Shown here: one piece after another, positions 1-64,000 of the stretch
Layout of the letters: the number at the start of each line of letters is the position of its first letter
How positions within the stretch are numbered: the first letter of the stretch is position 1
Sequence record: OQ076693
Length of the DNA stretch: 64,000 nucleotides
Direction: 5' to 3' (one strand)
From: Escherichia phage PNJ-6
Program-made: the position numbers and the translations under genes
The notes under the pieces: model-generated
Database searches by the model: none
The model's input: the letters and a program-made list of their open reading frames with translations, nothing else
What the model was told of the DNA's origin: nothing

Positions 1-114
1 CGAAGGTCCGTAAGATAACCAACGGCACGGCCTTTCTTAAAGACTCGGATTCCGTCTGTAGAATCACCAAATGCTGCCACAACCATATCGTTAGTAATCA
101 ATTGCATATTCATA
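1..114 (-). CDS. hypothetical protein, N-terminal fragment (gene body runs off window start)
   Basis: Minus-strand ATG at 112-114 preceded by GAGGAG Shine-Dalgarno; 38 in-frame codons (MNMQLITNDMVVAAFGDSTDGIRVF...) reach the window edge; no recognisable domain. Confidence 0.4.
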
Positions 115-143
115 ATTTTCTCCTCGTGTTGTTGATAAAAGCC

Positions 144-173
144 ATAGTAACACCATCCTTGGTGTTTGTAAAC
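144..173 (-). promoter_or_regulatory. T4-type early promoter (-35 GTTTAC, 18-bp spacer, -10 TACTAT)
   Basis: Minus-strand GTTTAC (rc at 168-173) and TACTAT (rc at 144-149), between rnlA and the next gene. Confidence 0.45.
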
Positions 174-175
174 CA

Positions 176-1309
<1,134 letters not shown>

Positions 1310-1327
1310 TCAGTTAGTTTTTTTTAA

Positions 1328-1357
1328 ATTGTACCACAATCCTTGTGGTATGTAAAC
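1328..1357 (-). promoter_or_regulatory. T4-type early promoter (-35 GTTTAC, -10 TACAAT) for rnlA
   Basis: Minus-strand GTTTAC (rc 1352-1357), 18-bp spacer with CCACAA/TTGTGG palindrome, TACAAT (rc 1328-1333); about 30 nt upstream of the rnlA ATG. Confidence 0.5.
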
Positions 1358-1767
1358 TACTTTTTCTTATGTTGGATATTCCAAGGCGGGTTGAACTTTT
1401 TGATAAAAAGCGGTTCTTCAAGGTCCATTGTTGCGATGGTCATTGAACCAAGTTCGTTGGTGACTGAAAGGTCAAAACATTGGCGGGCCCAGAATTCAAC
1501 CTTTTTGCCTTGCATTAAGGCATCCAAAATCATAAGTGATTTTCTTGAATCTGAAGTCTGGTCTTTTCGATTTATGGCTGTTCGATAATAGTTAATGCGT
1601 TTCTTTAAATTCTTGGTTTTACCAATATACACAAGTTCGTCATCTATAGCAATAGCGTATATGACATTTTTCTTATTAGGGACATCAACTGTTTTAATTG
1701 TTGCATCTTCTAATAGCTCCAATTCTGTATATTTAATAAAGGAATATTCGGCGGCAATATCTTTCAT
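1357..1767 (-). CDS. denA: endonuclease II-like (GIY-YIG-type nuclease)
   Basis: 136-aa ORF with GIY-YIG-like core (VIYAIAIDDELVYIGKTKNLKKRINYY); size and position between rnlA and nrdB match T4 denA. Confidence 0.8.
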   Translation of the reverse strand: MKDIAAEYSFIKYTELELLEDATIKTVDVPNKKNVIYAIAIDDELVYIGKTKNLKKRINYYRTAINRKDQTSDSRKSLMILDALMQGKKVEFWARQCFDLSVTNELGSMTIATMDLEEPLFIKKFNPPWNIQHKKK

Positions 1768-1775
1768 AATAAAGT

Positions 1776-1789
1776 GGGACCGAAGTCCC
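1776..1789 (-). terminator. intercistronic GC hairpin with UUCG loop (nrdB-denA boundary)
   Basis: GGGAC-CGAA-GTCCC on + strand; on the transcribed strand GGGAC-UUCG-GUCCC followed by U-rich ACUUUAUUAU. Confidence 0.5.
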
Positions 1790-1793
1790 GTCC

Positions 1794-2972
1794 TTAGAAA
1801 TATTTTTTGTATGAATTGATTACATTTTGGTCTACATCATTATCAATTTGTGCGACAAGATAAGAACTGATTTCAACTTCCTGAGGAGCTGCTTGAACTA
1901 AATCGGAGTTCAGATATTCACGAATCCAAGGATACGGATGCTTGGTCGGAGCATCAGTGATTGGGCATGGCAAACCACACTGTTTCATACGAGACACAGT
2001 CAAGTAATCAACAAAAGCACACATACTCTGCGTATTGATACCTGGACATGTACCGTCTTTAAAGAGGTGTGCAGCCCATTCCTTCTCTTGTCTATTTACT
2101 TCCATAAAAATGTTAACTGCTTCTTGTTCACATTCTTTAGCAATTTGAACCCACTCATCACCATCAGCACCAGATTGAAGTTGACGGATAATGTACTGAG
2201 TACCCTTGAGGTGGAGTTGTTCGTCACGAGCAATGAACTTCATAATCTTTGCATTGCCTTCCATAATTTCCATATTTTTATGGAAGTTAAAGGTACATGC
2301 AAATGATACGTAAAAACGAATAGCTTCTAAGGCGTTGATAACATGCAAACAGAGATAAAGAGACTTCATTAAATCACGCTTAGCAGCGGCTTCTTGCTTA
2401 ATAGCACGTTCTAATTGAAGGTCTGCACCAATTGACGCTTTGGCTAGTTCCGTGAATTCTTTCTGGTTTTCCCAATGGCGGGTCTTGACTAGAACATCAT
2501 CGTAATATTTACCTATTGATTCAGCTCGTTTCATGATTGCTTCGTCTAATACAATCTCATCAAATACCTTAGATGGGTCTGTATAAAGATTTCGCATAAT
2601 ATGTGTATACGAACGAGAGTGAATAGTTTCACTGAAAGTCCATGTTGCAACCCATGTATCTAATGAAGGGTCAGAAATCAGTGCCATAAGTACCGCAGAT
2701 GGGGCCCTGCCTTGGATAGAATCTAATAATGATTGATACTTAAGATTGTTTGTAAAGATGTCCTGTTGGAACTGAGGAAGCTTATTGAACTGCGCAGAGT
2801 CCAACATCAAGTTTACCTCTTCTGGGCGCCAAAAAAATGATAATTGCTTTTCGGTCAAATCTTCAAAAACTTTATGGCGTTGAATATCATAACGCGCAAT
2901 ACCAAGACCAGAACCAAAGAACATCGGTTCATTCAAAACATCGACTTGTTGTGTGTTAAAAACTGTACTCAT
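1794..2972 (-). CDS. nrdB: aerobic ribonucleotide reductase small subunit
   Basis: 392-aa ORF with class Ia R2 iron-ligand regions (FSETIHSRSYTHI; ARDEQLHLKGTQYI); contiguous ORF, no intron interruption. Confidence 0.93.
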   Translation of the reverse strand: MSTVFNTQQVDVLNEPMFFGSGLGIARYDIQRHKVFEDLTEKQLSFFWRPEEVNLMLDSAQFNKLPQFQQDIFTNNLKYQSLLDSIQGRAPSAVLMALISDPSLDTWVATWTFSETIHSRSYTHIMRNLYTDPSKVFDEIVLDEAIMKRAESIGKYYDDVLVKTRHWENQKEFTELAKASIGADLQLERAIKQEAAAKRDLMKSLYLCLHVINALEAIRFYVSFACTFNFHKNMEIMEGNAKIMKFIARDEQLHLKGTQYIIRQLQSGADGDEWVQIAKECEQEAVNIFMEVNRQEKEWAAHLFKDGTCPGINTQSMCAFVDYLTVSRMKQCGLPCPITDAPTKHPYPWIREYLNSDLVQAAPQEVEISSYLVAQIDNDVDQNVINSYKKYF

Positions 2973-3025
2973 TATATTTTCTCACTTAGTTTAACTCATC
3001 CATGAGTAAATTATAATAAAAAGTC

Positions 3026-5281
3026 TTAAAGCTTACAAGCAGAACAATCTTCAGCTTTAGGTGTTTCTAATTCATAGTCATCTGTACCTGACCCATCACG
3101 AGTGTTATGATAGTAGAGGTTTTTTCCGCCAAAGTACCAGAAGTAAAGCAGATCGTCAAGCATTACTGACATTGGCACTTTACCTTTCTCGAATACTGCA
3201 GGGTCATAGTAAGTATTAGCAGAAGCAGATTGGCACACCCATTTCAACATGATAGCAACTTGGGTCAAATAAGGTTTATTACCTTTCTTAGCAAGTTTCC
3301 ACGCGTAGTCATAAAGACTCATGTTATGTTCTATATTAGGAACAACCTGACGGAAGTTGCCTTCTTTAGATTCTTTAATACTTACTGGACCGCGCGGAGG
3401 TTCGATACCGTTTGTAGAGTTTGATACTTGACTGCTTGACTCACAAGGCATGAGTGCAGACAACGTTGAGTTACGAATTCCATGTTCTTTGAGTTCAGCT
3501 CGAAGTTCTTCCCAGTCACAGACGTAGTTCGGGGCTGCGATTTGGTCAATCTTTTTATTGTACCAGTCGATAGGTAATTCGCCTCTAGACCATTTAGTGT
3601 CTGAATAATACTCACAAGGTCCTTTTTCTTTGGCGAGTTTGATTGAAGCTTTGATAAGGCCATATTGCAATCTCTCAAACAATTCATGAGTCAAATCGTT
3701 AGCGTCTTCATATGAAGCAAAGTTAGAAGCTAACCATGCGGCATAGTTCGTCACACCAACACCGAGGTTTCGACGCTTTTTGGCTTTTAAAGCTTCTGGA
3801 ACAGGATAATCTTGATAATCTAACAGGTTATCAAGTGCACGTACTTGTACTTCAGCAAGTTCATTAATTTTATCTTGGTCTTGCCAATCAAATTTATCTA
3901 ATACAAAAGCAGATAATGTGCATAAACCAATTTCAGCATCAGGACCATTCACGTCATTAGTCGGAATAGCGATTTCACAACATAAGTTACTCTGACGAAT
4001 TGGAGCTTTTTCGCGAATAAACGGAGTGTAGTTATTCGTGTTATCAACGAATTGTGGATAAATTCGAGCAGTGCCAGAACGTTCAGTCATGAACAATTCA
4101 AAGAGTTCTAGTGCTTTGATTCTTTTCTTTCTGATTGTCGGGTCTTTTTCAGCTTTCTCATAAAGCTCACGGAATTTATCTTGATCTTCAAAGAACGAGT
4201 AGTATAGTTCGCCTGACATTTCGTGAGGGCTAAATAAAGTAATATAATCATTTTTACCAAGGCGTTCCATCATAAGGTCATTAATCTGAATTCCGTAGTC
4301 CATATGTCGAATACGGTTTTCATCCACACCTTTGTTATTTTTCAGAACTAATAGGTTCTCTACTTCTAAGTGCCACATCGGATAATACGCTGTAGCAGCA
4401 CCACCACGAATACCACCTTGAGAACAAGATTTTACTGCAGTTTGGAAATGTTTCCAGAATGGAATAACACCTGTATGTCGAACTTCACCCATACCGATCT
4501 TAGAACCTTCTGCACGAAGCATACCAACGTTGATACCGATACCAGCTCGTTTAGAAATATATTCAATAATTGATGCTGAAGTTTTGTTAATAGATTTTAA
4601 CGAATCACCGGCTTCAATAACTACACAACTAGAGAACTGGCGAGTCGGAGTACGAGCACCTGCCATAATTGGGGTTGGCAATGAAACTTGATGAGTAGAA
4701 ACGGCATCATAAAAACGAATAATATGTTTCAAACGGTCATGAGTTTCGTCTTGATGTAAGGCCATACCAATAGCCATGATAGCAAACTGGGGAGTTTCAT
4801 AAATCTTCCCAGTTGTTTTATCTTTAACTAGATATTTTTCTTTAAGCTGCATAGCACCAGCATAAGTCAGGTCAAAATCTCGCTCATGTTTAATCTGTGA
4901 ATCGAGATAAATGATTTCTTCTGCAGAATATCTAGACAACAACTCAGGGTCGTATTTGCCTTCATTAACACAGTAAGAAATATGGTCGATAAAAGCAGGC
5001 GGTTCAAACTGCCCGTATACATCTTTACGAAGTGCAAACATTAATCCTTTAGCGGCGACATACTGATAATCAGGTTCTTCGACAGAAATCGAGTTAGCTG
5101 CAACTTTAATACAAATCTTCTGAATATCTTTGGTGCTCATCCCATCGACAAGATGGGTTTTAATTTCTTCGTACAATTCATATGGGTCAATTTGTGTTCC
5201 TTCACATTGCCAAGTTAAGACTTGAATAATTTTCTGTGCATCAAAATTTTGGGATACACCACTGCTCTTAGTTACTTGCAT
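3026..5281 (-). CDS. nrdA: aerobic ribonucleotide reductase large subunit
   Basis: 751-aa ORF; catalytic-site region SNLCCEIAIP, C-terminal redox cysteine pair (DCSACKL); adjacent to nrdB. Confidence 0.93.
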   Translation of the reverse strand: MQVTKSSGVSQNFDAQKIIQVLTWQCEGTQIDPYELYEEIKTHLVDGMSTKDIQKICIKVAANSISVEEPDYQYVAAKGLMFALRKDVYGQFEPPAFIDHISYCVNEGKYDPELLSRYSAEEIIYLDSQIKHERDFDLTYAGAMQLKEKYLVKDKTTGKIYETPQFAIMAIGMALHQDETHDRLKHIIRFYDAVSTHQVSLPTPIMAGARTPTRQFSSCVVIEAGDSLKSINKTSASIIEYISKRAGIGINVGMLRAEGSKIGMGEVRHTGVIPFWKHFQTAVKSCSQGGIRGGAATAYYPMWHLEVENLLVLKNNKGVDENRIRHMDYGIQINDLMMERLGKNDYITLFSPHEMSGELYYSFFEDQDKFRELYEKAEKDPTIRKKRIKALELFELFMTERSGTARIYPQFVDNTNNYTPFIREKAPIRQSNLCCEIAIPTNDVNGPDAEIGLCTLSAFVLDKFDWQDQDKINELAEVQVRALDNLLDYQDYPVPEALKAKKRRNLGVGVTNYAAWLASNFASYEDANDLTHELFERLQYGLIKASIKLAKEKGPCEYYSDTKWSRGELPIDWYNKKIDQIAAPNYVCDWEELRAELKEHGIRNSTLSALMPCESSSQVSNSTNGIEPPRGPVSIKESKEGNFRQVVPNIEHNMSLYDYAWKLAKKGNKPYLTQVAIMLKWVCQSASANTYYDPAVFEKGKVPMSVMLDDLLYFWYFGGKNLYYHNTRDGSGTDDYELETPKAEDCSACKL

Positions 5282-5368
5282 ATAGTCCTCAGTATAGGTT
5301 GATAGACATTACTCCAAACGGGATAGTATTTATCCCGTTAATTTATTATACACTTTTAAACTGAAGCG

Positions 5369-5623
5369 TTAATTATCCTCAGCAATAATTTCTTCGTATT
5401 CTTTAGGTGTCAAGACTGTGATATCGAAATAAACCAACGGTTCTTTTTCTATACCATAACCACCACAAAATTCACGATATTCATAAATTCGTTCATGTGA
5501 ATAGCAAATGAATCGTTCACCTTTAACTGTGATTTCACTATTCGGTGAAGGGATATCCAGTTCGGTAGGATTTTTCATTTCAAAAATTGTGGTGCCATAT
5601 GAATTAATAAAACGTAAAATCAT
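5369..5623 (-). CDS. hypothetical protein (small ORF between td and nrdA)
   Basis: 84-aa ORF in the td-nrdA interval; no recognisable motif. Confidence 0.5.
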   Translation of the reverse strand: MILRFINSYGTTIFEMKNPTELDIPSPNSEITVKGERFICYSHERIYEYREFCGGYGIEKEPLVYFDITVLTPKEYEEIIAEDN

Positions 5624-5624
5624 T

Positions 5625-7308
<1,684 letters not shown>

Positions 7309-7317
7309 TGTATTTCC

Positions 7318-7560
7318 TCAAACAGACTTTTTCACAATTTTCCAATCAGCTTTAAATTGGTCGACATCCGAGTGATAAATCCAGAATCCGGATGATATAC
7401 CATCTTCGTAGAGTGGACATCCATCACATTCTTCGTTCCAACCCATTTCGCGTAAAGCTTCTTCAGCTTGTTCAAGGAGTTCGGCGTCTTTACCAACGAT
7501 GTTGAAGTACCATTTACCTCTAACTTCAGAATCTTTGATGCTCTGGCGTTGCAATCTCAT
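7318..7560 (-). CDS. hypothetical protein
   Basis: 80-aa ORF; promoter-like element immediately upstream at 7570-7615. Confidence 0.5.
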   Translation of the reverse strand: MRLQRQSIKDSEVRGKWYFNIVGKDAELLEQAEEALREMGWNEECDGCPLYEDGISSGFWIYHSDVDQFKADWKIVKKSV

Positions 7561-7624
7561 TTTATTCTCCGCTTCACTTTTGATTTGATAGGGCTACTAT
7601 AACATAACCCTATCTGATTGTATA

Positions 7625-8029
7625 TTACTTTTTAAAAGTTTTTTGCAAAAGTTTGATGATTTCGTCGACGTTGGTTTCATCTACGATACAATGGATTTTT
7701 GTTACACCTAAAGTTATACCTTCGTTAGTAGGTTGAGGCTTTACTAAATCTACCTCAGTAAAGTACTCAATAAAGTATTTAAACTCGTCGGGATAAATCT
7801 CAAAATAAGTTTCAATTTCACCACCGGCAGAACATACAGTACCATCTTCCATAGTTACACTTACTACGTTTGACGTATCGCTATCATAATCAGGTTCCAT
7901 TCCGTTTACAACAAAACTAGGCCCATGGAGTTCAATCAGTTTTAACATCTTAGCGTTATTATGTGGTGCTTCTTGAACAAAGTCGTCTTTAAATAAAGGG
8001 TTAATGATATAAGATTTTCCGATTTCCAT
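7625..8029 (-). CDS. hypothetical protein
   Basis: 134-aa acidic ORF; early promoter at 8059-8087 upstream. Confidence 0.5.
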   Translation of the reverse strand: MEIGKSYIINPLFKDDFVQEAPHNNAKMLKLIELHGPSFVVNGMEPDYDSDTSNVVSVTMEDGTVCSAGGEIETYFEIYPDEFKYFIEYFTEVDLVKPQPTNEGITLGVTKIHCIVDETNVDEIIKLLQKTFKK

Positions 8030-8058
8030 TTTGATTTCCTCATGTTGTTGATATGACT

Positions 8059-8087
8059 ATACTAACACATCCAGGGAAGAAGTAAAC
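8059..8087 (-). promoter_or_regulatory. T4-type early promoter (-35 GTTTAC, 17-bp spacer, -10 TAGTAT)
   Basis: rc of 8082-8087 is GTTTAC and rc of 8059-8064 is TAGTAT; upstream of ORF 7625..8029. Confidence 0.45.
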
Positions 8088-8118
8088 AACTTTTTCGGCA
8101 ATTTACAGATACTCAAAA

Positions 8119-8136
8119 GGGAGACCGAAGTCTCCC
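8119..8136 (-). terminator. hairpin terminator downstream of gene 32
   Basis: 7-bp stem GGGAGAC/GTCTCCC with 4-nt loop, followed on the minus strand by CUUUUGAG. Confidence 0.55.
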
Positions 8137-8142
8137 AATTTA

Positions 8143-9045
8143 TTATAGACCAGCTAACAGGTCATCGAGGTCACCATCATCAGAGGATGAGGTAGAGCTC
8201 ATGAAGTCATCTTCAGTTTTTGCAGAACTAAAGGCTTCCATGTCTTTATCAAAATCGTCAAGGTCAGAAGCAACTTTATCTGCAACAGAAGCTGCTGCGG
8301 CTGCTGCACCACCAAGAGCGGCAGTACCAAGAACCTTAGCGAAAGATTCATTTAATTTTTCAAATGATTTGAACTGGTCTTTAGCCGTCAAAGTAGTAAG
8401 GTCTACCATCTGGTCATATAGTTCTTTCTGGAATGCTTCGTCGTTAATACGAGGAATTTCAGATTGACCCAAGAATTTAGATTCGTCATAGTTGCTAAAA
8501 CCGGAAACCTGCTTAGCTTTCAGAACGAAGTTAGCACCTTCAAACGGACAAGTAACATCAACTGGAGTTTCGCCCATTTCGGTATCAACTGCAATCATTG
8601 CATTGATTTTGTCCCAAATCTTTTTACCGAAACGATATTTAAATACTTTACCTTCGTTATCTGGAGCTTGAGGGTCTTTAACAACCAGAATATTAGCCCA
8701 ATAAGAAGTTTTACGTTTCAGTTGAGAATATTCAGTTTTGTTAGTATTGTACAGGTCATTTTTACTAATGTACTGACATACAGGACAAGAGTCATAATCA
8801 CCATGTGTAGAAGAGCAATTTTCAATATACCATTTACCGTTTTTCTTAAAACCGTGGTTAACAAGAATTGCAAATGGTAGTGCATCATCAGTTTTTGCTG
8901 GCAAGAAACGAATTACCGCTTGACCATTACCGGATGCATCTAGCTTCAGCTTCCATTCGCCTTTATCTTCTGAAGAGAAACCTTTGTTACCATTCAGTTT
9001 AGCCATTTGAGCAGCGAGGTCAGCAGTAGATTTACGTTTAAACAT
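8143..9045 (-). CDS. 32: single-stranded DNA-binding protein gp32
   Basis: 300-aa ORF; Zn-binding His/Cys cluster ([16 protein letters not shown]), acidic C-terminal tail ([14 protein letters not shown]); AU-rich operator and hairpin in its 5' leader. Confidence 0.93.
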
Positions 9046-9048
9046 GGA

Positions 9049-9124
9049 TTATTACCTTTATTTAGATTATTTAGATTATTTAATTTATTTACAGTTGGTT
9101 GCTACGACACTTATACCTCGTAGC
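9049..9124 (-). promoter_or_regulatory. gene 32 translational operator (hairpin plus AU-rich repeat leader)
   Basis: 5' leader of gene 32 has a 6-bp stem (GCTACG/CGTAGC, 9101-9124) followed by an unstructured AU-rich tract with tandem TTTAGATTAT units; fits known gp32 autoregulation. Confidence 0.55.
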
Positions 9125-9134
9125 TGGTATGATT

Positions 9135-9142
9135 TATTTATA
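9135..9142 (-). promoter_or_regulatory. late promoter (TATAAATA) upstream of gene 32
   Basis: Exact TATAAATA on the minus strand about 90 nt upstream of the gene 32 ATG. Confidence 0.45.
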
Positions 9143-9171
9143 AAGTAATTTTAACACACAAGAAATAAAGC

Positions 9172-9825
9172 TTAATACCTACATGATTTGATTGTTTCTA
9201 TGAACAATTTCTTAGCAGCATTTCCATCGATTTGAAGTATTTTTCGATATGCCTTTAATTTGGTAGAATAATTTTGCCAGACCAAATTGTCAGTAAGTTC
9301 GTCGTGCTTATCTATAATATTCAAAAATGAGTCCAACAATAAGAAAGTCTCAAATGAAATTATATTGCTTTGTAGCAATTTGAATATGTAGCTCGACTGA
9401 ACGTTGTTATTATAATCAAATATCTCTTGAAGCGCACTAACTTCAACTTTCTTACTGAAATAGTAGATGTTACGTACATCTTCAGCAAACGTCTCCTTGG
9501 CTTGTTTGAGACGTCCAATATATTCCCTATAGAAAACTAATGCATCAGCGTCTGATATCTCACCAATCCATGCATCTTGGTTAGCAACTAAGTTACTGAT
9601 GAATATCAAGGTGAGTTCCTTCAATTTATATTTCTCTGCTAGCTTTTCAAAGAAATATTTATCTCGGCGTTTTTGATACGCATTATCCGAAACACGCATG
9701 CACCAGTTATATTTGATTACGTCATACCGACCATTAAAATGTTGTTTGCACATCAAGTATAGTTTGTATACCGATTTTCCGTTAATATAACGTTCTCCAT
9801 CAGGAGGCATGCGTATTTTAATCAT
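9172..9825 (-). CDS. 59: helicase loading protein gp59
   Basis: 217-aa ORF at the T4 gene 59 position between 32 and 33; T4 gp59-like sequence and size. Confidence 0.85.
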   Translation of the reverse strand: MIKIRMPPDGERYINGKSVYKLYLMCKQHFNGRYDVIKYNWCMRVSDNAYQKRRDKYFFEKLAEKYKLKELTLIFISNLVANQDAWIGEISDADALVFYREYIGRLKQAKETFAEDVRNIYYFSKKVEVSALQEIFDYNNNVQSSYIFKLLQSNIISFETFLLLDSFLNIIDKHDELTDNLVWQNYSTKLKAYRKILQIDGNAAKKLFIETIKSCRY

Positions 9826-10160
9826 AATAAGAAATCTAACGTATTAGTTTTTTCACCACGAGCAACTGATGGGCGAAGCATGTTTTCGTCAATTGCTTCG
9901 CTTGTAATTTTTTCAACAATTCCTGTAGGAATAAATTTAGCAAATTGTGTTTCTGGAATAGAATTTTCTTCCAAGAAAGCAGTTGTTGCTTCTAAATAAG
10001 ACATACCAAATCGTTCAACCATGGATTCGATAATGAATCCGTTTTCTTGTCGGTCAAGTAATTTAGCGATATCATCTTTATCGTGTTTTACTGCTAATTC
10101 TTGTTCAGATAAACCGGCCTCATCAACCGGTTTAATATCACTTAGTGAAAACTGTGTCAT
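9822..10160 (-). CDS. 33: late transcription co-activator gp33
   Basis: 112-aa acidic ORF, ATGA-coupled to gene 59; T4 gp33-like sequence and position. Confidence 0.82.
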   Translation of the reverse strand: MTQFSLSDIKPVDEAGLSEQELAVKHDKDDIAKLLDRQENGFIIESMVERFGMSYLEATTAFLEENSIPETQFAKFIPTGIVEKITSEAIDENMLRPSVARGEKTNTLDFLL

Positions 10161-10407
10161 AAAGCTCGACTACCTCTTCGTTTTCAGCTTCAAATTGATC
10201 ACGAGCGTCTTTATGATAAAGAGCTAACAAACGATTAAACATTTTTCCATCGACGCCAAGCTCTTCTTTAGCACGAGTACGAATGTCTTTAATCAGTTCA
10301 TTATAACCAGAAATTTTAAGTTTGTTATCGGAAGCTTCCTTGACTAGTTTAGCCAGTTCTTCACCATGCACATCTTGATTAAATTCAACTGCTTCTTTCT
10401 TAGCCAT
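10138..10407 (-). CDS. dsbA: double-stranded DNA-binding protein DsbA-like
   Basis: ORF 10138..10425 trimmed to the internal ATG (MAKKEAVEF...) so it does not overlap rnh; about 89 aa, between rnh and 33 as in T4. Confidence 0.7.
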   Translation of the reverse strand: MAKKEAVEFNQDVHGEELAKLVKEASDNKLKISGYNELIKDIRTRAKEELGVDGKMFNRLLALYHKDARDQFEAENEEVVELYDTVFTK

Positions 10408-10414
10408 GTTTACC

Positions 10415-11332
10415 TCAGAATTCATTAATTACACTTGTTAATTTAGAAAGACCAGATTTTACAAAGTATGAATAAATCTTGCCTTTAGGTTGTGGTTTAT
10501 ATGAGTTATAATACTCTATAATGGTTGAAGCAATATTATCAGGGATATAATCAAAATCAATGAGAACCAAATTTTCTTGGTACCGTTTATATTCTTCTGC
10601 ACTTAATAATACTTCAGCTTGAGAACGGTCATTGGCAATTGCTTCAATAATCGTTGTTTTCATGCTCGGAGTTCGTTCACCATCAACTCTGGTAAACCAG
10701 AAGTCGCCACGAACTCGAACAGATGCAACGCCATCTTTACGGTCACCTTTAAGAATTTTAGTCATGCAATCAATTTCAGCAGAACCGTTCTTAATTTTAA
10801 CCCATTTTTTCTGTGGTGGCGACCACTGTTTAACGTTAGGATATTTGTGTAATTGTGTAAAGTCACCGTCTGATGCAACAATACATACCTTATGTCCAGC
10901 TAATGACAAATATTTAGTTAATACACCGATATGGTCATCCGCTTCATACTTGTCAATATCCATTACAACGTATGGCATGTATTTCTTAATCTCATCAACA
11001 ACTTGACGGAGCGCAGTAAAATATCCTTCCCAATCCCACTTTGAAGCTTCACGATCGGTTTTACGATTTTTCTTGTAATAGTAAGCAAAGTCACGACGCC
11101 AATAACCTGAAGTAGCATTATCCATACACAATACAAATTTTGTATAGCCTTGCTTACGGAACATCACTACGTTTTTACGAATTGAATTCAAGATTACATG
11201 GCGAACCATCGGAACAGTAATTTTATCGCCATCTTCAAAGTTGTTTAATGCGGCTGCCAATGCAATGTTACTAAAGTCGGCAAGTGCAATACCTTCTTTG
11301 TAATCTTCATCCAACATCATTTCTAAATCCAT
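10415..11332 (-). CDS. rnh: RNase H / 5'-3' flap exonuclease
   Basis: 305-aa ORF with FEN-family acidic clusters (CMDNATSGYWRRD; IVASDGDFTQL); divergent from gene 34 as in T4. Confidence 0.88.
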   Translation of the reverse strand: MDLEMMLDEDYKEGIALADFSNIALAAALNNFEDGDKITVPMVRHVILNSIRKNVVMFRKQGYTKFVLCMDNATSGYWRRDFAYYYKKNRKTDREASKWDWEGYFTALRQVVDEIKKYMPYVVMDIDKYEADDHIGVLTKYLSLAGHKVCIVASDGDFTQLHKYPNVKQWSPPQKKWVKIKNGSAEIDCMTKILKGDRKDGVASVRVRGDFWFTRVDGERTPSMKTTIIEAIANDRSQAEVLLSAEEYKRYQENLVLIDFDYIPDNIASTIIEYYNSYKPQPKGKIYSYFVKSGLSKLTSVINEF

Positions 11333-11364
11333 ATGAACCTCTTGTTCAGTTAGTCAACTTGACT

Positions 11365-11394
11365 ATAGTAACATACTCATTTGAAAGCGTAAAC
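11365..11394 (-). promoter_or_regulatory. T4-type early promoter for rnh (-35 GTTTAC, -10 TACTAT)
   Basis: rc of 11389-11394 is GTTTAC; 18-bp spacer; rc of 11365-11370 is TACTAT; about 35 nt upstream of the rnh ATG. Confidence 0.45.
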
Positions 11395-11397
11395 TGG

Positions 11398-11405
11398 TAT
11401 AAATA
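11398..11405 (+). promoter_or_regulatory. late promoter (TATAAATA) for gene 34
   Basis: Exact TATAAATA 31 nt upstream of the gene 34 ATG; divergent from the rnh early promoter. Confidence 0.6.
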
Positions 11406-11435
11406 AGTATTATTGAAACAATAAAGGAAAAACGA

Positions 11436-14400
11436 ATGGCCGACATCAAACGTAAGTTCAGAGCCGAAGACGGTCTGGACGCCGGTGGCGACAAGATTGT
11501 TAACGTAGCATTAGCCGACCGTACAGTAGGTACTGATGGCGTAAACGTTGACTTCCTGGTACAAGAAAACACCGTTCAAGTATATGATTCTACGCGTGGA
11601 TATAACAAAGGATTTGTTGTTCTTTATGACAACCGTTTATATCAAGCAATAAATGATATCGTGTCTCCTTCCGGGGCATTTAACCTTTTACAATGGCGTG
11701 CAGTTCGTACCGATGCACAATGGATAACTGTCGCTTCTGGGACTTATCAACTTTCTTCAGGTGAATCGATTTCGGTTAACACTGGTGCTGGCAATGATAT
11801 GGTTTTCACATTGCCAAATGCGCCGGTTGATGGTGATACTGTTGTTTTGGCTGATATTGGTGGAAGAACCGGGACAGTTAAAGTACAGATTAACGCGTCT
11901 GTGCAGAGTATTTTAAACTTTAGAGGTGAACAAGTTCGTACAGTTTTAATGACGCGACCACGTTCACAACTAGTGTTTGTGTTTAGTAATCGTTTGTGGC
12001 AGATGTATATCATTGATTACGGTAAAGAATCAATCACTGTTACACCTGCGACACCATACCAAGCACAAGCAAATGATTTTATCGTTCGTCGTTTTACTAG
12101 TGCAGCACCAATCAACATTACACTTCCACGTAATGCTAACAATGGTGATATAATCAGCCTAGTCGATTTAGATAGATTAAACCCACTGTATCATACAATT
12201 GTTAAAACATTTGATGATACAACGTCTATTGGTGAAGTCGGGACTCATATTGCCGAAGGCAGAAATGACTCTGACGCGTTTTTTGTTTTTGATGCTGCAA
12301 ATAGTTTATGGCGTATATGGGAAGGCGACCAGAAATCGCGTCTTCGTATTATCCGTGCGGATTCAAATATTCGTCCAAATGAAGAAGTTCTTATTTTTGG
12401 CACAAATAACGCTACAGCCGGAACTATTAATCTTACGCTGCCTACTGGAATTTTGAGTGGTGACACTGTTAAAATTTCAATGAACTACATGCGTAAAGGC
12501 CAAACAGTAAAAATTAAAGCTGCCGAAGGTGATACAATTGCTTCTTCTATTGCGTTGCTTCAGTTCCCTAAACGTTCTGAATATCCACCTGATGCTCAAT
12601 GGGTCTCTGTTACTGAACTAGAATTCAATGGCACTACTTCATATGTTCCTGTATTAGAATTAGCGTATATCGAAGACACCGATTCTGACACTCATTATTG
12701 GGTTGTGCAACAGAATGTCCCTACGGTAGAACGTGTTGATGCTGGAACTGATGCTACACGAGCTCGTTTAGGTGTTATTGCTCTTGCTACTCAAGCGCAA
12801 GCAAATGTTGATTTAGAGAATACTCCAGCTAAAGAAGTTGCTATTACTCCTGAAACGTTGGCAAATCGTACAGCAACTGAAGCTCGACGTGGTATCGCTA
12901 AAATTGCTACAACAGCACAAGTTAACCAGAATTCCACAGCATCATTTGTGGACGATACTATTGTTACGCCTAAAAAACTAAATGAGCGTACAGCAACTGA
13001 AACTCGTCGTGGTCTTGCTGAAATTGCTACTCAGGCTGAAACCGATGCTGGTCTTGATGACACAACGATTATTACACCTAAGAAATTGCAGGCACGTCAG
13101 GGCTCTGAAACGCTGTCTGGTATAGTTAAATATGTATCGACTACTTCTGCTACTCCTGCTGAAACTCGTGGGGCTGCAGGCACTAATGTTTATAATAAAA
13201 CCGTAAATAATTTAACTATTTCTCCTAAAGCCCTTGACCAATATAAAGCAACTTACGCCCAACAAGGTGCAGTAATTTTAGCTATTGATAGTGAAGTAAT
13301 TGCTGGACAATCTCAGTCTGGATACTCTCATGCTGTAGTAACTCCTGAAACACTACATAAGAAAACTTCTACTGATGGACGTATTGGTTTAATTGAAATT
13401 GCTACGCAAACAGAAACTAATGCTGGGACTGATTATACACGTGCAGTAACGCCTAAGACGTTAAATGATAGGAAAGCTACGGAAGGATTATCCGGCATAG
13501 CCGAAATTGCTACGCAAGTTGAATTTGATACTGGAACTGATGATACTCGTATCTCAACTCCACTGAAAATTAAAACTCATTTTGATTCTTCTGACCGTAC
13601 CAGTGTTAATTCTGATTCCGGACTTATTGAAGAAGGAACCTTGTGGAACCATTATACTCTTGATATTTCTAAAGCAAATGAAACACAACGTGGTACACTT
13701 CGCGTAGCGACCCAGGCAGAATCTAATGCAGGAACTTTAGATGATGTTCTTATTACTCCTAAAAAGCTTTTAGGGACTAAGTCCACTGAAACGTCTGAAG
13801 GTGTAATCAAGGTTGCTACTCAGGCTGAAACTGTGACTGGAACGTCAGCGAACACTGCTGTATCTCCTAAGAATTTAAAATGGATTGTCCAGAACGAACC
13901 AACATGGGCTGCTACTACAGCAATTCGCGGATTCGTTAAAACTTCATCCGGTTCTATTACATTCGTTGGTAATGATACAGTCGGTTCTACACAAAACTTA
14001 GAGCTATACGAGAAAAATAGCTATGCAGTATCACCGTATGAATTAAACCGTGTATTAGCAAATTACTTGCCATTAAAAGCAAAAGCTGCTGACGCAAATT
14101 TATTAGATGGTCTAGATTCATCTCAGTTCATTCGTAGGGACATTGCACAGACGGTTAATGGTTCACTAACCTTAACCCAACAAACGAATCTGAGTGCCCC
14201 TCTTGTATCATCTAGTACTGCTACGTTTGGCGGTTCAGTTTCGGCAAATAGTACATTAACTATTTCTAATACAGGTGCTTCAACTCGCTTAATATTTGAA
14301 AAAGGTCCACAAACTGGAAACAACCCTGCTCAGGCGATGAATATCCGTGTATGGGGTAACCAATTCGCCGGCGGTTCTGATACATCTCGTGCTACGATAT

Positions 14401-15311
14401 TTGAAGTTGGTGATGAAACATCTAACCACTTTTATTCACAACGGGATAACCTTGGTAATATTACTTTCAGCATCAACGGTACAGTTCGGCCGATTAATGT
14501 TAATGCATCCGGAACATTGAATGCTAATGGTGCGGCAACATTTGGACGTTCGGTGACAGCACAGGGTGAATTTATAACCTATAGTGCAAACGCATTCAGA
14601 GCAATTAGTGGTGATTACGGATTCTTTATTCGTAATGATGCTGCTAATACCTATTTTATGCTTACTGCATCAGGTGATCAGACTGGCGGATTTAATGGAT
14701 TACGTCCTTTAGCTATTAATAATGCATCCGGCCAAGTAACGATTGGTGAAGGCTTAATCATTGCCAAAGGTGCTACTATAAATTCAGGTGGTTTAACTGT
14801 TAACTCGAGAATTCGTTCTCAGGGTTCTAAAACTGCTGATTTATACACTCGTGCTCCTACTGCTGATACAGTCGGATTCTGGTCAATCGATATTAACGAT
14901 TCAGCCACTTATAACCAGTTCCCAGGTTATTTTAAAATGGTTGAAAAAACTAATGAAGTGACTGGGCTTCCATACTTAGAACGTGGCGAAGAAGTTAAAT
15001 CTCCTGGTACACTGACTCAGTTTGGTAACACACTTGATTCACTTTACCAAGATTGGATTACTTATCCAACAACTCCAGAAGCACGTACAACCCGTTGGAC
15101 ACGTACATGGCAGAAAACTAAAAATTCTTGGTCGAGTTTTGTTCAGGTATTTGATGGTGGAAACCCTCCTCAACCTTCTGATATTGGCGCTTTACCTTCT
15201 GATAATGCAACAATCGGAAACTTGACAATAAGGGATTTCTTAAGGATTGGTAATGTCCGCATTATTCCAGATCCTGTGAATAAATCTGTTAAATTCGAGT
15301 GGATTGAATAA
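11436..15311 (+). CDS. 34: long tail fibre proximal subunit gp34
   Basis: 1291-aa ORF on the late strand; late promoter TATAAATA at 11398-11405; first of the 34-35-36-37-38 block. Confidence 0.9.
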   Translation: MADIKRKFRAEDGLDAGGDKIVNVALADRTVGTDGVNVDFLVQENTVQVYDSTRGYNKGFVVLYDNRLYQAINDIVSPSGAFNLLQWRAVRTDAQWITVASGTYQLSSGESISVNTGAGNDMVFTLPNAPVDGDTVVLADIGGRTGTVKVQINASVQSILNFRGEQVRTVLMTRPRSQLVFVFSNRLWQMYIIDYGKESITVTPATPYQAQANDFIVRRFTSAAPINITLPRNANNGDIISLVDLDRLNPLYHTIVKTFDDTTSIGEVGTHIAEGRNDSDAFFVFDAANSLWRIWEGDQKSRLRIIRADSNIRPNEEVLIFGTNNATAGTINLTLPTGILSGDTVKISMNYMRKGQTVKIKAAEGDTIASSIALLQFPKRSEYPPDAQWVSVTELEFNGTTSYVPVLELAYIEDTDSDTHYWVVQQNVPTVERVDAGTDATRARLGVIALATQAQANVDLENTPAKEVAITPETLANRTATEARRGIAKIATTAQVNQNSTASFVDDTIVTPKKLNERTATETRRGLAEIATQAETDAGLDDTTIITPKKLQARQGSETLSGIVKYVSTTSATPAETRGAAGTNVYNKTVNNLTISPKALDQYKATYAQQGAVILAIDSEVIAGQSQSGYSHAVVTPETLHKKTSTDGRIGLIEIATQTETNAGTDYTRAVTPKTLNDRKATEGLSGIAEIATQVEFDTGTDDTRISTPLKIKTHFDSSDRTSVNSDSGLIEEGTLWNHYTLDISKANETQRGTLRVATQAESNAGTLDDVLITPKKLLGTKSTETSEGVIKVATQAETVTGTSANTAVSPKNLKWIVQNEPTWAATTAIRGFVKTSSGSITFVGNDTVGSTQNLELYEKNSYAVSPYELNRVLANYLPLKAKAADANLLDGLDSSQFIRRDIAQTVNGSLTLTQQTNLSAPLVSSSTATFGGSVSANSTLTISNTGASTRLIFEKGPQTGNNPAQAMNIRVWGNQFAGGSDTSRATIFEVGDETSNHFYSQRDNLGNITFSINGTVRPINVNASGTLNANGAATFGRSVTAQGEFITYSANAFRAISGDYGFFIRNDAANTYFMLTASGDQTGGFNGLRPLAINNASGQVTIGEGLIIAKGATINSGGLTVNSRIRSQGSKTADLYTRAPTADTVGFWSIDINDSATYNQFPGYFKMVEKTNEVTGLPYLERGEEVKSPGTLTQFGNTLDSLYQDWITYPTTPEARTTRWTRTWQKTKNSWSSFVQVFDGGNPPQPSDIGALPSDNATIGNLTIRDFLRIGNVRIIPDPVNKSVKFEWIE

Positions 15312-15319
15312 GAGGTATT

Positions 15320-16447
15320 ATGGAAAAATTTATGGCTAAGTTTGGACAAGGATACGTCCAAACGCCATTTTTATCGGAAAGCAATTCAGTACGATTTAAA
15401 TTAAGCATAGCGGGCTCTTGTCCGCTATCAACGTCTCCTACTTATATTAAGTTCCAGGATAATCCACTTGGGTCCCAGGTTTTTTCCGTTGGATTAAACG
15501 TTCGTGTAATAAATCCTACAACAGGTGCAGTAGTTGAATCTAAGTCATATAATTTCTCTACTGAAAACGACGCCACGTCAAGTGCATTTGTTACTTTCAT
15601 GGACACATATGCTTCAAATTTTATATTTGCTCTTGTTACTAACGCTAAAACGAACTTTCCACCCGAAGTTCTCGCATGGTTTACTAAAGCTGGGAGTTCT
15701 GCTATTCCATTAGCTCAACAAGTTTTAAATATAGTGGACATTTCTTATTCTGCATTTTATATTTCTGGTAAGAATGCTATAGCGCTAGAACATATTAAGT
15801 ATAGTAATAAGAAAACTTCAACCGACTATAGTACACCACTTGATGTTGTGTACGACACGATCGATGATATTGGTGCTACCGGCTTCCCTAGTCGTACGTA
15901 CGAATCGACAGACACATTTTTATCTGCTGTTGGAGGTACTAATAATGAAATTAAAAGGATGCCTACAACGTCCCTTATTACACCTCTCGCTGGGTATAAA
16001 TTGAAGCCTGGAGATTTCCTTTATATGAAATTCCAACTAATGGCTGATGCCGATTTGTTAGCACAAGGGACGACACGACTTTCTATTCGTTTCTTTAAAT
16101 CTCCTTCTACTTCACCTATTTCATTTAAGGATACAAACTTTGATGGGGCTGCAGGTGAATGGAAGATATATGAAGACTACATAGAAATTCCTGCTGGTGC
16201 TGACGGGTTCACGATTTATTGTTATCGTACAGCTCCAGTCGGGCAAGGTGGATTAAGAAACGTTATATTCACTGAAGTATCATGTAATGGAAGCGTTTCA
16301 AAACCTGCTGAGTTTGGTGTAAATGGTATTCGTGTAAATTATGTTTCAGAATCTTTAAGTGCCCCAGACATAATGACATTACCTACTCAATCTTCAACTG
16401 ATACTGGTAAGGTATTTGGACAAGAATTTAAAGAAGCATCGGAATAA
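15320..16447 (+). CDS. 35: long tail fibre hinge protein gp35
   Basis: 375-aa ORF directly after 34 with SD AAGAGG; size and position as T4 gp35. Confidence 0.82.
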   Translation: MEKFMAKFGQGYVQTPFLSESNSVRFKLSIAGSCPLSTSPTYIKFQDNPLGSQVFSVGLNVRVINPTTGAVVESKSYNFSTENDATSSAFVTFMDTYASNFIFALVTNAKTNFPPEVLAWFTKAGSSAIPLAQQVLNIVDISYSAFYISGKNAIALEHIKYSNKKTSTDYSTPLDVVYDTIDDIGATGFPSRTYESTDTFLSAVGGTNNEIKRMPTTSLITPLAGYKLKPGDFLYMKFQLMADADLLAQGTTRLSIRFFKSPSTSPISFKDTNFDGAAGEWKIYEDYIEIPAGADGFTIYCYRTAPVGQGGLRNVIFTEVSCNGSVSKPAEFGVNGIRVNYVSESLSAPDIMTLPTQSSTDTGKVFGQEFKEASE

Positions 16448-16452
16448 ATTTA

Positions 16453-16470
16453 GGGAGACTTCGGTCTCCC
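16453..16470 (+). terminator. intrinsic terminator after gene 35
   Basis: GGGAGAC-TTCG-GTCTCCC followed by ATTTTTG. Confidence 0.65.
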
Positions 16471-16477
16471 ATTTTTG

Positions 16478-16485
16478 TATAAATA
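16478..16485 (+). promoter_or_regulatory. late promoter (TATAAATA) for gene 36
   Basis: Exact TATAAATA 25 nt upstream of the gene 36 ATG, just after the gene 35 terminator. Confidence 0.6.
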
Positions 16486-16509
16486 TGGTATACATATAAG
16501 GAGACAACT

Positions 16510-17175
16510 ATGGCCGATTTAAAAGCTGGTAGTACAACTGGCGGTGCTGTCATATGGCATCAAGGTAATTTCCCTTTAATGCCAGCAGGTGATGACGTCC
16601 TGTATAAAACGTTTAAACTCTATTCAGAATATAATAAACCACAAGCTGCTGATAACGATTTCGTTTCTAAAGCTAACGGTGGTACGTATGCCGCTCGAGT
16701 AACATTTAATAATGGTGTGCAAGTACCTTATGCCGTAAATAACACAAATCAAAGTGGTATTTATCCTGGCAATGGCGATGCTGCTACTTTTGATACAGCA
16801 AATATTGATATTGTTTCATGGTATGGCATTGGTTTTAAATCATCACAAGGATCTGCAGGTAGAACTGTTGTTGTTAACACTCGTACTGGTGATATCAGCA
16901 CTAAAGGTGGTATTTATGCAACTGGTCCTGTCCGTTCTAACGCTACTGCTCCTGTAGCAGCGAATGACCTTACTAGAAAGGACTATGTTGATGGACGAAT
17001 AAATATTGTTACGGATAACGCAAATTCCCGTGTATTGCGTAAAGGCGACACCATGACTGGTACTTTAACAGCACCAAACTTTTTCTCACAGAATCCGGCA
17101 TCCGAGGCTAATCATGTTCCTCGTTTCGACCAGATTGTAATTAAAGATTCTGTTCAAGATTTCGGCTATTATTAA
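16510..17175 (+). CDS. 36: long tail fibre distal connector gp36
   Basis: 221-aa ORF; terminator hairpin and late promoter upstream; position between 35 and 37. Confidence 0.82.
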
Positions 17176-17183
17176 GAGGACTT

Positions 17184-20100
17184 ATGGCTACATTAAAACA
17201 GATACAATTTAAAAGAAGCAAAGTAGCAGGAGTTAATCCTACTGCAGCACAATTAGCCGAAGGCGAATTAGCGATAAACTTAAAAGATCGAACTCTTTTT
17301 ACTAAAGATGACCTCGGTAATATTATTAGCCTAGGCTTTGCTAAGGGCGGGGATATTAACGGTAATGTAACTCAAAATGGTGGTTATTTACAAAACGGCA
17401 CATTTAACCTCAATGGTAATATGTTCGTTTACGCTGGTAAGTATATTGAATTTTTACCTAAAACCGCTGGAAATGGTGCATGGGCCAACCAACATTTGAA
17501 TAAAGCCCCTATCTTTACAGATTTAAGTTCAACTACTTCTGTTTCAGAATACCATCCGCTGATTAAACAACGCTATAAAGATGGAACTTTTTCTGCTGGT
17601 ACATTAGTAAACGAAGGTAGTTTTAAATTCCATTATATTGATGAAACCGGGACTTCAAAATACTGGACTTTTAATCGAAACGGTAATTTTCAAGTTGATT
17701 CCGGAAGTTTATTAGTATCTAATGGATATTTAGTTACTCAAAGTAATATTGAAACTAAAGCTGGTTCTTTAATTGGTCCTAAAGTTATTACCAAAAATAT
17801 CAATGTGAGCACTAAATCTTGGGACACTAATATTGATACTGCATATGATTTAGTTTCATTACCGACTTGGCAGTATACTCCAACCGAAACGGATTTGGAT
17901 ACTAATGGTATAAACTACCTTCGTAAATTCCGCGGACATGTTTCTTCTGCTATTTTCCATGAAGTTGCTGATGCTCGTTCAGGTAAACCACAGAATATTT
18001 CGTATTGGACGGGGCGTAATGCTGAAGTTTATCAATGGTCTTATACCACAGATGGGCGTATGTCTGTTGCTAATTCGATAGGTATAGGTCTTGCTGATGT
18101 TGGTGACCAAGGACGTTATCCATTGGTTTCGTTTGGTAAAGGTATTGCAATTGGTGACAATGATACTGGTATTAAATGGGTTCGTGACGGGGTTATCGAT
18201 TTAGTTGCGAATGGTATTTCTGCCGGCACTATTCTTAATAATGGTATTAACAGTACTAAAAAATTGATGGTTGGTTATAGTCGAGATTCTGGTTCTACTT
18301 GGGATTACCCAAATAACAACCAAGCAATGTTTACTGCGCGTACCGATGTTGATGGTAATAATAACGGTGACGGTCAGACTCATATCGGTTATAACAGTAA
18401 TTCTAAAATGTATCACTATTTCCGTGGTACAGGTCGTATGGCTGTTGGTATGTCCCAAGGTCTCCTTGTTGAACCAGGAATTTTAGATATTAGCACTGGT
18501 TCAAATACATTAAGTTTGCGTGCTGATGGTACCGTCGCTTCTGTTCAAACATTAAAGCTTAATAATGGATTATATTTTAATGGTGATGGAACTAATGCTT
18601 CTCTAGTTTTTAAAGCAGCTTCAGGTATTGACGGCACTAAGCAAATCATGTGGGAAGGCGGTACTCGAGCAGGTCAGAATAAGAGTTATGTAACTGTTAA
18701 AGCATGGGGTAATTCATTTAACGTATCCGGCGATCGTAATCGTGAAACAGTTTTTGAAGTAGCTGACGGACAAGGATATTATTTTTATTCTCAGCGCGTA
18801 GCTCCAACCGGTTCAGAAACTGTGGGACCTGTTGTAACACAAATTAATGGACAACTGAATGCAAGAGGGAGCATTATCACCGATGGAAGTCTTAGAGTTA
18901 ATGGATTAAGTACATTATCCGGACAAGTTACTATGGATAACGGGCTTGTTTTATCCGGTGGTGGTTCTATTACCGGTCAAGTTAAAATCGGTAATACCGC
19001 AGATGCTTTCCGTATTTACAATGCTGAATATGGAGCTATTTTCCGTCGTTCTGAAGCGTCTTTGCATATTATACCTACACTTAAAGATGCAGGTGAAAGT
19101 GGTGGAATAAGTAATCTCCGCCCGCTTAGTATTAGCCTTAATAATGGTATGGTGCAAATGCGTCATTCTGTTACGTTAGGCGATGATGGTGCTGGTGGTA
19201 ATATGATTACTGTGGACAACGATAACAAACTTGTTGTTGTTACTAGTAATAGTCGCATTTCTCCTAATTTCAGAATGCAGATAGGTCAGTCGGTGTACAT
19301 CGATGCAGAATGTACTGATGCTGTTCGCCCAGCCGGAGCGGGTTCATTTGCTTCCCAGAATAATGAAAACGTTCGTGCTCCTTTCTATATGAATATTGAT
19401 AGAACAGATACAAGCACTTATGTTCCTATTGTGAAACAAAGATACGTTCAAAATAATAGTTGCTATTCTATTGGTACTTTAATTAATGGTGGTAACTTTA
19501 GAGTTCATTATCACGAAGGTGGCGATGGCGTTTCTACTGGCGCAATTATAAAGGATTTAGGTTGGGAATTTAATAAAAACGGTGATTTTTACTCTCCTGG
19601 TAAATTAGGCGCTGGTAATGTTCGTATTGGTACTGATGGTAATATCACTGGTGGTTCTGGTAATTTTGCTAACTTGAATACCACAATAAATAACCTTAAG
19701 ACGGATATTGTCTCAAGTTATCCAATTGGTGCTCCGATTCCTTGGCCTACTGATACACCTCCTGAAGGTTATGCCATAATGGAAGGTCAAACATTTGATG
19801 CTGGCTTGTATCCTAAGTTAGCTGCAGTGTATCCTTCCGGCTCTCTGCCTGATATGCGTGGTCAAACTATCAAGGGTAAACCATCTGGGCGTGCTGTATT
19901 AAGTACAGAAGCAGACGGTGTTAAGTCACATAGCCATAGTGCAAGTGCATCAAGCACAGATTTAGGTACTAAGACCACTTCTAGTTTTGATTACGGTAGC
20001 AAAACGACTTCAAGCTTTGATTATGGTACTAAGACCAGCAGTACTACTGGTAACCATAACCATACAGTAAGTGGGAACACCAGTTCAGCCGGTGCTCACC

Positions 20101-20474
20101 AGCACGCTCGTTCAGGTCCACAGGTCACTGCTGCATGGGCAGACGATTTGTTTAGAGACGGGGTTACTACGATAAGTGCAAACGCATATGCTAAACTTAA
20201 CTCAGGTATCACTGGTTCGACTTTAGCAACTAAGGTCGGTAAAACATCAAATGATGGCGCCCATACCCACTCTTGGTCTGGTACTACTAGCACCACAGGT
20301 AACCATGCCCATACCGTTGGTATTGGTGCTCATACGCATACTGTCGGTATTGGTGCTCATTCTCATACTGTTTCAATTGGTTCCCATGGCCATACAATAA
20401 CTGTAAATGCCACAGGAAATACAGAAAACACAGTTAAAAACGTTGCTTTTAACTATATCGTTCGTTTAGCATAA
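17184..20474 (+). CDS. 37: long tail fibre distal subunit gp37 (receptor-recognising tip)
   Basis: 1096-aa ORF; C-terminal His-rich HxH repeats ([29 protein letters not shown]) and 10-aa tandem repeats ([10 protein letters not shown]). Confidence 0.9.
19965..20048 (+). repeat. tandem 30-nt coding repeats in the gp37 tip ([10 protein letters not shown] units)
   Basis: Units ggtactaagaccacttctagttttgattac / ggtagcaaaacgacttcaagctttgattat / partial third copy, in frame in gene 37. Confidence 0.7.
20299..20398 (+). repeat. tandem 27-nt His-rich coding repeats in the gp37 tip (G-x-H-x-H-T-V)
   Basis: Four units encoding [34 protein letters not shown]. Confidence 0.7.
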
Positions 20475-20480
20475 GGAGAA

Positions 20481-20498
20481 GGGACTTCTGTCCCTTTT
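20481..20498 (+). terminator. hairpin plus T-run between genes 37 and 38
   Basis: GGGAC-TTCT-GTCCC followed by TTTT, 6 nt after the gene 37 stop; gene 38 starts 10 nt later, so probably partial termination. Confidence 0.5.
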
Positions 20499-20503
20499 AT
20501 AAT

Positions 20504-21055
20504 ATGAAACTCTATCACTATTATTTTGACACTAAAGAATTTTACAAAGAAGAAAATTATAAACCATTAAAAGGCGTAGGATTTCCGGCTCATTCGACAC
20601 CAAAAAAACCTTTAGACCCTAAAGAAGGCTATGCTGTTGTATTTGACGAACGCGAACAAGAATGGGTATATGTTGAAGACCATCGTGGAAAAACAGTATG
20701 GACTTATGATAAGCAAAAAATTGTTATTGACACTCCAGGTGCTCTTCAAAATGTTACTACAGAAGAACCTGGTGAATTTGACATTTGGACCGACGACGGG
20801 TGGAAGGAAGATGAAGCGTATAAACGCGTAGTTCAACGTGATAGGAAAATTCATGAACTCTATAAATTATTCAGTGTTTTAAGTTCTCTTATTGACGCAG
20901 AGGTTGCTAATAGAGAAGAAAAACGAAAATTTAAAGAGCTCAAAAAATTCTTTGCCCTTTTAGAAAAACACGAACATCTTGGTGGTGAATTCCCTAAATT
21001 CCCTGACCTTGAAAACAAATCTATTTTCAAAGCGATTATAAATATCTTTAAGTAA
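20504..21055 (+). CDS. 38: tail fibre assembly chaperone gp38 (T4-type)
   Basis: 183-aa ORF immediately after 37; T4 gp38-like N-terminus (MKLYHYYFDTKEFYKEENYKP) and size. Confidence 0.85.
   Translation: MKLYHYYFDTKEFYKEENYKPLKGVGFPAHSTPKKPLDPKEGYAVVFDEREQEWVYVEDHRGKTVWTYDKQKIVIDTPGALQNVTTEEPGEFDIWTDDGWKEDEAYKRVVQRDRKIHELYKLFSVLSSLIDAEVANREEKRKFKELKKFFALLEKHEHLGGEFPKFPDLENKSIFKAIINIFK
21037..21044 (+). promoter_or_regulatory. late promoter (TATAAATA) for holin t
   Basis: Exact TATAAATA inside the 3' end of gene 38, 21 nt before the t ATG. Confidence 0.55.
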
Positions 21056-21064
21056 GGAGGTATT

Positions 21065-21724
21065 ATGGCAACACCAAAAGTGTCATTTTCACCTAGTGAT
21101 ATTCTATTTGGGTTGCTAGATCGTATTTTCAAAGATAACGCTACTGGAAAGGTTTTAATGTCACGAGTAGCGGTAATTATTCTTTTGTTCCTAATGGCAC
21201 TAATATGGTACAAAGGAAGTATTTTGCTGGATTATTACGTAAGAGCTAAGTATGATACTTATACTGAAATAATCCAAAAAGAACGAGCTTTACGTTTTGA
21301 ATCTGCGGCTCTAGAACAACTGCAAATAGTTCATATCTCATCTGGTGCAGATTTTAGTGCTGTGTATTCTTTCAGACCTAAAAACTTAAATTATTTTGTC
21401 GACCTTATAGCTTATGAAGGCAAACTACCTAGCACAATTTCTGAAAAGTCCCTTGGTGGATTCCCGGTGGATAAAACGGCCAATGAATATATAATTCATT
21501 TAAGTGGCCGTCATTTCTCATCTAAATCAGAATTTGCATTTTTGCCTACAAAATCTAAGACTGCCGAACTTTCTTATATGTATAGTTGTCCATACTTTAA
21601 TTTGGATAACATCTATGCTGGAACTGTGACGATGTATTGGTATAAGGGGAATAATATACTTGAGGAGGATCGCTTAGCGGCTATATGCAACCAAGCGGTC
21701 CGAATACTAGGAAGGGCTAAATAA
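21065..21724 (+). CDS. t: holin T
   Basis: 219-aa ORF; single N-terminal transmembrane segment (VAVIILLFLMALIWY) plus large C-terminal domain; late promoter at 21037-21044. Confidence 0.9.
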   Translation: MATPKVSFSPSDILFGLLDRIFKDNATGKVLMSRVAVIILLFLMALIWYKGSILLDYYVRAKYDTYTEIIQKERALRFESAALEQLQIVHISSGADFSAVYSFRPKNLNYFVDLIAYEGKLPSTISEKSLGGFPVDKTANEYIIHLSGRHFSSKSEFAFLPTKSKTAELSYMYSCPYFNLDNIYAGTVTMYWYKGNNILEEDRLAAICNQAVRILGRAK

Positions 21725-21997
21725 TTAGTTGTTAGAATACATCGCTAAATGACGATAAATATTTTCAAAACCTTCATTGAATTCACTAATCAGTGTTTTC
21801 TTTTCTTCGGCAGTTAAATTTGTAATTAGTTTTCTGAACGAATTCTGATTTAGCTGCCGACCATCTTTTTTAATTCCAATCTCATTCAAGAATCCGATGA
21901 AACTTGCTCGGTCTTCAACAATATCTTCCCTAGAGAATTTAATCAAAATAGAAGCAATAGTAATAATTTCACGTACGATTTCAATGTCTTTATTCAT
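21725..21997 (-). CDS. asiA: anti-sigma70 factor AsiA
   Basis: 90-aa ORF convergent with t; T4 AsiA-like sequence (REIITIASILIKFSREDIVE...). Confidence 0.88.
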   Translation of the reverse strand: MNKDIEIVREIITIASILIKFSREDIVEDRASFIGFLNEIGIKKDGRQLNQNSFRKLITNLTAEEKKTLISEFNEGFENIYRHLAMYSNN

Positions 21998-22043
21998 AAC
22001 GTTTTATTCATTCCACTTAGTTGATATGGATATAGTACCATTA

Positions 22044-22205
22044 TCAGTGTTGATTGTAAATGGCTTTTTCTACGCTTTTAACGTAATTGGTGTAGTCTTC
22101 CTGTTCGTACGAGTGTAAGGCCAAGAACGGAACTAATAGTTCATTATAGACTAAAGCCTCACGCTCACGTTCGGCCTCTACTACGTTCTGAAGATTATGA
22201 CTCAT
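22044..22205 (-). CDS. hypothetical protein
   Basis: ORF 22044..22259 trimmed to internal ATG (MSHNLQN...) to limit overlap with the upstream gene; asiA-motA interval. Confidence 0.35.
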   Translation of the reverse strand: MSHNLQNVVEAEREREALVYNELLVPFLALHSYEQEDYTNYVKSVEKAIYNQH

Positions 22206-22494
22206 ATCGTTCCTTATAACTATCAATATAGTCCTGTATGTCGAAGAACGACATTTCATATTCTAGGGCATTAAGAGCCCGTTCTTCAGTATAGTCAGAA
22301 CCAAAGACGATAGTGATTTCACCAGGCTTCATGTGATTGAAATCAACACTAAAAGGAATACGAGAACATACTTCGTCTGCCATATCTGCAACAACGCTAC
22401 GATATACTTCTCGGTTAACCTGATAAAGCTCTGCAAGTTCTTCGCATCGAATAACAAGTTCAGTTGCAGGATTTTCTTTGATTTTAGTAAGCAT
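22195..22494 (-). CDS. hypothetical protein
   Basis: ORF 22195..22581 trimmed to internal ATG (MLTKIKENPATEL...), about 100 aa. Confidence 0.4.
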   Translation of the reverse strand: MLTKIKENPATELVIRCEELAELYQVNREVYRSVVADMADEVCSRIPFSVDFNHMKPGEITIVFGSDYTEERALNALEYEMSFFDIQDYIDSYKERYES

Positions 22495-22577
22495 AGTCTT
22501 TACCCTTATGTTTTTGTTTACGTTTAGATTGAAGTTCTGATTTCTTCTTGTCCTTATGAACAGAAGCCTTATTGAAA

Positions 22578-22793
22578 TCATGTTTTGCTACAAGATTGTT
22601 CATAATGCTTTATAACCTCGTTTAAACATTTACTAGTGAAAGAAAACTTTTTAGCCACAGAACATTCGATAATGTGCTCTTTCAAATCTTTAGAGTCGGT
22701 ATACCCCATCTCAGTAATAAAGTGGCGAATTAACGCTTTATTCTTATCATTAACAGAATTAAAATAATCTGCTTTAGAATCAATTATTCTCAT
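22578..22793 (-). CDS. hypothetical protein
   Basis: 71-aa ORF; 4-nt overlap coupling with neighbours. Confidence 0.45.
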   Translation of the reverse strand: MRIIDSKADYFNSVNDKNKALIRHFITEMGYTDSKDLKEHIIECSVAKKFSFTSKCLNEVIKHYEQSCSKT

Positions 22794-23061
22794 CGTCTAA
22801 TTTCCTTAATTTATATTGCAACGAGCTAATAATTTCTTCGTTCATTTTAATATACATGTCACGCAAGAAAGATTTTAACCCGTCACGAATAATTGCTAAC
22901 GTATCACCTTTACATAAATTGACCAAATAAGGGTGGTCTAAAGCATCCCAACCTGGCTGATTAGCATACATACCATAGTTTTCTTCCATCATATGATTAA
23001 GACGTTTGATATCTTGGATACGTGATTCAATAGCATCTTTCTGGAGTTGTTTAATATTCAT
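22780..23061 (-). CDS. hypothetical protein
   Basis: 93-aa ORF in the asiA-motA interval. Confidence 0.45.
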   Translation of the reverse strand: MNIKQLQKDAIESRIQDIKRLNHMMEENYGMYANQPGWDALDHPYLVNLCKGDTLAIIRDGLKSFLRDMYIKMNEEIISSLQYKLRKLDDENN

Positions 23062-23522
23062 TAATAAAGGTCCTCTGAATAAAGTTCTTTCTCACTTCCG
23101 CCACGTTCAATACGTACCTGTCCAGCATACGTTGCAATAATCATTGCTTCTTCACGAGTCCAGTAATTAGAGTATTGGTCGATAAAGCCTTGGTCGTCAC
23201 CACAAACTTGTTGCGAGACTAATTGAGGACCAACTATATCAAGTACTTCAGCCATATCTTTAGAGTAATGACGAACTCCAGGAATAACCAGAGTTCCACC
23301 ACTCTTCAATTTAAACCTATTAGCTGCACATACTATAACACGTTGAACTTTTTGGTCATTATTCCAATAGCACGTTTGCCAACAGATTTCAGGAACTTCA
23401 TTCATTATATCATCAGCAGAATAATTATAACCGTAGGACTGGAATTTTTCTGCTAGACTTTCAGGAGTCTCACGAGACAAGGCCAAATCTAATAGCTCTA
23501 AACGTTCTTTAAATGATTTCAT
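23061..23522 (-). CDS. hypothetical protein
   Basis: 153-aa ORF (VIVCAANRF...[13 protein letters not shown]...[11 protein letters not shown]); fold not assignable by eye. Confidence 0.5.
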
Positions 23523-23863
23523 TTAAACCATTCCTTAATACGTTGCCAAATAGATTTTTGTGCTTGTTTATTTACACCAATCGAACGAATAACCGGTTGT
23601 GACTGCTGATATTCTTTATAATCTTCTTTATAGATTTCGTAAGCTGCATCAACAAATGAACTGATCGCTGCCATAAAGTTTTTACGTATACCGCCAGGAG
23701 CTACTCCATTAGGGAATTCAGAATTTTCGCGAATAATTAAATATAACCCAGCTTTAACTTTAACTATAGTTCCAAGATAAGCCCCATGGTACCAAATATC
23801 CCATCCTTCCTGAGTAGGTTCTGCACATTTACGAAGTTCGTTAATAATATTCAGCTTATTCAT
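23519..23863 (-). CDS. hypothetical protein
   Basis: 114-aa ORF, ATGA-coupled to the downstream gene. Confidence 0.5.
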
Positions 23864-23873
23864 TATGTATTCC

Positions 23874-24506
23874 TCACAGTACGTTAGTTACAAGGGTAAT
23901 GATTTCTTTGGACACATTAGGGAAGTCGATGTAAGTATATTTACCACCGATCTTAATCTTAACATCATTTTCAAGAGAAGTAAACAGCTTTGATTCAGTT
24001 TCTGACATGTTGTATGCAAAGATTCTAAGAGAACCATTTCGACGAATTTCGATCTGACGAATACCTAGAACTCGTTTTGCAAATCGAACTTCCAAGTTAC
24101 TACGGTTTTCACCAATTTCTTTAACTTCAACTTTATCTTTAATATTTTCAAAAACAAAGTTTGCTAATTCATGCATTTCAGGAGTAACTCCACGTGCTTT
24201 TCTAGTGTTACGTTTCTGAAGAAGTTCTGGAGCATTTTCTTGGGCAAAGAGGTCTGCAGCTTTTTGGATAATATCCATTGCTTCGCCTGTTGCTATAAGT
24301 CCATCACCAGATTTTTCGACTAAACCTTTCTTAATCAATACACCAATGTTAGAGTTAACAACCGATGCATTGTATTCCGCTTCCAGAGCTTCACGGACGT
24401 TGGCAGCAGTGGTGAAGTTGTTCTTAATGATATAAACCATTATTGCAGCAGTTTTTTCATTCAGAGCGTTTTCAGAAGCTTTGATGATGTAAGTAACTTT
24501 AGACAT
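23874..24506 (-). CDS. motA: middle-transcription activator MotA
   Basis: 210-aa ORF; T4 MotA-like N-terminus (MSKVTYIIKAS...) and conserved region NSNIGVLIKKGLVEKSGDGLI; early promoter upstream. Confidence 0.88.
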   Translation of the reverse strand: MSKVTYIIKASENALNEKTAAIMVYIIKNNFTTAANVREALEAEYNASVVNSNIGVLIKKGLVEKSGDGLIATGEAMDIIQKAADLFAQENAPELLQKRNTRKARGVTPEMHELANFVFENIKDKVEVKEIGENRSNLEVRFAKRVLGIRQIEIRRNGSLRIFAYNMSETESKLFTSLENDVKIKIGGKYTYIDFPNVSKEIITLVTNVL

Positions 24507-24580
24507 TTTATTTCTCCAAATTAGTATTTGTTTTGATAGGTCTATAATATCATGTTTGAAGCAAAAGTAAACTTTATTTT
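24498..24580. repeat. duplicated promoter-leader-start module, copy 1 (motA)
   Basis: About 83 bp nearly identical to 24818-24900, spanning the first three codons (MSK), leader and early promoter. Confidence 0.75.
24544..24572 (-). promoter_or_regulatory. T4-type early promoter for motA (-35 GTTTAC, 17 bp, -10 TATTAT)
   Basis: rc of 24567-24572 is GTTTAC; 17-bp spacer containing TTGCTTC; rc of 24544-24549 is TATTAT; 38 nt upstream of the motA ATG. Confidence 0.6.
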
Positions 24581-24610
24581 GGGCTCTTTTTCCAAAAGCC
24601 CTGGTAAAAT

Positions 24611-24826
24611 TTACAAACTCATTTCTTTAATAAGGCCAATAAGTTTTGCCTTTTTAGAACGAAGCTTTTCTAAATGATGTCCATTTGAACCGCGAACCAC
24701 TAAAGAATTGATTTCAACTTCTAAGAAATTTAATTCTTCAAAAAGTGCTTTACGGGGAGCATTCATACCAGGTTTAACTTTACCAAAACGAGTAGTTGTG
24801 TTTTGGGTTAATTTCATTTTAGACAT
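24611..24826 (-). CDS. hypothetical basic protein
   Basis: 71-aa ORF whose promoter, leader and first codons duplicate those of motA. Confidence 0.5.
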   Translation of the reverse strand: MSKMKLTQNTTTRFGKVKPGMNAPRKALFEELNFLEVEINSLVVRGSNGHHLEKLRSKKAKLIGLIKEMSL

Positions 24827-24900
24827 TTTATTTCTCCAATTTGGTTGTTTTGTTTTGATAGGTCTATAATATCATGTTTGAAGCACATGTAAACTGTTTT
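24818..24900. repeat. duplicated promoter-leader-start module, copy 2 (ORF 24611..24826)
   Basis: Near-identical to 24498-24580 with small indels. Confidence 0.75.
24866..24894 (-). promoter_or_regulatory. T4-type early promoter, duplicate of the motA promoter
   Basis: Near-identical copy of 24544-24572 (GTTTAC, 17 bp, TATTAT) upstream of ORF 24611..24826. Confidence 0.6.
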
Positions 24901-24919
24901 GTGAGAAAAATGCACAAAA

Positions 24920-24935
24920 GGGAGCCGAAGCTCCC
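24920..24935 (-). terminator. hairpin terminator downstream of gene 52
   Basis: GGGAGC-CGAA-GCTCCC; minus strand continues CUUUUGUGCAUUUUU. Confidence 0.55.
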
Positions 24936-25011
24936 TAATCATGTTTGTCCAACCAATACAGCCAAATCACTAGTGCAGCTATTGCACCGAGAAATCCTAA
25001 GGCTAGGGCAC

Positions 25012-26337
25012 TCAAAGTGCCTCCAAGTCTTTAGTGTACTCTGTCACAACATCAGTGGACTTCCAATACTCATTTTCTTCTTTCTTAGCTTTAGCTTCTT
25101 CTGCTAGTTTACGTGCTTCGTCGGAAGTGATATGGAAGATGTTAAGACCTACCAGTTTATCGACATGTTCTTTATACATTTCGATTTGTGCTAGCTCTTC
25201 AGTCAAAGCTTTACGAGTCTTGCCCTGAATCACAATTTCACCTGTAATAACTTTTTTGATGAAGTGTGCCTTAGCAAAAGCAAGTTTAAATGCTTTTTCA
25301 GATTCAAGGATTTTGTTGTCAATACGTTTCTGAACGTAAGTCTTACGGACTTCAACAAAATCTTTGATTAAGTCCACTACGTTATCATAGACCGCTAATT
25401 TACCCTTTTCATTAATCACCGTGATGTTTTGTGAACGACGTTCGATGAGACTAAAATCTTTCATGATTTTTTCATGACGTAGCTCTTCATCATCAGGAAG
25501 CGAGTACTCTTTACGGAACTTCACCTTAAACCCAAAGCCGTGTTCACCACAATCATCTTCCCATGAGATTAGACCTTTGTCTTCCAACGGGTCAAGAACC
25601 TTACTCACATACGTTTCACGGTCGAATTTATATGGGATTTCAGTTATCTGCATTTGAGTGCGAGATGTGAACTTATATGTTCCGTGAATCTCATAACGCC
25701 CATCAACTTCATGTACTTCACCACGGAATTCCGGAAATTCAACTTTTGGCTTAGTGACATTTTTACCTTGAAGAGCTTGTAATACAGCCTTTTTGACTGA
25801 TTTAAAACTATGAGGCAGAATATTTGTTGCGTAACCGGTTGCAATACCAGAGACGCCATTCAAAAGAACTGTCGGAATAATAGGAAGATAGAATTTTGGC
25901 GGAATGTGTTCTTTATCTTCATGAGCTGGAGCATATTCAGTATCTTTATATACGTTATAGAAATTTTTACTTACACGAGCAAAAATATAACGAGATGCCG
26001 CAGCTTTTTGGACTGTTCTAGAACCAAAGTTGCCTTGGCCATCTAACAACGGATAGTTGTTGTTCCATGTGTTAGCCATCAATGCACCTGCATCTTGTGC
26101 AGAAGATTCACCATGGTGATAACCTAAATCTGCAACACCGCCTGCAATTGACGCAAGTTTATGAAATTTTTCTTTATTACCACGAGCCAAATCTAACGCA
26201 CGATGAACCACAAAACGTTGAACCGGCTTAAATCCATCAATCATGTTTGGGATTGCACGGTTTTCAACGGTGTACATCGCATATGCTAAGGCTTCGTTAT
26301 CAATAATACTTTTTAGATTACGAGAATTCAATTGCAT
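25012..26337 (-). CDS. 52: DNA topoisomerase II medium subunit (GyrA-like) gp52
   Basis: 441-aa ORF with GyrA-type N-terminal breakage-reunion region (AYAMYTVENRAIPNMIDGFKPVQRFVVH); T4 gene 52 position. Confidence 0.88.
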   Translation of the reverse strand: MQLNSRNLKSIIDNEALAYAMYTVENRAIPNMIDGFKPVQRFVVHRALDLARGNKEKFHKLASIAGGVADLGYHHGESSAQDAGALMANTWNNNYPLLDGQGNFGSRTVQKAAASRYIFARVSKNFYNVYKDTEYAPAHEDKEHIPPKFYLPIIPTVLLNGVSGIATGYATNILPHSFKSVKKAVLQALQGKNVTKPKVEFPEFRGEVHEVDGRYEIHGTYKFTSRTQMQITEIPYKFDRETYVSKVLDPLEDKGLISWEDDCGEHGFGFKVKFRKEYSLPDDEELRHEKIMKDFSLIERRSQNITVINEKGKLAVYDNVVDLIKDFVEVRKTYVQKRIDNKILESEKAFKLAFAKAHFIKKVITGEIVIQGKTRKALTEELAQIEMYKEHVDKLVGLNIFHITSDEARKLAEEAKAKKEENEYWKSTDVVTEYTKDLEAL

Positions 26338-26341
26338 ATTT

Positions 26342-26482
26342 TCACCATATTAATGAACGAATAACCATTATAACATCTGAAATGAAAAGCACTACTTGGA
26401 TTAGCCCAAACATCACACCGTAGTACAGGACCGTAAGCAACAACAAGAGCCCGAAGGCTCCTGCTAAGATTTTCTTAATCAT
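26342..26482 (-). CDS. small hydrophobic protein (46 aa)
   Basis: Below the ORF-track size cutoff; MIKKILAGAFGLLLLLTVLYYGVMFGLIQ...; start overlaps the upstream stop (TAATG); T4 ac/stp interval. Confidence 0.3.
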   Translation of the reverse strand: MIKKILAGAFGLLLLLTVLYYGVMFGLIQVVLFISDVIMVIRSLIW

Positions 26483-26628
26483 TACTCGCCTTTTAATACG
26501 TTAAAAAGAGCTAAGACCGCTAAGGTACCTTGTGACACAGCCTGTTGAAATACTGTTGTTTCGCCTGTAACTAAAGTGTTAACGAATAAAAACGACCAAC
26601 ACAACAATGCAATAATCCATGTTACCAT
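26482..26628 (-). CDS. small hydrophobic protein (48 aa)
   Basis: Below the ORF-track cutoff; MVTWIIALLCWSFLFVNTLV...; SD GAGG upstream. Confidence 0.3.
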   Translation of the reverse strand: MVTWIIALLCWSFLFVNTLVTGETTVFQQAVSQGTLAVLALFNVLKGE

Positions 26629-26680
26629 TTTAATTACCTCAAAAATAAATTAAAGGCCCAACTTAATAGGCCTGTATAAA

Positions 26681-27127
26681 TTAGTAACTCTGCAGAATGA
26701 ATTTGAAATTATCGGCCAGAAGACGGTTCATTTCAGTGAGTGTTTGATATTCTGATGTATGATTGCGAGTGAATGCCAGAGCCAATTGTCCTTTACCATA
26801 ACCAGTAGTCAGTGGTTTCATGTTCTTAGCTGCAACAAAGATTACATCATATTCAATATTGTTAGTGCCCATAGTACGGGCTAGTTGCGAACGGCCTTGA
26901 CGAATGTGAGAAAGAATTGCATCCAACCCTTGTTTAGAACGTTGACGTCCTACAAAGAATCGTGCTGCTACTTGACGCCAGTCAGATGAACCTTTAACAA
27001 AGAAGTAAAAACCTTCACGAGAACGAAACTCTTTAGAAACTTCAGAACCGTATTCACCATTACGAACTACTGCAACAACTTCACCGCCAACTGCCAGAAG
27101 GTCTTTACGAGTTAAATATTTGGACAT
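26681..27127 (-). CDS. ndd: nucleoid disruption protein Ndd
   Basis: 148-aa ORF with T4 Ndd-like conserved core ([29 protein letters not shown]; [15 protein letters not shown]). Confidence 0.82.
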
Positions 27128-27171
27128 GCTAATTTCCTCAATTGATTAATGTTTTTGTAATCCATGAGAGC

Positions 27172-27201
27172 ATTATACTCTGCTCTCAAGAGTTTGTACA
27201 A
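27172..27201 (-). promoter_or_regulatory. sigma70-like early promoter for ndd (-35 TTGTAC, -10 TATAAT) with -10 inside a hairpin
   Basis: rc of 27196-27201 is TTGTAC; 18-bp spacer; rc of 27172-27177 is TATAAT; 8-bp inverted repeat TGAGAGCA/TGCTCTCA (27165-27188) brackets the -10. Confidence 0.5.
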
Positions 27202-27203
27202 TT

Positions 27204-27404
27204 TTATTCGGCCATATCAGAACGTTCAAAAAGCTCTTCAACAGTTAAACATTCAGTGTCATCTTCAATAAAGAATCGAGTCCAACACGTTGGGGCGATA
27301 CAGTTATGAGTTTGTCCGGCGATAGAAGCTACACGAATAAGCTGCTGACCATTATTCAGAACAAATTTTTCACCAATTTCAACATCTTTAAAAAGCTTAG
27401 CCAT
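27204..27404 (-). CDS. hypothetical protein
   Basis: 66-aa ORF with early promoter at 27433-27462. Confidence 0.5.
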   Translation of the reverse strand: MAKLFKDVEIGEKFVLNNGQQLIRVASIAGQTHNCIAPTCWTRFFIEDDTECLTVEELFERSDMAE

Positions 27405-27432
27405 TTTGTATTCCTCATGTTTTGATAGGACT

Positions 27433-27462
27433 ACTATACCATAATCCTACCTTGATGTAAAC
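27433..27462 (-). promoter_or_regulatory. T4-type early promoter (-35 GTTTAC, 18 bp, -10 TATAGT)
   Basis: rc of 27457-27462 is GTTTAC; rc of 27433-27438 is TATAGT; upstream of ORF 27204..27404. Confidence 0.5.
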
Positions 27463-27654
27463 AATTAAATTACATTAAAATATGTTAAAGCCAACCATGT
27501 TCCGGTGAACGAACATGCGATGTAAAAACCTGTATCGCAAATTGTTCTTAGTACAATAATAAGTGCATTTTTCATAAGTACCTCAATGCAATTGAAAATA
27601 TTATACAAATCATAGGGATACTAAGCAACCATATTCCGATCCACGTTTTAGAGC

Positions 27655-27918
27655 TCATATCTCAACTTCCGCGAGTTCCATATATCCTTTGTTGATAACC
27701 TCTTTAAGGTCTTTAGAAAGAATAACACTAAAATGGTCGTTCATATGTCCATTAACCAGACGAGTTATTTCGGCTTCAGATGACATATAAGGCACGTCTG
27801 AGTCCCAATGAGATAGTCCCAAATGGGTATAAATCATCCCTTCGTCATCTGCAGTGTTGTACATTGAAACAAATTCGCCTGTTACTTTATGTTTTGCGTA
27901 GAAAAATTTAAATTTCAT
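27655..27918 (-). CDS. hypothetical protein
   Basis: 87-aa ORF with early promoter at 27945-27974. Confidence 0.5.
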   Translation of the reverse strand: MKFKFFYAKHKVTGEFVSMYNTADDEGMIYTHLGLSHWDSDVPYMSSEAEITRLVNGHMNDHFSVILSKDLKEVINKGYMELAEVEI

Positions 27919-27944
27919 GATGTTATCCTCTTTTAGATAGGACT

Positions 27945-27974
27945 ACTATATCATAGTCCTACTTAGTTGTAAAC
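27945..27974 (-). promoter_or_regulatory. T4-type early promoter (-35 GTTTAC, 18 bp, -10 TATAGT)
   Basis: rc of 27969-27974 is GTTTAC; rc of 27945-27950 is TATAGT; -10 sits in the loop of inverted repeat TAGGACTA/TAGTCCTA (27938-27961). Confidence 0.5.
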
Positions 27975-27986
27975 ACTTTTATGAAA

Positions 27987-28544
27987 TTAAAGTTGAAGAT
28001 ACCACCCGTTGTAGTTGCTCTTGCGGACGATTTTCTTTAGGTCTTCATGGTCTCCCACGAACTTTATAGAATAAGAGAAGACGTCAGGTGAGGTTTCTTT
28101 GACATCTAATATAATAATGCAATCTGCGACTCGATGGTTCAAGAAGGGCCCTATGTTGATTCCATTACCACCCGGATAATCACCACTGTATCCTGTGGTA
28201 ACAGAAATCCATTTAGAATCTATCTGGTGTGTCTTGACTTCTACACGAATTCCACAATACTTGGGATGGGCTAACACGTCCCATGCATACGTGTACGGGT
28301 CTTCTACGTCTTCAATACCTTTATTAACATACCCGTCTAGCCAATTTGCTACTACATACTCTGCAAAGACCGCAACCTTACAACGTCGAACTACATCTTC
28401 TTTGTTTTGGCCAGGATTTTGGCTCAGGGAATACCGGGCAGTGTCAGCAATCTTCACCTTCATTTCACTAGTCAAAAACTCATTCGACAGGATAAATGTC
28501 GGAAGATTCTTCAGTCTCAACAGTCCCAAGTTCGTCTTTACCAT
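27987..28544 (-). CDS. putative nuclease at the denB position
   Basis: ORF 27987..28607 trimmed to the internal ATG with SD GAGG, giving 185 aa; PD-(D/E)xK-like D...EVK arrangement (WDVLAHPKYCGIRVEVK); T4 denB interval; family not verified. Confidence 0.4.
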   Translation of the reverse strand: MVKTNLGLLRLKNLPTFILSNEFLTSEMKVKIADTARYSLSQNPGQNKEDVVRRCKVAVFAEYVVANWLDGYVNKGIEDVEDPYTYAWDVLAHPKYCGIRVEVKTHQIDSKWISVTTGYSGDYPGGNGINIGPFLNHRVADCIIILDVKETSPDVFSYSIKFVGDHEDLKKIVRKSNYNGWYLQL

Positions 28545-28767
28545 AGATACCTCTGATGTGTAGTTCGCCAAAATAAATGCGGTCACCTTCTTCAAGATAT
28601 TCTGCATCTACAGGCGGAATCTCAATAACAACTTCGTCGCATTCTAACCAGCCGTAGTGTGCATCGCCAGGATGTTTTACCAATTTAGCACAATAAACTG
28701 ATTTACACTTATGATGACCACGAAGATTAGCAATTTTGGATTCTGATACGTCAAATGGATGAATCAT
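28480..28767 (-). CDS. hypothetical protein
   Basis: ORF 28480..28821 trimmed to internal ATG (MIHPFDV...); still overlaps the downstream gene by about 65 nt, so one of the two starts is uncertain. Confidence 0.35.
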   Translation of the reverse strand: MIHPFDVSESKIANLRGHHKCKSVYCAKLVKHPGDAHYGWLECDEVVIEIPPVDAEYLEEGDRIYFGELHIRGIYGKDELGTVETEESSDIYPVE

Positions 28768-28789
28768 AATTACCCCTAAAGAAAAAAAA

Positions 28790-28805
28790 GGGGACCGAAG
28801 TCCCC
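28790..28805 (-). terminator. intrinsic terminator downstream of rIIB
   Basis: GGGGAC-CGAA-GTCCCC; minus strand has a run of 8 U immediately after. Confidence 0.7.
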
Positions 28806-28810
28806 AATTA

Positions 28811-29758
28811 TTATTCTGCAAATAATTCAGTAACGTCTGAAATTACTTCATAACGACAAGTACGCATCTTAGCATCACCATAGTCAACTGGGATAGATAC
28901 AACATCACGTGGATGAACTTTAACCTTAACAACTTTATCTGAGCTAGAACCAAAGTAACGAATATACGATTTAGCGCAAACATGTAGACCACGGGAGCAG
29001 GTTTGTGTATCATCATCGTTAACACGAGTACGAGGCATTGAAACAACTTTACCTGGTGAGTTATCAAATGTACCGCTATAGCAATCTAAATAATCTTTAC
29101 GAACTACTTTCCACGCGTAGAAATGCCCATCTTCAGTGATTTCAATATCATTTGCAACCAAGAAGTCGAATAAACGTTGTACAGCTTTTTCGCTTGGGTT
29201 TTCTAACAGGTTTTCAAGGAACGGTAGATAGAATTTAAAGTCTTCGCCTTTTTCCATGGAATCAATAATACGATTAACCAGTCCTGAACGAATCTCTATA
29301 CCTTGATAAAATAAACTACCACCTTCAATAACAACATTACCGTCAACAAACTTACTAATAGCTTTCTTGATGTTAATAAGTTCGACAGCTTTACTAAGGT
29401 TTCCTGCGACCAGATTAGCTTTAATTTCTTCAAAATTTGCATGACTTGATGGAGTCGCATTGTATGCTACGCGTCCTTCAATAATTGAAATAAATTTAGA
29501 TGACGCGTTCCATACGATTTCAGGACGATGTCCGCCGATAATAGGTTCATCATTTTCTGGAACTTCTTCGATTACATAAGAGGCATCGTTTGCTTCAGGG
29601 ACAACGCCTTCTGCTTTAAAATTCTTAACAATCTTACGAAGAGTATCTGTTGAAATGTCGAAGTAATCGGCAATTTCTTTACGAGTCCATTTGCCTGATT
29701 CAACCAGGCCGTAAGCTTCTAACTGTTCTTCTTGGGACAAGCATTTAATATTGTACAT
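28811..29758 (-). CDS. rIIB: rIIB protein
   Basis: 315-aa ORF with T4 rIIB-like conserved C-terminal half (MPRTRVNDDDTQTCSRGLHVC; VKVHPRDVVSIP). Confidence 0.9.
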   Translation of the reverse strand: MYNIKCLSQEEQLEAYGLVESGKWTRKEIADYFDISTDTLRKIVKNFKAEGVVPEANDASYVIEEVPENDEPIIGGHRPEIVWNASSKFISIIEGRVAYNATPSSHANFEEIKANLVAGNLSKAVELINIKKAISKFVDGNVVIEGGSLFYQGIEIRSGLVNRIIDSMEKGEDFKFYLPFLENLLENPSEKAVQRLFDFLVANDIEITEDGHFYAWKVVRKDYLDCYSGTFDNSPGKVVSMPRTRVNDDDTQTCSRGLHVCAKSYIRYFGSSSDKVVKVKVHPRDVVSIPVDYGDAKMRTCRYEVISDVTELFAE

Positions 29759-29767
29759 AATGTTTCC

Positions 29768-31981
29768 TTATTTGGCCGCTTCCACGGCCTTCATGAATTT
29801 AACGATTTGAGCGACCTGTTCTTTGGAAAGAGTACCACGTCGTCCCATGTATTCTGACACAATATGATAATTGGTTTCGAATTCAATAACCATTTTATCA
29901 TCATTATCGTAAGCATTATCTTTAAGCTTATCGAAAATTTTAGCACACAATTCTAACTTCTTATTCAGGTCTGTATTAGTAGCACCTGCGAATCGATTCC
30001 ATCCCCAACGATTATTTACTGTTGAGAGTTTTGCAAAGTCTTTACTGATTTCTTTGTTCTTAGAGCTAAAATACTTACTAAGGAAGTTAAGCTCTTCGTT
30101 ACGAGTAATATGATTCAAATAAGGCTGTGCTCTACGACTTGGTGATACATACTCATCATAATCCACTTTATCAATTAGCGTAATATAGTCATTAATTGAT
30201 TTTTCGAACAAGCATTCTACTTCACCAAGTTTACGAACTTTCTTAGCAATCTGTGGACGAACTACAGTGAACTCTTTAATACCTGACAAATCGGCAATAC
30301 GGGTCAAGAAATTGGAGTCATAGTTCAACCAACCTTTATCTGCGTCAAGACATTCAGCATTAGAACGATTACGAACTATAGCATAACCTTGGATTTCATC
30401 TGCTTCACTTGCCGGAATAAAGAGGTCTTCTGATACCCAAACATCGTTTTCATTCTTAAAGAATCGATGAGCACTCGGGGATTTAGGACGAGGCTCATTA
30501 GTCCGTTTCCTGACTTCAATCCATGGCTTAACGATTTGTAAAAGCTCTGAAGTCTTGTACATGTTAATGTTGTCGCCATCAAAGATAACTTTAAGGCGTT
30601 CCAGAAGTTTCATTGCATCTTCGTCTGTAGGGTCAACGAATAGTACGCTTTTACCAAAACCGCGTGGAACTTTACCGGATAATTTAACCTCGTCTTTAGA
30701 CATTTCAATTGAATTAAGAGCTCGCATTAATGGAACACGTCCCTTAACGTCGTCAATAACAATTTCAACGTTTTTAATGTTAATGCCAATCAGACTGTTA
30801 ATTGAAATAGTTGCCGATGAGCTACCACTTTCACGAATACGACGAAGACGAGGGGATTCAACGATATCGTATACGACGCCGAGATTACACCATTCAGGTC
30901 CCATTTTAAAACGTTTGTACAACTCAGAATAAGTTAGTTGTTCTTTAGAATATTTCAGAGATTCAATATTAGACCCAGCCCTTTCCATGTATTTGCGAGC
31001 GGTATAGCCAAGAGAATCAATTTCACGGAACACATGACGCGGGTATTTACAATCAATCCATTTCTTAGAATCTTCAGCGAACAGTTTAGCATCGATTTCT
31101 GCAACGCGTTTATGGATATTTGCTACGGTACGTTTATCAAATGACAATGCTTCACGAGACGGGGCGACATCTAGTTCACCCATAGGGAATTTAATATAAG
31201 CTGTAGTGCATCGCGTCATCATCCATGTTTGTTCTTTAATAACACTTCCGATTGGATATACAATACCGCCATAAACAGCCATGATATTACCACGTTCACC
31301 CCATGGAGCTTCCTTGGCTAAATAAACATCATCGAATTCCGGGAAGTATTTGATATCTTTAACACCACGAACTTCTGCAATATCACCTAGAGGACGCATA
31401 ACATATGCAATTTCAGATGCGAACTTTTCAAAATCTTCTGGGTTAACAGGCACAACTACTTCTACACCCGTACGGTCATCAGGACCCATCTTATCTACGA
31501 AGGTCGGCTTAATCTGTGGGCCTGTGTCATCTTGATAAATTACATAACCACGAACTTCACCGTTGTGATAAGACGTAAGGTTAAACGTATCGGTATATGC
31601 TAGTGGAGCTTTAGAGCCGAGTCCGAATCCACCGATGAAATCGTTACTCGATGTTTTAGTTGAAGCAAAATATGAGTTATAGATTCCTGGCTCTTCGTCA
31701 TTACCTCGAATGGTGAAATCACTCATACCAGGACCAAAGTCTCGAACTACAAAACGTGGGTCTAGACGACCTGGAGCCTGAACAATAAACTTATCAGTGC
31801 AACCATTAAGAATTTGGCCATCGATACAGTTTGTGATTAATTCACGTACACAAGCCAATTCTTTGTTTGTATAAAGGTCATTAGACAAAATCTTATAAAC
31901 TTTGCTATTGCCTTGAATAGTAAATGCTGTGCTCTTACCGCCTGAACCAATAATCGTTTCTTTAGCCGTTTCAATAATCAT
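29768..31981 (-). CDS. rIIA: rIIA protein
   Basis: 737-aa ORF immediately upstream of rIIB; T4 rIIA-like N-terminal ATPase-like region. Confidence 0.9.
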   Translation of the reverse strand: MIIETAKETIIGSGGKSTAFTIQGNSKVYKILSNDLYTNKELACVRELITNCIDGQILNGCTDKFIVQAPGRLDPRFVVRDFGPGMSDFTIRGNDEEPGIYNSYFASTKTSSNDFIGGFGLGSKAPLAYTDTFNLTSYHNGEVRGYVIYQDDTGPQIKPTFVDKMGPDDRTGVEVVVPVNPEDFEKFASEIAYVMRPLGDIAEVRGVKDIKYFPEFDDVYLAKEAPWGERGNIMAVYGGIVYPIGSVIKEQTWMMTRCTTAYIKFPMGELDVAPSREALSFDKRTVANIHKRVAEIDAKLFAEDSKKWIDCKYPRHVFREIDSLGYTARKYMERAGSNIESLKYSKEQLTYSELYKRFKMGPEWCNLGVVYDIVESPRLRRIRESGSSSATISINSLIGINIKNVEIVIDDVKGRVPLMRALNSIEMSKDEVKLSGKVPRGFGKSVLFVDPTDEDAMKLLERLKVIFDGDNINMYKTSELLQIVKPWIEVRKRTNEPRPKSPSAHRFFKNENDVWVSEDLFIPASEADEIQGYAIVRNRSNAECLDADKGWLNYDSNFLTRIADLSGIKEFTVVRPQIAKKVRKLGEVECLFEKSINDYITLIDKVDYDEYVSPSRRAQPYLNHITRNEELNFLSKYFSSKNKEISKDFAKLSTVNNRWGWNRFAGATNTDLNKKLELCAKIFDKLKDNAYDNDDKMVIEFETNYHIVSEYMGRRGTLSKEQVAQIVKFMKAVEAAK

Positions 31982-31993
31982 ATTTTTCTCTCA

Positions 31994-32194
31994 TCACAAG
32001 TTACGTTTAAAAATTTCTGCTACTTCAAGAAGTTCTTCTTTAGTAGCTGTATCGGTTTGTATTTTATATCGAATTTCTTTAAAGCGTTCTTTAAAGGACT
32101 CTGCTGACTCGATATCAAAAAATCTTTGGATAAGCCGGAATTCCCGGAGCACAGCTTTATCAAAAAGTTCCAAGTCCACGTTATATGTTCTCAT
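31994..32194 (-). CDS. hypothetical protein
   Basis: 66-aa ORF just upstream of rIIA. Confidence 0.45.
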   Translation of the reverse strand: MRTYNVDLELFDKAVLREFRLIQRFFDIESAESFKERFKEIRYKIQTDTATKEELLEVAEIFKRNL

Positions 32195-32219
32195 AATATT
32201 CTCTTCAGTAGATTCCTAG

Positions 32220-32270
32220 GGCACTATTACTAAAGACCGTATAATCTATCATCTTATGTGTAATAGTGCC
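32220..32270. repeat. 11-bp perfect inverted repeat flanking a 29-nt loop
   Basis: GGCACTATTAC (32220-32230) and GTAATAGTGCC (32260-32270); loop contains TATAAT on the + strand; between the glycosyltransferase gene and the rIIA-proximal ORF. Confidence 0.6.
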
Positions 32271-32286
32271 TCAGGCTATTCAGGAT

Positions 32287-33387
32287 TTACGCTGTGAAGA
32301 TTTTATCCCACATCGCAACAACTGCATCTCGATTATACTTCTTCCATACTGCTTCAGCACGTTTAACTCGAGCTTCGTATGTGTCAGTGAATTCTAATAC
32401 AGCTTTTGTGTAAAGCGCAACTACTTCTTTCTTAGGAGTAGAGGAATCAATTTCTACACGCACAGTATCTGGGTCGTATTCGAATGTCGCATGAGGATAA
32501 TCCTTAAAAACTAACTGGATTACAGGGACACCTTTAGAGATGGCTTCAATAGAACTATTCTCTACCGTACCTGTGTCAGGACACGTATTAATAAGTGCTT
32601 TAGCTGTTTTAAGACGTTCCATGATTTCACTGTGTGGAGCATCAATAATAACAGGATATTTAGCTGGTGGTGCCCATTTGCTTGGACAGTATCCTACACC
32701 ATTTTCGCCTAGTGCTTTAATCGCTTCAAGAGCAACATCAGTACGACGCATTTTAGTGTCATAACGTTGTGCACTAATAATCAGATCAGTCGCCGGGAGA
32801 ACTTCTGGCTTTTCAGTCAAACAAATAACCGGATAATCTTCGGCTTCAAACAACGGATTTGCTCGCCAATAATCATAATCAATTTTGTCAGTCAGAGCTG
32901 AAGTCATATAACAATATTTGCGTTCAAATTCACGGAAGGCTTTAGTAGGAGCATAACTCTTACCACCATTCTTATGAATTTGAATAGTCTGGTCCCAAAT
33001 TTGAACAATGCCACGAGATACCGGTTCAAATGGTGTTGCCATAAAATTCTTATGAACTTTAGAGAGACCTGCGTCTTTAATTGCCTGAACGGTTAGTTTA
33101 GTCGGTTCCATAGTAACAACAAAATCGTATTCATGGATGCCGGCTAGTTCAACAATCTTACGAGCCATAGTATAACTCATACCTAGACTAAATTTAGTCA
33201 GATGCCCAACAGGATGGTGTGTAACTTTCCAGTCACCAAACGTGTCATTATCAAAGCCGATATAATCAATATCAGCACCGATGGACACAAGATATTTCAA
33301 CACATTTAAATGTACTGCTTCAAGACCACCTTGTACACGGTCAGGATTAAATGGGACTGCACGAGATGGGATAAACATAACTTTCAT
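32287..33387 (-). CDS. GT-B fold glycosyltransferase (candidate hmC-DNA sugar transferase)
   Basis: 366-aa ORF; N-terminal Rossmann-like start (MKVMFIPSRAVPF) and C-terminal GT4-like donor-binding motif (TGTVENSSIEAISKGVPVIQ); between rIIA and 39, where T4 has no glycosyltransferase. Confidence 0.65.
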   Translation of the reverse strand: MKVMFIPSRAVPFNPDRVQGGLEAVHLNVLKYLVSIGADIDYIGFDNDTFGDWKVTHHPVGHLTKFSLGMSYTMARKIVELAGIHEYDFVVTMEPTKLTVQAIKDAGLSKVHKNFMATPFEPVSRGIVQIWDQTIQIHKNGGKSYAPTKAFREFERKYCYMTSALTDKIDYDYWRANPLFEAEDYPVICLTEKPEVLPATDLIISAQRYDTKMRRTDVALEAIKALGENGVGYCPSKWAPPAKYPVIIDAPHSEIMERLKTAKALINTCPDTGTVENSSIEAISKGVPVIQLVFKDYPHATFEYDPDTVRVEIDSSTPKKEVVALYTKAVLEFTDTYEARVKRAEAVWKKYNRDAVVAMWDKIFTA

Positions 33388-33413
33388 AATTAAGCCTTAT
33401 TAAAATTAAAATG

Positions 33414-33431
33414 AAGCTCCCTAAGGAGCTT
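33414..33431 (-). terminator. hairpin overlapping the gene 39 stop codon
   Basis: AAGCTCC-CTAA-GGAGCTT; minus strand continues CAUUUUAAUUUU; the glycosyltransferase ATG is about 30 nt further downstream. Confidence 0.45.
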
Positions 33432-35247
33432 AGGACATCCATTCTTTACGAAGTTCTGAATCATCACCCAACAACATTTCAAAGAGTTCTTTCCAATTTT
33501 CAGGAAGTTTAACTACGTCGTACACAGGGTTCTGAATCATTTCACGATATTCTGACTTTTCAAGGGAGCCCAATCCTTTGATGTATCGAATACTATGCTT
33601 AGGCAGTGTATCTTTAGCTTCTTCGTACTCAGCTACAGTATAAAACCATTTTTGAGTTTTGCCAATTTGTGCAATAATTACAGGCGTTTTAACAAAGCGA
33701 ATACGTCCTTGTTCAAACAATTCAGGCCAATTACTAAAGAAAGCAAGCAAAGCCGGATAAATACTTCCAAGACCGTCATGATCGGCATCGGTCATAATCG
33801 CAATATTACGATAGTTCGTGTTCTCTGCCTTTTCACCAAGAATAAGACCTGTGATAGCACAGATATCAAAGAGCTCTTTGTTCTTCATCATATCAGCATA
33901 TGACATACCCCAGCTATTCATCACCTTACCACGTAATGGGAATCCACCGTGTAGTTCACGGTCACGAACATCAATGAGATAACCAATTGCCGAATCACCT
34001 TCTGTTAAGAACAATGTCGTATCTGCATCTTTACCACATTGGTTAGCTTTAATATGCTTATGAACCTTAGCTTTAGTTGCCTTTTTAGCTGCTTTAGTTT
34101 CTGCAGCCTTTTCTGCCGCCAATTTACGAGCTAATGCTGCTTCGACAATAGGCATAATCAAGGCTTCGTTTTTAAGAAGTGCCTGAGCAATTTTCTTAGC
34201 ATCTAATTGGATATGATTACGAATATCACCATACGTTGACGTTAAACGTTCTTTAGTCTGAGAATCAAAACGCATGTTGCTCATGTCTCTAATAAACATC
34301 AACATTGTGAGGCATTCTTTAACACGAGCTTTAGTGACTTCAATACCCTTATATTTCTTTTTAATACCCGGCAAAAGATGTTCGCAGATATCATCCATTA
34401 CACATTCAACATGATGACCACCGTTTTTAGTATGGATGTTATTCACATAAGTTAAATGACGGAAGCCGTCTGGTGATGTTGTGAATGCTATAGAGACTTT
34501 ATCATTTTCTTGAATAATGTTATCTTCACCAAATTGTTTAGCAAATCGTTTAAAATTACCATCAACCTTTTTACCATTAAATGTGAACTTGATATCAGGA
34601 TAAACGACTGCCAATGTTTGAAGTCGGTCTAAAGTAATATCTAAATAAATTTGAGATAAATTATGTTCTTCAAATGAAGAGAAATCAGGAGTGAAGATTA
34701 CTTTAGTGCCTTTACCTTTAGATTTCTTAGAAGACCATGATTTGTTTTCCATTCCGTTTGAACAGTTAACAGTGATTTCATTTTCACCATCTGACGTTAT
34801 GCCTGTAAACAACGTAGAGAAGATATTAGTTAAACTACTCCCGACGCCGTTCATACCACCAGTCTTACGTTCAGAGTCATCGCCAAAGTTACCGCCAGCC
34901 TTTGGAATAGTCCAGGCTGCTACAGGCCCAGGAATTTGTTCGCCTGTTTGGTCGGTAACTAAACCTTGAGGAATACCACGTCCGTTATCTTCCACCGAAA
35001 CTTGATTATTTTTAATTTGCACATCAATTTTATTTGCAAACTTAAATGATGTACGAATAGCTTCATCAACCGAGTTGTCAATAATCTCATCGATTAATTT
35101 AACCAGACCAGGAACATATTCAACTTGTTGATATTTACCAAACAAAAAACGCTCGTGGGCTTCTTTGGCCGAAGAACCAATATACATGCCACTACGTTTC
35201 TTAATATGTTCTACATCTGACAATACCTTAATTTCATTTTTAATCAT
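33430..35247 (-). CDS. 39: DNA topoisomerase II large subunit (GyrB-like ATPase + TOPRIM), single uninterrupted ORF
   Basis: 605-aa ORF; GHKL motifs (IDNSVDEA; DNGRGIP; GMNGVGSS) and TOPRIM (LTEGDSA; IMTDADHDG); one ORF covers what T4 splits between genes 39 and 60. Confidence 0.9.
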   Translation of the reverse strand: MIKNEIKVLSDVEHIKKRSGMYIGSSAKEAHERFLFGKYQQVEYVPGLVKLIDEIIDNSVDEAIRTSFKFANKIDVQIKNNQVSVEDNGRGIPQGLVTDQTGEQIPGPVAAWTIPKAGGNFGDDSERKTGGMNGVGSSLTNIFSTLFTGITSDGENEITVNCSNGMENKSWSSKKSKGKGTKVIFTPDFSSFEEHNLSQIYLDITLDRLQTLAVVYPDIKFTFNGKKVDGNFKRFAKQFGEDNIIQENDKVSIAFTTSPDGFRHLTYVNNIHTKNGGHHVECVMDDICEHLLPGIKKKYKGIEVTKARVKECLTMLMFIRDMSNMRFDSQTKERLTSTYGDIRNHIQLDAKKIAQALLKNEALIMPIVEAALARKLAAEKAAETKAAKKATKAKVHKHIKANQCGKDADTTLFLTEGDSAIGYLIDVRDRELHGGFPLRGKVMNSWGMSYADMMKNKELFDICAITGLILGEKAENTNYRNIAIMTDADHDGLGSIYPALLAFFSNWPELFEQGRIRFVKTPVIIAQIGKTQKWFYTVAEYEEAKDTLPKHSIRYIKGLGSLEKSEYREMIQNPVYDVVKLPENWKELFEMLLGDDSELRKEWMS

Positions 35248-35298
35248 GTTGTCTCCTCGTTATGAAGGTATTCTATCATCCGAAATCTAAAGCAAAAA

Positions 35299-35310
35299 GG
35301 GCCGAAGCCC
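35299..35310 (-). terminator. hairpin terminator after ORF 35311..35733
   Basis: GGGC-CGAA-GCCC followed on the minus strand by UUUUUGCUUU. Confidence 0.5.
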
Positions 35311-35733
35311 TTATTTAAATTTAATTTTCTGAAGTGCATCAATTGCAGCCAAACGACCTTGTTCACTTTTAACTGTAATGACCACATCACCTGATACGAT
35401 CACCGAACCATCAACGAATTCTATAGAGCCTTTTTTGAAATCGACAGTTGTATCTGGTTCCGGAACTTCTTCAAAGAATTTAAATTCTGCACCATAAATC
35501 AGAATATCACCTTGCATACTAATGATTGTACGTCCAGGTCCATCGGTTTCAGCGGCAATCATTGAAACACCGTAACCAATCATCTCTTCTACGATAAAAT
35601 CTCTTGATAATAAAACTGTATGCAGAGTGGTGTTAAGACGTTTACCAGTCGTATTAAGAATTCTCAAGAAATTATCTTCCTGTCCTTTGATAATACGATA
35701 TTTCTTACCAACTTCAAAACCTTTAAAAGCCAT
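35311..35733 (-). CDS. hypothetical protein
   Basis: 140-aa ORF followed by terminator hairpin 35299-35310. Confidence 0.5.
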   Translation of the reverse strand: MAFKGFEVGKKYRIIKGQEDNFLRILNTTGKRLNTTLHTVLLSRDFIVEEMIGYGVSMIAAETDGPGRTIISMQGDILIYGAEFKFFEEVPEPDTTVDFKKGSIEFVDGSVIVSGDVVITVKSEQGRLAAIDALQKIKFK

Positions 35734-35735
35734 AA

Positions 35736-35915
35736 TTAACCCTTCTTAAGTAAGTCGTAAAAACCACCGTTCACATGTTTAGGAGCAGAAACCCGACGAG
35801 TAGACAGACGATGACATTCAGGGCAAACATCGTTTTCTCGTTCAGAAATCCTTTTAATTTTTTCATATTCATGGCCACAATCTTCAGATTGACATTTATA
35901 GTCGTATAATGGCAT
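35736..35915 (-). CDS. small zinc-ribbon protein (59 aa)
   Basis: Below ORF-track cutoff; MPLYDYKCQSEDCGHEYE...VCPECHRLSTRRV has CxxxxC...CPxC zinc-ribbon spacing. Confidence 0.4.
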   Translation of the reverse strand: MPLYDYKCQSEDCGHEYEKIKRISERENDVCPECHRLSTRRVSAPKHVNGGFYDLLKKG

Positions 35916-35917
35916 TA

Positions 35918-36346
35918 TTATTCCTTAAAATGTGCTTTCAACATTTGATACAAAGACCACGCCTGGTCATTATTTTTGATAGTAATCGTCGTCACCGGAA
36001 ATTCAGACAATTCGTCAAGTTCACCAGAATCTTGCTCTTCAGACGCTTGATATGGATTTTCAACTTCGTCAAAGAACTCTGCTTCATTCGTGGAGAGCCA
36101 AATAAAGTTTTCATCAAGGATATCACCGCCTGTTGCGTATCCAACCATGCCAGTAGATGTCACAATTTTAGTAGGACGTCCAAGATGGTCAACATCTAAT
36201 ACTTTAAATGGTTCCATGCCAAGACGTCGTGCATAAATCCCATTATCAGTGTGGTCTTTAATAAACTCTTCTTGGGCACGTTTATCTATAAATTGGTACC
36301 ATGAGTTAACGCGGAATTTATTAGCCATTAGTAAGTTTCCTTCCAA
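35918..36346 (-). CDS. hypothetical protein
   Basis: 142-aa acidic ORF; start may be an internal ATG. Confidence 0.45.
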
Positions 36347-36555
36347 TAAGTTGTACCATTTTCAGTGATTTCACGGAAGATACCATAGATAGGCATTTCA
36401 TCACCGAGTTTTTCATAAACATAAACCACTTCAGTGTAGCATAAAAATTCGGTCCAGTTTTTCTGTACAACAACTAAATCAGGATTAAACAGAACATCTT
36501 CAAACTCATCGATGTTTGAATCAGTAGTTACGTTTTTAATGATTTGACGTTTCAT
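36328..36555 (-). CDS. hypothetical protein
   Basis: ORF 36328..36600 trimmed to the internal ATG with SD GAGGAGAA (MKRQIIKN...), 75 aa; promoter-like element 36576-36613 upstream. Confidence 0.45.
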
Positions 36556-36612
36556 AATATTCTCCTCTTGTTTTGATAGGTCTATAGTATCATAGACCAT
36601 AGTTGTTGTACA

Positions 36613-37098
36613 TCATTTTAGCAAAATAAAATCAACTTGTTCTGCCAATGAACGTCTAAACATTAATTGACAACTTCCGAGGATGAAATCAGGTGCTTCA
36701 TAGACCGCGATGTAGTATCCTTTAGCTTTCAAGAGTTCAACATCCACCTGGTCATCAAACCAGGCATAAACCGCGTCAACACTTTCAAATCCAAAATAAA
36801 ACCCTTGAGCCCAATCTTCACCCAATTCAAATGTGTGCTCAATTCTATAGTATCTTAAGATATTTTGTTCAAGGAGTTTGTCTTCATTTACTGTAGGACG
36901 ATTAGGGACATTGTAGTTGTCGCCATGATGGTAGAAGTTACCTGAGAGTATTCCATGCTTATCAAGGAACTCCCATGTTTCTTCAGAGTTGTCGGTGCCC
37001 GACCAACCGTATGGCGAACGAGGTTCTTTATTCCAAGAGGTTTCCCCAAATTCTGACGGCTTTACCGTCTTCGATAGCAATTCCTGGTAATGATTCAC
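36613..37098 (-). CDS. hypothetical protein
   Basis: 161-aa ORF; early promoter at 37165-37193. Confidence 0.5.
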   Translation of the reverse strand: MNHYQELLSKTVKPSEFGETSWNKEPRSPYGWSGTDNSEETWEFLDKHGILSGNFYHHGDNYNVPNRPTVNEDKLLEQNILRYYRIEHTFELGEDWAQGFYFGFESVDAVYAWFDDQVDVELLKAKGYYIAVYEAPDFILGSCQLMFRRSLAEQVDFILLK

Positions 37099-37164
37099 GT
37101 TGAGTACAAAAACTACGTTCTACGCGGTAAACTAACATATTATTCTCCTCTGGTTGATATGGTT

Positions 37165-37193
37165 ATAATATCAAAACCAGAGGAGAAGTAAAC
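37165..37193 (-). promoter_or_regulatory. T4-type early promoter (-35 GTTTAC, 17 bp, -10 TATTAT)
   Basis: rc of 37188-37193 is GTTTAC; rc of 37165-37170 is TATTAT; upstream of ORF 36613..37098. Confidence 0.55.
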
Positions 37194-37197
37194 AACT

Positions 37198-37617
37198 TTA
37201 TGCGAAAGCAGCTGGGCTATATTTTTTAATTTGGAATTCAGGAACTACCATGAACTGTCCAGCGAAAACGATGTTATAAAGCTTAACACCATCTTCTACC
37301 CAACGGTCACTAATAAATCCGGCGATTTGCTTAGTTTTCCACGGTGTTCCATCAGTTGCCGCAGCAATAGTGAATTCATGGTCTTTTTCAACAGAAACTG
37401 ATCTGCATAGTCCCCATTTGAACGCTTTTTCTTCTGGTTCAATGAATTGGCTTTTAACATAGCCAATATTACCATTAGCATCACGAACTTTAACTTGGTT
37501 ACGACCAAAAACCGGATCACTCACAGAAAGAACTTCAACCAACTTCCCGGCAACTTTAGAGCGAGAAGCAACAGATACATATACGTAATCACCTGTAGAG
37601 AGATTTACAATATTCAT
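37198..37617 (-). CDS. hypothetical protein, tandem paralog family member 1
   Basis: 139-aa ORF sharing N-terminal ASRSKVAGKLVEV and C-terminal GFISDRWVEDGVKLYNIVFAGQF with the next two genes. Confidence 0.55.
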   Translation of the reverse strand: MNIVNLSTGDYVYVSVASRSKVAGKLVEVLSVSDPVFGRNQVKVRDANGNIGYVKSQFIEPEEKAFKWGLCRSVSVEKDHEFTIAAATDGTPWKTKQIAGFISDRWVEDGVKLYNIVFAGQFMVVPEFQIKKYSPAAFA

Positions 37618-37626
37618 AATAATTCC

Positions 37627-38124
37627 TTAAGCTTTACGAGGAGACACATAGCGAGTGATTTCAGATTCTTTAACGACTCGGAAGTCACCTAAGAATACGA
37701 TATTGTATAACTTTTCACCATCTTCAACCCATTGGTCACTAATGAAGCCACACATGATATCAGTTTTGCTTGGATAACCGTATTCGTCGATGTAATCAAA
37801 TTCTTTATCGGTTATAAATTCAACGCCTTTGCAAAGGGCCCATTTGAACTGTACATTAGGCTCAGTGGATTCACATACGTATCCATCACGTGATTCAACT
37901 TCTTCAACAGAAGCAAATTTGACTCGTATATGTTTTTCCAAGAATTTAGGACTTACGTAAGCGTACTGAGTATCCTGACGTCCAAAACTAGGAATGATTC
38001 GAACTTTAACTTCTTTAACACGTCCCATGCCGTTAGTACGAAGCCCTGCTACTTCAACCAGACGACCTGCAGCTTTAGAACGAGAAGCAGGAGATACACG
38101 AAGGATTTCACCAATAGTAATCAT
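37627..38124 (-). CDS. hypothetical protein, tandem paralog family member 2
   Basis: 165-aa ORF; ASRSKAAGRLVEV and GFISDQWVEDGEKLYNIVFLGDF shared with neighbours. Confidence 0.55.
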   Translation of the reverse strand: MITIGEILRVSPASRSKAAGRLVEVAGLRTNGMGRVKEVKVRIIPSFGRQDTQYAYVSPKFLEKHIRVKFASVEEVESRDGYVCESTEPNVQFKWALCKGVEFITDKEFDYIDEYGYPSKTDIMCGFISDQWVEDGEKLYNIVFLGDFRVVKESEITRYVSPRKA

Positions 38125-38184
38125 AATTTCTCTCTTTGTTTAAATTGAATTTACTATACTCCATCCGTCCTTGGATGTACAACA

Positions 38185-38679
38185 TTAATTAAGGATATTA
38201 ACCACAGCACTACGTGGAACCACACTAAAATCACCTGCATGAACTACGTTCAGAAGTTCAACACCATCTTCAATCCATTGGTCAGTTACCCATCCATTTA
38301 CTGGACCAGCGAATGGGCGTCGAATTGAAACATATTTACACAATAAATCAGTAGGCTCAATAGGCTTAATCAGAGTACCGTACATACAAGCGATATCCAT
38401 ATCAAAGTGGAGACCATCTTTAACAGGTGCTTCTTCAATCAACAGTTCAAAGTCGGTGCTTGGAATGGCAGTAGTAGAAATTGTACCGTATGAATTTTTA
38501 ATTTCTAAGAATAACCAAGGGCCTTCAACTTGTTTGATGAAGTTAACAATAGTGAAACTATTACCTTGAGTGGCACCTAAAATTTCACAAAACTTTTCAT
38601 AAGTTCGCACTGAAGCACCGTACCAGTTGATTTGTTTTTCGTCTTTCAGGATGTAAGTAGCCGTAGTATTGATGTTCAT
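38185..38679 (-). CDS. hypothetical protein, tandem paralog family member 3
   Basis: ORF 38185..38721 trimmed to internal ATG with SD AGGAAA; C-terminal GWVTDQWIEDGVELLNVVHAGDF is paralogous to members 1 and 2. Confidence 0.5.
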   Translation of the reverse strand: MNINTTATYILKDEKQINWYGASVRTYEKFCEILGATQGNSFTIVNFIKQVEGPWLFLEIKNSYGTISTTAIPSTDFELLIEEAPVKDGLHFDMDIACMYGTLIKPIEPTDLLCKYVSIRRPFAGPVNGWVTDQWIEDGVELLNVVHAGDFSVVPRSAVVNILN

Positions 38680-38709
38680 AATGTTTTCCTGTTTGGTTAA
38701 GATAGAAAG

Positions 38710-38739
38710 ATTATACTCCAACCATCCTTGGTTGTAAAC
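38710..38739 (-). promoter_or_regulatory. T4-type early promoter (-35 GTTTAC, 18 bp, -10 TATAAT)
   Basis: rc of 38734-38739 is GTTTAC; rc of 38710-38715 is TATAAT; upstream of paralog 3; a similar element lies upstream of paralog 2 (38153-38182). Confidence 0.55.
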
Positions 38740-38744
38740 TGGTT

Positions 38745-39422
38745 TTATCGCTGTTTTACACTTAACGGGTCAGGATTCTCAGGGACATCTTCAAGGCCAA
38801 GCGCATAACGCTGAGCATATTTTAACATCAAAATATCTTTAGCACAATCATGAATACTATCATGGGCAACGAATCCTTTTAACGTACCCATCGGTAATGG
38901 ACACATACTTAATCCTCGTGTCAACGAGTAAGCTTCGATTGCTGTACGAATATCACGTTGAGCCCAGAATTTAACCGGTTCTAATTTATCAGTATCAATA
39001 TCTGGTTCAAGAACACCTTCATCACGATAGAGGTCACGAATCAAATCGACCAAGATCGGGAAGTCAAAGCTCATACCACGGCACCACATCTGTGATTTCC
39101 ATTGGTCAACTTTATTAGCTCGGCAATAGTCTAAAAAGATTTTAATGCCTTCAAGCGTAGTGACATCGTCTTCAGATGGAGCCAAGTTTTTACGTGCTTC
39201 AGCCGATTGTTCTTTCCACCATTTCATAGTGGATTTAGCGAAAACTCGCTTCCCTTTCTGAGAAGCCAAATTAAATTTAATTCGCTTACCTCGTTGAACA
39301 AGTTCTTCAAATGATTCAACAACTTCAGGGTCGGAATTATATGCAATAACCGCAAGGTCAATAACAGCCGCTTTTGATGTATTGCCGAATGTTTCAAAAT
39401 CTATAATAACATCAGTGCTCAT
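38745..39422 (-). CDS. dexA: exonuclease A (DEDD-type 3'-5' exonuclease)
   Basis: 225-aa ORF with N-terminal Exo I motif (VIIDFETFG) and later acidic motifs; upstream of dda as in T4. Confidence 0.82.
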   Translation of the reverse strand: MSTDVIIDFETFGNTSKAAVIDLAVIAYNSDPEVVESFEELVQRGKRIKFNLASQKGKRVFAKSTMKWWKEQSAEARKNLAPSEDDVTTLEGIKIFLDYCRANKVDQWKSQMWCRGMSFDFPILVDLIRDLYRDEGVLEPDIDTDKLEPVKFWAQRDIRTAIEAYSLTRGLSMCPLPMGTLKGFVAHDSIHDCAKDILMLKYAQRYALGLEDVPENPDPLSVKQR

Positions 39423-39431
39423 AATTTTCTC

Positions 39432-40745
39432 TCAAATAAAATGGACGTCAAACCGACCACGAGTTGTGCCGACATACAATAACTGTTTAGCTAATTCTGA
39501 ATCGGCGTAATGGATACACGGTGTATAAACAAAGGCCGTGTCAACAGACATACCCTGGGCCTTATGGAAGGTTGATACTGGTAGTGCCTTCACCTTAGTG
39601 AACATACGTTTAGCATCCCAGAATTCGCTCCATGGAGCTTTACCACCTTTATTCCAAAATTTGTATGTTTCTGCGGTCTTAGCCAAAAACAAATTGAATT
39701 TATAAAGCTCTTCTTCAGAAGAAATAACCTTTATATCTTCGCGGATGTATTCTTCATCATCCCCATACGTTTCTACTGTAAGATTCCAGTATCGTATCAT
39801 ATATTCGCCTGAAACACCACGTGCTTTAACGAATGTAGACGTTTCTACAGCATCTCGAATACGAACGAATTGACCGTTATTGAAAAGCATTTCGGTCATA
39901 TTTTTACCATCTAGCTTATATGTCTTAGTAAACGGCTCTTGTAGAACAATGACTTCGTCTTTAATAAATGGTTTTTCTGTTTCAAGAAGTTTTCGGCGAA
40001 TAATTGAATTTAACTTGTCCACCGACTTATTTGTGAATGCCATCATTCGATTTTCGAAAAGGTCTTCAGGAGTTTTAACGACGTTAAAATAGTTCATCAT
40101 ATACGATTTAAGGTCTGTATATCCGTGAACACCGTGCCCATCAACTACTTTATCGTAAATCCATTTGCCATTACGAATATCAGTCGCAACATCAATAATT
40201 GGTGCATTGCTACGTTTAACTTCTGTAAGGTTGCATTGCACGAAGTCTTTGTGAGTGAAGAAAGGACTTAGATACGCAGTTGATTCGCCTGGGTCTACCG
40301 GACGAATCTGGCATCGGTCGCCGATTCCAATTACTGTACACCATTTAGGGATACTAGCTAACATTATTTTAAACAGAGAACGGTCGCACATTGACGCTTC
40401 ATCAAATAACAGTACACGACACAAGGCTAAGTCTGGAACCTTTTTCTGTTCAAATAATACGTTTTCTTCGTATGTAGTTGGGTTGATTTTAAGAATGCTA
40501 TGAATAGTCGATGCTTCTTGACCAGCAAGTTTGCTTAGAACCTTTTTAGCAGCATGTGTAGGGGCCGCTAAAATAATACCTGATTCTCCGGCAGAAATAA
40601 GAGCTTCAACGATGAATCTAGTAAGGGTTGTTTTACCTGTACCAGCAGGCCCATTAATAGTTACGTGATGTTTCTTTTCTTTAATAGCGTTCATAACAAC
40701 GTTGAAGGCGTTTTTCTGGCCTTCAGTCAAATCATCAAATGTCAT
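39432..40745 (-). CDS. dda: Dda SF1 DNA helicase
   Basis: 437-aa ORF; Walker A (GPAGTGKTT), Walker B region (LLFDEASM), SF1B helicase motifs. Confidence 0.9.
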   Translation of the reverse strand: MTFDDLTEGQKNAFNVVMNAIKEKKHHVTINGPAGTGKTTLTRFIVEALISAGESGIILAAPTHAAKKVLSKLAGQEASTIHSILKINPTTYEENVLFEQKKVPDLALCRVLLFDEASMCDRSLFKIMLASIPKWCTVIGIGDRCQIRPVDPGESTAYLSPFFTHKDFVQCNLTEVKRSNAPIIDVATDIRNGKWIYDKVVDGHGVHGYTDLKSYMMNYFNVVKTPEDLFENRMMAFTNKSVDKLNSIIRRKLLETEKPFIKDEVIVLQEPFTKTYKLDGKNMTEMLFNNGQFVRIRDAVETSTFVKARGVSGEYMIRYWNLTVETYGDDEEYIREDIKVISSEEELYKFNLFLAKTAETYKFWNKGGKAPWSEFWDAKRMFTKVKALPVSTFHKAQGMSVDTAFVYTPCIHYADSELAKQLLYVGTTRGRFDVHFI

Positions 40746-41053
40746 CGTAAAGTCCCTGCAATTGGAATACTAACAATACGGCCTGTGTCCAGGATTCGTT
40801 GATACAATTTTTGCGTCTCCGCATCTAGTTTAATGCGTTTCATTTCAAGCTTATTAAACCAGAACTTACGCGGAGTTTCGACCATTCTTAGAACTCCCAT
40901 TTTTAAATCTGTTTTATACTGGGTTTTCAAAGTATCGAAAACTTTATCTGCAATATCCTTTCTAAAAAATACTGCAGGACGATGCTCATCAAGTGGAACC
41001 GGGACAGTAAATCCTTCCATATCTCGATAAACTATTGCATATACATAAACCAT
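40742..41053 (-). CDS. hypothetical protein
   Basis: 103-aa ORF, ATGA-coupled to dda. Confidence 0.5.
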   Translation of the reverse strand: MVYVYAIVYRDMEGFTVPVPLDEHRPAVFFRKDIADKVFDTLKTQYKTDLKMGVLRMVETPRKFWFNKLEMKRIKLDAETQKLYQRILDTGRIVSIPIAGTLR

Positions 41054-41055
41054 AA

Positions 41056-41803
41056 TTAACCTTTAATAAGTTGGAATAATGATGCGCTAAGTGGTAAGCC
41101 ACGTTTCAATTTTAATTTACCAATGAAACCGATCTTTTCAAAACGTTGCAGACCTTGGATAACTTTATCATATGTATCGAAAAGCGATTCAGCGTCAGTT
41201 AATTTAGTTTTAGTTTTCCAGTCAGAGCCTTTAAGAAGAACGTTGAGTTTAGTAAGTTCATGGCCTTCTGCTTGATGTGAGCCATTAATGCGTGCTTTCA
41301 AAGCAACAATTCTAAGTTTAGATTCGTTAGATAAAGGTTGATTTTTCATCATGTTCGCCATATGCTTAACACGATTTTCACGTTTTGCTCGGATTTTTAA
41401 AATAGTACCATAAACCTTTTTAATTTGGGCCCATTTCTTCTCGTCGAGATTAAGTTTCTCTACTTTACGGGCAGAAGGATTAGCGATACGTCTTGCAATG
41501 GCATCACGTTTTTCAATAAGTTCTTCTAATGTTAAATCAGAACGAGCCGTGTTATATTTTTTTCTTAACTGGGATAACATTACCTTTAATGTAGCCTATA
41601 TCATTATTAAAACGTTCTAAGGATAATTTCTCACCTTCAACAGAGTTATTGAAAGATTCACCTGAGTAAGCGCAGACCTTTTGATCAAGAATGTTTTTAA
41701 GGTAATTAAAGTCTAAGTTAAAATCCTTAGAGCGTCTCTTCGCAGAAGCTCTGGTGTGGTCAAGACGACGATTGATTTTGTTAATTTTATTATTAGATAA
41801 CAT
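41056..41803 (-). pseudogene. HNH-type nuclease-like gene split by a frameshift at an A7 tract (two ORFs 41552..41803 and 41056..41580)
   Basis: Upstream ORF has a degenerate HNH_3-like motif (KVCAYSGESF...LSLERFNNDIGYIKGNV) and stops right after it; the downstream 174-aa ORF is in the +1 frame and overlaps it at a run of 7 A (41557-41563 on the + strand). Confidence 0.4.
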
Positions 41804-41852
41804 AATATTTTCCTCTGTCTTACGGACGTTAGGTCATTTAGCTGATGGGTCT

Positions 41853-41881
41853 ATAATATCATGCCCTCAGGTAGTGTACAC
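41853..41881 (-). promoter_or_regulatory. T4-type early promoter variant (-35 GTGTAC, 17 bp, -10 TATTAT)
   Basis: rc of 41876-41881 is GTGTAC; rc of 41853-41858 is TATTAT; upstream of the HNH-like ORF. Confidence 0.45.
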
Positions 41882-41955
41882 TCCTTTTTCGTAAAATGCT
41901 TTAATTTTTTATGTGTTATAATGGTTCTGAGTTCCATCCGGTTATTCCAATCCAG

Positions 41956-42564
41956 TCAGTAACCGACAATAGACAGATTCCAGATTGTATAACGTCCATC
42001 TTGAATAATAGAATCTACACGCAGTGTAGTCCCTATAGGGAGCATAAATTCACATTCGTCGGATATAAGTCTAGCATTAGACCGTCTTGTCGCTTCAGGG
42101 AAAGCTCCATTGAACTCACAAGATGGCGCAGCCAGAATCATGTTAAGCATATGTTCACGGAAGTTGAAAGCAAATGGTGCATCTTTGATACAGAACATAT
42201 TAAATGTTCCGTAAAAATTATATGAAGCGAAGTTACGTGCTACACCAAACACCGGACTAAAGCTCATTACTCTGTCAAATTTAATAATACTACCAATGCC
42301 TTTATCATCGAGTGTGGCCATAGTTTTCTTAGAGATTCCACGATACATTGTCTCAGGAACAGAAGACGTCCAATTTCTACGAACGATTGAACTTAACTCC
42401 TGTTGAATACAGTCTGGCTTGTTTTCCATACACTGCCACAGTACACTTTGTTCAATGTCGCTGAATTGACTATCAATTTCGTACTGCAATACATCTTGAT
42501 ATTCAGGGTTTTGAGCACGACGAACCATTTCTTCAATTTCACACTCATTATACGGCATAAACAT
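41956..42564 (-). CDS. ADP-ribosyltransferase, ModA/ModB-like
   Basis: 202-aa ORF with R-S-E triad arrangement (YRGIS; SFSPVFG; ECEFMLP); T4 modA/modB position between dda region and soc; only one copy. Confidence 0.55.
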   Translation of the reverse strand: MFMPYNECEIEEMVRRAQNPEYQDVLQYEIDSQFSDIEQSVLWQCMENKPDCIQQELSSIVRRNWTSSVPETMYRGISKKTMATLDDKGIGSIIKFDRVMSFSPVFGVARNFASYNFYGTFNMFCIKDAPFAFNFREHMLNMILAAPSCEFNGAFPEATRRSNARLISDECEFMLPIGTTLRVDSIIQDGRYTIWNLSIVGY

Positions 42565-42723
42565 TTAGGTTTCTCCTGTGGTTGATAAAGGGTATATTAT
42601 CATCATCGGAAGAGTTTGTACACTAAAAATTCAACATTTTCAAATGAATGATTTTGTTAGGTATTCGCGTTCTTGAAGTTCAGATTGACATGTCATGATA
42701 GACCTCCATTTAAAGATAAGCCT

Positions 42724-42752
42724 ATCATAACACGAGAGGAGGGAATGTAAAC
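42724..42752 (-). promoter_or_regulatory. T4-type early promoter (-35 GTTTAC, 17 bp, -10 TATGAT)
   Basis: rc of 42747-42752 is GTTTAC; rc of 42724-42729 is TATGAT; about 160 nt upstream of the modA-like ATG; a second promoter-like element lies at 42594-42623. Confidence 0.4.
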
Positions 42753-42912
42753 TACTTTTTAAGCTTTCCTACTAAAGGTCCATCAGGGCCAGGTTGTTCT
42801 AACATGAATAACGATGCTTTAAAAAGCAATGTCAACCCTTTCACCATTCGATACCATGTCTCAAAGTCTTTTTCCTTGATTTCTAGTAAGAATTTCTCTT
42901 TAAATTTCTCTT

Positions 42913-43101
42913 TCATTTCCAAGGACTCCATGGTGGAGGGTCGTCATAATAAGAGGCAAGGTCTTTCAGGGCTTCAACAGGTAAACTAAAGCCGTGACGT
43001 TGTATAATACTATCTAGTTCATCAACAAGTTCACTACGATGCACTTTAGGAGCCTCAACTTCAGGCTCATCAAACATACTCATCAAGTCCATATTATTCA
43101 C
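42913..43101 (-). CDS. hypothetical protein
   Basis: 62-aa acidic ORF. Confidence 0.4.
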   Translation of the reverse strand: MNNMDLMSMFDEPEVEAPKVHRSELVDELDSIIQRHGFSLPVEALKDLASYYDDPPPWSPWK

Positions 43102-43558
43102 CGAGATAAAAACTAGCAGGTTCAGAGAATGTTTCTAGTGCTACACCTTTTGTCTTAAAAAATTTCCAAATAGCTCGTTGCAAATGGATTAAATCTGCTA
43201 ATGATGTAATAAAGTATTTTTTGGCAAAATACTTATGGTCTCGCTTTTCAAACAAGTCTAAACGCTTTTCAGGATTCACATAAACTGCATTTTCCGTAGA
43301 TTCATAACCTAAGTCCTTTATGCCTTCTTCAAGACTAAACGGAGAATTTTTAGAATGAGTAATAGCTCCAACTCGCTCTACACGAATTTTGTAACCTTTA
43401 GGAATCTGCAATTTACAGAATTCTTCTACGATATATTGCGGATTATTTAGACTTTTGTTAATGAGAATAGCTATTTCTAGTGGAGTCTTATCTTCTACTG
43501 GTATATGTTTAAACGACTTGGCTTCAAGCAAATACATTTTAAATAACATAGCATCCAT
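43094..43558 (-). CDS. hypothetical protein
   Basis: 154-aa ORF. Confidence 0.5.
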   Translation of the reverse strand: MDAMLFKMYLLEAKSFKHIPVEDKTPLEIAILINKSLNNPQYIVEEFCKLQIPKGYKIRVERVGAITHSKNSPFSLEEGIKDLGYESTENAVYVNPEKRLDLFEKRDHKYFAKKYFITSLADLIHLQRAIWKFFKTKGVALETFSEPASFYLGE

Positions 43559-43764
43559 TATAATTTCCTCGATGGTTCACCCATATAAAGTTTTACAATA
43601 CGTTCGCCTTCATCTTCGACGAGCTTCTCTTCATGTTTCTGGAATTCTTTAGCCATATTCTCTTCAAGAACATCCAGCCAATCTTCCGGATCGACACCAT
43701 CGCCCCAGCTTTTAAACCATCTTACAACTCTGTTCATTCGCAGCTCCCTGAGCTTGAACCACAA
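43558..43764 (-). CDS. hypothetical protein
   Basis: 68-aa ORF, overlap-coupled. Confidence 0.4.
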   Translation of the reverse strand: MWFKLRELRMNRVVRWFKSWGDGVDPEDWLDVLEENMAKEFQKHEEKLVEDEGERIVKLYMGEPSRKL

Positions 43765-44018
43765 TCAGAATAACTTGACCCAGAATCACCAGGCCAAGAC
43801 GATACGTATGAATGATTATAATCGGAAGAGCTTGAAGCATTAACCTGTTTTGTTTTTGGACGAACAACTTCTTCCACCATTCCGTCACCGATATATTCCC
43901 AGCTTTTTTCGTGTGTATCGGGAATAGGCATCATACCTTCGCCTGGTTTAACAGCAAACAACTTCTTCAGCATCGTAAGCATTAATTGTTCCTCGAACAA
44001 AACGAACACCACCATCAT
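43734..44018 (-). CDS. hypothetical protein
   Basis: 94-aa ORF with Ser/Gly-rich C-terminus. Confidence 0.4.
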   Translation of the reverse strand: MMVVFVLFEEQLMLTMLKKLFAVKPGEGMMPIPDTHEKSWEYIGDGMVEEVVRPKTKQVNASSSSDYNHSYVSSWPGDSGSSYSDCGSSSGSCE

Positions 44019-44244
44019 CCCAACGGATTTCGGCGTTAAATTTGACGTCTTCGCCTTCCATCATGAATGAATGCACGATTACATCATCATAATATCCAAG
44101 ACCGTATTTCAACGAAACTTCTTGAGCAATCAAAGCACCTAATGTGTTATTAGGTTTAATCCAACGATTTAACATATTGTTCTCCTCTTGAGTAAGTAAG
44201 AATATCTTAACACAGTTTTTAGTGGTTGTAAACTGTAGAAACAA
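43948..44244 (-). CDS. hypothetical protein
   Basis: 98-aa ORF; overlaps downstream ORF, start may be the internal ATG (MLNRWIKPNN...). Confidence 0.4.
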   Translation of the reverse strand: MFLQFTTTKNCVKIFLLTQEENNMLNRWIKPNNTLGALIAQEVSLKYGLGYYDDVIVHSFMMEGEDVKFNAEIRWDDGGVRFVRGTINAYDAEEVVCC

Positions 44245-44250
44245 AAAAAA

Positions 44251-44270
44251 AGGAATCCCGAAGGATTCCT
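44251..44270 (-). terminator. intrinsic terminator downstream of soc
   Basis: AGGAATCC-CGAA-GGATTCCT; minus strand has a run of 8 U after the hairpin. Confidence 0.7.
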
Positions 44271-44278
44271 TAAATTAT

Positions 44279-44515
44279 TTAACCGCTTACCGGTGTAGGG
44301 GTAAACATTGCAGCATTCTTAGTTTTCCAATCACCTGCATCAGAAACTACAGTAGAATATGCTGCCTTTTCTGATGGAAAGATTTGGTAATGAGAATCTG
44401 CAATCCGATGTTCGTTTGAATAAATCTCAAACGGCACAGAAACTTCCATACCTTTAACTTCTTTACCTTCACCAGCAGGATGCGTAAAGGTTTTGATGTT
44501 TACATAACCACCCAT
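44279..44515 (-). CDS. soc: small outer capsid protein Soc
   Basis: 78-aa ORF (YVNIKTF...FPSEKAAYSTV); late promoter TATAAATA at 44547-44554 upstream and hairpin terminator downstream. Confidence 0.85.
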   Translation of the reverse strand: MGGYVNIKTFTHPAGEGKEVKGMEVSVPFEIYSNEHRIADSHYQIFPSEKAAYSTVVSDAGDWKTKNAAMFTPTPVSG

Positions 44516-44517
44516 AA

Positions 44518-44856
44518 TTAACTCCTTTGTTGTTTAATTACAGGTGTATTTATAATGAATTTCTTCGGGACAATAAAATATCCGAATTTAGTTAATATAA
44601 CAACATCACCGTTAATTATTACCGGAGAATAATCATCTGGAGTATTAAATTTCCAGTGGAGTCTAGTATTATATCCATCAGAGCCGAATGCTTTATTAGC
44701 CGGTCTCCCAGCTTTTTGCCATGCATAAAAATCAAGTTTCATTTGCAACCCAATCAACCATATGTAGATGGTCTGATAATTGACTAACATGCTGAAGCTG
44801 ATTAGACAGGAGCTTACAAATAAGCTCACTGTTATCATTTTTAAATAGCTGGTCAA
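44518..44856 (-). CDS. hypothetical protein
   Basis: 112-aa ORF with hydrophobic N-terminus; the soc late promoter lies inside it, so the real start may be internal. Confidence 0.4.
   Translation of the reverse strand: MTSYLKMITVSLFVSSCLISFSMLVNYQTIYIWLIGLQMKLDFYAWQKAGRPANKAFGSDGYNTRLHWKFNTPDDYSPVIINGDVVILTKFGYFIVPKKFIINTPVIKQQRS
44547..44554 (-). promoter_or_regulatory. late promoter (TATAAATA) for soc
   Basis: Exact TATAAATA on the minus strand about 32 nt upstream of the soc ATG. Confidence 0.6.
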
Positions 44857-44904
44857 TACGTTTCTTGTGGGCTTTCTTAAGCTGTCGTTTATTTAAACGA
44901 GCCA

Positions 44905-45426
44905 TTAGTAACCTCGGTCTTGGCGAGCGAAGTTTTCAGCATTCTTCAAGTAATACAGTTTGAAGATTTCTTCAGCAGAAAGTCCTAGACCTTGGAACAT
45001 ATTTAGAACGAAATGCAGAATATCAATCATTTCAAATTTAATTTCAAGCTGGTCTTCAGGAGACAGTTCATCGATACGACGATTTCGATATTCAGCGTGT
45101 TGCGCCTTCCACGGTTTCCATACAGAGCTAGCGGCTTTTTCACCATTGCTCATACCACCAAGTGAAGTCAGAAGTTCACGGAATTCATCATCAATATAAT
45201 CTTTCTGATTACGCAACCAATCAACAACATCACCAGCAGTAGCCAATTCATCAGGATGTTTGTTATGTTCAGGCTTGTCATTTGCCAGACGAACCTGTAA
45301 AGATTTCTGCATATCAAGCATTACCTGCAGAGGGTCTTTATCTTCGTGAATCAAAGCATTAAAATAAGCTTCTTCTGCTTTATCAACACCAGAAATAAGT
45401 TGTGAACATTCGTTAAAGTGTGCCAT
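44905..45426 (-). CDS. 56: dCTP pyrophosphatase (dCTPase) gp56
   Basis: ORF 44905..45441 trimmed to MAHFNECSQL...; MazG-like core (DELATAGDVVDWLRNQKDYIDDEFRELL; EDQLEIKFEMIDILHFVLNMF). Confidence 0.82.
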   Translation of the reverse strand: MAHFNECSQLISGVDKAEEAYFNALIHEDKDPLQVMLDMQKSLQVRLANDKPEHNKHPDELATAGDVVDWLRNQKDYIDDEFRELLTSLGGMSNGEKAASSVWKPWKAQHAEYRNRRIDELSPEDQLEIKFEMIDILHFVLNMFQGLGLSAEEIFKLYYLKNAENFARQDRGY

Positions 45427-45514
45427 TATTTTTCCTTTCAATTCAGTATAAGAGAGTTAATTCTAACATTAATTTTATAAAGCGTAATAAATAATAGGTA
45501 ACTAAGGAGATATT

Positions 45515-45712
45515 ATGTTTAAACTTCCATCGTTAATCAACGCTATTAAAGGCAATAAAAAGAAAACTGCTATCGCCGCAATAGTTGTAGGTGGCATTAT
45601 TTCATGGAACTTCGGTATCGCACCATTATTAGTTGCTAATGGTATTATAGTTCCTTCTGTTCCATTGGATACTGTAGTCGATTTGGCCTTTGCTATTATA
45701 GGGCTTGTTTAA
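45515..45712 (+). CDS. small membrane protein (65 aa), opposite strand to neighbours
   Basis: Strong SD (AAGGAGAT) 7 nt before ATG; hydrophobic helices (IAAIVVGGIISWNFGIAPLLVANGIIVP; VVDLAFAIIGLV); only plus-strand gene in this early block. Confidence 0.5.
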   Translation: MFKLPSLINAIKGNKKKTAIAAIVVGGIISWNFGIAPLLVANGIIVPSVPLDTVVDLAFAIIGLV

Positions 45713-46731
45713 ATCTTCGAATAATGAGATAATCTCATTTTAGCATGCAACCCACTTGAAATATTCTGTTTCATGTATTCTAAAATTTCTTGTGGTGTTG
45801 CATTTTCTTTCATTACCATATCATTCACGTCCTTTGATCTCCATGGAGCTCGGTCCCAGAACATGACACGTTCGCCTGCATCAACTAATCGCTTCATGCG
45901 AGCTATAGTGTCTTTGTGTCGCGGTTCATTATCCATTACCCATACCCGACGTTCTTTAAATGGTACCACATCTAAATCTATTGAGCCGCCTGTAATAGCG
46001 ATTGCATTGGGTATGAATAAACTATCAATAGGGCCTTCCATTACCCAGACGTCTCCTTCCTTAACACGTTCAACACCATAAATTTTTGTTGCAGACTCAA
46101 ACGCTTTAATAGTGATATATTTCTGAGGAGCATCTTTACGAAGTGCACGTCCTTGGAATGACTCAGCCTTCCCGTCTTTATTAAAAATAGGAATCACTAA
46201 ACGTGGTTCGGGAATCTCTTTCTTATACGTACCAGGTTGAATCTTGTTGACCAATTTAGGCCATTCTAATGTGAACCATAATCTGTTCCACGATTCTTTA
46301 GGAATGCATCGAGACTTAACATATTTCACAATAGGATGCTCTTCAGGCAGCTTGTCCAGACGAGAACAAGAAGGCAAAGAATTTATAGTCTTTTTCTCCG
46401 GTTCTGGTTTATGTTCAGGAACCTTTTCAATCTTTGGTTCCATTCTAGCTTTTTCTTTACGAACTTCCATTAGATATTCGCGATAAAGCTCTTCATCATA
46501 CTCTTTTAAGTATCCGGAAATTGTATTGTGGTATTGACAATTATAGCAATGTACATTACCAGGAGTACCGCCGTAATACCATCCGCGAGCTTTCATTGCA
46601 TCTGTCTGTGAGTCGCCACAAACTGGACAACGAAATGTTAATTTAAATGTGCTTGAATTATTGATTTGTCTAAAACGAGGTAGGTGAGAAAACGCACGAT
46701 AAGCAAATTCATTATCTATCCATTCAGCCAT
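45709..46731 (-). CDS. 61: DNA primase gp61
   Basis: 340-aa ORF with N-terminal Zn ribbon (CPVCGDS...CYNC) and TOPRIM region (VWVMEGPIDSLF; VWVMDNEPRHKD). Confidence 0.9.
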   Translation of the reverse strand: MAEWIDNEFAYRAFSHLPRFRQINNSSTFKLTFRCPVCGDSQTDAMKARGWYYGGTPGNVHCYNCQYHNTISGYLKEYDEELYREYLMEVRKEKARMEPKIEKVPEHKPEPEKKTINSLPSCSRLDKLPEEHPIVKYVKSRCIPKESWNRLWFTLEWPKLVNKIQPGTYKKEIPEPRLVIPIFNKDGKAESFQGRALRKDAPQKYITIKAFESATKIYGVERVKEGDVWVMEGPIDSLFIPNAIAITGGSIDLDVVPFKERRVWVMDNEPRHKDTIARMKRLVDAGERVMFWDRAPWRSKDVNDMVMKENATPQEILEYMKQNISSGLHAKMRLSHYSKI

Positions 46732-46770
46732 AGTATTCTCCAGAGGCCTTAAATTAATAAGGCCATCATA

Positions 46771-47265
46771 TCACAACTTATTAATATTTACTTTAATTCG
46801 CTTTCTTTTCTTGGAAGGAATTTGTTCTGGACCTTTATTTACGACTGCACCTGTAGTTGTTCCTGATGCAATAGCTTGAGGGCTGCCACCTGAATCACCA
46901 GCAACCATATCCTCAAATAAAGGGAGTTCTTTAAATATTTCTTTCTGTTGTTCTTCTGTAATGTTATAGCGGGATGCTACAGCACTCCAGGCAGACATCA
47001 TTGAGGCCATTCCATTAAGACCTGGAACAGTGCTCATCATTCGCTTCATTGAACGAACTGAAGCATGAAAAGGTGTATACGCCGCTTTCTCTTCAGGAGT
47101 AGAAGGACGTTTAAGAACACTTCCACGTTCATCGATGATTTTGGCTTCGTATGCTTTCCATTCGGTAAAAGGTTTTTGCATTAGTCGAATAAACTTATAT
47201 GCGTAAACAGAATCTATTGCAGTGTTAATAATACCCATAGGTACCTCCTGAGTATATTTAATCAA
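46771..47265 (-). CDS. hypothetical protein
   Basis: 164-aa ORF with basic C-terminus (SKKRKRIKVNINKL). Confidence 0.5.
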   Translation of the reverse strand: MIKYTQEVPMGIINTAIDSVYAYKFIRLMQKPFTEWKAYEAKIIDERGSVLKRPSTPEEKAAYTPFHASVRSMKRMMSTVPGLNGMASMMSAWSAVASRYNITEEQQKEIFKELPLFEDMVAGDSGGSPQAIASGTTTGAVVNKGPEQIPSKKRKRIKVNINKL

Positions 47266-47455
47266 TTACAAAGATTGCTTTGTCACCATTTATATCTGTG
47301 ACTTCATATGTAGTGCCTTCATACTGTGGAATATTCCAAATTACGCCATTATTAGCTTTTACGCTAATATGACATTGGTGTTTTGAAACAACTTCGTAAT
47401 CTTCAAAACTTGTAAAAACACTAATTTTAGAACCAGTGCAAATTGCAGTAGTCAT
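47258..47455 (-). CDS. hypothetical protein
   Basis: 65-aa ORF, overlap-coupled. Confidence 0.45.
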   Translation of the reverse strand: MTTAICTGSKISVFTSFEDYEVVSKHQCHISVKANNGVIWNIPQYEGTTYEVTDINGDKAIFVID

Positions 47456-47456
47456 T

Positions 47457-48116
47457 TTAACCTCGATTCATAAATGCATTAAATATTTGGTCATCAACAG
47501 AAATTTCTAATTCGACTTCAATTGCTTCAGCCTTTTCTTCAGGTGGTAATTCGTATCCACACACTACAATTTTTTCATCGATATCAAAATATACAGAAGC
47601 AATATGATTAATGTTATTTTCAGTTAAGTCTAAATCAACATCAACATCTTTTTGACCTACACTTAAAGGATAACTAATACGGGTTATTTTATTATCTTTA
47701 ACAAAGAGTCCACCGACATACTCTGTACTACGTTTGAAGTTTACACGTTTCCGAAATGAAAGATATGATGCATCTTTACCGTGAGCTCGGCTCATAGGAC
47801 ATAATGAATAGCTAGAATAAGAGATGTCAAATCCTACACCTTCAATATGAGCCAACGCGTCGTGATTAAACCAATTATAATCATATGCCAAATCCATTAT
47901 ATTGTAATATGTGAAAGGCACCGGATTAACATCATACGTTGTACCTTTAAAATCTGCCCAGGCAACGATTTCGTTATCTTTAACAATTACAAAAATTACA
48001 CCAATATGGTATCCGTTATTATTTTCATTCGGCGTTATATTATAACATTGTGCATTAGGAAATTTACCATATTTAAATGGCGCATTTTTGTGCATATAAT
48101 AAATCATATTATTCAC
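47457..48116 (-). CDS. hypothetical protein
   Basis: 219-aa ORF, overlap-coupled to sp. Confidence 0.5.
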   Translation of the reverse strand: MNNMIYYMHKNAPFKYGKFPNAQCYNITPNENNNGYHIGVIFVIVKDNEIVAWADFKGTTYDVNPVPFTYYNIMDLAYDYNWFNHDALAHIEGVGFDISYSSYSLCPMSRAHGKDASYLSFRKRVNFKRSTEYVGGLFVKDNKITRISYPLSVGQKDVDVDLDLTENNINHIASVYFDIDEKIVVCGYELPPEEKAEAIEVELEISVDDQIFNAFMNRG

Positions 48117-48402
48117 CTGTGATTTCGGTTACGATATCTTTGTTATCGAAATTAGGGTCACAATACAAAACATAATTGTACTGCATAATACCGCCAGACT
48201 TAAGTTGTTCAACAACTTTATTAACCATATTAGGACGGTCTCGTTTAGTGATGTTCATGATATCAGAGAAGATTTGTTGTTCAACATCTTCTTGATTTGC
48301 AGTCATTGACCACTCACAGAGGTCTTTATCATAACCTGCCGTAACTGGAGCTGGTGCACATGATACTGCAAGTAAGATTGCTGCCAATGATAACTTTTTC
48401 AT
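48109..48402 (-). CDS. sp: Spackle-like periplasmic protein (lysozyme inhibitor / superinfection exclusion)
   Basis: 97-aa ORF with signal peptide (MKKLSLAAILLAVSCAPAPVTA) and conserved core GYDKDLCEWSMTA...SGGIMQYNYVLYCD; early promoter 48432-48461. Confidence 0.78.
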   Translation of the reverse strand: MKKLSLAAILLAVSCAPAPVTAGYDKDLCEWSMTANQEDVEQQIFSDIMNITKRDRPNMVNKVVEQLKSGGIMQYNYVLYCDPNFDNKDIVTEITGE

Positions 48403-48431
48403 TTTAACTCCTTAGTTGATTTGATAGGACT

Positions 48432-48461
48432 ACTATACTATAGTCCATCTATAATGTAAAC
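48432..48461 (-). promoter_or_regulatory. T4-type early promoter for sp (-35 GTTTAC, 18 bp, -10 TATAGT)
   Basis: rc of 48456-48461 is GTTTAC; rc of 48432-48437 is TATAGT; 30 nt upstream of the sp ATG. Confidence 0.5.
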
Positions 48462-48465
48462 AGGT

Positions 48466-48714
48466 TTATTCTTTTTCGCGAATAATAATTACTTGTTGAG
48501 GCTGCTGAGCAGATTTCTTTTCGGCAACGATAGACCAAATTAAAGTTCCGATCCAACCAATCATCGTCCAGTTAAAGAGTAAAGATATAAAGAAGATTGC
48601 TGTTGTGCTTTTTGTGCCACGAATAAGTGCGATTACCCAAGGCAACATGTAAATGATGATTGAACCAATACCTGCGATTAAAACTGCTACTGAACTAGCT
48701 ACGAATAATTCCAT
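48466..48714 (-). CDS. Imm-like superinfection immunity membrane protein
   Basis: 82-aa ORF with two TM helices and the family signature YMLPWVIALIRGTKSTTAIFFISLLFNWTMIGWIGTLIWSI. Confidence 0.6.
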   Translation of the reverse strand: MELFVASSVAVLIAGIGSIIIYMLPWVIALIRGTKSTTAIFFISLLFNWTMIGWIGTLIWSIVAEKKSAQQPQQVIIIREKE

Positions 48715-48775
48715 GTTAATTTCCTCTTAATTTGTTATGTTTATAATATCTTGTTTTAACTTTGGTGTAAACCAA

Positions 48776-49144
48776 TTAATTAAATTTGTTTAAACGTTCA
48801 ATACACTGGACGTAGTTATTCGCGATTTGTTTCTGGGTAGGCTCTTTACCAGTTGTTTCAACATAGCGAATGAATGCGATTTCAGTAGCCTGTAGACAAT
48901 GTTCTTTAACGCGTTGTTCTTTTGACAATGCTACAGTATCAGAGTCACGATAACGTTGAGCATGGGCATCAGCTTGAATCATTCGATTACCTACAGTAAC
49001 CGGGTCTTCCACTTCAACTTTAGGTTGGTCATACTGTTTAACATTAGGATTGTAAATCAGTTGGCCAACGTTATTAGGGATAAAGCCATGGGCACCACAT
49101 CCGGTTAATCCAAATACCATTGCTAAAGCGATTAATTTTTTCAT
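48776..49144 (-). CDS. putative lipoprotein
   Basis: 122-aa ORF; signal peptide plus lipobox (MKKLIALAMVFGLTGC). Confidence 0.6.
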   Translation of the reverse strand: MKKLIALAMVFGLTGCGAHGFIPNNVGQLIYNPNVKQYDQPKVEVEDPVTVGNRMIQADAHAQRYRDSDTVALSKEQRVKEHCLQATEIAFIRYVETTGKEPTQKQIANNYVQCIERLNKFN

Positions 49145-49204
49145 TTCAATTTCCTCTGTAGTTGATAAAAAGATAGTAACACAGTATGTGGTGCTTGTAA
49201 ACAG

Positions 49205-49480
49205 TTATTTTAAACTTTTGCGAAATTTGCGTTTTTCTTGACGAATCTGTCGTTTAGTCGGACGTACAGCAAATTTAACGAAGTCCACTTTGCCGTGTGG
49301 AAACTTTTCAGATGCTTCACAGTCCATCATTAGTTCCCATCCTTCCAGAATAAGAGCTTTCCATTGTGTAGTTGATGCAAATTCGTATGTTGATGGTTTA
49401 AACACAGTTGAATACATATTATCCTCTGAAATCAGCTTCAAAAACTTTCTCGTCATTAACAAATGCTTTAACAAGTGCAC
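49205..49480 (-). CDS. hypothetical protein
   Basis: 91-aa ORF; overlaps the next gene, start may be internal (MYSTVFKPS...). Confidence 0.4.
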   Translation of the reverse strand: MHLLKHLLMTRKFLKLISEDNMYSTVFKPSTYEFASTTQWKALILEGWELMMDCEASEKFPHGKVDFVKFAVRPTKRQIRQEKRKFRKSLK

Positions 49481-49610
49481 TGTTCACTTCAGCGAGTTGT
49501 ACAGCAACCCACTCGATTTCTTCACGGTCACCTGATAACATGATATCTTTAGTGAACATCTCACCACTTTTAAACCAACCAATAAAAGTAACTTTAGTTA
49601 ATTTGCTCAT
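49419..49610 (-). CDS. small protein, possibly Dmd-like antitoxin
   Basis: ORF 49419..49631 trimmed to ATG with SD GAGGAAAT (MSKLTKVTFIGWFKSG...), 63 aa; in a T4 61.x-type neighbourhood where dmd lies in T4; call by size and synteny only. Confidence 0.4.
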   Translation of the reverse strand: MSKLTKVTFIGWFKSGEMFTKDIMLSGDREEIEWVAVQLAEVNSALVKAFVNDEKVFEADFRG

Positions 49611-49924
49611 ATTTCCTCGCAAAATGCCCATTCAGCGTGATAAACTGTAGCACCTTTAGTATTATTCATTTGAACTACGTCTACCGGAGAAATTACTCGA
49701 TAGAGACGTGGTTCACCTCCATAAGAGCGTGCTGCTCGTCCCGCATAAATCTTTGCTAAACCGATATCTTCAGTAAAGAATACCCGATCCAAGTTTTTCT
49801 TACGTCCTGTTTCAGACAGAACTCCTGTTTCCTCAGGAGGACAAAGCATGTTTTCGATGTTAGCTGAACTGCTTGAACCGTGATAAAAAATCTTAAATTC
49901 TGCTTTACAATCGATGGTTTTCAT
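49607..49924 (-). CDS. hypothetical protein
   Basis: 105-aa ORF (FYHGSSSS...RLYRVIS); early promoter 49951-49979; ATGA-coupled to next gene. Confidence 0.5.
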   Translation of the reverse strand: MKTIDCKAEFKIFYHGSSSSANIENMLCPPEETGVLSETGRKKNLDRVFFTEDIGLAKIYAGRAARSYGGEPRLYRVISPVDVVQMNNTKGATVYHAEWAFCEEI

Positions 49925-49950
49925 TTTGTTCTCCAGTAGTTGATAGGTCT

Positions 49951-49979
49951 ATAATAACACAACTACTGGAGAAGTAAAC
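49951..49979 (-). promoter_or_regulatory. T4-type early promoter (-35 GTTTAC, 17 bp, -10 TATTAT)
   Basis: rc of 49974-49979 is GTTTAC; rc of 49951-49956 is TATTAT; upstream of ORF 49607..49924. Confidence 0.55.
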
Positions 49980-50354
49980 TTAAAAACGTAATTTAGATAC
50001 ATCTGCGTTGATTTCGTTTTGGTTTGCGTCGTATGCAATTAAACGAACCGCTTTAGATGGGTCATTCAATGCATAGAAATGATGGAACATTGCTCGAACG
50101 ATATCACCATTTACGAGTTCTACCTGGATAGGAGAACCTTTTTCGAGTTGGAAATGTTCATAAGCTTTGATGGTTCGCAGATAATCAAGTTTTTGATTTC
50201 CGGCTCCAACAATTTGTACGATACGTTTGCCCATGTTTTCCATACGAGATACAATAGTTTTAGGAGCAAGAATAACATAGGTTGCCAGCGGAGAAACTAC
50301 TTCAACAGTTGTGTTTTCGGTGATTGCAGTAAAAATTGCTTGAGACATATTCAT
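49980..50354 (-). CDS. hypothetical protein
   Basis: 124-aa ORF directly downstream of gene 41. Confidence 0.5.
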   Translation of the reverse strand: MNMSQAIFTAITENTTVEVVSPLATYVILAPKTIVSRMENMGKRIVQIVGAGNQKLDYLRTIKAYEHFQLEKGSPIQVELVNGDIVRAMFHHFYALNDPSKAVRLIAYDANQNEINADVSKLRF

Positions 50355-50420
50355 AATGTTTTCCTCTTGGTTTGTGTAAGTACATCATATCATGCCTAGA
50401 GTAAGATGTAAACCCCGAAA

Positions 50421-50436
50421 GGAGACCGAAGTCTCC
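50421..50436 (-). terminator. hairpin downstream of gene 41
   Basis: GGAGAC-CGAA-GTCTCC, 6 nt after the gene 41 stop; T-run on the + side, so it may act in either direction. Confidence 0.45.
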
Positions 50437-50441
50437 TTTTA

Positions 50442-51884
50442 TTAAAATTTTAACTCGTTGGCTAAGCTATCTAGGTCAGCACGTGTTGCTTTGGCTTTAC
50501 CTACGCGTTCCGTACGATTCACCTCTGCCTGACGCATCTGAGCACCTGCGTTTTCATTTACTGTGTTAGATGTGTTCATGCCTTCTTGCTCAATCTCAAT
50601 CCATTTCTGGTTGCCTTTACGTACACCCATCAGGAATTTATTCCACTTATTCTTATCACCATATCGTGATTTGATTTGTTTGATAAGTTGTTGTTCAGCT
50701 TGTGCAAGTTCTTCGGTTTCAATTACGGCCAACATGAAATCTGCCGTTGCTGGTAAACCTGCTGATTCTGCAATATCGCTCATGTTCATATCCGAAGCAT
50801 CCCATGCTGCACGTCCTACTTGAGCTGCAGTCCATAGAACTGTTTCAGATTCTACTGCTAATGCACGAAGTTCTTCTGCGATAGCTTTAACTAATGTGTA
50901 GCTATTTTCAGTGTAAACTCTGATACGACAAGACCCACAAATACCTAAGTAATCAACCATGATTACAGATGGCACAAAGTTCTTCTTAAGTTTTAACTCA
51001 TTAAGCAATGCACGAAATGTATTAGCATTAGCTCCACCAGTAGGATACTGTTTAACTACTAAACGTCCTAATGTGGATTTTGAACGCCATTTTTCCATCT
51101 TGGCTTTATATTCAGCATAAGATACGTTACCATCATCAATATCATCGAGTGATACGTCAAGCATGTTTGCATCTATACGCTTAGCGCAAACTTCTTCAGC
51201 CATTTCCATAGAAATATAAAGAACATTATGACCTGTTTGAAGATAATCTGCAGCAAGTGAACAAAGGCCTAAAGATTTACCAACGTTAACGCCTGCCATT
51301 AAAACGTTTAGTGTACCTGTTTCTGCACCGCCTTTGGTGATTTTATTCAAAATGTTTAATTTGAACGGGACCTTACGTGCTTTGTTCAGATAAGAAAGCC
51401 AGCGGGTTTCATAGTCTTCCATCCAGTCATGTCCAACATAACTATCAAACGAAATTGAAAGTGCTTGACGCATAATATCAGGAATAGCTCCTACGTCAGG
51501 CATTTTCTTGTTACGTTGTTCTGGAGGTAGTTCAGCATTAGACTGAATCTCAATGATTTTGGATGTAGCATTATACATCGCTTTTTGCTGGACATATTTC
51601 TCAGTTTCTTTAACCAACCATTCGTGGTCTTCAGGAGTATCAGCCAATTTTTCAATTAGGTCTGAAGTTCCTTTATATTCGGCTTCAGTTAAAGAACTGT
51701 TATCTAAAGCCACCTTTAATGCATTGATAGACGGCATTGCATTATATTCGTTAACGTGGCTCTTTATAATTTTAAAGACATTTTTTGCCGGTCCACGCTC
51801 AAAATACTCAGAATCCATATAAGGCCAGACCTTAGAAAAATAAGCCTGGTCATATACTAGATGAGACAAAATAATTTCTACCAC
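50442..51884 (-). CDS. 41: replicative DNA helicase gp41 (DnaB family)
   Basis: 480-aa ORF; Walker A (LMAGVNVGKSLG), Walker B region (VIMVDYLG), DnaB-like C-terminal RecA fold. Confidence 0.9.
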   Translation of the reverse strand: MVEIILSHLVYDQAYFSKVWPYMDSEYFERGPAKNVFKIIKSHVNEYNAMPSINALKVALDNSSLTEAEYKGTSDLIEKLADTPEDHEWLVKETEKYVQQKAMYNATSKIIEIQSNAELPPEQRNKKMPDVGAIPDIMRQALSISFDSYVGHDWMEDYETRWLSYLNKARKVPFKLNILNKITKGGAETGTLNVLMAGVNVGKSLGLCSLAADYLQTGHNVLYISMEMAEEVCAKRIDANMLDVSLDDIDDGNVSYAEYKAKMEKWRSKSTLGRLVVKQYPTGGANANTFRALLNELKLKKNFVPSVIMVDYLGICGSCRIRVYTENSYTLVKAIAEELRALAVESETVLWTAAQVGRAAWDASDMNMSDIAESAGLPATADFMLAVIETEELAQAEQQLIKQIKSRYGDKNKWNKFLMGVRKGNQKWIEIEQEGMNTSNTVNENAGAQMRQAEVNRTERVGKAKATRADLDSLANELKF

Positions 51885-51893
51885 GATAACTCC

Positions 51894-52235
51894 TTAAAAG
51901 AATTTAAATTTTTTCTTGGTCCGTTCATTAAAAGCTTGTTGTACTTGCATTGTAACACATTTTTCAACATGTGGTGCAAGTTCTGCTTTTCTGTCCTGGT
52001 CAAGAACTGCAAAGTCCATTACGATTTTACCATCAACCCAGTCTAGTTTTGTAATATAGACTATATGATGAGAACCATCTTCAAGTGTAATCAGAATCTC
52101 TTGAATGACATTTTCCATTGCTGAACGGATAATTTTAAGAGATTCATTAAACACTCGTTCTTTGCGAATGTCTTCCCCTTCCGAAGAAGGGGATTCATCA
52201 ACGATTTCTAGATTTAAATCATCGAGATTATTCAT
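51894..52235 (-). CDS. small protein at the gene 40 position
   Basis: ORF 51894..52256 trimmed to internal ATG (MNNLDDLNLEIV...); between uvsX and 41 where T4 gene 40 lies; call by synteny and size only. Confidence 0.45.
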   Translation of the reverse strand: MNNLDDLNLEIVDESPSSEGEDIRKERVFNESLKIIRSAMENVIQEILITLEDGSHHIVYITKLDWVDGKIVMDFAVLDQDRKAELAPHVEKCVTMQVQQAFNERTKKKFKFF

Positions 52236-53400
52236 CGAAATCTTCCATTTCGTCAAGGTCGTTTTCTATATCTGCTGCAGACGGAGCATCAGAAGTTTTA
52301 ACCGGAACTTTAGTTGTTGCTTTGCAATTAATAAGGTCGTTAACAGCGTCATCAACTTCTTTAATAGAAGAGATAGCACCTAGTTTATATTTAGTTTCAA
52401 TTGCATCTCGGAAAGGTTTGTGTTTAAACAACGGTCCCCAGAATTCTACACAATCAGTAGCTTTAGCACGCCATGATTTTTCTTCACGAATCATTTCGCC
52501 TGTTTCTTCGTCAAGGAATTCTCGAGCATACCACCCGGCTTTAGGCTTAACTACAAAACCAATTTCAGTTGCCATTTCTAACAAGCCACTGAATGGGTCA
52601 ATACCACCATCGAAATTAACCGTGATTGGGAAAGTAGATTTTTCTTTAACGGTGCGAGATTTTTCTGCTTTCAACGTGAAGTCATAACCGGTCAATTCTG
52701 TACCTTCTTTAACCTGACGTTTAGAGATAAAGAATACAGTGTTAGCAGAGTAAAGAATACCTGTACCACCACCCATAATCTCTTTAGGATACAATCCGCC
52801 GATTTCCATTGCTGTATGGTTGATTGCAACACATGGAATATCTTTAATAGTCAGATAAGGAGTCACAATGCGGAACAGAGATTTAAGTGCCTTAGCACGA
52901 GACATATCACCTACAACTTTCTCGTTCAATGCATCTTCAGTTTCTTTCTTAGATGCAGTATTACCGATTGAATCGATAAAGATAATAACTTTATCACCGC
53001 GTTCAATCGCGTCAAGCTGATTAGTCATATCAACTTTAAGTTGTTCGACAGATTGAATCGGAGTATGAACTACACGGTCTAAATCAACACCCATTGAACG
53101 AAAATAAGATTCTGAAGCACCAAATTCCGAATCATAGAACAAACAAATTGCATCTTTATATTTCTTCATATATGCTGCAACCATGGTCAGTCCAAACAAC
53201 GTTTTAAAGTGTTTAGAAGGAGCAGCAAAAATAGTTAAGCCTGATTGCAACCCAGCATTCAGTGCACCACCTAATGCAATATTCAACATCGGAATACGAG
53301 TAGGGACTTCATCACGATTATTAAACAGCTTAGACTTAGTCAAGTCTGCAGTCATTTTAGAAGTAGAAGCTTTAATCAGACGAGATTTTAAATCAGACAT
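52228..53400 (-). CDS. uvsX: recombinase UvsX (RecA/Rad51 family)
   Basis: 390-aa ORF; Walker A-like P-loop (FAAPSKHFKT), RecA core, acidic C-terminus (DLDEMEDFDE). Confidence 0.9.
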   Translation of the reverse strand: MSDLKSRLIKASTSKMTADLTKSKLFNNRDEVPTRIPMLNIALGGALNAGLQSGLTIFAAPSKHFKTLFGLTMVAAYMKKYKDAICLFYDSEFGASESYFRSMGVDLDRVVHTPIQSVEQLKVDMTNQLDAIERGDKVIIFIDSIGNTASKKETEDALNEKVVGDMSRAKALKSLFRIVTPYLTIKDIPCVAINHTAMEIGGLYPKEIMGGGTGILYSANTVFFISKRQVKEGTELTGYDFTLKAEKSRTVKEKSTFPITVNFDGGIDPFSGLLEMATEIGFVVKPKAGWYAREFLDEETGEMIREEKSWRAKATDCVEFWGPLFKHKPFRDAIETKYKLGAISSIKEVDDAVNDLINCKATTKVPVKTSDAPSAADIENDLDEMEDFDE

Positions 53401-53499
53401 TGTATTTTTCCATAGGCATCATTATATTTTACTCATGTTTAAAAGATAAGACGATTATATACTAAGGGTTATACAGCATTTAAAACTTTAAACAGGCTC

Positions 53500-54048
53500 T
53501 TAACGAGCCCATTTGATAATTTCTGTAATCAAATTATTACGTTCGCTTGCATTAAATCCTATAACTTTGTTAGCACCATCATGATTAAGTAATTGATACG
53601 TTTGGATTTCGTTATGAATTGCAAACTCTTCAAAATACGAAATGACTGTATTAAACCTGAATGAAGACAAAGTAATAAGGTCGTCTTCAAAACTTTCAGT
53701 CATTTCGTTACGTGTTAAAATAATTGTGAACACATCATGGTTTTGGCAAAGACGAACATAATCCTGTTCATAAACGTCAAGAACCGAGTCCGCATCTTGT
53801 CGAATACGTCCATAAACCCAGTTACTAATATATCCACGGTCTAACAGATAAATCTTAGTAGGGTCTAAATAATTCAACATCGTTTCGAAACAGCCAACTT
53901 CATTTCGAGACTTAACATCGAAACGTCCATCAACTGTTCGTTTAGGGAAATCAATCTTTACATATCTTTCACTAATTTCCATTATGTCATTAATGAAAGT
54001 TGTTTTACCAGCATTATCCGGGCCATCTACTAAAATAATTTTAGCCAT
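53500..54048 (-). CDS. P-loop kinase-like protein
   Basis: 182-aa ORF with N-terminal Walker A (ILVDGPDNAGKTT), like small nucleoside/nucleotide kinases; occupies part of the T4 beta-gt interval between uvsX and 42. Confidence 0.5.
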   Translation of the reverse strand: MAKIILVDGPDNAGKTTFINDIMEISERYVKIDFPKRTVDGRFDVKSRNEVGCFETMLNYLDPTKIYLLDRGYISNWVYGRIRQDADSVLDVYEQDYVRLCQNHDVFTIILTRNEMTESFEDDLITLSSFRFNTVISYFEEFAIHNEIQTYQLLNHDGANKVIGFNASERNNLITEIIKWAR

Positions 54049-54049
54049 T

Positions 54050-54949
54050 TTATTCCTCGATTACGACATCTTCATATTTAGGTATATTATACGGCGAAGA
54101 AATTAAAGCATTAAAGTAGATGAACTCGCCAAGACCTGGATGGAATACTTCTTCAGGATTTTCGAAGTATTGAATCTTCGGACGTCCTTTAAGAATTTGA
54201 TAGTACTCAGTTTTAGTTGGTTTAAAAATTCGAATCAGCGCTTCTTCAGGATACTTATTTCTGTCGAAGCTATTATTTGGATCGGTTATATAAAGCGGTT
54301 GACCTAATTGAATTGCACATTCAACCACTTGTTCAAAACGATAGCACGGGTCACTAATTCGAAATGGATGAAAAATACCATCTAGATGAATAGGAGCCAA
54401 ATCACCTACAAGACGCTGCATGATGGAAGGACGTATAACTTTCTGCGTTACGATAATCTTATTACCATCTGCACCTGCGTTAACCAGCACTTCTTTTTGA
54501 CGTTCATTCAACACAGTAGTTTGAAGTGAACGATTAACAGACAACATGTCGGTTTTTAAGAATTCGTCAATATAAAAACGTGGTTTATTAGGGTCTGCAG
54601 TGATATTGAAATTGAATTCTACGTCAAAATTGCCGTCATATCCAGTGATATCTGTGATTAGAAAATCACAATCATAATAATCAATTAATGAATCAACCAC
54701 AAATTCATTTTCAGACCAGAAATATTTACGAGTGTTATATGCGTTATCTTTATACCATAATGGAACAAACTTAAATTCTGGGAAAAGACGTTCGCATTCT
54801 TTAATATCAGATGCATTACGTGGATATGTAATCACATCACCCGGATTAGCACGGTGCAAATGAAGTTGGAAGTTGCCATCCTTAAGGATAGCATACTGTC
54901 CAGTTTCATAAGACCGCATACTCAAGATAGGTACGCGGAAAATAGCCAT
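54050..54949 (-). CDS. hypothetical protein (in place of T4 beta-glucosyltransferase)
   Basis: 299-aa ORF immediately upstream of gene 42, overlap-coupled; no recognisable motif by eye. Confidence 0.5.
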   Translation of the reverse strand: MAIFRVPILSMRSYETGQYAILKDGNFQLHLHRANPGDVITYPRNASDIKECERLFPEFKFVPLWYKDNAYNTRKYFWSENEFVVDSLIDYYDCDFLITDITGYDGNFDVEFNFNITADPNKPRFYIDEFLKTDMLSVNRSLQTTVLNERQKEVLVNAGADGNKIIVTQKVIRPSIMQRLVGDLAPIHLDGIFHPFRISDPCYRFEQVVECAIQLGQPLYITDPNNSFDRNKYPEEALIRIFKPTKTEYYQILKGRPKIQYFENPEEVFHPGLGEFIYFNALISSPYNIPKYEDVVIEE

Positions 54950-55665
54950 TAGACAAGGAATCCTTTAACATAATCAAAATCACGTTCAAACACATGGGCA
55001 CTTACCATGGTATGAGTATAATCACCAACTTCTACACCACATTCGTTAGCGATATAATGAAGTAATTTTCCTTGGAGATAAAAATCCAACTGCATAACAA
55101 CAGCACAGTTCTGAGAACGCATATGACAGTGGGTATAAAGCTTACCATCACGAATATAATAAGTCACTGAGTCAGTACATGGATATTCAAGTGTTTCGTC
55201 TGAATCAAGCAAAGCCTGATCAGAACTTTCTAGAATTTGGAACACAACTCTTCGAGAGTTAGGTTTTTCTTTAAGTTCTTTTAGAAGAGTTGGTAACTGG
55301 GCCGCAATGCGAGGACCATAGAAAGTGTTGAAGTTTGCAGGCAAAGCGTCTGATTTAGGTTTAGAAATAAATTTAGCGACGTTAGGATATGCCTTAAATG
55401 CTTCTTTTGCATCAGTACCACCAGAAATCATAAATTTCCAGAAATCTTCAGCATATTCATAAGAGATGCGATTAATACGTGGGTCGGTCATTTTGAATGA
55501 TGAAGGGGTATCAACAACTACTGTCATAGACCCAATTTCATTACAACGTCCAATACGAGAATCAGTAACGAACTGTGGATTTTCTAAAATTTCACGATTG
55601 ACAGCTTTAAATGCGGATTGAAAATCTGCGGCTTTAATATATTTCATTGTGTTATGTTTTCCCAT
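54949..55665 (-). CDS. 42: dCMP hydroxymethylase (thymidylate synthase fold)
   Basis: 238-aa ORF with TS-fold catalytic-cysteine region (LEYPCTDSVTYYIRDGKLYTHCHMRSQN); synteny uvsX...42...43. Confidence 0.72.
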   Translation of the reverse strand: MGKHNTMKYIKAADFQSAFKAVNREILENPQFVTDSRIGRCNEIGSMTVVVDTPSSFKMTDPRINRISYEYAEDFWKFMISGGTDAKEAFKAYPNVAKFISKPKSDALPANFNTFYGPRIAAQLPTLLKELKEKPNSRRVVFQILESSDQALLDSDETLEYPCTDSVTYYIRDGKLYTHCHMRSQNCAVVMQLDFYLQGKLLHYIANECGVEVGDYTHTMVSAHVFERDFDYVKGFLV

Positions 55666-55683
55666 GTTTACCTCAATACAGTT

Positions 55684-55708
55684 ATTATATACTCAATTCA
55701 TAAAGCTT
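55684..55708 (-). promoter_or_regulatory. possible MotA-dependent middle promoter for gene 42
   Basis: Minus-strand AAGCTTTA (near match to the MotA box) 11 bp upstream of TATAAT (rc of 55684-55689); about 20 nt upstream of the gene 42 ATG. Confidence 0.3.
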
Positions 55709-55785
55709 ATTTGAATTTCTTAGCGATGTTGATATAACGTAAAGCTTCAGCATCGATATTTCCAAGAACACTATGAAGAAATGCA

Positions 55786-55947
55786 TCAGCGTAGTATTCT
55801 AGTTGAACAGGTTTCTTTAATCACTTTAGCCGCTTTAGTTTCAAACAGGCCCATAAGGGCCTTTTTAAGAATTTGTTCGTTGCTGTTAATTTTAATAGTC
55901 AAAATCTCTTCGTTAAGTTGGTGGTTAAAAGTTTTTCTAGAAATCAT
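55786..55947 (-). CDS. small ORF (53 aa) coupled to the upstream cassette gene
   Basis: Below ORF-track cutoff; ATG overlaps the stop of ORF 55944..57104 (ATGA); contains a GGCCC-TTAT-GGGCC hairpin, so it could instead be a terminator region. Confidence 0.25.
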   Translation of the reverse strand: MISRKTFNHQLNEEILTIKINSNEQILKKALMGLFETKAAKVIKETCSTRILR

Positions 55948-57104
55948 TCTGGGTACCTCAAAGCGTCATCAGAGTTAGTTATATCAATAATAGATATAGA
56001 GTTTTCTGATAACCCATTTTTAGATAACTGACGTTTATAATATCTTTCACAATATGTACACGTCGTCCCGCAGATTTCATTAGCACAATCGAAATCTGGA
56101 TGTTTGAACCACCTTTTTTCTAAAAAGCCATCTAACAAAGAGGTTTCAATATTTACCGTATGTGAAAACTCAGTCTCATTTTCAAGAGTGAAAATGGTCT
56201 CTAAAGGCTTCCACAATTCCAACAAATTACCTTCAAACTTTTCAGAAGCGTAAGCTTCAAGAACTTTCAAAATGTAGTCGGTGCTACCTGTACGTCCTGA
56301 AACTTTAAATTGAGTGATACCAATATCATTATAAAGTTTCAAATCTTGGGGACGAACAAAACGAGTTCTCAACCAGTTAAATGGGTCTGTATCACGAGCT
56401 TTAATACAGTGCTGCATAGGATATCCATTTAAGGATTTAGCATCATCAGCTGTAACATCAGTACTATGGAAAATATAGCAAGAGTCACGATAGCTACAAT
56501 GTGTTGTATACCCTTTACCAGCATTAGAACAGAACTCATTTACAAGAACTTCAAATATTATATTGTTCTTATTACAAAACTCTGCTGCACGCTTCAGGAA
56601 AGAAACTGAACGGTTCTTATGAATTCCACAGCAGACCTTTTTGATATTATATTGGTCATGCAAGTATTTGATTTGAGTTACAGCATCGACATGTAGAATT
56701 GTTGAAACTTCAATCTCAATGTCTTTATTGACTTCACGAACAATTTCCATAACAACAGGGTTAGCGATAGTAATACGCCATACGCCTATTGACCAAAGAT
56801 ACTGAACATAATCCTGAATAGCTTTCTTCTTCCACTCAACTAGTTCTCTTTTTGAACCAGGATTTATCGTGTTGAGTGTATAGTTAAAGCAAATACCTAA
56901 TTCGTTACAACGTTTAACGTAATCTTCTAACATCTTTTTGTCAACGTCAGGAAGCCTAAAATCAGGTCTGGCTGCTACAAAAGCCATTTCTCTTGTAGAG
57001 CCGTATACTTCGTTTATCAAGCTATTAGGATAAGTTTTATTGAGCTCTACGATTTTATCAAGAAGAGCTAAATCAAAATTCGTTCCGATTTTAAAAGTAT
57101 TCAT
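55944..57104 (-). CDS. Cys-rich protein, distant peptidase-U32-like resemblance; function unknown
   Basis: 386-aa ORF; segment FEVLVNEFCSNAGKGYTTHCSYRDSC resembles the U32 signature; C-terminal cysteine cluster CANEICGTTCTYCERYY; first gene downstream of the sugar cassette. Confidence 0.35.
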   Translation of the reverse strand: MNTFKIGTNFDLALLDKIVELNKTYPNSLINEVYGSTREMAFVAARPDFRLPDVDKKMLEDYVKRCNELGICFNYTLNTINPGSKRELVEWKKKAIQDYVQYLWSIGVWRITIANPVVMEIVREVNKDIEIEVSTILHVDAVTQIKYLHDQYNIKKVCCGIHKNRSVSFLKRAAEFCNKNNIIFEVLVNEFCSNAGKGYTTHCSYRDSCYIFHSTDVTADDAKSLNGYPMQHCIKARDTDPFNWLRTRFVRPQDLKLYNDIGITQFKVSGRTGSTDYILKVLEAYASEKFEGNLLELWKPLETIFTLENETEFSHTVNIETSLLDGFLEKRWFKHPDFDCANEICGTTCTYCERYYKRQLSKNGLSENSISIIDITNSDDALRYPE

Positions 57105-57161
57105 TTTTTTTGCATCTCACGTTAATTGACGCGATGGTTTTTGCAGGTCTTACTTAAATTA

Positions 57162-57563
57162 TTATAGATTCGGTTTATATGATTTAAATGTTTCGAATTC
57201 GCCTTTATTCATAAGAGCTTTGAATTCGTCAGGACGCATAGCTTTATCGTCGATAATCCAATCATATACTGGTTTATGTGTTAGCAAATTATGGTACTTC
57301 AAGCCAATGTTTGCCAAGTTCTGAATCAGACTTGGGAGAATGTCAATTGCTATACGACCAGGACCGACTGACTTCATACCGCGAGCAGTGTAAAGCGTTA
57401 TGGTATGCCCTGCATCATACAGGGCATTAATGGCAGACACCATTTCGACGTCTGGTTTGAAGTTCACGTAATCACGATTGTTATTCCACTCTGTTATACA
57501 ATCATCGACATCAAAACAAAGATTAAGCATGTTTTCTACACGGTGCATTAGATTCGTTCCCAT
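57162..57563 (-). CDS. HAD-superfamily phosphatase (minimal)
   Basis: 133-aa ORF with HAD motif I DxDxT (LCFDVDDCITEW), motif II-like TARG, motif IV-like acidic pair (YDWIIDDKA). Confidence 0.6.
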   Translation of the reverse strand: MGTNLMHRVENMLNLCFDVDDCITEWNNNRDYVNFKPDVEMVSAINALYDAGHTITLYTARGMKSVGPGRIAIDILPSLIQNLANIGLKYHNLLTHKPVYDWIIDDKAMRPDEFKALMNKGEFETFKSYKPNL

Positions 57564-59233
57564 TGATGAGTGATATCGCCACCGATTGGACGATAAGAAA
57601 CACCAGTTTCTTTATCAGTTAGTACCCATTTACCAGGATTTTTTGTAATCAGAGTAGCCGTTACAGGTTCTGCTACGTCATAACTAATAGAGCCGTCCTG
57701 AAGTACACGGCCCATGTTACGTAATTGCTTAGTCAGAAGTTCCATACCTTTATAATATGCGGCTACCGCTTTAAGTGGATTATTCTTGAAATAACCACCT
57801 AATGCAATCCAGATAATTGCCACTGCCAAATGATGATACTCGTTAAACGAACTCATCTTTCCATATTTGTAAACTAATGGATTGATGTTAATAGTCACAT
57901 TACAAGTTGTTTCATCAATAGTAAACTGGCCCCAGGTCGGATTAGCGTTGAATTCATCATAACCTGAAACAGCATAAAGCACTTTAGCTTCATCGTACAA
58001 TTTTGGCCCGTAAATCTTGGTTTCGCCAAAATATCCACGAGGGTCGATAAACTTGACTTCACCGTTATCAGTAATCATAGTATTACTGAAGTTCGGGTCG
58101 CCATGAATAACAGAGTACTGTCCCTGAGAACGGTTATGATAACGAATAAGATGTTCTAAAGCTTGTTTCAGCATTGGCTTCAGACGCCCAATCTTAGTGT
58201 AGTTCACATGTGTGATTTTACCAAATGAATCAATCAATGGTTGAATACTTTCACAACGATCAATAACTTTCGTATAGAATTCTTTAGTGAAATCACGGCG
58301 AACAGTTTCAGGACTTACAAAATAAGTGTCTGTGCTGAATTTCAGTGCATCTAAAATTGCATCAACAATTTGTGGACGAGCAAGACTCGATTTGGATTTA
58401 ATATATTCAAATGCCGGCTTACCTTTAATGCGTTCCATTTCAAAGTTATTTTCATTAACAGAAACTAACTGAGGAACTGAATCTGATTTCACTTTAAGAT
58501 ACCATGAAATCTCATCTTTCTGAAGAGCTCGACCCTGTTCGGTTAATGCGAATTTAGTTACAGTTTCTTCACCAATTTCAACTGCATTAAAACTACGATT
58601 AAGTTCACGAACTTCATGAGCTTTTTCAAGTTTAGGCATATCACCTAAATCAATTAGATTCATAAGCTCTGATTTATTGAATGCACTGCCGTAAAGAAAT
58701 TCTACGAAATCACGTCCTTTGCAGTATTCATGAATTTCCTCATCAGTAGAGCCCATATAGAATTCCCAGTCTTTGAACTGATAAATTCCTACAACATTAC
58801 CACCTGTTGAACCTACGTTAGTGATATTTTCACCGTCGAAATTATATCGGCATTCGTCACCCTTAACATAGATTGCGTTAACATTCCAAGACCATGAACC
58901 GAAATCAGGAATAATATCACACCAGTTAACAATTACATTATGGCCGTCTAAATCTTTGTGTAATTTAGCAAGAGCATAAGCAGAACCATACGCTTCATCA
59001 ACTGTACGAATAGTCACATTGAACCCTTCTTGCTCACAATAAGCTCGAACAGTTTCAGCAAATTTTGAATGAACTACTACAATAATTTCATCTGCGCCAA
59101 GGTCAGAATAAATTGTATACAAATTGCTCAGAATAGTGTCTTGTTTATAGTTAACAAGCACCTTAGGAATATGATGCGTTATTGGATACAAACGAGTTGC
59201 CAGTCCAGCACCAAGAATAACAGCTTTTTTCAT
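57548..59233 (-). CDS. bifunctional sugar kinase / sugar-1-phosphate nucleotidyltransferase
   Basis: 561-aa ORF; N-terminal NTP-transferase signature (MKKAVILGAGLATRLYPIT...PKVLV); C-terminal APH/choline-kinase-type motif (VIHGDPNFSNTMITDNGEVKFIDPRG); overlaps the HAD gene by 16 nt. Confidence 0.7.
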   Translation of the reverse strand: MKKAVILGAGLATRLYPITHHIPKVLVNYKQDTILSNLYTIYSDLGADEIIVVVHSKFAETVRAYCEQEGFNVTIRTVDEAYGSAYALAKLHKDLDGHNVIVNWCDIIPDFGSWSWNVNAIYVKGDECRYNFDGENITNVGSTGGNVVGIYQFKDWEFYMGSTDEEIHEYCKGRDFVEFLYGSAFNKSELMNLIDLGDMPKLEKAHEVRELNRSFNAVEIGEETVTKFALTEQGRALQKDEISWYLKVKSDSVPQLVSVNENNFEMERIKGKPAFEYIKSKSSLARPQIVDAILDALKFSTDTYFVSPETVRRDFTKEFYTKVIDRCESIQPLIDSFGKITHVNYTKIGRLKPMLKQALEHLIRYHNRSQGQYSVIHGDPNFSNTMITDNGEVKFIDPRGYFGETKIYGPKLYDEAKVLYAVSGYDEFNANPTWGQFTIDETTCNVTININPLVYKYGKMSSFNEYHHLAVAIIWIALGGYFKNNPLKAVAAYYKGMELLTKQLRNMGRVLQDGSISYDVAEPVTATLITKNPGKWVLTDKETGVSYRPIGGDITHQWERI

Positions 59234-59414
59234 GTTGTGGTCCTCATTGGTAAGTAGGAGTATTGTACACTATTCTAGTTAAAGCATTCATACTTTGCTT
59301 GTAGTCCAATCATAATCCATCCGATTACAAGTGTTGGAATCATTACTGGAGCTTAACGGCTCCAGTAGATAGTCATGACAAGCATCAATAGTAAAAGTCC
59401 TATTGTTATTGCTT

Positions 59415-60050
59415 TCATTGTTCGCCTCGTAACATGGCACCTAGTGCACCGCCAGGGTGGAACTTAAGGAAGTCATTAGAGGTAAATCCACGTTCAGACG
59501 AAAGGTTGATAGCAAACGTATCGATAAGCGCTAACAACAATGTAGTGGACATGGTCGGAGCCAGAGAATTCTCATCAACCTCTACTGCGATGCCTGTACA
59601 GAAAGAGTAATCAAAAAGGGCTTCATTTTCTTGTGGAATGTCTGGGTTACAATGCAACAGAATCTGTTTGACGTTCGGACGAATCATTTTAAGATGCTTA
59701 GCCACACCTATCATTTCTTCAGTTTTACCAGAACGACTAATATGAATCAACACATCATTAGGCGCAATGAATCCTGCATCACCGTGAGAATAATGCCCTG
59801 TGTTCAAGTACATACTCGGGATACCGAGTGAAGCAAATGTCTCAGAAGCTTTAGTTGCAATATTAGCATTCTTACCAACACCTGTAATAATTACTCGGCT
59901 TTCATAATTACTAAGTCCCGGGCGTCGAAGAGTTTCTAGAATAGCATTATAACGAGCAGGGTTTTGACTAATTACTTTGGCCATAGCGGCCAAAGAAGAA
60001 GCTTGTTTTATGATTGCGTCAATAGCGATAGTAATAGGAGTAGTTTTCAT
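59415..60050 (-). CDS. SIS-domain sugar-phosphate isomerase (arabinose-5-phosphate isomerase-like)
   Basis: 211-aa ORF with KdsD/GutQ-type SIS motifs (ITGVGKNANIATK; HISRSGKTEE; LAPTMSTT; HPGGALG); no CBS domains. Confidence 0.75.
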   Translation of the reverse strand: MKTTPITIAIDAIIKQASSLAAMAKVISQNPARYNAILETLRRPGLSNYESRVIITGVGKNANIATKASETFASLGIPSMYLNTGHYSHGDAGFIAPNDVLIHISRSGKTEEMIGVAKHLKMIRPNVKQILLHCNPDIPQENEALFDYSFCTGIAVEVDENSLAPTMSTTLLLALIDTFAINLSSERGFTSNDFLKFHPGGALGAMLRGEQ

Positions 60051-60090
60051 ATTTCTCTCATTTAATTAGTTTACCGTCCATGACATTATA

Positions 60091-62802
60091 TCAAAAATCG
60101 AACATATCGAACAGAGATGCTTTCTTCTCGTAATCGAGTTTCGCTGCTGATGTGAATCCTTCAAGTGGTTTAATAAATGTCTTCTCAAGGAGAACAGTGT
60201 AGTCCATCCAATGAAGTACGTCGTCTTTAATTAAATCTGTGATTTCAGTACCAGAAGGCCATGCGATACATTTATCACCGAATGGGTTTCCTTCACGTAA
60301 AGGCAGAACATATACTTTTTCACCTTCTACAACTTGCGGTGCATCGATATTACCTTTGATAGCCCGGTTATACGTCAGAATTCCACGAATATGGAACGGG
60401 CATTTGGGACCAGGGAATCCACCTACATCATATTTAGCAATGTTATTCGCAGAAGATACCGACGCGATGCTAATATAATTCAATTGACGGAATTCTTTTT
60501 CAAACTCTTTAAAATATTCTTGTAATGATTCTTCACCTTCTTGAAGCATACGACGAATACATTCTTTAAGAGCTTTCTGTACTGCTTTAGGGGTCGAAGA
60601 TTTCTGAGTCTCTAGACCCATGATTTTGAGTTTAGGCTCGGCGTAACGAGTACCTTCCATATCCCACACGTTTAATGCATAACGTTTCTTACCAGTCCAG
60701 AATCCACCAATACCTTTAGAACCAAGCGGAGGACCAGCGATAGCTTCTCGGTCCATGAACATTAAGTGTTGTTTATTGTTCATGTATTCACACATTTCAC
60801 GGAAACCTCTATCAATAGCTGGTTCCATACGTTCACGTGCAAACTTATCTAAGAAGTCTACCCAATGGTTGGTATCACGGAATTTAGATTCACCAACCTT
60901 ATCGATAATTTTATCAGCAGATACGTAAATAGAGTCTGTATCACCATAAAGAACGAAAGCTTCACCTTCTGTACCACAAACTTCATTCAGATATTCATTA
61001 ACTTTACGTTCAATCCACTGTAAAGCCATTTGACCAAATGTTGTGATTGCAGTAGCATTACGCAAATCATAATAACGGAACCAAACGTTGCCAAGCGCAC
61101 CATAAAGTGAGTTGATAAGCAATTTACGGTTAATTTGGGCAGTCATACCTGCAACTTCAGTACGTTGAGCTCTAAACAACATTTCATTAAGAGATTTAGC
61201 AGACAACTTTTTAATCTTTTCTTTAATCTCATCACTGAAGTCGAAACGATAATCAACATCTAATGGTTCATCAACAGAAAGATTAGGATTATGCAATGCC
61301 TCTTTAATTATTTCACCGTTACGTTGAGCTGCAAGCATGTAACCTTTATGTTCTTTACGTTGATTAAAGACTTTAGTGATTTCAGTTGGAACAACACCGT
61401 CACGGTCTTTATAATACATCATGCCGTTAGGAGAACAACTGTACACATCAGAAGGACGTTCAGCAACAGCGTTAATATAATCATGCAATGGAGCTACTTT
61501 AAACGTTCCTGCTATTGTTTCTGGGCTAATATTCACTTGGCGAATAATACTTGGATACAGAGATGTAAGGTCGAAACTCATTACATATTTGTATCGATTT
61601 GGAATAGGTTCCTTAACAAAAGCGCCGGGATAAGGTTGAACCGGATGAGAACGACCTTGTGGAATCACCTTGTTCTGCTCTTTAAGGCTATTAAAAATAA
61701 TAGCATCCCATGTTTTAATTGGGCTAAACACAGATTGAATCTGTATCTTAGCATAATAACCCATGTCTAAACTCAAGTTGATGAACTGACGTTTAGCATC
61801 AATTTGCAATACCCGATACACGTCGATAATGTTATAAGAAATATATCGTTGGTGATTGCTTTCACGAAGCTTAGAAATAGGGCCGTCATATTTCAGTTTA
61901 CCAACGTTCAATTCAAATTCTGAAATGTAATCCAGAGAATATGATGGTTGATTGGTAAAAGAGAATTTTTTGTAAAGGTCAATGTAATCAAGAACAGAGA
62001 TACCGAACAATGTAATGATTTCACGAGAACCATACATGTTTTCGATAACTTTAACACGAGTTTTACGATGTGGTGATAAACGTTTCGCAGTAGATTCGCC
62101 AAAAATATTCTTGATTCGGTTATACACATATGGAATATCAAATGACTCAACGTTCCATCCAGTCAAAATGACAGGAGTTTTCTGTTGCCAGAAGTTGAGA
62201 TATTCCATCAACAATTCTTTTTCGTTATCGAACGGCATATAAATGATTTTATCGATAATTTCGGATGGAACTTCATCACCACCTTGTTCTTGAAGCTTAG
62301 CCGCAATTTCGATAGACCATTCTTCCACATTACCATATGGAGAATTCAATAGATCAAATACGTAGAACCTGTCGTCAATTGAGTCATAATGGGTGATAGC
62401 ATCAATCGGATGTTTTGCTTGTGACGGCTCAGGGAACCCGTCCGGAGATGTTACTTCGATGTCGAAGTTAGCCACACGAATTTTTGTATGGTCGTATTTG
62501 ATTTCATAGTTATAAGTGTCAGACAAATACGCCAATTTGAAATCGTCCATGCCAAGTGCTTCAAGACCGATATCTTCCATGCGTTTAATCCATTGTGAGG
62601 CATCACGCATATTGGCGAACAACTTACGAGTACACGGCTTACCGTAGATATCGAAATATTTCGTAGCCTGACTTTCTGGGCAATGAGCAAACAGTGATGG
62701 TTTATATTCTACTTCACGAGTACGTTCACGGCCGTTAGAATCGATGTAACGTTCAAAAATTGAATCACCAATCTGTTCAACCGTTAAGTAAAATTCTTTC
62801 AT
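60091..62802 (-). CDS. 43: DNA polymerase gp43 (family B)
   Basis: 903-aa ORF; exo motifs (NFDIEVTSP; YNIIDVYRV), polymerase motif A (SFDLTSLYPSII), motif C (LYGDTDSIYV); from memory the N-terminus looks like RB69 gp43. Confidence 0.95.
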   Translation of the reverse strand: MKEFYLTVEQIGDSIFERYIDSNGRERTREVEYKPSLFAHCPESQATKYFDIYGKPCTRKLFANMRDASQWIKRMEDIGLEALGMDDFKLAYLSDTYNYEIKYDHTKIRVANFDIEVTSPDGFPEPSQAKHPIDAITHYDSIDDRFYVFDLLNSPYGNVEEWSIEIAAKLQEQGGDEVPSEIIDKIIYMPFDNEKELLMEYLNFWQQKTPVILTGWNVESFDIPYVYNRIKNIFGESTAKRLSPHRKTRVKVIENMYGSREIITLFGISVLDYIDLYKKFSFTNQPSYSLDYISEFELNVGKLKYDGPISKLRESNHQRYISYNIIDVYRVLQIDAKRQFINLSLDMGYYAKIQIQSVFSPIKTWDAIIFNSLKEQNKVIPQGRSHPVQPYPGAFVKEPIPNRYKYVMSFDLTSLYPSIIRQVNISPETIAGTFKVAPLHDYINAVAERPSDVYSCSPNGMMYYKDRDGVVPTEITKVFNQRKEHKGYMLAAQRNGEIIKEALHNPNLSVDEPLDVDYRFDFSDEIKEKIKKLSAKSLNEMLFRAQRTEVAGMTAQINRKLLINSLYGALGNVWFRYYDLRNATAITTFGQMALQWIERKVNEYLNEVCGTEGEAFVLYGDTDSIYVSADKIIDKVGESKFRDTNHWVDFLDKFARERMEPAIDRGFREMCEYMNNKQHLMFMDREAIAGPPLGSKGIGGFWTGKKRYALNVWDMEGTRYAEPKLKIMGLETQKSSTPKAVQKALKECIRRMLQEGEESLQEYFKEFEKEFRQLNYISIASVSSANNIAKYDVGGFPGPKCPFHIRGILTYNRAIKGNIDAPQVVEGEKVYVLPLREGNPFGDKCIAWPSGTEITDLIKDDVLHWMDYTVLLEKTFIKPLEGFTSAAKLDYEKKASLFDMFDF

Positions 62803-62861
62803 TTAATTTCCTTTAGACGAGTTATTGTCTTTTGTTTGTTGATGAACTTATTATACTCCAA

Positions 62862-62879
62862 ATGGGACCGAAGTCCCAT
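62862..62879 (-). terminator. hairpin downstream of regA
   Basis: ATGGGAC-CGAA-GTCCCAT immediately after the regA stop. Confidence 0.45.
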
Positions 62880-62883
62880 TGCT

Positions 62884-63252
62884 TTAATTACCAATTGTAT
62901 ATTTTGCTTTCAAAGTCCAGTCATCTTTCTGTTTAAAAGAGATAACACGGAAGTTATTAGTCAGGCCAAACAGATCTTCACGAGCAGAGTCTTCAATAAC
63001 AATCAATCCCCAGTCTTCAAGCAACTGAGCAATCGAATCACGACGCTGATAGTCTTCACCATCAATATCAACCTGACGTCCGTCCATACGCAACATTTCT
63101 TTAAAGTGGACGATGTAATATTTACCCTGCTTTTGGAGGATATGACAAGACTGGTAAAGGACTTTATCCTTGTTATTAGCGATGCCCATACGGGTCAAAG
63201 TCTCTTTGACTTTCAGAAAATCTTCAGGGTTCTTCAATTTAATTTCAATCAT
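62884..63252 (-). CDS. regA: translational repressor RegA
   Basis: ORF 62884..63261 trimmed to MIEIKLKNPEDFLKVKETLTRMGIANNKDKVLYQSCHIL...; T4 RegA-like, about 122 aa. Confidence 0.85.
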   Translation of the reverse strand: MIEIKLKNPEDFLKVKETLTRMGIANNKDKVLYQSCHILQKQGKYYIVHFKEMLRMDGRQVDIDGEDYQRRDSIAQLLEDWGLIVIEDSAREDLFGLTNNFRVISFKQKDDWTLKAKYTIGN

Positions 63253-63254
63253 TT

Positions 63255-63818
63255 TTACCATTCCAATGCTAATTTTTTAAATTGTTTTTGTTCTTTCACA
63301 TTTTTTGTAACTTCTTTGAGAAACTCATCAGTGACCATGGCCTTCAGTTCTTTAAGGACTATTGGCAACTTGTTATTTTTTTCAAGGAGCCGCTTATACT
63401 CAGTAGCGTCATTCATGTTGATTGTGTAATGTTTCATCAACAGTTTGATAACTAGTAACTCTGAAGTGTCTTCGACTAGTTTAGCCCATTTAGAGAATCG
63501 ACGACCACGCGGAATTGCCGCCATCATATAGTTGAAGTGCGCTTCATCACTTAATTCAGAACCGACTAAGTTCATCATGTAAACAGCTGGCATACATTCT
63601 GGGAACTGGGATAATGAGTTCTCAACCATAAATTTTGAGTAGTCGACCTGAGCAATTGACATAGATTTCTTTTCATTAATAGCATTAATGATTTTAAAGA
63701 ATTCATTCTCAGGTTTTTCTTTAAACATATCAGCACATTTTTGAATCGCATCAGCGTCATTAGACTTCCATGCAATTTGGTGCTCGTTAAGCCGGACGTC
63801 ATCATCGAATAAGTTCAT
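63255..63818 (-). CDS. 62: clamp loader small subunit gp62
   Basis: 187-aa ORF; start overlaps the upstream stop (TAATATG); T4 gp62-like sequence. Confidence 0.88.
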
Positions 63819-63822
63819 ATTA

Positions 63823-64000
63823 TTTCCAAGTCAGTTCGCAGGTCAGTTGAAGAAGCATATACATAACATGTAATTCAATATTACTTGCTAATCCATGAAA
63901 CTTATTGTTTTCGCCTGCAATTTCATAAAGCGAAATAATACTTTTACCAGGTGCAACTTGGTCATAACATTCTGAAACTAATTTATCGATGAACCATGAA
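63823..64000 (-). CDS. 44: clamp loader large subunit gp44, C-terminal fragment (gene continues beyond window end)
   Basis: In-frame minus-strand ORF from the window edge ending ...LTCELTWK with TAA at 63820-63822; called by synteny with 62. Confidence 0.55.

Follow-up and report, generated by a model that had tools for sequence, protein, structure and literature searches.

The tail-fibre tip of Escherichia phage PNJ-6 carries two coding repeat arrays whose unit numbers vary as matched pairs across homologous tips

The window that we analysed, i.e., a stretch of 64,000 nt from Escherichia phage PNJ-6 (sequence record OQ076693), contains gene 37, whose product is annotated in relatives as "long tail fiber protein distal subunit," followed by gene 38 (Table 1). 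The C-terminal tip of gp37 carries eight HxH motifs (H916, H958, H972, H1027, H1041, H1050, H1059, and H1068), which flank a central head on both sides, with three before and five after it in PNJ-6 compared with three and four in T4. The spacings between successive motifs are 42, 14, 55, 14, 9, 9, 9 in PNJ-6 and 32, 14, 37, 14, 9, 9 in T4, and the last HxH lies 29 residues from the C terminus in all complete tips except P0233 (28).

Table 1. Features of the gene 37/38 region of PNJ-6, in coordinates of the window
Feature	Coordinates	Strand	Remarks
Gene 37 (distal long-tail-fibre subunit)	17184..20474	+	1096 aa, single ORF; T4 gp37 is 1026 aa
Collar domain, aa 849-896	19728..19871	+	Pfam PF07484 Collar, E 7.9e-11; aligns with the 2XGF collar
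First HxH, SHSHS (H916/H918), needle top, descending strand	19929..19937	+	Corresponds to T4 H883/H885
Descending-strand 10-aa units	19965..20054	+	T4 has one unit less; 10-aa insertion relative to 2XGF/T4
Descending 14-aa module	20055..20105	+	Bounded by HxH at H958 (GNHNH) and H972 (GAHQH); 14-spacing shared with T4
Head (receptor-binding) segment, aa 975-1026	20106..20261	+	Hypervariable among relatives; T4 head 18 aa shorter
Ascending 14-aa module	20262..20303	+	Begins at HxH H1027 (GAHTH)
Ascending-strand array	20304..20393	+	HxH H1041/1050/1059/1068 with three 9-aa units between; two in T4; 9-aa insertion relative to T4
C-terminal 26 aa	20394..20471	+	Return to collar, by homology
Conserved RNA hairpin between GGAG Shine-Dalgarno-like sequence and gene 38 AUG	20477..20498	+	MFE -15.1 kcal/mol, z -3.9
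Gene 38, T4-type tail-fibre assembly chaperone, 183 aa	20504..21055	+	Pfam PF02413, PHROG 105

By means of phmmer, the PNJ-6 tip was matched to the T4 gp37 tip (2xgf_A) with an E value of 4.6e-87, the strongest aligned stretches being query residues 19-174 and 230-296, and the alignment to 2XGF/T4 shows insertions of 10 aa in the descending part and 9 aa in the ascending part, with a differing middle. An earlier note on this DNA had regarded the protein as gp37, with a repeated motif that binds metal ions in the tip needle; this match supports a T4-type gp37 whose HxH motifs are the counterparts of those that coordinate iron in the solved T4 tip, and metal binding by the PNJ-6 motifs would be analogous to the iron binding described for T4 (PMC6957217). 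More specifically, PNJ-6 resembles the T4 tip (PDB 2XGF; Bartual et al. 2010) in its collar/needle/head layout, its HxH motifs, the 29 C-terminal residues after the last of these, and the adjoining gp38 chaperone, but it has one more descending 10-aa unit, one more ascending 9-aa unit, and eight HxH motifs rather than seven. In addition, its head is unrelated to that of T4 and longer (the innermost HxH motifs are 55 residues apart, compared with 37 in T4). Residues 1010-1026 of T4 gp37 are part of domain D10 (PMC6957217).

The 30-nt and 27-nt coding repeats proposed earlier for the C-terminal region of gp37 are both present, within one ORF. The 30-nt array consists of copies at 19965-19994, 19995-20024, and 20025-20054, the third of which is degenerate (i.e., 2.5 ten-residue units), and a repeat search recovered the three copies at 30-nt spacing with 70-73% identity to the reference copy. 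The 27-nt array comprises 20310-20336 (HTVGIGAHT), 20337-20363 (HTVGIGAHS), and a third copy at 20364-20390; Tandem Repeats Finder, run on the DNA, reported this array (period 27, 2.3 copies, 88% matches) but not the 30-nt one. Read in an alternative register, the 27-nt units include GSHGHTI, i.e., the G-x-H-x-H-T-V form that had been ascribed to them. The order of the two arrays is also as previously described, but the second does not directly succeed the first, as ~255 nt intervene, in which the 52-aa head segment and a further two HxH motifs are encoded. The 10-aa descending units contain no histidines, whereas each 9-aa HTVGIGAHx ascending unit adds one HxH.

Descending units 1 and 2 are alike at 9/10 residues and 23/30 nt (binomial P ~1e-8 for a pre-specified pair), and ascending units 1 and 2 at 23/27 nt (P ~2e-10). 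That such repeats merely reflect chance or the composition of a Gly/Thr/Ser/His-rich sequence, as the low complexity of the region and the silence of Tandem Repeats Finder on the 30-nt array might suggest, has in our view a negligible probability, given unit identities far above chance, the retention of units with exact spacing in hundreds of homologues, and the homology to the solved structure 2XGF. With an identity of only 73-88% at the DNA level, we take the repeats to be structural repeats of the protein rather than slippage-prone perfect DNA repeats. To date the duplications, we set the divergence of a given unit among phages against that among the units of one phage, but sequences of this length are too short for the purpose and the two sets of values overlap.

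We compared tips from 117 close homologues, 80 IMG/VR loci, 146 representatives (50% identity clusters), and an additional 45 unique tips taken from bacterial genomes. Among ~265 unique homologous tips, the numbers of 10-aa and 9-aa units vary jointly, from 1 to 6 units, with one mismatch: first HxH spacings of 22, 32, 42, 52, 62, and 73 are paired with 1, 2, 3, 4, 5, and 6 terminal 9-aa spacings, respectively. Likewise, the 14-aa modules occur in 0/0, 1/1, or 2/2 copies on the two sides, and one Rahnella prophage carries the module in a 12/12 form. In a combined table of 220 unique tips, 218 fell into matched classes, one had lost a single HxH, and one, the metagenome contig L003 (IMG/VR UViG_3300030021_000020), showed a unit-count mismatch. 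Head length ranges from 33 to 70 within matched classes, and tips with very different heads keep to the same rule. The eight module combinations in the 220-tip table require at least seven architecture changes (nine combinations when a class from the 45 further tips is included), a plain count over mutually related sequences. A rule of matched pairs for module number is well supported. The suggestion in the earlier note that repeat number changes needle length holds insofar as unit number differs across the family, but the two arrays do not change independently of each other.

Several other tips that appeared to break the rule proved not to do so. An extra HxH within the first spacer explains both P0219 and P0230, one HxH has been lost in each of P0231 and L160, and in a prophage of Ca. 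Erwinia dacicola (L124) a 2-aa deletion removes one HxH while leaving the unit count intact; several further cases were truncated proteins. In L003, exactly one 27-nt unit is missing, and the gap sits inside the 27-nt array where identity to PNJ-6 jumps from ~78% to ~99%, a junction compatible with unequal crossing-over as well as with chimeric assembly.

We consider it very probable that this region encodes the tip with which a T4-type long tail fibre binds its receptor, and that its two arrays are the two halves of a matched needle module. Each of three gp37 chains would run down from the collar, form part of a small receptor-touching head, and run back up; the product would be a six-stranded needle whose core may be stapled, by analogy with T4 and its iron, by metal ions held by HxH motifs of the three chains, with octahedral coordination on the threefold axis of a homotrimer as in the T4-type tip. 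The 10-aa units would be the descending half, and the 9-aa HTVGIGAHx units the ascending half, of one hairpin-like module. In T4, i+j is ~1891-1893 for the reported contact pairs G921-F970 and G964-H929 as well as for the needle boundaries at 882 and 1009 (PMC6957217), indicative of an antiparallel down/up register. With three modules versus two in T4, PNJ-6 thus has one HxH motif more and a needle that is predicted to be longer by one module. Since the two halves would face each other in the folded trimer, a viable change in unit number is expected only in matched pairs; as the descending unit has 10 residues and the ascending one 9, pairing would not be residue for residue. Metal occupancy, the exact strand register, an eighth metal site, and the gain of one needle module are what we infer from these comparisons. 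An AlphaFold2 model of the 296-aa tip, built as a monomer from a 35-sequence alignment whereas the native form is an obligate intertwined trimer, had a mean pLDDT of 46.8 and a pTM of 0.17 and was thus uninformative.

The earlier note had treated copy number as a host-range variable, and had named an invariant repeat number across relatives with different host ranges as the observation that would speak against this. All 11 close relatives (11/11), namely, 10 cultured Mosigvirus phages and VR25, keep the PNJ-6 copy number (42, 14, x, 14, 9, 9, 9), and the sources of the cultured phages were E. coli K-12, O157:H7, APEC, EAEC, Shigella sonnei, or sea water. This is in essence the pattern that the note had named, and copy number as the host-range variable is not supported. 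The differences lie instead in the head: the 11 relatives bear at least five different heads, and in those with other head types identity to PNJ-6 is 17-44% in the head and 87-100% in the flanking repeats. More specifically, the gp37 proteins of Mosigvirus LH01, G53, SHSML-52-1, HX01, and JS09 share the PNJ-6 architecture (42, 14, 55, 14, 9, 9, 9), and DNA identity from the gp37 tip to gp38 is 93-96% in this comparison. LH01, G53, and SHSML-52-1 have the PNJ-6 head type (92-94% identity), PNJ-6 showing only point differences from the LH01/G53 group, whereas HX01, JS09, PNJ-9, and mar009P5 have heads of other types. The gp37 of G53 and its relatives has been described as T4-like in its needle, with seven to nine His-X-His repeats, and varying HxH counts have previously been reported among near-identical phages such as G53 (PMC6563267).

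These data bear on the idea that the two arrays are hot spots of expansion and contraction, in which frequent copy-number change would alter needle length and host range in the manner of a contingency locus. Several observations are in line with it. Unit number ranges from 1 to 6 over the wider family, the ascending units contain a 15-nt exact direct repeat (GGTATTGGTGCTCAT) with copies 27 nt apart, the two descending units of VR25 match at 30/30 nt, pointing to a conversion or duplication in the recent past, and L003 is short of exactly one 27-nt unit. Moreover, according to the summary of Tetart 1996 given by PMC7002106, host range was extended to Yersinia by duplications within T4 gene 37, and 'His-box' duplication end points are mentioned in one-line summaries in PMC7002106 and PMC3157838. 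Nevertheless, we judge this explanation very unlikely: copy number is constant in 10/10 cultured close relatives plus VR25, in which hosts and heads differ, the DNA units lack the near-identity noted above, a change in one array only was seen in 1 of ~265 unique tips, at the identity-jump junction of L003, and the receptor-contact residues of T4 map to the head (929-960; PMC6957217). Near-perfect units whose copy number varies among close relatives, by which slippage-prone contingency repeats are recognised, were not what we found. Under the matched-module reading, it is mainly the hypervariable head separating the two arrays that would determine host specificity, and this head would be swapped among phages while the HxH-bearing flanks are kept.

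Such swapping raises the question of whether the HxH-bearing repeats serve mainly as recombination linkers for the exchange or duplication of head cassettes, a role that would be compatible with a structural one. The divergence of heads between nearly constant flanks is as such exchange would leave it, and the same tip type is found on fibres with unrelated N termini, both T4-like and from lambdoid, P2-like, or Mu-like prophages. In addition, a 29-nt direct repeat of 79% identity (20040-20068/20289-20317) encloses the head together with both 14-aa modules, and the L003 junction falls within the 27-nt array. Conservation of the segment is, however, already accounted for by its structural and metal-binding role, replacement of the head-proximal T4 residues H929 and H931 by alanine is lethal (PMC6957217), and a single recombination junction has been mapped. 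A linker function as the main role of the repeats is a serious possibility to which we give slightly less than even weight.

Taken as a whole, the PNJ-6 tip is a standard fibre tip of the T4/lambda type, ~95% identical to published phage tips and in that sense already known, and the matched-module rule is a small addition to known biology. The tip of lambda Stf (L092 and identical lambda-like contigs; 42, 14, 48, 14, 9, 9, 9) has the PNJ-6 architecture, with two 10-aa-type units and three 9-aa units, and its chaperone Tfa is 33% identical to PNJ-6 gp38, but its head is another one and its N-terminal shaft is unrelated; lambda being a siphovirus, attachment of the fibre also differs. The long and short tail-fibre tips of the Felixounavirus Bas63 likewise form T4-like HxH needles, with six to seven motifs and a distantly related sequence; HxH number was suggested by the Bas63 authors to scale with needle length (PMC12609058). 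For fibre engineering and annotation, both arrays would have to be lengthened or shortened jointly, the head between the innermost HxH motifs could be handled as an exchangeable specificity cassette, and the predicted number of metal sites can be read straight from the sequence. A more speculative reading, which we consider rather doubtful, is that needle length is a quantised trait under selection, changing by modules of 10 down plus 9 up or 14 plus 14, so that it would act as an adaptive ruler with which lineages set module number from 1 to 6 for head reach through O-antigen or capsule. If so, the eight-site needle of PNJ-6 would be one setting, and paired module engineering could retarget fibres.

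Gene 38 was likewise assigned by homology. Over 179 aa, PNJ-6 gp38 shares 68% identity with T4 gp38; its identity to lambda Tfa (orf-194) is 33%, and it matches the Pfam family Caudo_TAP (PF02413) at 23.1 bits (cut-off, 22.1) and PHROG 105 'tail fiber assembly' (E 9e-50), with all family matches being assembly proteins. When the 183-aa protein was compared with the PDB, the S16 gp38 adhesin (6F45) went unmatched even at E values up to 1. The distal fibre of T2/T6/S16 (PDB 6F45) has genes 37 and 38 in the same genomic position and the same host-recognition job, but there gp38 is a ~260-aa adhesin with glycine-rich motifs that remains on the fibre, whereas PNJ-6 gp38 is of the unrelated chaperone type. 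The view that a T4-type chaperone follows gene 37, and not an adhesin, is thereby upheld, and gp38 would fold the tip and be absent from the finished fibre. Of the 81 comparison loci, 74 have a Tfa/gp38-like ORF directly after the fibre gene, and none was recovered in the other seven. We also considered if gp38 type tracks needle class, which is not the case: VR25 has the PNJ-6 needle class with a T4-like gp38 (87% identical to that of T4), and L003 has the PNJ-6 gp38 with a deviant needle. At the junction of the two genes, a scan for consensus terminators past gene 37 reported nothing, whereas folding gives a strong hairpin there (Table 1). The same hairpin is found in T4, and the sequence changes preserve its pairing.

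The window is DNA of a T4-like, Mosigvirus-group coliphage: several E. coli phages are 97% identical to a 20-kb stretch of it, and Mosigvirus isolates gave the nearest tail-fiber matches. The order of its tail-fiber genes, from gp34 to holin t, is the standard one. The fiber knee protein, gp35, carries a match to an unexpected family, Pfam ILEI (interleukin-like EMT inducer, PF15711; aa 58-129, E = 6.3e-7).

Tail-fiber genes and adjoining holin gene of the PNJ-6 window
Gene	Position	Strand	Remarks
gp34	11436-15311		
gp35	15320-16447		
gp36	16510-17175		Pfam Phage_T4_gp36
gp37	17184-20474	+	1096 aa; 3' end holds the repeat coordinates flagged by the earlier note
gp38	20504-21055		
holin t	21065-21724		Pfam Phage_holin_T

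The last 296 residues of gp37 matched the sequence of the solved T4 gp37 tip (PDB entry 2XGF; E = 4.6e-87), and a collar domain was detected in gp37 by Pfam. In T4, the needle comprises residues 882-1009 with the receptor-binding tip mid-needle, seven iron ions lie in line along its axis, bound by the seven HxH motifs that each of the three chains contributes, and changing the iron-binding histidines H929 and H931 to alanine is lethal (PMC6957217). Alignment to T4 gp37 showed 10 extra residues in the window protein behind the first 10-aa unit and nine more among its HTVxIGxHx units, and its middle is longer and unrelated. More specifically, its HxH motifs lie at H916, 958, 972, 1027, 1041, 1050, 1059, and 1068 (residues between successive motifs, [42,14,55,14,9,9,9]), relative to 883, 915, 929, 966, 980, 989, and 998 ([32,14,37,14,9,9]) in T4.

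The earlier note had described tandem coding repeats in the gp37 C-terminal region, with 30-nt repeats followed by 27-nt repeats. Translation confirmed both: 19965-20054 encodes 30 residues as 10-aa (descending) units, and 20310-20390 encodes 27 residues as 9-aa (ascending) units, the DNA repeats themselves being imperfect. Units 1 and 2 of the 30-nt array are alike at 23/30 nt and 9/10 residues (chance probability ~1e-8), and those of the 27-nt array at 23/27 nt (~2e-10). TRF reported the 27-nt array and not the 30-nt array; a separate repeat search of the window recovered both. The order of the arrays was as described, but they are not adjacent, being parted by ~255 nt of non-repetitive sequence. 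A 29-nt direct repeat (79% identity; 20040-20068 and 20289-20317, each copy encoding 10 residues) has its copies 249 nt apart, flanking both 14-aa modules and the head that lies between the arrays, and is a possible substrate for duplication or deletion of the entire head cassette. In the comparison locus VR25, the two descending units agree at 30/30 nt, against a range of 17-25/30 among the other phages compared, yet the ascending units agree at only 23/27; the sequences suggest recent gene conversion or re-duplication of the descending units in the VR25 lineage.

We took the HxH spacing pattern from 117 close homologues, 80 IMG/VR viral loci, 146 cluster representatives (50% identity), and 80 bacterial-genome loci with 45 further unique tips. 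A descending first spacing of 22, 32, 42, 52, 62, or 73 was always paired with 1, 2, 3, 4, 5, or 6 ascending terminal 9-aa spacings, respectively, and the head-adjoining 14-aa spacing was present 0, 1, or 2 times, in equal count on both sides. Matched classes accounted for 218 of the 220 unique tips in the combined table; likewise, the 45 further tips from bacterial genomes were consistent with both rules. As head length in the matched classes ranged from 33 to 70, the matching holds across tips with quite different heads. Upon inspection, apparently deviant tips reflected loss or gain of a single HxH, truncation, or, in a symbiont prophage, a 2-aa deletion. In a Rahnella perminowiae prophage (L137), the head-proximal modules have 12 residues rather than 14 on both sides, which looks like an independent matched change.

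Residue sums are ~1891-1893 for each of the T4 contacts (G921-F970, G964-H929) and for the needle limits (882, 1009; PMC6957217); the descending and ascending strands are therefore antiparallel and in register, and matched array lengths are exactly what this geometry demands. We read the two "tandem repeats" as a single structural module in two halves. On this reading, the window needle would have three modules versus two in T4, the third being predicted to add an eighth metal site and to lengthen the needle by one module. The matched-module rule is a direct consequence of the known hairpin topology; an explicit statement of it was not found in the literature searched, and the rest of the feature is of an already known biological type.

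The sole tip with unmatched unit numbers, on a 10.5-kb metagenome contig (L003, IMG/VR UViG_3300030021_000020), has two full descending units and just two 9-aa spacings. Its identity to the window is ~75-80% upstream of ~20370 and 98-99% from 20374 through gp38, and a clean 27-nt gap (alignment to window 20345-20373) falls exactly at this switch, where identity rises from ~78% to ~99%. Either a natural unequal crossover took place within the 27-nt array, or two co-occurring strains were joined in a chimeric assembly.

Repeat copy number had been proposed as a host-range variable, with constancy among relatives of differing host range named beforehand as refuting it. This comparison was run, and the pattern [42,14,x,14,9,9,9] was found in VR25 and in 10/10 cultured relatives (LH01, G53, HX01, JS09, JK36, phi25-307, O157 typing phage 13, PNJ-9, SHSML-52-1, and mar009P5), despite hosts or sources spanning E. 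coli K-12, O157:H7, APEC, EAEC, Shigella sonnei, and sea water; the proposal thus fails for this group. In all cultured relatives scored, each of the two arrays had 87-100% identity to the window, O157 typing phage 13 being unscorable owing to a run of unknown bases within its gp37 tip (KP869111.1), which is also why that record has no annotated gp37 CDS. The head (aa 975-1026) was 92-94% identical to that of the window in 3/10 relatives and 17-44% identical in the other seven, among which four or more further head types occur. Judging from these comparisons, specificity in this phage group is varied by head exchange, not by repeat number. Module number does vary across the wider family, so needle length has changed in evolution, always by matched steps; the idea that repeat number alters needle length stands in that form only. 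Overall, what the earlier note had observed holds, and its interpretation is supported in part. Duplications in T4 gene 37 reportedly extended host range to Yersinia (Tetart 1996, as summarized in PMC7002106).

The window tip is a known kind of structure and a near-duplicate of published sequences. Korf et al. 2019 described gp37 of G53, which is 95% identical to the window across the tip region, and of related isolates as having seven to nine His-X-His repeats and a T4-like needle (PMC6563267). The Bas63 paper suggested that the longer the needle, the more HxH motifs it has (PMC12609058), and Krisch and co-workers proposed recombination via conserved adhesin motifs (PMC3157838). Lambda Stf has the same type of architecture ([42,14,48,14,9,9,9]; two 10-aa-type units). 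Identical lambda-Stf-type matches in low-coverage genome contigs (L092-L102 and L142; several ~48.4-48.5 kb), from assemblies of unrelated bacteria (Chromatium, Shewanella, Neobacillus, Paenibacillus, Pseudomonas, Leeuwenhoekiella, and Kitasatospora), look like contamination with phage lambda DNA.

The downstream gp38 had been called a T4-type chaperone rather than a gp38 adhesin, rightly so, because it shares 68% identity with T4 gp38 over 179 aa and 33% with lambda Tfa, falls into Pfam Caudo_TAP and PHROG 105 ("tail fiber assembly"), and has no S16-type adhesin match among solved structures. A weak sequence match of its aa 68-171 to one glutathione transferase chain (6to3, E = 1.4e-4) is probably spurious.

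T4 gene 38 is a classic case in which a hairpin draws a distant Shine-Dalgarno sequence near the start codon. In the window, a strong, conserved, extended hairpin (AGGGAC-UUCU-GUCCCU; 20474-20506; -15.1 kcal/mol, z -3.9) separates a GGAG Shine-Dalgarno-like sequence from the gene 38 AUG ~26 nt downstream. The T4 counterpart, GGGGC-UUCG-GCCCC, differs from it in ways that preserve pairing, and the G53 record has a terminator annotated at this gene 37-38 hairpin site.

Follow-up and report, generated by a model that had tools for sequence, protein, structure and literature searches.

The region upstream of motA in the phage genome analysed here very probably holds two copies of one PeSL-type early-promoter cassette (PeSL, promoter-early stem-loop), which flank a dispensable accessory gene of 71 aa situated between the original motA promoter and motA, and which act as substrates for recombination. 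The arrangement belongs with the PeSL cassettes already published, in which an ORFan lies between two PeSLs and a close relative has a single PeSL (Arbiol 2010, PMC2839356; Comeau 2014, PMC4122927), and not a one-off duplication; it is a new example of a described class.

Organization of the locus upstream of motA

The window, by which we mean the whole 64,000-nt stretch of DNA analysed, comes from a Mosigvirus (RB69-like T-even) and shares 99.4% identity with phage HX01. Read along the minus strand, gp52 is followed by a tiny membrane ORF, a UUCG terminator and module B; the 71-aa basic ORF comes next, and a stem-loop and module A separate it from motA (Table 1). The counterpart of gene 52 is labelled DNA topoisomerase II in HX01 and others and its ortholog matches Pfam DNA_topoisoIV, while the motA ortholog matches Pfam MotA_activ and MotCF. 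The position of the 26-aa ORF is occupied in T4 by motA.1 (49 aa) and in Dhakaviruses and phage G2285 by a different version of 34 aa.

Table 1. Coordinates of the features at the motA-upstream locus, in window positions.
Feature	Position	Strand	Description and basis
Gene 52, topoisomerase II medium subunit	25012..26337	-	441-aa ORF; upstream neighbour and anchor of the locus
26-aa hydrophobic ORF	24935..25015	-	Overlaps the gene 52 stop codon; CDS annotated at the equivalent HX01 position
Terminator-like hairpin, AGGGAGC-UUCG-GCUCCCU then UUUGUGCAUUUUU	24905..24936	-	Terminator scan; stem-loop part of the upstream PeSL
Module copy B	24818..24894	-	GTTTAC -35 at 24889-24894; TGA + TATTAT -10 at 24866-24874; predicted +1 A24859; GGAG Shine-Dalgarno at 24834-24837; ATG TCT AAA at 24818-24826
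71-aa basic ORF, phrog_6200	24611..24826	-	ORF list; pI 10.35; cargo between the two modules
Stem-loop, GGGCUUUU-GGAAA-AAGAGCCC	24581..24601	-	Fold; stem-loop part of the downstream PeSL
Module copy A	24498..24572	-	GTTTAC -35 at 24567-24572; TGA + TATTAT -10 at 24544-24552; predicted +1 A24537; GGAG Shine-Dalgarno at 24514-24517; ATG TCT AAA at 24498-24506
motA, middle-transcription activator	23874..24506	-	210-aa ORF; MotA annotated in relatives

A promoter module present in two copies

The preliminary description had recognised a duplicated promoter-leader-start module preceding motA and a small basic ORF, and both the duplication and the identity of the genes that it precedes stand. A global alignment from GTTTAC to codon 3 (24572 to 24498 against 24894 to 24818) has 70 of 77 columns identical with one 2-nt gap, and the full spans first proposed (24498-24580 and 24818-24900) agree at 75 of 85, both figures lying above the approximately 80% that had been named as the lower bound for this comparison. 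Within the alignment are a perfect 36-nt block, GCTTCAAACATGATATTATAGACCTATCAAAACAAA, which has two occurrences in the window when up to three mismatches are tolerated and none in 100 shuffles, and a second perfect block of 22 nt, TTGGAGAAATAAAATGTCTAAA, which takes in the Shine-Dalgarno, the ATG and codons 2-3. A repeat search of the window returned the copies as two families split by the 2-nt indel (55 nt at 91% identity, 322 nt apart; 37 nt at 84%, 320 nt apart). The shared ATG TCT AAA forms the opening codons of the 71-aa ORF in copy B and of motA in copy A.

Each copy has GTTTAC, 17 nt and TATTAT, with TGA placed directly before the hexamer as an extended -10, and GGAGAAATAAAATG, the Shine-Dalgarno and start codon at the 3' end of the element, is found in both. 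In T4-type early promoters GTTTAC lies at about -36 to -31, the -10 has TGn before it, A at -11 and T at -7, and there is a UP-like, A-rich region (PMC1524935, PMC2988021). Both copies show these features, the A-rich stretch being AAAATAAA ahead of copy A and CACAAAACA ahead of copy B. We infer from this likeness that both copies are active promoters. The sequence TTTTTCTCACAAAACAGTTTAC, 5' of copy B, is the ortholog of the sequence flanking the T4 motA promoter, and Klebsiella phage P545 (Marfavirus) has a motA leader with the same sequence as the 3' block of copy A.

The early promoter of T4 motA occupies the same position, after the terminator downstream of gene 52 and motA.1, and shares with the module the GTTTAC -35, TGn, a TAYTAT -10, a CTATCAA start region, GGAG and ATG TCT AAA. 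In contrast, T4 has a single copy with other spacer and leader sequences and without the 71-aa gene, and it is in T4 only that promoter activity and RegB cleavage have been demonstrated experimentally.

Stem-loops and regulatory sites

A stem-loop stands ahead of the promoter at both copies, as in the published PeSLs. The upstream UUCG hairpin (24919-24936; -16.5 kcal/mol, z -3.5) is followed by the U-run TTTGTGCATTTTT and fits an intrinsic (Rho-independent) terminator; its counterpart is labelled a terminator in PhAPEC2 and ATK47, and a homologous hairpin also lies ahead of the T4 motA promoter. The downstream stem-loop (-12.2 kcal/mol, z -2.4) has a Dhakavirus version, GAGCUCUU-GGAA-AAGAGCUC, in which pairing is kept through a two-sided change from G-C to A-U and a change from U-G to C-G. 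It does not qualify as an intrinsic terminator, being followed by AAAATAAAG without a U-tract and missed by the terminator scan, so that transcripts from copy B probably read on into motA. The only Rfam match was to the upstream, terminator-like hairpin and fell below threshold, with 13.6 bits where the gathering score is 95. The leaders themselves fold no better than shuffles (z -0.7 and +0.3), which removes leader secondary structure as a candidate element.

MotA is an early product, and T4 motA mRNA is cut by RegB in its Shine-Dalgarno (PMC2988021), a cleavage cited as inactivating the message (Uzan et al. 1990, as cited in PMC3014915; Hinton 2010, PMC2988021). Strong RegB sites fit the consensus GGAGRAYARAA, and RB69 has a regB gene (PMC3014915). 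Both leaders in the window carry GGAG, predicted to be unpaired, followed by GGAGAAATAAA, which agrees with five of the seven trailing consensus positions, and the two mRNAs are probably shut off together via RegB. Co-regulation of motA and the 71-aa gene is plausible, since the copies agree exactly in -35 and TGnTATTAT and share a predicted +1 region and the GGAG Shine-Dalgarno.

The MotA-box core, TGCTT(C/T)A, is also conserved in both spacers, and in the window both copies have it as TGCTTCA within the spacer TTTTGCTTCA. In middle promoters the MotA box, (a/t)(a/t)(a/t)TGCTTtA, sits 12 +/- 1 bp upstream of the -10 (PMC2988021). At the modules 7 bp separate TGCTTCA from TATTAT and there is no TAnnnT 11-13 bp downstream, a spacing that does not fit a MotA-dependent middle promoter; the T4 promoter table likewise lists no middle promoter for motA.

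Presence and absence of the cassette among Mosigviruses

The preliminary description had further proposed that recombination between the direct repeats might delete the 71-aa gene and that deletion variants should be sought in related genomes. Such variants are abundant: in about half of approximately 150 Mosigvirus records, including RB69, the locus is 320 bp shorter and a single module is fused to motA. Many Mosigviruses align to the locus in two pieces (span 981 against 1301 bp), and single-module genomes were counted by the number of aligned pieces and their span, BLAST coverage being unsuitable as it joins the two pieces. The 71-aa protein is encoded at 80% identity or more in 76 of the roughly 150 Mosigvirus-type records, a count that, like the others, includes GenBank and RefSeq duplicates of the same phage; in an evenly spaced sample of Mosigviruses, 22 genomes have one module and 23 have two. 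The survey drew on GenBank phage records, a pattern scan of IMG/VR having yielded 8 contigs only.

In each of the ten single-module loci that were read, the module joins motA in register at ATGTCTAAA, and these natural variants are missing one repeat period exactly, their junctions lying within the repeat. The slot is empty in both RB69 and T4. Both states occur within species, as JS09 has two copies and SSE1 one in species JS09, and APCEc01 has two and moskry and p000y one in species mar005p1. On neighbour-joining trees of both flanks the one- and two-copy states interleave (AV113 with AV117; SSE1 with UGJNEcP2). The ten single modules also all carry the B-type leader, from which it follows that a simple crossover of B with A must fall in the last 22 nt, or that the parent had two B-type leaders, as does UGJNEcP2; each event may accordingly have been a deletion or an insertion.

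Exchange between copies and alternative cargo

Traces of exchange extend beyond loss of the segment. Copy A of UGJNEcP2 carries a B-type leader, and the single module of SSE1 lies in the B context yet is closer to copy A of UGJNEcP2 from -14 onward, a position that is the free n of TGn and could mutate repeatedly. Dhakaviruses have the same two-module arrangement, and their copies share genus-specific substitutions (GCTTTAAAC and GATACTAT in both Dhakavirus copies, GCTTCAAAC and GATATTAT in both Mosigvirus copies), so that concerted evolution of the promoter core is supported by two substitutions only. The Dhakavirus 71-aa gene keeps its own Shine-Dalgarno and an MNK start.

The content between the modules is also variable, comprising, in other genomes, a 75-aa ORF (IME281), a 73-aa ORF (L012) or nothing (L016); in L010, a contig with a Tequatrovirus backbone, the 75-aa cassette occurs beside a motA promoter of Dhakavirus type. 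The junctions differ from case to case: in L010 they lie at CTATCAA and the Shine-Dalgarno, in L012 at the -10 and in L016 at the Shine-Dalgarno/ATG, and SSE1 has its junction between position -14 and the 4-mer that follows the -35. Because exchange is reversible, insertion, replacement and gene conversion are seen besides deletion. Comparing AV113 with AV117 did not place an individual crossover uniquely, because the 4-mer following the -35 is polymorphic in copy B (ATGT, ACGT or TTTT).

The 71-aa cargo gene

The 71-aa protein matches a PHROGs family without an assigned function (3e-40), and a Pfam search of it returned nothing above cutoff. The cargo is nevertheless a real gene as judged from its Ka/Ks of 0.18-0.22 against Dhakavirus orthologs and a divergence equal to that of motA: between Mosigviruses and Dhakaviruses nucleotide identity is 0.708 for the 71-aa gene and 0.711 for motA, and Ks is approximately 1.1-1.3 and 1.06, respectively. 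In a large protein database the family comprises 8 protein clusters only, all of them close orthologs. An AlphaFold model (pLDDT 76) has a disordered basic tail and a generic helical hairpin, whose PDB matches were designed coiled coils and ribosomal S15, all with E > 0.5; in BFVD the Bp7 ortholog was the sole significant structural match. A weak BFVD match in Klebsiella phage P545 came from a 66-aa protein. The motA-upstream region of P545 has a 215-aa ORF between gene 52 and motA, and the 66-aa protein was not located there.

Alternative explanations

Two independent promoters might have come to resemble each other by convergence on the strong T-even early-promoter consensus, the repeats having no part in recombination. 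T-even early promoters are indeed conserved well beyond the -35 and -10 (PMC2988021, PMC1524935), other promoters in the window have TATTATAGACCTATCAAC-like start regions, and the core recurs in a Gaprivervirus at a locus unrelated to this one. However, among the 12 early-type promoter candidates in the window the module pair reaches 0.87 identity over 80 nt, whereas the other 65 pairs have a median of 0.58 and a next-best value of 0.70, which places the likeness of the modules well above that due to a shared consensus. The identity also takes in non-consensus spacer, leader and the first three codons, the genus-specific substitutions are common to both copies, and the natural variants are shorter by exactly one repeat period; taken with these observations, convergence is scarcely credible. 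Movement of the cassette by a site-specific process, that is, a homing endonuclease or dedicated recombinase acting at a fixed module site, appears highly improbable, if less so. Many Seg and Mob endonucleases are found in T-even genomes, which counts in its favour, but neither the ORF list nor the HX01 annotation has an endonuclease or recombinase gene within or adjoining the cassette, and the junctions vary among L010, L012, L016 and SSE1.

An origin in the opposite direction deserves more weight, although we regard it as unlikely: the single-module state would be ancestral in Mosigviruses, and the cassette would have been inserted in a Campbell-type event from a PeSL-plus-ORF circle or a co-infecting phage. 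In T4, RB69 and other single-module genomes alike, motA directly follows the same context of terminator and promoter, and the B-type leader is on every single module. Moreover, the 5' flank of the ancestral motA promoter survives at copy B and the native motA leader at copy A, the footprint of a single crossover within the promoter, and L010 documents horizontal movement of a cassette into a Tequatrovirus backbone. Against a recent import, the 71-aa gene and motA have diverged equally between Mosigviruses and Dhakaviruses, which fits long co-residence better, and the occurrence of both states within species and among sister genomes calls for repeated events in either direction. Ancestral insertion would in any case be the same mechanism run backwards and not a different one.

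Discussion

In the explanation that we favour, a pair of PeSL-type cassettes serves as recombination substrates around the 71-aa gene. In each cassette a stem-loop and an A-rich stretch precede a T-even early promoter (GTTTAC, 17 nt, TGnTATTAT), whose short leader carries a GGAG Shine-Dalgarno and leads to a start codon. Host sigma-70 RNA polymerase would start at both copies immediately after infection, yielding the 71-aa protein and MotA together as early products, and copy B transcripts continuing past the hairpin would leave motA served by tandem promoters. The same GGAGAAAUAAAA ribosome-binding site would stand on both mRNAs, with the RegB-like motif leading to their joint shut-off. Comparison of genomes shows the copies as substrates for phage homologous recombination: by exchange between them the 320-bp cassette is lost, by exchange with related modules a cassette is gained or replaced, and through gene conversion the copies stay alike. 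In Mosigviruses, such a conversion probably transferred the Shine-Dalgarno and first three codons of motA to the 71-aa gene.

The correspondence with the published PeSLs (Arbiol et al. 2010, Genome Biol Evol 2:140; Comeau, Arbiol and Krisch 2014, 6:1611) covers the same parts from stem-loop to start codon, a small ORFan between two elements, a relative with one element and alternative ORFs in the slot. PeSL crossovers were mapped between the -10, the Shine-Dalgarno and the ATG, with mini-circles detected (PMC2839356, PMC4122927), and the crossovers here fall in the same intervals. Set against the T-even PeSL promoter consensus, TTTACW - N17 - TAYWAT, copy B has TTTACA, copy A TTTACT and both TATTAT, with a spacer of 16 nt counted from TTTACW (17 in the consensus) and 17 from GTTTAC; the other promoter candidates in the window have spacers of 17 and 18 from GTTTAC. 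The present case differs in that the repeat extends through the first three codons and that one of the genes served is a conserved regulator and not an ORFan. Among the published elements, circular ORF-plus-PeSL molecules were obtained by inverse PCR in RB49 and phi1 only (PMC2839356). The motA-upstream locus, the Mosigvirus and Dhakavirus genera and the phrog_6200 cargo are not mentioned in either paper, with motA, RB69 and JS98 absent from PMC4122927 and motA absent from PMC2839356. As cited in PMC4122927, the T4 internal-protein (IP) locus (Repoila et al. 1994) likewise has non-essential small early genes swapped at a fixed slot bounded by conserved regulatory sequence; it involves another locus and other genes and, in the account given there, no defined repeat module.

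A more far-reaching and doubtful reading is that the slot upstream of motA is a dedicated cassette-capture site conserved across T-even genera, the promoter and leader of the regulator doubling as a recombination site. Were this true, an ORF landing there would gain the motA programme of immediate-early start, RegB shut-off and possibly MotA feedback, gene conversion would even rewrite the start codons of the captured gene, and the slot would stand apart from the other PeSLs, functioning like an integron attachment site that is made from a promoter.

The recombining PeSL-type pair at motA is a densely sampled natural case of promoter-mediated gene shuffling in T4-type phages, with more than 140 genomes divided roughly evenly between the two states, and the locus combines within-species polymorphism, three alternative cargo genes and one cross-genus transfer. 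For annotators and phage engineers it carries a caution, as the 320-bp segment is unstable and dispensable and the site is a natural landing place for early-expressed inserts. Gene shuffling can thus use the promoter and ribosome-binding site that serve the middle-transcription activator itself, so that gain or loss of a gene could alter motA dosage.

A duplicated promoter-leader-start module upstream of motA

Across positions 23800-25100 the window is 99.4% identical to Escherichia phage HX01 (Mosigvirus, RB69 group), and about 150 further records match at 95-99% identity. Every gene of the motA locus is carried on the minus strand, with one module (copy A) ahead of motA and another (copy B) ahead of a 71-aa ORF. 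The duplication reported in the preliminary description (24498-24580 and 24818-24900) is real, as 75 of 85 alignment columns are identical across these spans and 70 of 77 from GTTTAC through codon 3. A repeat search splits it into two blocks with a 2-nt indel between them. The copies share a perfect 36-nt block, which has no third site in 64 kb with at most 3 mismatches and gave zero matches in shuffled sequences; a 22-nt perfect block, TTGGAGAAATAAAATGTCTAAA, holds the Shine-Dalgarno sequence, ATG and codons 2-3.

T-even early promoters are alike over long stretches. When all 12 early-type promoter candidates of the window were compared pairwise, the A/B pair reached an identity of 0.87, against a median of 0.58 for the remaining 65 pairs, the best of which stood at 0.70. 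The likeness therefore goes beyond a shared consensus and reflects true duplication or homogenisation. The promoter core AAACATGATATTATAGACCTATCAAAACAAAT also precedes a 120-aa ORF near gene 32 of Escherichia virus TH15 (Gaprivervirus; L033:1500-1545), indicating a variant dispersed among T-even genomes rather than restricted to motA.

Features of the motA locus and of a related slot, with window coordinates unless stated
Feature	Coordinates	Strand	Place
Gene 52, topoisomerase II medium subunit	25012-26337	-	first in transcription order
26-aa hydrophobic ORF, overlaps gene 52 stop codon	24935-25015	-	second
Hairpin with UUCG loop, then U-run	24905-24936	-	third
Repeat copy B	24818-24894	-	fourth
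71-aa ORF	24611-24826	-	fifth
Second hairpin	24581-24601	-	sixth
Repeat copy A	24498-24572	-	seventh
motA	23874-24506	-	last in transcription order
MotA-box core TGCTTCA	24879-24885	-	spacer of copy B
MotA-box core TGCTTCA	24557-24563	-	spacer of copy A
ORF, counterpart of T4 arn.3 or arn.4	23519-23863	-	3' of motA
ORF, counterpart of T4 arn.3 or arn.4	23061-23522	-	3' of motA
75-aa acidic ORF (MKFKIENEI...)	L015 (a relative's locus), 248-475 of the region read		slot ahead of motA

The place of the 26-aa ORF is taken in T4 by the 49-aa motA.1 and in Mosigvirus G2285 (L005) by a 34-aa Dhakavirus version with its hairpin, the mosaic boundary lying immediately upstream of the module. The two ORFs 3' of motA are named 'anti-restriction nuclease' in many GenBank records; they are the counterparts of T4 arn.3 and arn.4, not of arn itself, and their products are hypothetical proteins (Pfam T4_Y16D and Phage_T4_Y16F), so that the label looks like a propagated annotation error.

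Promoters, leaders and hairpins

Both copies have GTTTAC and TATTAT separated by 17 nt, with TGA directly before the -10 element forming an extended -10. By analogy with T4 biology, we infer that each acts as an immediate-early sigma-70 promoter built as UP/-35/TGn/-10 (PMC2988021, PMC1524935). If the -10 is placed at -12 to -7, transcription is predicted to start at A24859 (copy B) and A24537 (copy A), giving leaders of 33 and 31 nt that are unstructured on folding; an Rfam search of the modules returned no family match. The hairpin ahead of copy B (-16.5 kcal/mol) has a U-run behind it and carries a terminator annotation in others' records. That ahead of copy A (-12.2 kcal/mol) is trailed by AAAAUAAAG and is thus not a canonical intrinsic terminator; its stem is kept in Dhakavirus by a two-sided change from G-C to A-U, plus U-G to C-G, which argues that the structure matters.

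With both promoters immediate-early, the 71-aa protein and MotA would appear together. Copy-B transcripts would probably pass the U-less hairpin and continue into motA. Each ribosome-binding site has GGAG and then an A-rich tract with one pyrimidine, agreeing at 5 of 7 positions with the RegB consensus GGAGRAYARAA; the regB gene is present in RB69 (PMC3014915), and T4 motA mRNA is a documented RegB target (PMC2988021). RegB sensitivity, like joint early activity and read-through, would be expected by analogy.

A MotA-box core lies inside the spacer of each early promoter (in copy A within TTTTGCTTCA), only 7 bp from the -10 in both copies, a spacing that is wrong for a middle promoter. It is conserved as TGCTTTA in Dhakavirus (TTATGCTTTA in VR5) and as TGCTTTT in a Marfavirus, and T4 has the inverted form, AAAGCA, at the equivalent spot. 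Through this core MotA could exert feedback on the promoter of its own gene. TGCTTYA occurs 56 times in the whole window versus 23.7 +/- 5.1 in shuffles, as would fit a genome segment with many MotA-dependent middle promoters.

The 71-aa gene

A Ka/Ks of 0.18-0.22 relative to Dhakavirus orthologs shows the 71-aa ORF to be a genuine gene. Mosigvirus-Dhakavirus nucleotide identity is 0.708 for this gene and 0.711 for the adjacent motA, so that long co-residence fits better than recent import, although Ks is near saturation. The protein is basic (pI 10.35) and belongs to phrog_6200, a PHROG family of unknown function; a Pfam search found no match, and a large protein database held only eight clusters, all at least 70% identical. 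An AlphaFold model (pLDDT 76) predicts a disordered basic tail (residues 1-22) and a helical hairpin, with which fold searches retrieved nothing informative except the Bp7 ortholog. Independent nonsense alleles occur in two environmental contigs (L030:1441-1470 and L031:1650-1660), one changing codon 8 from CAA to TAA and the other codon 52 from TTA to TGA, and copy B of L030 has also lost 2 nt immediately behind the -10. In some lineages the gene is thus decaying, and these alleles together with frequent deletion show that it is dispensable.

Presence and absence among Mosigviruses

Deletion between the repeats, foreseen in the preliminary description, is borne out by natural genomes that are 320 bp shorter, exactly one repeat period. 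Many Mosigviruses align to the 1301-bp query as two pieces and span only 981 bp. In all ten one-copy loci read (moskry, JK45, phiC120, G2285, AV113, phi25-307, RPN187, p000y, O157 typing phage 3 and SSE1), a single module follows the terminator and is joined in register to motA at ATGTCTAAA. The original observation is confirmed and its interpretation supported. The slot is empty too in RB69, the type Mosigvirus, and in T4.

The 71-aa protein (at least 80% identity) is encoded in 76 records among about 150 of Mosigvirus type, and an evenly spaced genome sample contained 22 one-module and 23 two-module genomes. The states are thus of roughly equal frequency, by counts in which some phages figure under both a GenBank and a RefSeq record. 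Species Mosigvirus JS09 holds both (JS09 two modules, SSE1 one), as does Mosigvirus mar005p1 (APCEc01 two; moskry and p000y one), and the states interleave on neighbour-joining trees of each flank, with AV113/AV117 and SSE1/UGJNEcP2 among the sister pairs. The event therefore occurred, or was transferred, repeatedly.

Exchange between copies

In the window and eight other two-copy Mosigvirus genomes, the 4-mer behind the -35 is normally TTTT in copy A, whose leader is AAATACTAATTT; in copy B the 4-mer is ATGT, ACGT or TTTT and the leader AAAACAACCAAATT. Two genomes depart from this. UGJNEcP2 has a B-type leader in copy A. Its nearest relative on both flanks, SSE1, carries its single module in B context; from -14 on, this module shows 1 difference from UGJNEcP2 copy A and 3 from copy B, as would be expected of a B x A crossover, -14 being a free and possibly homoplasic position.

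In the Dhakaviruses JS98, VR5 and CLBP2 an orthologous 71-aa gene is flanked in the same way. Their two copies read GCTTTAAAC...GATACTAT and the two Mosigvirus copies GCTTCAAAC...GATATTAT, so that at these two sites paralogs within a genome are closer than orthologs across genera, a signature of concerted evolution. The 3' block is the clearest case of exchange. The Dhakavirus 71-aa gene uses a ribosome-binding site of its own and an MNK start, and motA there has ...GGAGATTAAAATGTCTAAA. In Mosigvirus both genes carry the 22-nt block, and the identical string is the motA leader of a Marfavirus. The native motA leader and the first three codons were therefore copied onto the 71-aa gene in the Mosigvirus lineage, which turned MNK into MSK. 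In the Marfavirus Klebsiella phage vB_Kpn_P545 (L032:1500-1640 and 2220-2520), gene 52 and motA are separated by a 215-aa ORF that has a different early-type promoter of its own. Conservation with the Mosigvirus module is about 83% for the P545 motA promoter and leader, although the coding regions have diverged further.

Slot cargo and mode of recombination

In phage IME281 the same pair of modules encloses an acidic, unrelated 75-aa ORF, in contig L012 an unrelated 73-aa ORF (MKTLNINSFF...), and in the relative L016 nothing. Contig L010 combines a Tequatrovirus backbone (gene 52 end and motA.1 of T4 type) with the 75-aa cassette and, behind it, a Dhakavirus-type motA promoter, indicating cross-genus transfer; its junctions are at CTATCAA and the Shine-Dalgarno sequence, and the upstream T4-type promoter has lost its -35. 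Because breakpoints vary between cases, general homologous recombination on short identities is favoured over a site-specific enzyme; the genes near the locus include no endonuclease or recombinase. Copy B retains the ancestral 5' flank of the motA promoter (cf. T4 TTTTTTCACAAAACGGTTTAC) and copy A the native motA leader, the footprint that a circular cassette would leave after integrating through one crossover within the motA promoter.

Relation to PeSL shuffling

The promoter-early stem-loop (PeSL) arrangement, described first in RB49/phi1 and later in T4/PST and KVP40/nt-1, places an ORFan between two composite elements, where a close relative has one chimeric element. Each element comprises a stem-loop, an early promoter, a Shine-Dalgarno sequence and an ATG; inverse PCR revealed excised mini-circles, and the mapped crossovers fell between the -10, Shine-Dalgarno and ATG (PMC2839356; PMC4122927). 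All sequence-level defining features are shared by the motA locus. Sequence comparison shows its module anatomy, the duplication, a natural presence/absence/replacement polymorphism with junctions inside the modules, and copy homogenisation. PMC4122927 (2014) makes no mention of motA, RB69 or JS98, nor PMC2839356 (2010) of motA, and a literature coverage that was not exhaustive yielded no earlier account of a motA-locus cassette. Modestly unusual are the extension of the repeat into coding sequence, the conserved regulator motA as one partner, and a slot common to at least three genera. The motA locus is an ordinary but well-populated case of PeSL-mediated shuffling.

Follow-up and report, generated by a model that had tools for sequence, protein, structure and literature searches.

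We analysed a window of 64,000 nucleotides from Escherichia phage PNJ-6 (record OQ076693), a phage of the Mosigvirus (RB69-like) type. Between rIIA and gene 39 there was an ORF of 366 aa with an ATG start on the minus strand, as described in the initial annotation. The genes at the locus are:

29768..31981, minus strand: rIIA (ORF reading)
31994..32194, minus strand: rIIA.1-like ORF, 66 aa (ORF reading)
32287..33387, minus strand: glycosyltransferase gene, RB69 ORF003c/gp3 orthologue, candidate second (beta-1,3) DNA arabinofuranosyltransferase (ORF, identity, PHROG, dN/dS)
33430..35247, minus strand: gene 39, the unsplit topoisomerase II large subunit, 605 aa, upstream neighbour (ORF and RB69 annotation)

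The order rIIA.1, 366-aa ORF, gene 39 was in agreement with the RB69 annotation and was the same in phages SSE1, mobillu and G2469. We found the rIIA.1-ORF003c-39 locus in 163 phage records. The dN/dS of the ORF was 0.04–0.12 (six Mosigvirus orthologues), showing a gene under strong purifying selection and not an accidental reading frame. Its G + C content (0.398, against 0.375 in the window) gave no sign of a recent foreign origin. At the corresponding position T4 has gene 60, 60.1 and mobA, and no glycosyltransferase, as had been stated before; the T4 beta-gt lies between segA/uvsX and gene 42.

Identity, fold and donor site of the 366-aa protein

The protein was identical to RB69p003 (NP_861693.1) in 361 of its 366 residues and matched PHROG 8302 with positions 1–366 of 366 (E 5.7e-222). 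Judged by sequence, the gene is the same as RB69 ORF003c/gp3. It shared 99% identity over 366 residues both with the RB69 protein and with the “phage HY126 glycosyltransferase” in the PDB, deposited as apo form (9IQZ) and with UDP (9IR0); the UDP complex is known from the title of the 9IR0 entry. RB69 has the gene at the same position, with the same flanking hairpins, and differs from PNJ-6 in the five protein substitutions and in one hairpin loop (UUCG there, UUAG in PNJ-6).

The gene has already been published, as have its family and structure, and its detection here is a rediscovery. Mahler et al. 2025 (Cell Host Microbe), He et al. 2026 (Nat Chem Biol) and Lee 2026 have reportedly described the gene or the system. 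RB69 ORF003c was put forward as an arabinosyltransferase in 2018, and a remote HHpred similarity to the T4 glucosyltransferases was given (Thomas 2018, PMC6024577). An assignment of the RB69 gp3 family as second transferase has also been proposed (PMC13326640, PMC13390438).

The ORF003c family is very small (5 clusters at 90% identity; at 50%, about 10 representatives). For this reason the AF2 model was of low confidence (pLDDT 59.9), and we used it for fold-level matching only. In the PDB fold search it matched 9IQZ with a TM of 0.72, followed by BshA, PimA, PglA and MshA at about E 1e-8. There were 224 matches at E ≤ 0.001, the top 50 listed being GT-B glycosyltransferases and related GT-B-fold enzymes, e.g., UDP-GlcNAc 2-epimerases. 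The viral fold search agreed with a GT-B fold, and its matches included a cyanophage “DNA alpha-GT” (E 2e-5). The fold match comprised two Rossmann-like domains with an interdomain cleft. Since the model matched 9IQZ and then GT-B/GT4 enzymes, the initial annotation, made from the sequence, was right in calling the protein a GT-B glycosyltransferase whose C-terminal nucleotide-binding motif is GT4-like.

The motif, TGTVENSSIEAISKGVPVIQ (residues 272–291), was invariant in the six closest family members and nearly so in 13. With its conserved Glu281 it aligned with the donor-binding motif of a protein passing Pfam Glycos_transf_1, the two having the C-terminal ...E-A-x-x-x-G-x-P-V motif in common. 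From the E-x7-E pair, the second Glu (E281) was conserved and aligned. The position of the first was occupied by Thr272, with a one-residue insertion; Glu276 is found four residues past Thr272 and five before E281.

Profile searches gave no family. The Pfam scan of the 366-aa protein had no match even at E ≤ 10, below the gathering threshold of CAZy GT4/PF00534, and the NCBIfam scan had none either. The PDB profile scan returned no glycosyltransferase family besides the near-identical PDB entry. A sub-threshold GT4-conflict match (E 0.0028) was present in two of the 13 family members, and no member reached any Pfam or NCBIfam glycosyltransferase threshold. The bacterial GT4 enzymes (PimA, BshA, MshA, PglA) were thus the best non-self matches by structure, but with about 12–14% identity, with Pfam thresholds that the phage protein does not reach, with a first E-x7-E Glu that is not aligned in it, and with acceptors other than its predicted one, DNA.

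Arabinose cluster and a second GT-B-fold protein

The interval between uvsX and gene 42, where T4 has its beta-gt, had been described as holding unrelated genes, and the 366-aa ORF was named the best transferase candidate by elimination. We found in this interval a second GT-B-fold protein, a synthase and a UDP-arabinose pathway. The genes of the cluster are:

53500..54048, minus strand: kinase-like protein, 182 aa, at the RB69p045 position (weak dTMP-kinase match)
54050..54949, minus strand: GT-B-fold protein, 299 aa, at the T4 beta-gt position, RB69 gp46:47 homologue, candidate first arabinosyltransferase (AF2 and Foldseek)
54949..55665, minus strand: thymidylate-synthase homologue with a 5-hydroxy-dCMP synthase signature (Pfam Thymidylat_synt and residue signature)
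55944..57104, minus strand: Peptidase_U32-family protein, 386 aa, within the cluster (Pfam PF01136, E 7e-11)
57162..57563, minus strand: HAD-type phosphatase, 133 aa, RB69 gp51 / HY126 AfhF analogue (NCBIfam capsule-biosynthesis phosphatase, E 4e-13; role from PMC13326640)
57548..59233, minus strand: bifunctional nucleotidyltransferase/kinase, 561 aa, RB69 gp52:53 / HY126 AfhE analogue (Pfam NTP_transferase and kinase-like matches)
59415..60050, minus strand: SIS-domain arabinose-5-phosphate isomerase homologue, 211 aa, at the RB69 gp55 position (Pfam SIS, E 1e-10; PMC13326640 Table 1)

RB69p045 was termed a nucleotide kinase (PMC13326640 Table 1), and the AfhE-type nucleotidyltransferase/kinase makes UDP-arabinofuranose (PMC13326640).

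The base in RB69-type phage DNA is arabinosylated 5-hydroxycytosine (5hoC; PMC13326640, PMC13390438). In agreement, the thymidylate-synthase homologue of the window had MRSQN where T4 gp42 has MRSND, with Asn at T4 Asp171 and the Asp at T4 Asp179 kept; an Asp-to-Asn change (D169N) is the diagnostic signature of 5-hydroxy-dCMP synthases (PMC13326640). The initial annotation had proposed a transferase placing a sugar on hmC. A sugar modification of cytosine was thus rightly recognized, the base being 5-hydroxycytosine instead. The expectation of a sugar other than glucose was also correct: it is arabinose, at which the proposed assay with NDP-arabinose had hinted. Arabinosylated 5-hydroxycytosine guards RB69-type DNA against restriction enzymes and CRISPR-Cas (PMC13390438, PMC13326640), and exposes it to type IV restriction enzymes such as BrxU.

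The 299-aa protein had no Pfam or NCBIfam match. Its AF2 model (pLDDT 95) had a GT-B-type fold, with Foldseek matches to UDP-GlcNAc 2-epimerases and MshA/GT4 at E 1e-6 to 1e-5. As the best fold matches include epimerases besides transferases, its role as a transferase is itself putative. Members of its family occurred in 348 phage records; those listed (40) came from many genera, mostly with the gene beside one of thymidylate-synthase type. Proteins of this type are the literature candidate for the first transferase (PMC13326640, PMC13390438). With such a protein adjoining the 5-hydroxy-dCMP synthase at the T4 beta-gt position, reasoning by elimination does not hold, and the 366-aa protein is more likely the second than the first transferase.

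The ORF003c family was found in 211 phage records, from Mosigvirus, Acinetobacter phages and one Tegunavirus. Acinetobacter phage Berthold encoded two tandem paralogues (Berthold_074/075), with 43% and 40% full-length identity to the 366-aa protein. Both are inside the arabinose cluster, in the order isomerase, NDP-sugar pyrophosphorylase, phosphatase, ThyA homologue, 311-aa GT, kinase, GT, GT, which is the order given for DLP3 gp83 to gp76 (PMC13326640). DLP3 gp76/gp77 belong to the same family, in the same range of identity (40–43%). These phages have the two copies in tandem within the cluster and add a third sugar, whereas Mosigvirus, with one distant copy at ~21 kb from the cluster, goes no further than two sugars. 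The family is thus linked to the 5-hydroxy-dCMP synthase and UDP-Araf genes, by the position of the Berthold paralogues and by the full cluster in the window (53500–60050).

A non-DNA target, for instance a phage protein or a glycan of the host envelope, is barely credible for the 366-aa protein. Its distance from the cluster in Mosigvirus, and the lipids and small molecules on which its closest structural relatives (PimA, BshA, MshA) act, would fit a role unrelated to cytosine modification. However, the Acinetobacter phage paralogues lie within the arabinosylation cluster, DNA is the substrate of their DLP3 counterparts, and the family is confined to phage groups with poly-arabinosylated DNA, the single Tegunavirus record apart.

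Candidate order of arabinose transfer

The longest arabinose chain is one sugar in Thanatos, two in Mosigvirus (RB69-type) and three in Acinetobacter phages (PMC13326640, PMC13390438). The first linkage is alpha and the second beta (PMC13326640). In virion DNA of phage NP, mono- and di-arabinosylated bases coexist at 1:4 (PMC13390438). With UDP-Araf in vitro, DLP3 gp76 and gp77 together added a third Araf to RB69 DNA; no single DLP3 transferase was active, and 5hoC-DNA was not arabinosylated in vitro (PMC13326640).

We counted no ORF003c family member in Thanatos, one in Mosigvirus and two in Acinetobacter phages, the zero meaning that no Shewanella record was among the family matches, with Thanatos-2 present in the collection searched. 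Copy number therefore tracks chain length (0/1/2 copies, 1/2/3 arabinoses), a correlation that rests on three lineages. Because of this, and because the Acinetobacter relatives add the third arabinose, the 366-aa protein, as the Mosigvirus ORF003c/gp3 orthologue, is probably the second, chain-extending arabinosyltransferase of the 5hoC pathway. The DLP3 division of labour may not transfer directly, since Mosigvirus has one copy and the DLP3 pair is needed together.

In the pathway that we propose, the thymidylate-synthase homologue would make 5-hydroxy-dCMP, and the base would then be incorporated into phage DNA. The genes for isomerase, kinase/uridylyltransferase and phosphatase, located between uvsX and gene 43, would provide UDP-arabinofuranose. 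The 299-aa GT-B protein would place the first alpha-D-Araf on the 5-hydroxyl. The 366-aa protein would act on replicated phage DNA, as a soluble, UDP-binding GT-B enzyme, and would use UDP-Araf to attach a second Araf at O3 of the first sugar. The expected product is beta-D-Araf-(1-3)-alpha-D-Araf-5-hydroxycytosine, the dominant form in RB69-type DNA, which it shields from nucleases.

That the 366-aa protein instead initiates the chain on 5-hydroxycytosine in DNA, in line with Thomas 2018 and the initial annotation, or performs both steps, leaving another role to the 299-aa protein (e.g., a UDP-sugar epimerase-like or nucleotide-level one), appears unlikely. ORF003c was the original candidate in the literature (PMC6024577), no glycosyltransferase of the pathway other than the 366-aa type has a structure on deposit, this structure binds UDP, and the first step was not reconstituted in vitro (PMC13326640). 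The top fold matches of the 299-aa protein, UDP-GlcNAc 2-epimerases, point the same way. Thanatos, however, is mono-arabinosylated without an ORF003c member, and its single ara-GT is syntenic with the 299-aa type (PMC13326640). Phage records from several other genera, e.g., phages of Klebsiella, Serratia, Yersinia and Proteus, had the ThyA homologue and the 299-aa protein, and gave no ORF003c match. An alpha and then a beta linkage would be hard for one active site, and the DLP3 family members extend existing arabinose chains (PMC13326640).

The joint requirement for gp76 and gp77 in DLP3 (PMC13326640) and the coexistence of mono- and di-arabinosylated bases in phage NP (PMC13390438) would also suit a protein with no catalytic step of its own. 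Such a protein would adjust processivity or the mono:di ratio, either in obligate partnership with the 299-aa transferase or as a scaffold in the form of a homo-oligomer. We consider this quite unlikely: the nucleotide-binding motif and the glycine loop were kept across the ORF003c family, the 99% identical protein was crystallised with UDP, and purifying selection covered the whole 366-aa protein.

A chain-extending transferase has a functional analogue, though by function only, in the beta-glucosyl-HMC-alpha-glucosyltransferase of T2/T6, which adds a second sugar to a sugar on DNA and forms gentiobiosyl. That enzyme differs from the 366-aa protein in using glucose, hmC and another linkage, and we detected no sequence relationship between the two. 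With the T4 alpha- and beta-glucosyltransferases the 366-aa protein shares the GT-B fold, UDP-sugar donors and, as target, a hydroxyl on a 5-substituted cytosine in double-stranded DNA. It differs from them in genome position, in the predicted donor (UDP-Araf) and in the predicted acceptor (arabinosyl-5hoC, not hmC). Homology to the T4 enzymes was not found by Pfam at E ≤ 10, and neither was among the top 50 listed PDB or viral fold matches.

Which transferase adds which sugar is relevant to phage engineering, phage therapy and the making of defined modified DNA substrates, and these subjects are already being studied. What the present analysis adds is a correction and not a discovery: the base is 5-hydroxycytosine, a second GT-B enzyme lies at the beta-gt position, and the 366-aa protein probably performs the second step.

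Flanking RNA elements and expression

Four non-coding features surround the glycosyltransferase gene and gene 39:

32215..32275, minus strand: inverted repeat between the glycosyltransferase stop and the rIIA.1 start (core 11 bp perfect, arms 16 nt, loop 29 nt)
33395..33398, minus strand: Shine-Dalgarno-like AAGG, 7 nt upstream of the ATG (direct sequence reading)
33414..33431, minus strand: hairpin AAGCTCC-TTAG-GGAGCTT, 7 bp, overlapping the gp39 TAA stop and followed by CATTTTAATTTT (sequence and folding)
35270..35296, minus strand: T4 middle-promoter-like site TTTGCTTTA-N12-TAGAAT, just upstream of gene 39 (consensus match only, by regex)

The AAGG is in the 42-nt intergenic stretch, in which six genomes differed in 1 column. 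Between the end of the gene 39 stop hairpin and the glycosyltransferase ATG there are 26 nt. Its loop was UUAG in PNJ-6 and UUCG in five relatives; in a test of whether this change alters hairpin stability, the predicted energies were the same (−10.7 against −10.5 kcal/mol). Record MK327934 lists the hairpin as a putative terminator, and its form resembles that of a weak intrinsic terminator or an RNA-stability element. The hairpin is conserved. Its existence and its overlap with the stop, both noted in the initial annotation, were borne out, whereas the regulated readthrough proposed with it found no support.

Downstream, the 11-bp perfect repeat reported earlier (GGCACTATTAC/GTAATAGTGCC, at 32220–32230 and 32260–32270) was real, conserved and unique in the window, with a match in 0 of 100 shuffles. 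It extends to 16-nt arms with 88% complementarity and a fold of −25.6 kcal/mol (z = −3.3), and no T-run follows it. Phage AV115 had perfect 16-bp arms, and the element was found in Mosigvirus records only. Five of the 92 columns were variable in this intergenic segment, against 102 of the 366 third codon positions. Both non-coding segments flanking the gene were far more conserved than synonymous sites. Rfam had no family in the window, and near the locus gave one chance-level match only.

Regex scans of the coding strand at 31900–34000 detected no T4 early, middle or late promoter consensus, and sigma-70-type matches were at chance level (6 found, 5.8 expected). Going upstream from the glycosyltransferase gene, the first T4-type promoter consensus was the MotA-box-like site at 35296, preceded by a GGGC-UUCG-GCCC hairpin (35299–35310). 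Having no T4-type promoter of its own, the gene must be transcribed through the gene 39 stop hairpin. Gene 39 and the glycosyltransferase gene are probably one transcription unit, which would be read from the middle-type and from upstream early promoters, via the weak terminator-like hairpin.

The placement of the gene, far from the arabinose cluster, and its flanking hairpins could also act as a dosage device, in which partial readthrough from gene 39 sets the amount of the second transferase and, with it, the ratio of mono- to di-arabinosyl bases. We regard this as highly unlikely; the strong conservation of both flanking segments is compatible with it and does not demonstrate it. If true, readthrough from gene 39 would set the mono:di ratio of virion DNA, about 1:4 in phage NP.

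The 92-nt downstream element occurred twice in phage JK45. We considered a mobile cassette junction and dropped it, the second copy being part of a plain 503-bp tandem duplication of the 3′ end of the gene and the intergenic element.

The 366-aa ORF and its fold

The initial annotation placed a GT-B glycosyltransferase gene between rIIA and gene 39, at a position where T4 has none. The ORF listing of the window contained the same frame, in the following neighborhood:

33430..35247, gp39, 605 aa, upstream of the ORF
32287..33387, minus strand, 366-aa ORF with an ATG start
31994..32194, rIIA.1-like ORF, 66 aa, downstream
29768..31981, rIIA, downstream

A dN/dS of 0.04-0.12 among six Mosigvirus orthologues indicated that the ORF is a functional gene. 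In T4 this position is taken by gene 60, 60.1 and mobA. The gene is already known and is not a discovery: 361 of its 366 residues match RB69p003 ("RB69ORF003c"), encoded at the same rIIA.1-X-39 position in RB69. The 1.5-kb locus was found in 163 phage records with 90-99% nucleotide identity, mostly from Escherichia and Shigella phages, and the records examined were classed as Mosigvirus.

Two PDB chains, 9IQZ and 9IR0, were 99% identical to the protein. In the fold library they were titled "phage HY126 glycosyltransferase" and, for the latter, "with UDP", both released on 2025-07-16. Apart from these, Pfam, NCBIfam and a family profile run against PDB sequences gave no match, and PHROGs placed the protein in an unannotated family. 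This family is very small. In a set of 5.8 billion proteins it formed 5 clusters at 90% identity, and in a set of 1.84 billion it had ~10 representatives at 50%.

The AlphaFold model was poor (pLDDT 59.9, alignment of six sequences), and it still recovered the GT-B fold called from sequence. Its best match was 9IQZ (TM 0.72), followed by the GT-B/GT4 enzymes BshA, PimA, PglA and MshA (E ~1e-8), and a search of viral models returned glycosyltransferases from Rhizobium and Sinorhizobium phages. The GT4-like donor motif (residues 272-291) also held up. A distant relative, P0018, exceeded the Pfam Glycos_transf_1 threshold and aligned at 35% over residues 248-352, with its LEALSRGVP opposite IEAISKGVP. 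Of the E-x7-E motif, the second Glu (E281) was conserved and the first was absent at the aligned position. Formal membership of the 366-aa protein in GT4 or Pfam Glycos_transf_1 was not found. Like the T-even DNA glucosyltransferases, it is a GT-B protein predicted to use a UDP-sugar on DNA, but it is not a member of their family at the sequence level. By analogy, the T2/T6 second-sugar enzyme would be nearest in role, again without sequence-level membership.

The arabinosylation cluster and the modified base

In T4, beta-gt is flanked by uvsX/segA and gene 42. The genes at this position in the window had been described as unrelated, leaving the 366-aa ORF as the transferase by elimination. 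Between uvsX (52228..53400) and gene 43 (60091..62802) we found instead an arabinosylation cluster:

53500..54048, minus strand, 182-aa kinase-like protein
54050..54949, minus strand, 299-aa protein
54949..55665, minus strand, ThyA homologue
55944..57104, minus strand, U32-family protein
57162..57563, minus strand, HAD-type phosphatase
57548..59233, minus strand, 561-aa nucleotidyltransferase/kinase
59415..60050, minus strand, SIS-domain isomerase

The set corresponds to RB69 gp45-gp55, the cluster for UDP-arabinofuranose and arabinosylation (PMC13326640). The 299-aa protein had no Pfam or NCBIfam match and no close structure in the PDB copy searched. Its model (pLDDT 95, 49-sequence alignment) had a compact GT-B-type fold, best matched by UDP-GlcNAc 2-epimerases, MshA and other GT4 enzymes (E 1e-6 to 1e-5). 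The elimination argument fails, because this second GT-B-fold protein occupies the beta-gt position.

The proposed acceptor, 5-hydroxymethylcytosine (hmC), did not stand either. RB69 DNA bears mono- and di-arabinosylated 5-hydroxycytosine (5hoC), as determined by MS/MS and NMR (Lee et al., NAR 2026, PMC13326640). The main species is beta-D-Araf-(1-3)-alpha-D-Araf-5-hydroxy-dC, and 5-hydroxy-dCMP is supplied by a flavin-dependent thymidylate-synthase homologue (PMC13326640). The Durham-collection paper finds arabinosylated 5hoC in Mosigvirus NP as well (mono:di ratio 1:4) and calls the "ara-hmC" assigned earlier erroneous (PMC13390438). In the window, the gene-42 homologue (54949..55665) aligned MRSQN with MRSND(171) of T4 gp42 and retained Asp179. 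Because this is the D169N change (E. coli numbering) diagnostic of 5hodCMP synthases (PMC13326640), the phage is predicted from its sequence to make 5hoC, not hmC.

The Peptidase_U32-family protein (386 aa) was 82-87% identical among the listed records of Klebsiella, Pectobacterium, Yersinia, Edwardsiella, Serratia and Shewanella phages, a conservation far above that of the neighboring 299-aa protein, whose family is diverse (138 clusters). No Acinetobacter phage was among the 221 records with the U32 protein. It had a weak match to UbiU and a C-terminal C-x4-C-x3-C-x2-C cluster. U32 proteins (RlhA, TrhP, UbiU/V) perform O2-independent hydroxylations, including that to ho5C in rRNA. By this analogy, the phage protein could supply 5-hydroxycytosine under anaerobic conditions, in which the O2-dependent flavin enzyme cannot function. 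Lee et al. name it only "sugar or heterocycle reductase" (PMC13326640), and no link between U32 proteins and phage 5hoC was found in the literature searched.

Assignment of the arabinose step

The two GT-B proteins differed in distribution. The 299-aa family was found in 348 phage records from many host genera, in the listed records mostly adjoining a thymidylate-synthase-type gene. The ORF003c family was found in 211 records, only from Mosigvirus, Acinetobacter phages and one Tegunavirus.

Table. Copies of the ORF003c family and longest arabinose chain (chain lengths from PMC13326640, and from PMC13390438 for the Mosigvirus di-arabinose)
Shewanella phage Thanatos: 0 copies; chain of 1 (mono)
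Mosigvirus: 1 copy; chain of 2 (di)
Acinetobacter phages of DLP3 type: 2 copies in tandem; chain of 3 (tri)

Thanatos has one ara-GT, of the 299-aa type, and the ORF003c query matched no Shewanella record, though Thanatos-2 was in the searched collection. Acinetobacter phage Berthold had two paralogues of the 366-aa protein (43 and 40% identity), at the positions of DLP3 gp77 and gp76 as matched by cluster gene order. Purified DLP3 gp76 and gp77 with UDP-Araf put a third Araf on RB69 DNA; no DLP3 transferase worked singly, and attempts did not reproduce the first step in vitro (PMC13326640). The proposed order is gp46:47 first and gp3 second (PMC13326640; PMC13390438). A secondary source describes Bas46 deleted for "the arabinosyltransferase Aat" only as sensitised to a defence system. 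The nested distribution, the copy number tracking chain length and the biochemistry of the DLP3 relatives lead us to favor, with reasonable though not strong confidence, the hypothesis that the 366-aa protein is the second-step, chain-extending arabinosyltransferase.

Flanking structures and expression

Both structures reported around the gene were present. The hairpin AAGCTCC-TTAG-GGAGCTT (33431-33414) shares bases with the gp39 stop, and 26 nt lie between its end and the ATG. Its 7-bp stem, energy of about -10.7 kcal/mol and interrupted U tract resemble those of a weak terminator; in one GenBank record it carries a terminator annotation. The loop is UUAG in the window and UUCG in five relatives, with unchanged predicted energy; in relatives, a C(UUCG)G hairpin marks the gene 39/glycosyltransferase junction. 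The 11-bp perfect inverted repeat downstream (32220-32270) was unique in the window and found in 0 of 100 shuffles. Its arms reach 16 nt (-25.6 kcal/mol, z = -3.3), and in Escherichia phage AV115 two adjacent substitutions turn them into a perfect 16-bp stem (-35.3 kcal/mol).

Across six Mosigvirus genomes, 1 of 42 columns varied in the upstream intergenic segment (33388-33429) and 5 of 92 in the downstream one (32195-32286), against 102 of 366 third codon positions of the ORF (Fisher p = 5e-5 and 8e-7, respectively). Variation in both flanks was thus far below that of synonymous sites and comparable to that of non-synonymous sites, showing that the flanking structures are real and constrained. 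They may act in termination, RNA stability, RNA processing or translational control, among other possible roles. The 92-nt downstream element had no Rfam match and was found only in Mosigvirus records.

On the coding strand, 31900-34000 contained no match to the early, middle or late promoter consensus of T4, and generic sigma-70 matches were at chance level. The nearest T4-type site was a MotA-box-like TTTGCTTTA-N12-TAGAAT (35296-35270, minus strand), immediately upstream of gene 39. The glycosyltransferase gene therefore probably shares a transcript with gene 39, in which case RNA polymerase would have to read through the hairpin at the stop codon of gene 39; regulated readthrough there, as first suggested, is a conjecture. 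Around the MotA-box-like site (35270-35310, minus strand), a GGGC-UUCG-GCCC hairpin with a T run directly follows the stop of a 140-aa ORF, and the site follows at once.

In AV115 (1-400 of its locus, corresponding to window 33388-33787), the glycosyltransferase gene is immediately preceded by a homing-endonuclease CDS, where other phages have the 3' end of gene 39. The junction still has the final 12 nt (TGGATGTCCTAA) together with the hairpin. T4 mobA and the gene 39/60 split fall at the same place, which suggests a preferred site of mobile-endonuclease insertion. In Shigella phage JK45 (329-923 of its locus), the last 130 codons of the glycosyltransferase gene and the 92-nt intergenic element occur twice in tandem, an apparent duplication of 503 bp. 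It yields an annotated 136-aa ORF, and both intergenic copies are identical.

What the first reader, a model, noticed from the sequence alone, without database searches (positions are those of the whole stretch)
37198..38721. Three tandem paralogous genes with duplicated promoters
The three adjacent ORFs (139, 165 and 164-178 aa) share an N-terminal ASRSK(V/A)AG(K/R)LVEV block and a C-terminal G(F/W)(I/V)(S/T)D(R/Q)W(V/I)EDG...L(Y/L)N(I/V)V...G(Q/D)F block. Members 2 and 3 also have similar upstream promoter segments (TATACTCCA...CCTTGG). Tandem paralog arrays in phage early regions are often fast-evolving host-interaction modules.
Basis: seen in the sequence. Interest (0 to 1): 0.5.

Follow-up and report, generated by a model that had tools for sequence, protein, structure and literature searches.

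The report
MotB-family early gene cluster, RB69-like phage
The three neighbouring genes are the already described motB.1, motB and second-motB genes of an RB69-like T4-type phage: early proteins that share one small C-terminal domain and, for MotB, coat DNA and interfere with the host silencer H-NS. This makes the finding real but ordinary.

Summary
Three adjacent minus-strand genes (37198-37617, 37627-38124, 38185-38679) share a significant C-terminal block. Only ORF1 and ORF2 share the N-terminal ASRSK-AG-LVEV block; ORF3 has a different N-terminal domain. All three pass Pfam's cut-off for PF17613 (MotB).

The window is a Mosigvirus (RB69-like T-even phage, 95-97% identical to phages ST0 and HX01). 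The cluster lies at the canonical place between dexA and cef. ORF2 is MotB, ORF1 is a linker-less second MotB found only in Mosigvirus, and ORF3 is an intact MotB.1. A 2021 paper already states that RB69 has two motB copies plus motB.1.

The two similar upstream segments are T-even early promoters (GTTTACA-N17-TATAAT type). Their spacers are 14/17 identical, against 37% on average for early promoters in this window. In other genera motB.1-type genes have no promoter of their own, so a copied promoter cassette is likely.

The genes evolve faster than dda and dexA but are under purifying selection (dN/dS 0.13-0.27).

By-products: the T4 reference motB.1 (119 aa) looks like a frameshift error, since 13 other T4 records encode 143 aa. 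RB69's 29-aa ORF is the detached MotB.1 tail.

The parts
38710..38739 (-). Early promoter of ORF3 (motB.1): GTTTACA, 17-nt spacer ACCAAGGATGGTTGGAG, TATAAT
   Evidence: It is the best sigma-70-like site in 35000-41500, matching 11 of 12 positions, and is of the T-even GTTTAC type. NBG1 (MH243438) carries a promoter annotation in this same dexA-motB.1 interval. It is conserved in Mosigvirus relatives.
38185..38679 (-). ORF3, an intact MotB.1 (164 aa): different N-terminal domain (reported as LSm-like for T4 MotB.1), then a linker, then a MotB-type C-terminal domain of about 50 residues
   Evidence: PF17613 scores 35.8 bits (cut-off 25) on residues 88-159, and phrog_2333 gives E 1.9e-81. It is 35-36% identical in the N-terminal domain to T4 and T4-like MotB.1 and shares the C-terminal domain. 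The AlphaFold2 model has pLDDT 81.5. BFVD matches include T4 P39415, which is MotB.1.
38153..38183 (-). Early promoter of ORF2-ORF1 (motB operon): GTTGTACA, spacer TCCAAGGACGGATGGAG, TATAGT
   Evidence: In relative L004 the same site reads TTTACA-17-TATAAT.
37627..38124 (-). ORF2, the MotB orthologue (165 aa): KOW/SH3-like N-terminal domain 1-63, disordered linker 66-89, beta-barrel C-terminal domain 90-165
   Evidence: PF17613 E 2.5e-38 with full-length coverage, and phrog_1671 E 2.8e-64. It is 45% identical to T4 MotB. AlphaFold2 pLDDT is 79, with the linker below 50.
37198..37617 (-). ORF1, a second, short MotB paralogue (139 aa) lacking the flexible linker and one N-terminal-domain loop. 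It starts 9 nt after the ORF2 stop codon, and its Shine-Dalgarno sequence AAGGA overlaps that stop.
   Evidence: PF17613 75.9 bits and phrog_1671 E 6.3e-51. The alignment gaps fall at ORF2 residues 44-50 and 66-89. In the phage collection 207 records match at >=80% identity and none between 60% and 80%; the listed ones each hold two places. All other records match below 60% through their ordinary motB.
37139..37197 (-). Adjacent, outside the finding: the promoter of the motB.2 homologue (-35 GTTTAC at 37193 to -10 TATTAT at 37165), embedded in a strong hairpin that pairs the promoter spacer with the Shine-Dalgarno sequence GAGGAG
   Evidence: The RNA fold is -23.9 kcal/mol with z -6.2. The same arrangement, with different stem sequence, is present in T4 and L007.

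Best explanation
This is the motB.1-motB-motB' cluster of a Mosigvirus (RB69-like T-even phage). It is a set of early, dispensable host-takeover genes.

Shown here: all three proteins end in the same small, all-beta C-terminal domain (core GW/F-V/I-T/S-D-Q/R-W-V/I-E-D-G-x-x-L-x-N-V/I-V-x-x-G-x-F-x-V-V). ORF2 and ORF1 attach it to a KOW/SH3-like N-terminal domain carrying the SRSKAAG motif. In ORF2 the two domains are joined by a disordered linker whose length varies between strains; in ORF1 they are joined almost directly. ORF3 attaches the same C-terminal domain to a different N-terminal domain.

Inferred from orthology with T4 MotB, on which the published experiments were done: ORF2 binds double-stranded DNA without sequence preference, whether the DNA is host or modified phage DNA. 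It changes how H-NS and StpA sit on DNA, is toxic to the host when over-produced, and raises burst size about two-fold. ORF1 most likely has the same DNA-binding chemistry with a rigid geometry. The function of ORF3 (MotB.1) is unknown. The published suggestion for its N-terminal domain, made for T4 MotB.1, is an LSm-like and possibly RNA-related fold.

Transcription, read from the sequence: host sigma-70 RNA polymerase starts at two T-even early promoters. One lies in front of ORF3 and one in front of ORF2, with ORF1 co-transcribed and probably translationally coupled to ORF2. The ORF3 promoter is most likely a copy of the motB promoter. It would have been acquired during the Mosigvirus-specific rearrangement that placed motB.1 directly after dexA and moved the motB.2 cassette downstream. 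The breakpoint of that rearrangement lies exactly at the GTTTAC -35 element.
For: Family:
- PF17613 hits are above the curated cut-off for all three proteins, and the PHROG families are MotB-like.

Identity of the phage and annotation of the genes:
- The region is 95-97% identical at the DNA level to Mosigvirus phages, where these genes are annotated as MotB-like or transcriptional regulators.

Synteny:
- The order is dda-dexA-[cluster]-motB.2-cef-goF.
- PMC7827196 states that RB69 has two motB copies and one motB.1, and that MotB and MotB.1 share the C-terminal domain but not the N-terminal domain.

Structure:
- The AlphaFold2 models show two beta domains. The ORF2 linker, residues 66-89, is disordered and corresponds to the segment missing in ORF1.
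- A profile-profile comparison of the MotB and MotB.1 alignments gives probability 99.8%. The confident part runs from the LCK motif to the end.

Function:
- Published data on T4 MotB are in PMC6070864 and PMC7827196.

Promoters:
-.
- In 12 non-Mosigvirus loci the motB.1-type gene directly follows motB.2 with no promoter.
- The sequence diverges from other genera immediately after GTTTAC downstream of dexA, and the displaced GTTTACTTCTCCTC cassette reappears in front of motB.2.

Selection:
- All copies are intact in 4-6 relatives, with dN/dS 0.13-0.27.
Against: - No experiment has been done on any Mosigvirus copy. DNA binding and H-NS effects are transferred from a T4 orthologue that is only 45% identical.
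- Which domain binds DNA is not known even for T4.
- The small inverted repeat in the two promoter spacers is no more stable than shuffled sequence (z -0.6 and -1.2), so these are not clear promoter-plus-stem-loop cassettes.
- The promoter-copy scenario is an inference from similarity and synteny. Convergence on a favoured spacer is not excluded.
Confidence: 0.85

Rival explanations
1. The shared C-terminal domain is not the DNA-binding part. Instead it is a common docking or oligomerisation module, for example for H-NS/StpA-DNA filaments, for RNA polymerase, or for pairing between the paralogues. It would bring different N-terminal nucleic-acid-binding domains (KOW-like, LSm-like and others) to the same target. 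On this view the cluster acts as a combinatorial set rather than as three redundant DNA binders.
For: - The C-terminal domain is the most conserved part of the family. It is 74-88% identical across proteins whose N-terminal regions are unrelated and whose lengths range from 143 to 252 aa. These include forms with two extra N-terminal modules, and KOW N-terminal domains fused to a MotB.1-type C-terminal domain.
- KOW and LSm-like folds are themselves nucleic-acid binders (PMC7827196; PMC12152347).
- T4 MotB copurifies with H-NS and StpA.
Against: - No interaction data exist for the isolated domains.
- Copurification with H-NS required DNA (PMC7827196 abstract).
- SH3-like barrels also bind nucleic acids directly.
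Confidence: 0.2
2. ORF1 is a decaying, redundant duplicate of motB with no function of its own. The promoter similarity is only the T-even early promoter consensus.
For: - ORF1 is shorter, lacks the linker and has no promoter of its own.
- The family lies in a dispensable region (PMC6070864).
- Neighbouring family members are frameshifted in some database records.
Against: - ORF1 is intact at 139 aa in all six Mosigvirus sequences compared, with dN/dS 0.15.
- About 207 phage records match it at 80-100% protein identity.
- It passes the Pfam cut-off three-fold.
- The spacers of the two promoters are 14/17 identical. This is the second most similar of 91 promoter pairs in the window, and spacers are not part of the consensus.
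Confidence: 0.08
3. The resemblance among the three ORFs is a chance or compositional effect.
For: Only the ORF3 similarity is short, at 29-36 residues.
Against: - Pairwise E-values are 5e-28 and about 1e-10.
- All three pass a curated Pfam threshold.
- The profile-profile probability is 99.8%.
- The motif occurs nowhere else in the six-frame translation of the window.
Confidence: 0.01

Closest known systems
T4 MotB (gene motB, Pfam PF17613 'Modifier of transcription')
   Same: ORF2 has the same length class, the same two-domain layout, the SRSKAAG motif and the same position upstream of cef. It is 45% identical, with a full-length Pfam match. ORF1 has the same two domains.
   Different: ORF1 lacks the inter-domain linker and is a second copy found only in Mosigvirus. 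In T4 motB has its own early promoter whose -10 hexamer is enclosed by a 7-bp stem. In this window the small inverted repeat lies in the spacer and is not significantly stable.
T4 MotB.1 / RB69 MotB.1 (PHROG 2333)
   Same: ORF3 has the MotB.1-type N-terminal domain (35-36% identical to the T4-type protein, 95% to RB69), the DPTDLL linker motif and the MotB-type C-terminal domain.
   Different: ORF3 is intact at 164 aa. The reference records of T4 (119 aa) and RB69 (132 aa plus a 29-aa ORF) are frameshifted. ORF3 also has its own promoter and follows dexA directly, whereas in T4 motB.1 follows motB.2 with no promoter.
PeSL elements (promoter-early stem-loop cassettes of T4-like phages; PMC2839356, PMC4122927)
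   Same: There is a T-even early promoter of the form TTTACW-N17-TAYWAT followed by a Shine-Dalgarno sequence and a start codon. The element is repeated between short accessory genes in a hyperplastic region. A gene-order breakpoint relative to other genera falls exactly at the promoter.
   Different: No convincing stem-loop accompanies the two promoters of the finding. The neighbouring motB.2 promoter and the motB promoters of other genera do have well-supported stems.
GoF / Frd.2 / MotB.1 'LSm-like fold' family (PMC12152347)
   Same: ORF3 belongs through its N-terminal domain. GoF (35918-36346) and a GoF-like paralogue (35311-35733) lie 2-3 kb downstream in the same window.
   Different: ORF1 and ORF2 do not have this N-terminal domain. 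The LSm-like assignment is a published structure prediction that I did not re-test in a way that resolves individual domains.

Membership tests
MotB family (Pfam PF17613) | Profile HMM match above the curated gathering score of 25 bits | tested here: met
   ORF1 scores 75.9 bits, ORF2 131.9 bits and ORF3 35.8 bits (C-terminal part only).
MotB family (Pfam PF17613) | N-terminal KOW-like domain with the SRSKAAG motif (canonical MotB, 'category 1' of PMC7827196) | tested here: met
   Met for ORF1 and ORF2. Not met for ORF3, which is therefore a MotB.1-type ('category 2') member rather than a MotB proper.
MotB family (Pfam PF17613) | Genomic position in the dexA-cef interval of a Tevenvirinae genome | tested here: met
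   Synteny with T4, RB69 and 17 further loci.
MotB family (Pfam PF17613) | Sequence-nonspecific DNA binding, alteration of H-NS footprints, and toxicity on over-expression | not testable with these tools
   Known only for T4 MotB (PMC6070864, PMC7827196).
MotB.1 subfamily (PHROG 2333) | MotB.1-type N-terminal domain together with a MotB-type C-terminal domain | tested here: met
   ORF3 matches phrog_2333 at E 1.9e-81 over its whole length. It aligns with T4 MotB.1 and the 143-aa form P0010. BFVD structure matches include T4 P39415.
LSm-like fold family (GoF, Frd.2, MotB.1) | Bent five-stranded antiparallel beta-sheet in the N-terminal domain | tested here: inconclusive
T-even early promoter | GTTTAC-type -35 element, 17-nt spacer, TATAAT-type -10 element, located upstream of an early gene with a Shine-Dalgarno sequence | tested here: met
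   ORF3 has TTTACA-17-TATAAT. ORF2 has TGTACA-17-TATAGT, and TTTACA-17-TATAAT in relative L004. Activity was not tested.
PeSL (promoter-early stem-loop) cassette | A stem-loop associated with the promoter | tested here: not met
   Folding of the two intergenic regions gives z -0.6 and -1.2 against shuffles. Only a 5-6 bp inverted repeat is present in each spacer.
PeSL (promoter-early stem-loop) cassette | Location at indel or rearrangement breakpoints in a hyperplastic region | tested here: met
   The order dexA-motB.1-motB-motB'-motB.2 in Mosigvirus contrasts with dexA-motB.2-motB.1-motB elsewhere. Sequence similarity to other genera ends right after GTTTAC.

The most novel reading that the evidence does not exclude
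The conserved roughly 50-residue C-terminal domain may be a Tudor/SH3-like docking module rather than an OB-fold DNA binder. T-even phages would then shuffle it onto different N-terminal nucleic-acid-binding domains (KOW-like, LSm-like and at least two others). The cluster would form a combinatorial tool-kit aimed at a single host target such as H-NS-coated DNA. The linker-less ORF1 and the linker-bearing ORF2 would impose different bridging geometries.
Probability: 0.15. Interest if true: 0.5.

Novelty: already known. Interest (0 to 1): 0.15.

Why it matters
The finding matters little as a discovery. The gene family, its paralogy, its domain layout and the two-motB-plus-motB.1 state of RB69-type phages are all published.

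Its practical value is for annotation and for experiment design:
- The intact 164-aa MotB.1 of this window, and the 143-aa form present in 13 other T4 records, show that the 119-aa T4 reference protein lacks most of the conserved C-terminal domain. The 119-aa version matches the 13.8 kDa protein reported in recent functional tests, whose gene was made by synthesis, so those tests probably used the truncated form.
- The Mosigvirus pair of MotB proteins, one with and one without the linker, is a natural experiment for asking what the linker does in DNA compaction or H-NS displacement.

Tried and rejected
- Sequence search of ORF2 against solved structures found nothing usable; the best hit had E 0.81.
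- I looked for a fourth copy or remnant of the C-terminal motif in all six frames of the window and found none.
- I tested whether the inverted repeat in the two promoter spacers (CAACCA/TGGTTG and CATCC/GGATG, one apparent compensatory change) is a real stem-loop. Its folding energy is no better than that of shuffled sequence, so I dropped it as a feature.
- I considered positive selection. dN/dS is 0.13-0.27, so there is no sign of it at whole-gene level.
- An HMM search of 1.84 billion cluster representatives for relatives of the MotB.1 family found only 25 representatives. I did not check their origin, but the family is clearly very small, in line with the published restriction to Tevenvirinae.
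- T4 motB.2 and the window's 161-aa ORF are unrelated to the MotB family despite the name.

Full report
**What is in the sequence**

Positions 37198-38739 carry three consecutive minus-strand genes:
- ORF1, 37198-37617, 139 aa.
- ORF2, 37627-38124, 165 aa.
- ORF3, 38185-38679, 164 aa from its ATG.

The alternative TTG start of ORF3 at 38721 lies inside the promoter, so the 178-aa reading can be discarded.

The pairwise similarities are as follows:
- ORF1 and ORF2 are 38% identical along their whole length (E 5e-28).
- ORF3 resembles both only in its last 30-36 residues (E 2e-10 and 4e-10).
- The N-terminal ASRSK-AG-LVEV block is absent from ORF3.
- The core motif G[FWY][IV][ST]D[QRE]W[IV] occurs three times in the six-frame translation of the 64 kb, once in each gene.

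**Identity**

All three proteins exceed the curated threshold of Pfam PF17613 (MotB, 'modifier of transcription'). ORF2 matches over its full length, and ORF3 matches only over residues 88-159. In PHROGs, ORF1 and ORF2 fall in the MotB-like family 1671, and ORF3 falls in family 2333.

The DNA is 95-97% identical to Mosigvirus phages such as ST0 and HX01, and about 94.5% identical to NBG1. The surrounding genes are dda, dexA, a motB.2 homologue, cef, goF and a T4 39.2 homologue. This is the well-known non-essential early region of T-even phages.

ORF2 is the MotB orthologue, 45% identical to T4 MotB. ORF3 is MotB.1. ORF1 is the second MotB copy that RB69 also carries.

This state is already in print. 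PMC7827196 reports that MotB and MotB.1 share a C-terminal domain but differ in their N-terminal domains, that one gene may have arisen from the other by duplication, and that RB69 has two copies of motB, one copy of motB.1 and a 29-aa peptide. PMC12152347 adds that the MotB.1 N-terminal domain is predicted to have an LSm-like fold, like GoF and Frd.2.

**Distribution and gene order**

The short copy, ORF1, is confined to one clade. About 207 phage records match it at 80-100% protein identity, and the listed ones each hold two places in the genome. Every other record matches below 60%, through its ordinary motB.

In six Mosigvirus sequences the order is dexA-motB.1-motB-motB'-motB.2-cef. In T4 and in 14 further loci from other T-even groups the order is dexA-motB.2-(motB.1-type gene)-motB-cef; three of those loci show no motB.2 match.

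The motB.1-type position is strongly domain-shuffled. Proteins of 143-252 aa carry the same C-terminal domain at 74-88% identity behind unrelated N-terminal regions. There are also KOW N-terminal domains fused to a MotB.1-type C-terminal domain.

A profile search of 1.84 billion cluster representatives finds only 25 members, so the family is very narrow.

**Structure**

AlphaFold2 models were built with family alignments.

*ORF2* (pLDDT 79) has three parts:
- a beta N-terminal domain at residues 1-63;
- a disordered stretch at 66-89;
- a five-stranded beta C-terminal domain at 90-165.

The two gaps of ORF1 in the alignment fall on the loop at 44-50 and on this disordered linker, so ORF1 is a linker-less MotB. 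The linker is also the part that varies in length among Mosigvirus MotB alleles of 151-165 aa. Longer database entries of 172-197 aa mostly also carry an N-terminal extension that looks like a miscalled start.

*ORF3* (pLDDT 81.5) has the following parts:
- an N-terminal domain at residues 1-82 with a helix;
- a hairpin;
- a less confident linker;
- a C-terminal domain at 116-163.

A profile-profile comparison aligns the two families from the LCK motif to the end, with MotB carrying an insertion of about 13 residues.

**Promoters**

A scan of the window finds 17 GTTTAC-type sites. Fourteen minus-strand ones were compared as candidate early promoters.
- GTTTACAACCAAGGATGGTTGGAGTATAAT, in front of ORF3.
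- GTTGTACATCCAAGGACGGATGGAGTATAGT, in front of ORF2.

Their spacers are 14/17 identical. Across the 91 promoter pairs of the window the mean spacer identity is 37% (sd 17%), and only one pair is more alike. Downstream of the -10 hexamer the similarity falls to background, about 40%.

In other genera the motB.1-type gene follows motB.2 without a promoter. There, the promoter after dexA is the GTTTACTTCTCCTC cassette, which in this window sits in front of motB.2. Similarity to those genomes stops right after GTTTAC.

The simplest reading is a rearrangement through the promoter elements, with the motB promoter copied in front of motB.1. This is in the spirit of the promoter-cassette shuffling described for T4-like phages (PMC4122927). 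It is an inference.

The small inverted repeat in the two spacers is not significantly stable. I therefore do not call these elements full promoter-stem-loop cassettes.

ORF1 has no promoter. Its Shine-Dalgarno sequence overlaps the ORF2 stop codon, so it is co-transcribed with ORF2 and probably coupled to it in translation.

**Evolutionary rate**

Among four to six Mosigvirus sequences all three genes are intact:

| Gene | dN/dS | mean dN | mean dS |
|---|---|---|---|
| motB.1 | 0.13 | 0.026 | 0.19 |
| short motB | 0.15 | 0.042 | 0.28 |
| motB | 0.27 | 0.107 | 0.39 |
| dda | 0.02 | 0.002 | 0.13 |
| dexA | 0.03 | 0.003 | 0.08 |

The cluster is a local hot spot of divergence, probably helped by allele exchange, but it is under purifying selection.

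**Mechanism**

Shown here: family membership, domain layout, promoter architecture and conservation.

Inferred from T4 MotB: nonspecific binding to host and modified phage DNA, copurification with H-NS and StpA, altered H-NS footprints, toxicity on over-expression, and a two-fold gain in burst size (PMC6070864; PMC7827196).

Unknown: which domain binds DNA, what MotB.1 does, and why Mosigvirus keeps a linker-less MotB.

The main rival that remains is that the shared C-terminal domain is a docking or oligomerisation module rather than the DNA binder.

**Verdict**

The finding is a real, correctly located feature, but it is an already described gene family in its already described RB69-type configuration. 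Its interest as a discovery is low.

The useful by-products are annotation corrections for T4 and RB69 motB.1, a probable frameshift in the window's motB.2 homologue, and two well-supported RNA stems around neighbouring early promoters. These are listed under 'noticed in passing'.

Noticed in passing
L002 (T4 NC_000866.4) 2205-2400, minus strand; compare window 38185-38300: The T4 reference motB.1 (119 aa, 13.8 kDa) has an extra G (ATTGGAAGATGG instead of ATTGAAGATGG). This cuts off the conserved C-terminal domain, whose remainder (EDGVELLNVVHAGEYSVVPRSAVVAILN) is readable in the next frame. Thirteen other T4, T4T, RB55 and RB59 records encode an intact 143-aa protein in a single tblastn piece; only AF158101.6 and NC_000866.4 need two pieces. 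The 143-aa form is seen on 256 contigs. PMC12152347 had its constructs made by gene synthesis, cites NC_000866.4 coordinates for the amber constructs, and reports a 13.8 kDa MotB.1. The protein tested there probably lacked this domain.
   Followed up: yes
L003 (RB69 NC_004928) 3370-3873, minus strand: The RB69 reference motB.1 carries two single-T insertions relative to the window, which gives a 132-aa ORF plus a 29-aa ORF. The 29-aa ORF, RB69p012, reads LKTVVELLNVVHAGDFSVVPRSAVVNILN. That is simply the detached tail of the MotB.1 C-terminal domain. This explains the 'category 3' 29-aa peptide of PMC7827196. Another relative, L019, also has a split motB.1 of 93 + 85 aa.
   Followed up: yes
window 36613-37138, minus strand; G-run at 37044-37047: The motB.2 homologue starts at the ATG at 37138. 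It has one extra G in a G-run compared with RB69 and NBG1, which both encode a 174-aa protein. The frame therefore breaks after codon 31. The 161-aa GTG ORF listed at 36613-37098 is the downstream part. This is either a true frameshift or a homopolymer sequencing error.
   Followed up: partly
window 37139-37197, minus strand: The motB.2 promoter (GTTTAC-16-TATTAT) lies inside a strong hairpin of -23.9 kcal/mol, z -6.2. The 5' arm of the hairpin is the promoter spacer and the 3' arm is the Shine-Dalgarno sequence GAGGAG. Read-through transcripts would therefore hide the ribosome-binding site, while transcripts started at this promoter would not. The same design, with different stem sequences, is present in T4 and in L007-type phages. 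From my own knowledge, it resembles the arrangement described for T4 genes e, soc and 49.
   Followed up: partly
L002, L007-L020, about 80 nt upstream of motB (alignment A8): In non-Mosigvirus T-even phages the -10 hexamer of the motB early promoter is enclosed by a 7-bp stem. All 84 cells are paired, 4 of 7 pairs show compensatory changes, and several G-U pairs occur. Slid controls are only 30-46% paired. The G-U pairs point to an RNA structure in read-through transcripts.
   Followed up: yes
window 24507-24572 and 24830-24894, minus strand: Two nearly identical promoter plus 5'-leader cassettes (spacer 88% identical) lie in front of motA (23874-24506) and of a 71-aa ORF (24611-24826). Both ORFs begin MSK. 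This is the most similar promoter pair in the window.
   Followed up: no
window 35311-35733 and 35918-36346, minus strand: GoF and a second, GoF-like 140-aa protein both match phrog_622 (E 1.6e-38 and 2.9e-19). The GoF-like protein also matches the MotB.1 family weakly (E 0.0044). The region therefore holds a second paralogue set, which overlaps the first through the N-terminal domain of ORF3.
   Followed up: no
window 37627-38124 (ORF2) and proteins P0121-P0154: MotB alleles of Mosigvirus at 75-95% identity differ in length (151-165 aa) almost entirely through indels in the acidic inter-domain linker. Longer database entries (172-197 aa) mostly also carry an N-terminal extension, MLYIQGWMEYNEF..., that reads through the promoter and is probably a miscalled start.
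   Followed up: partly
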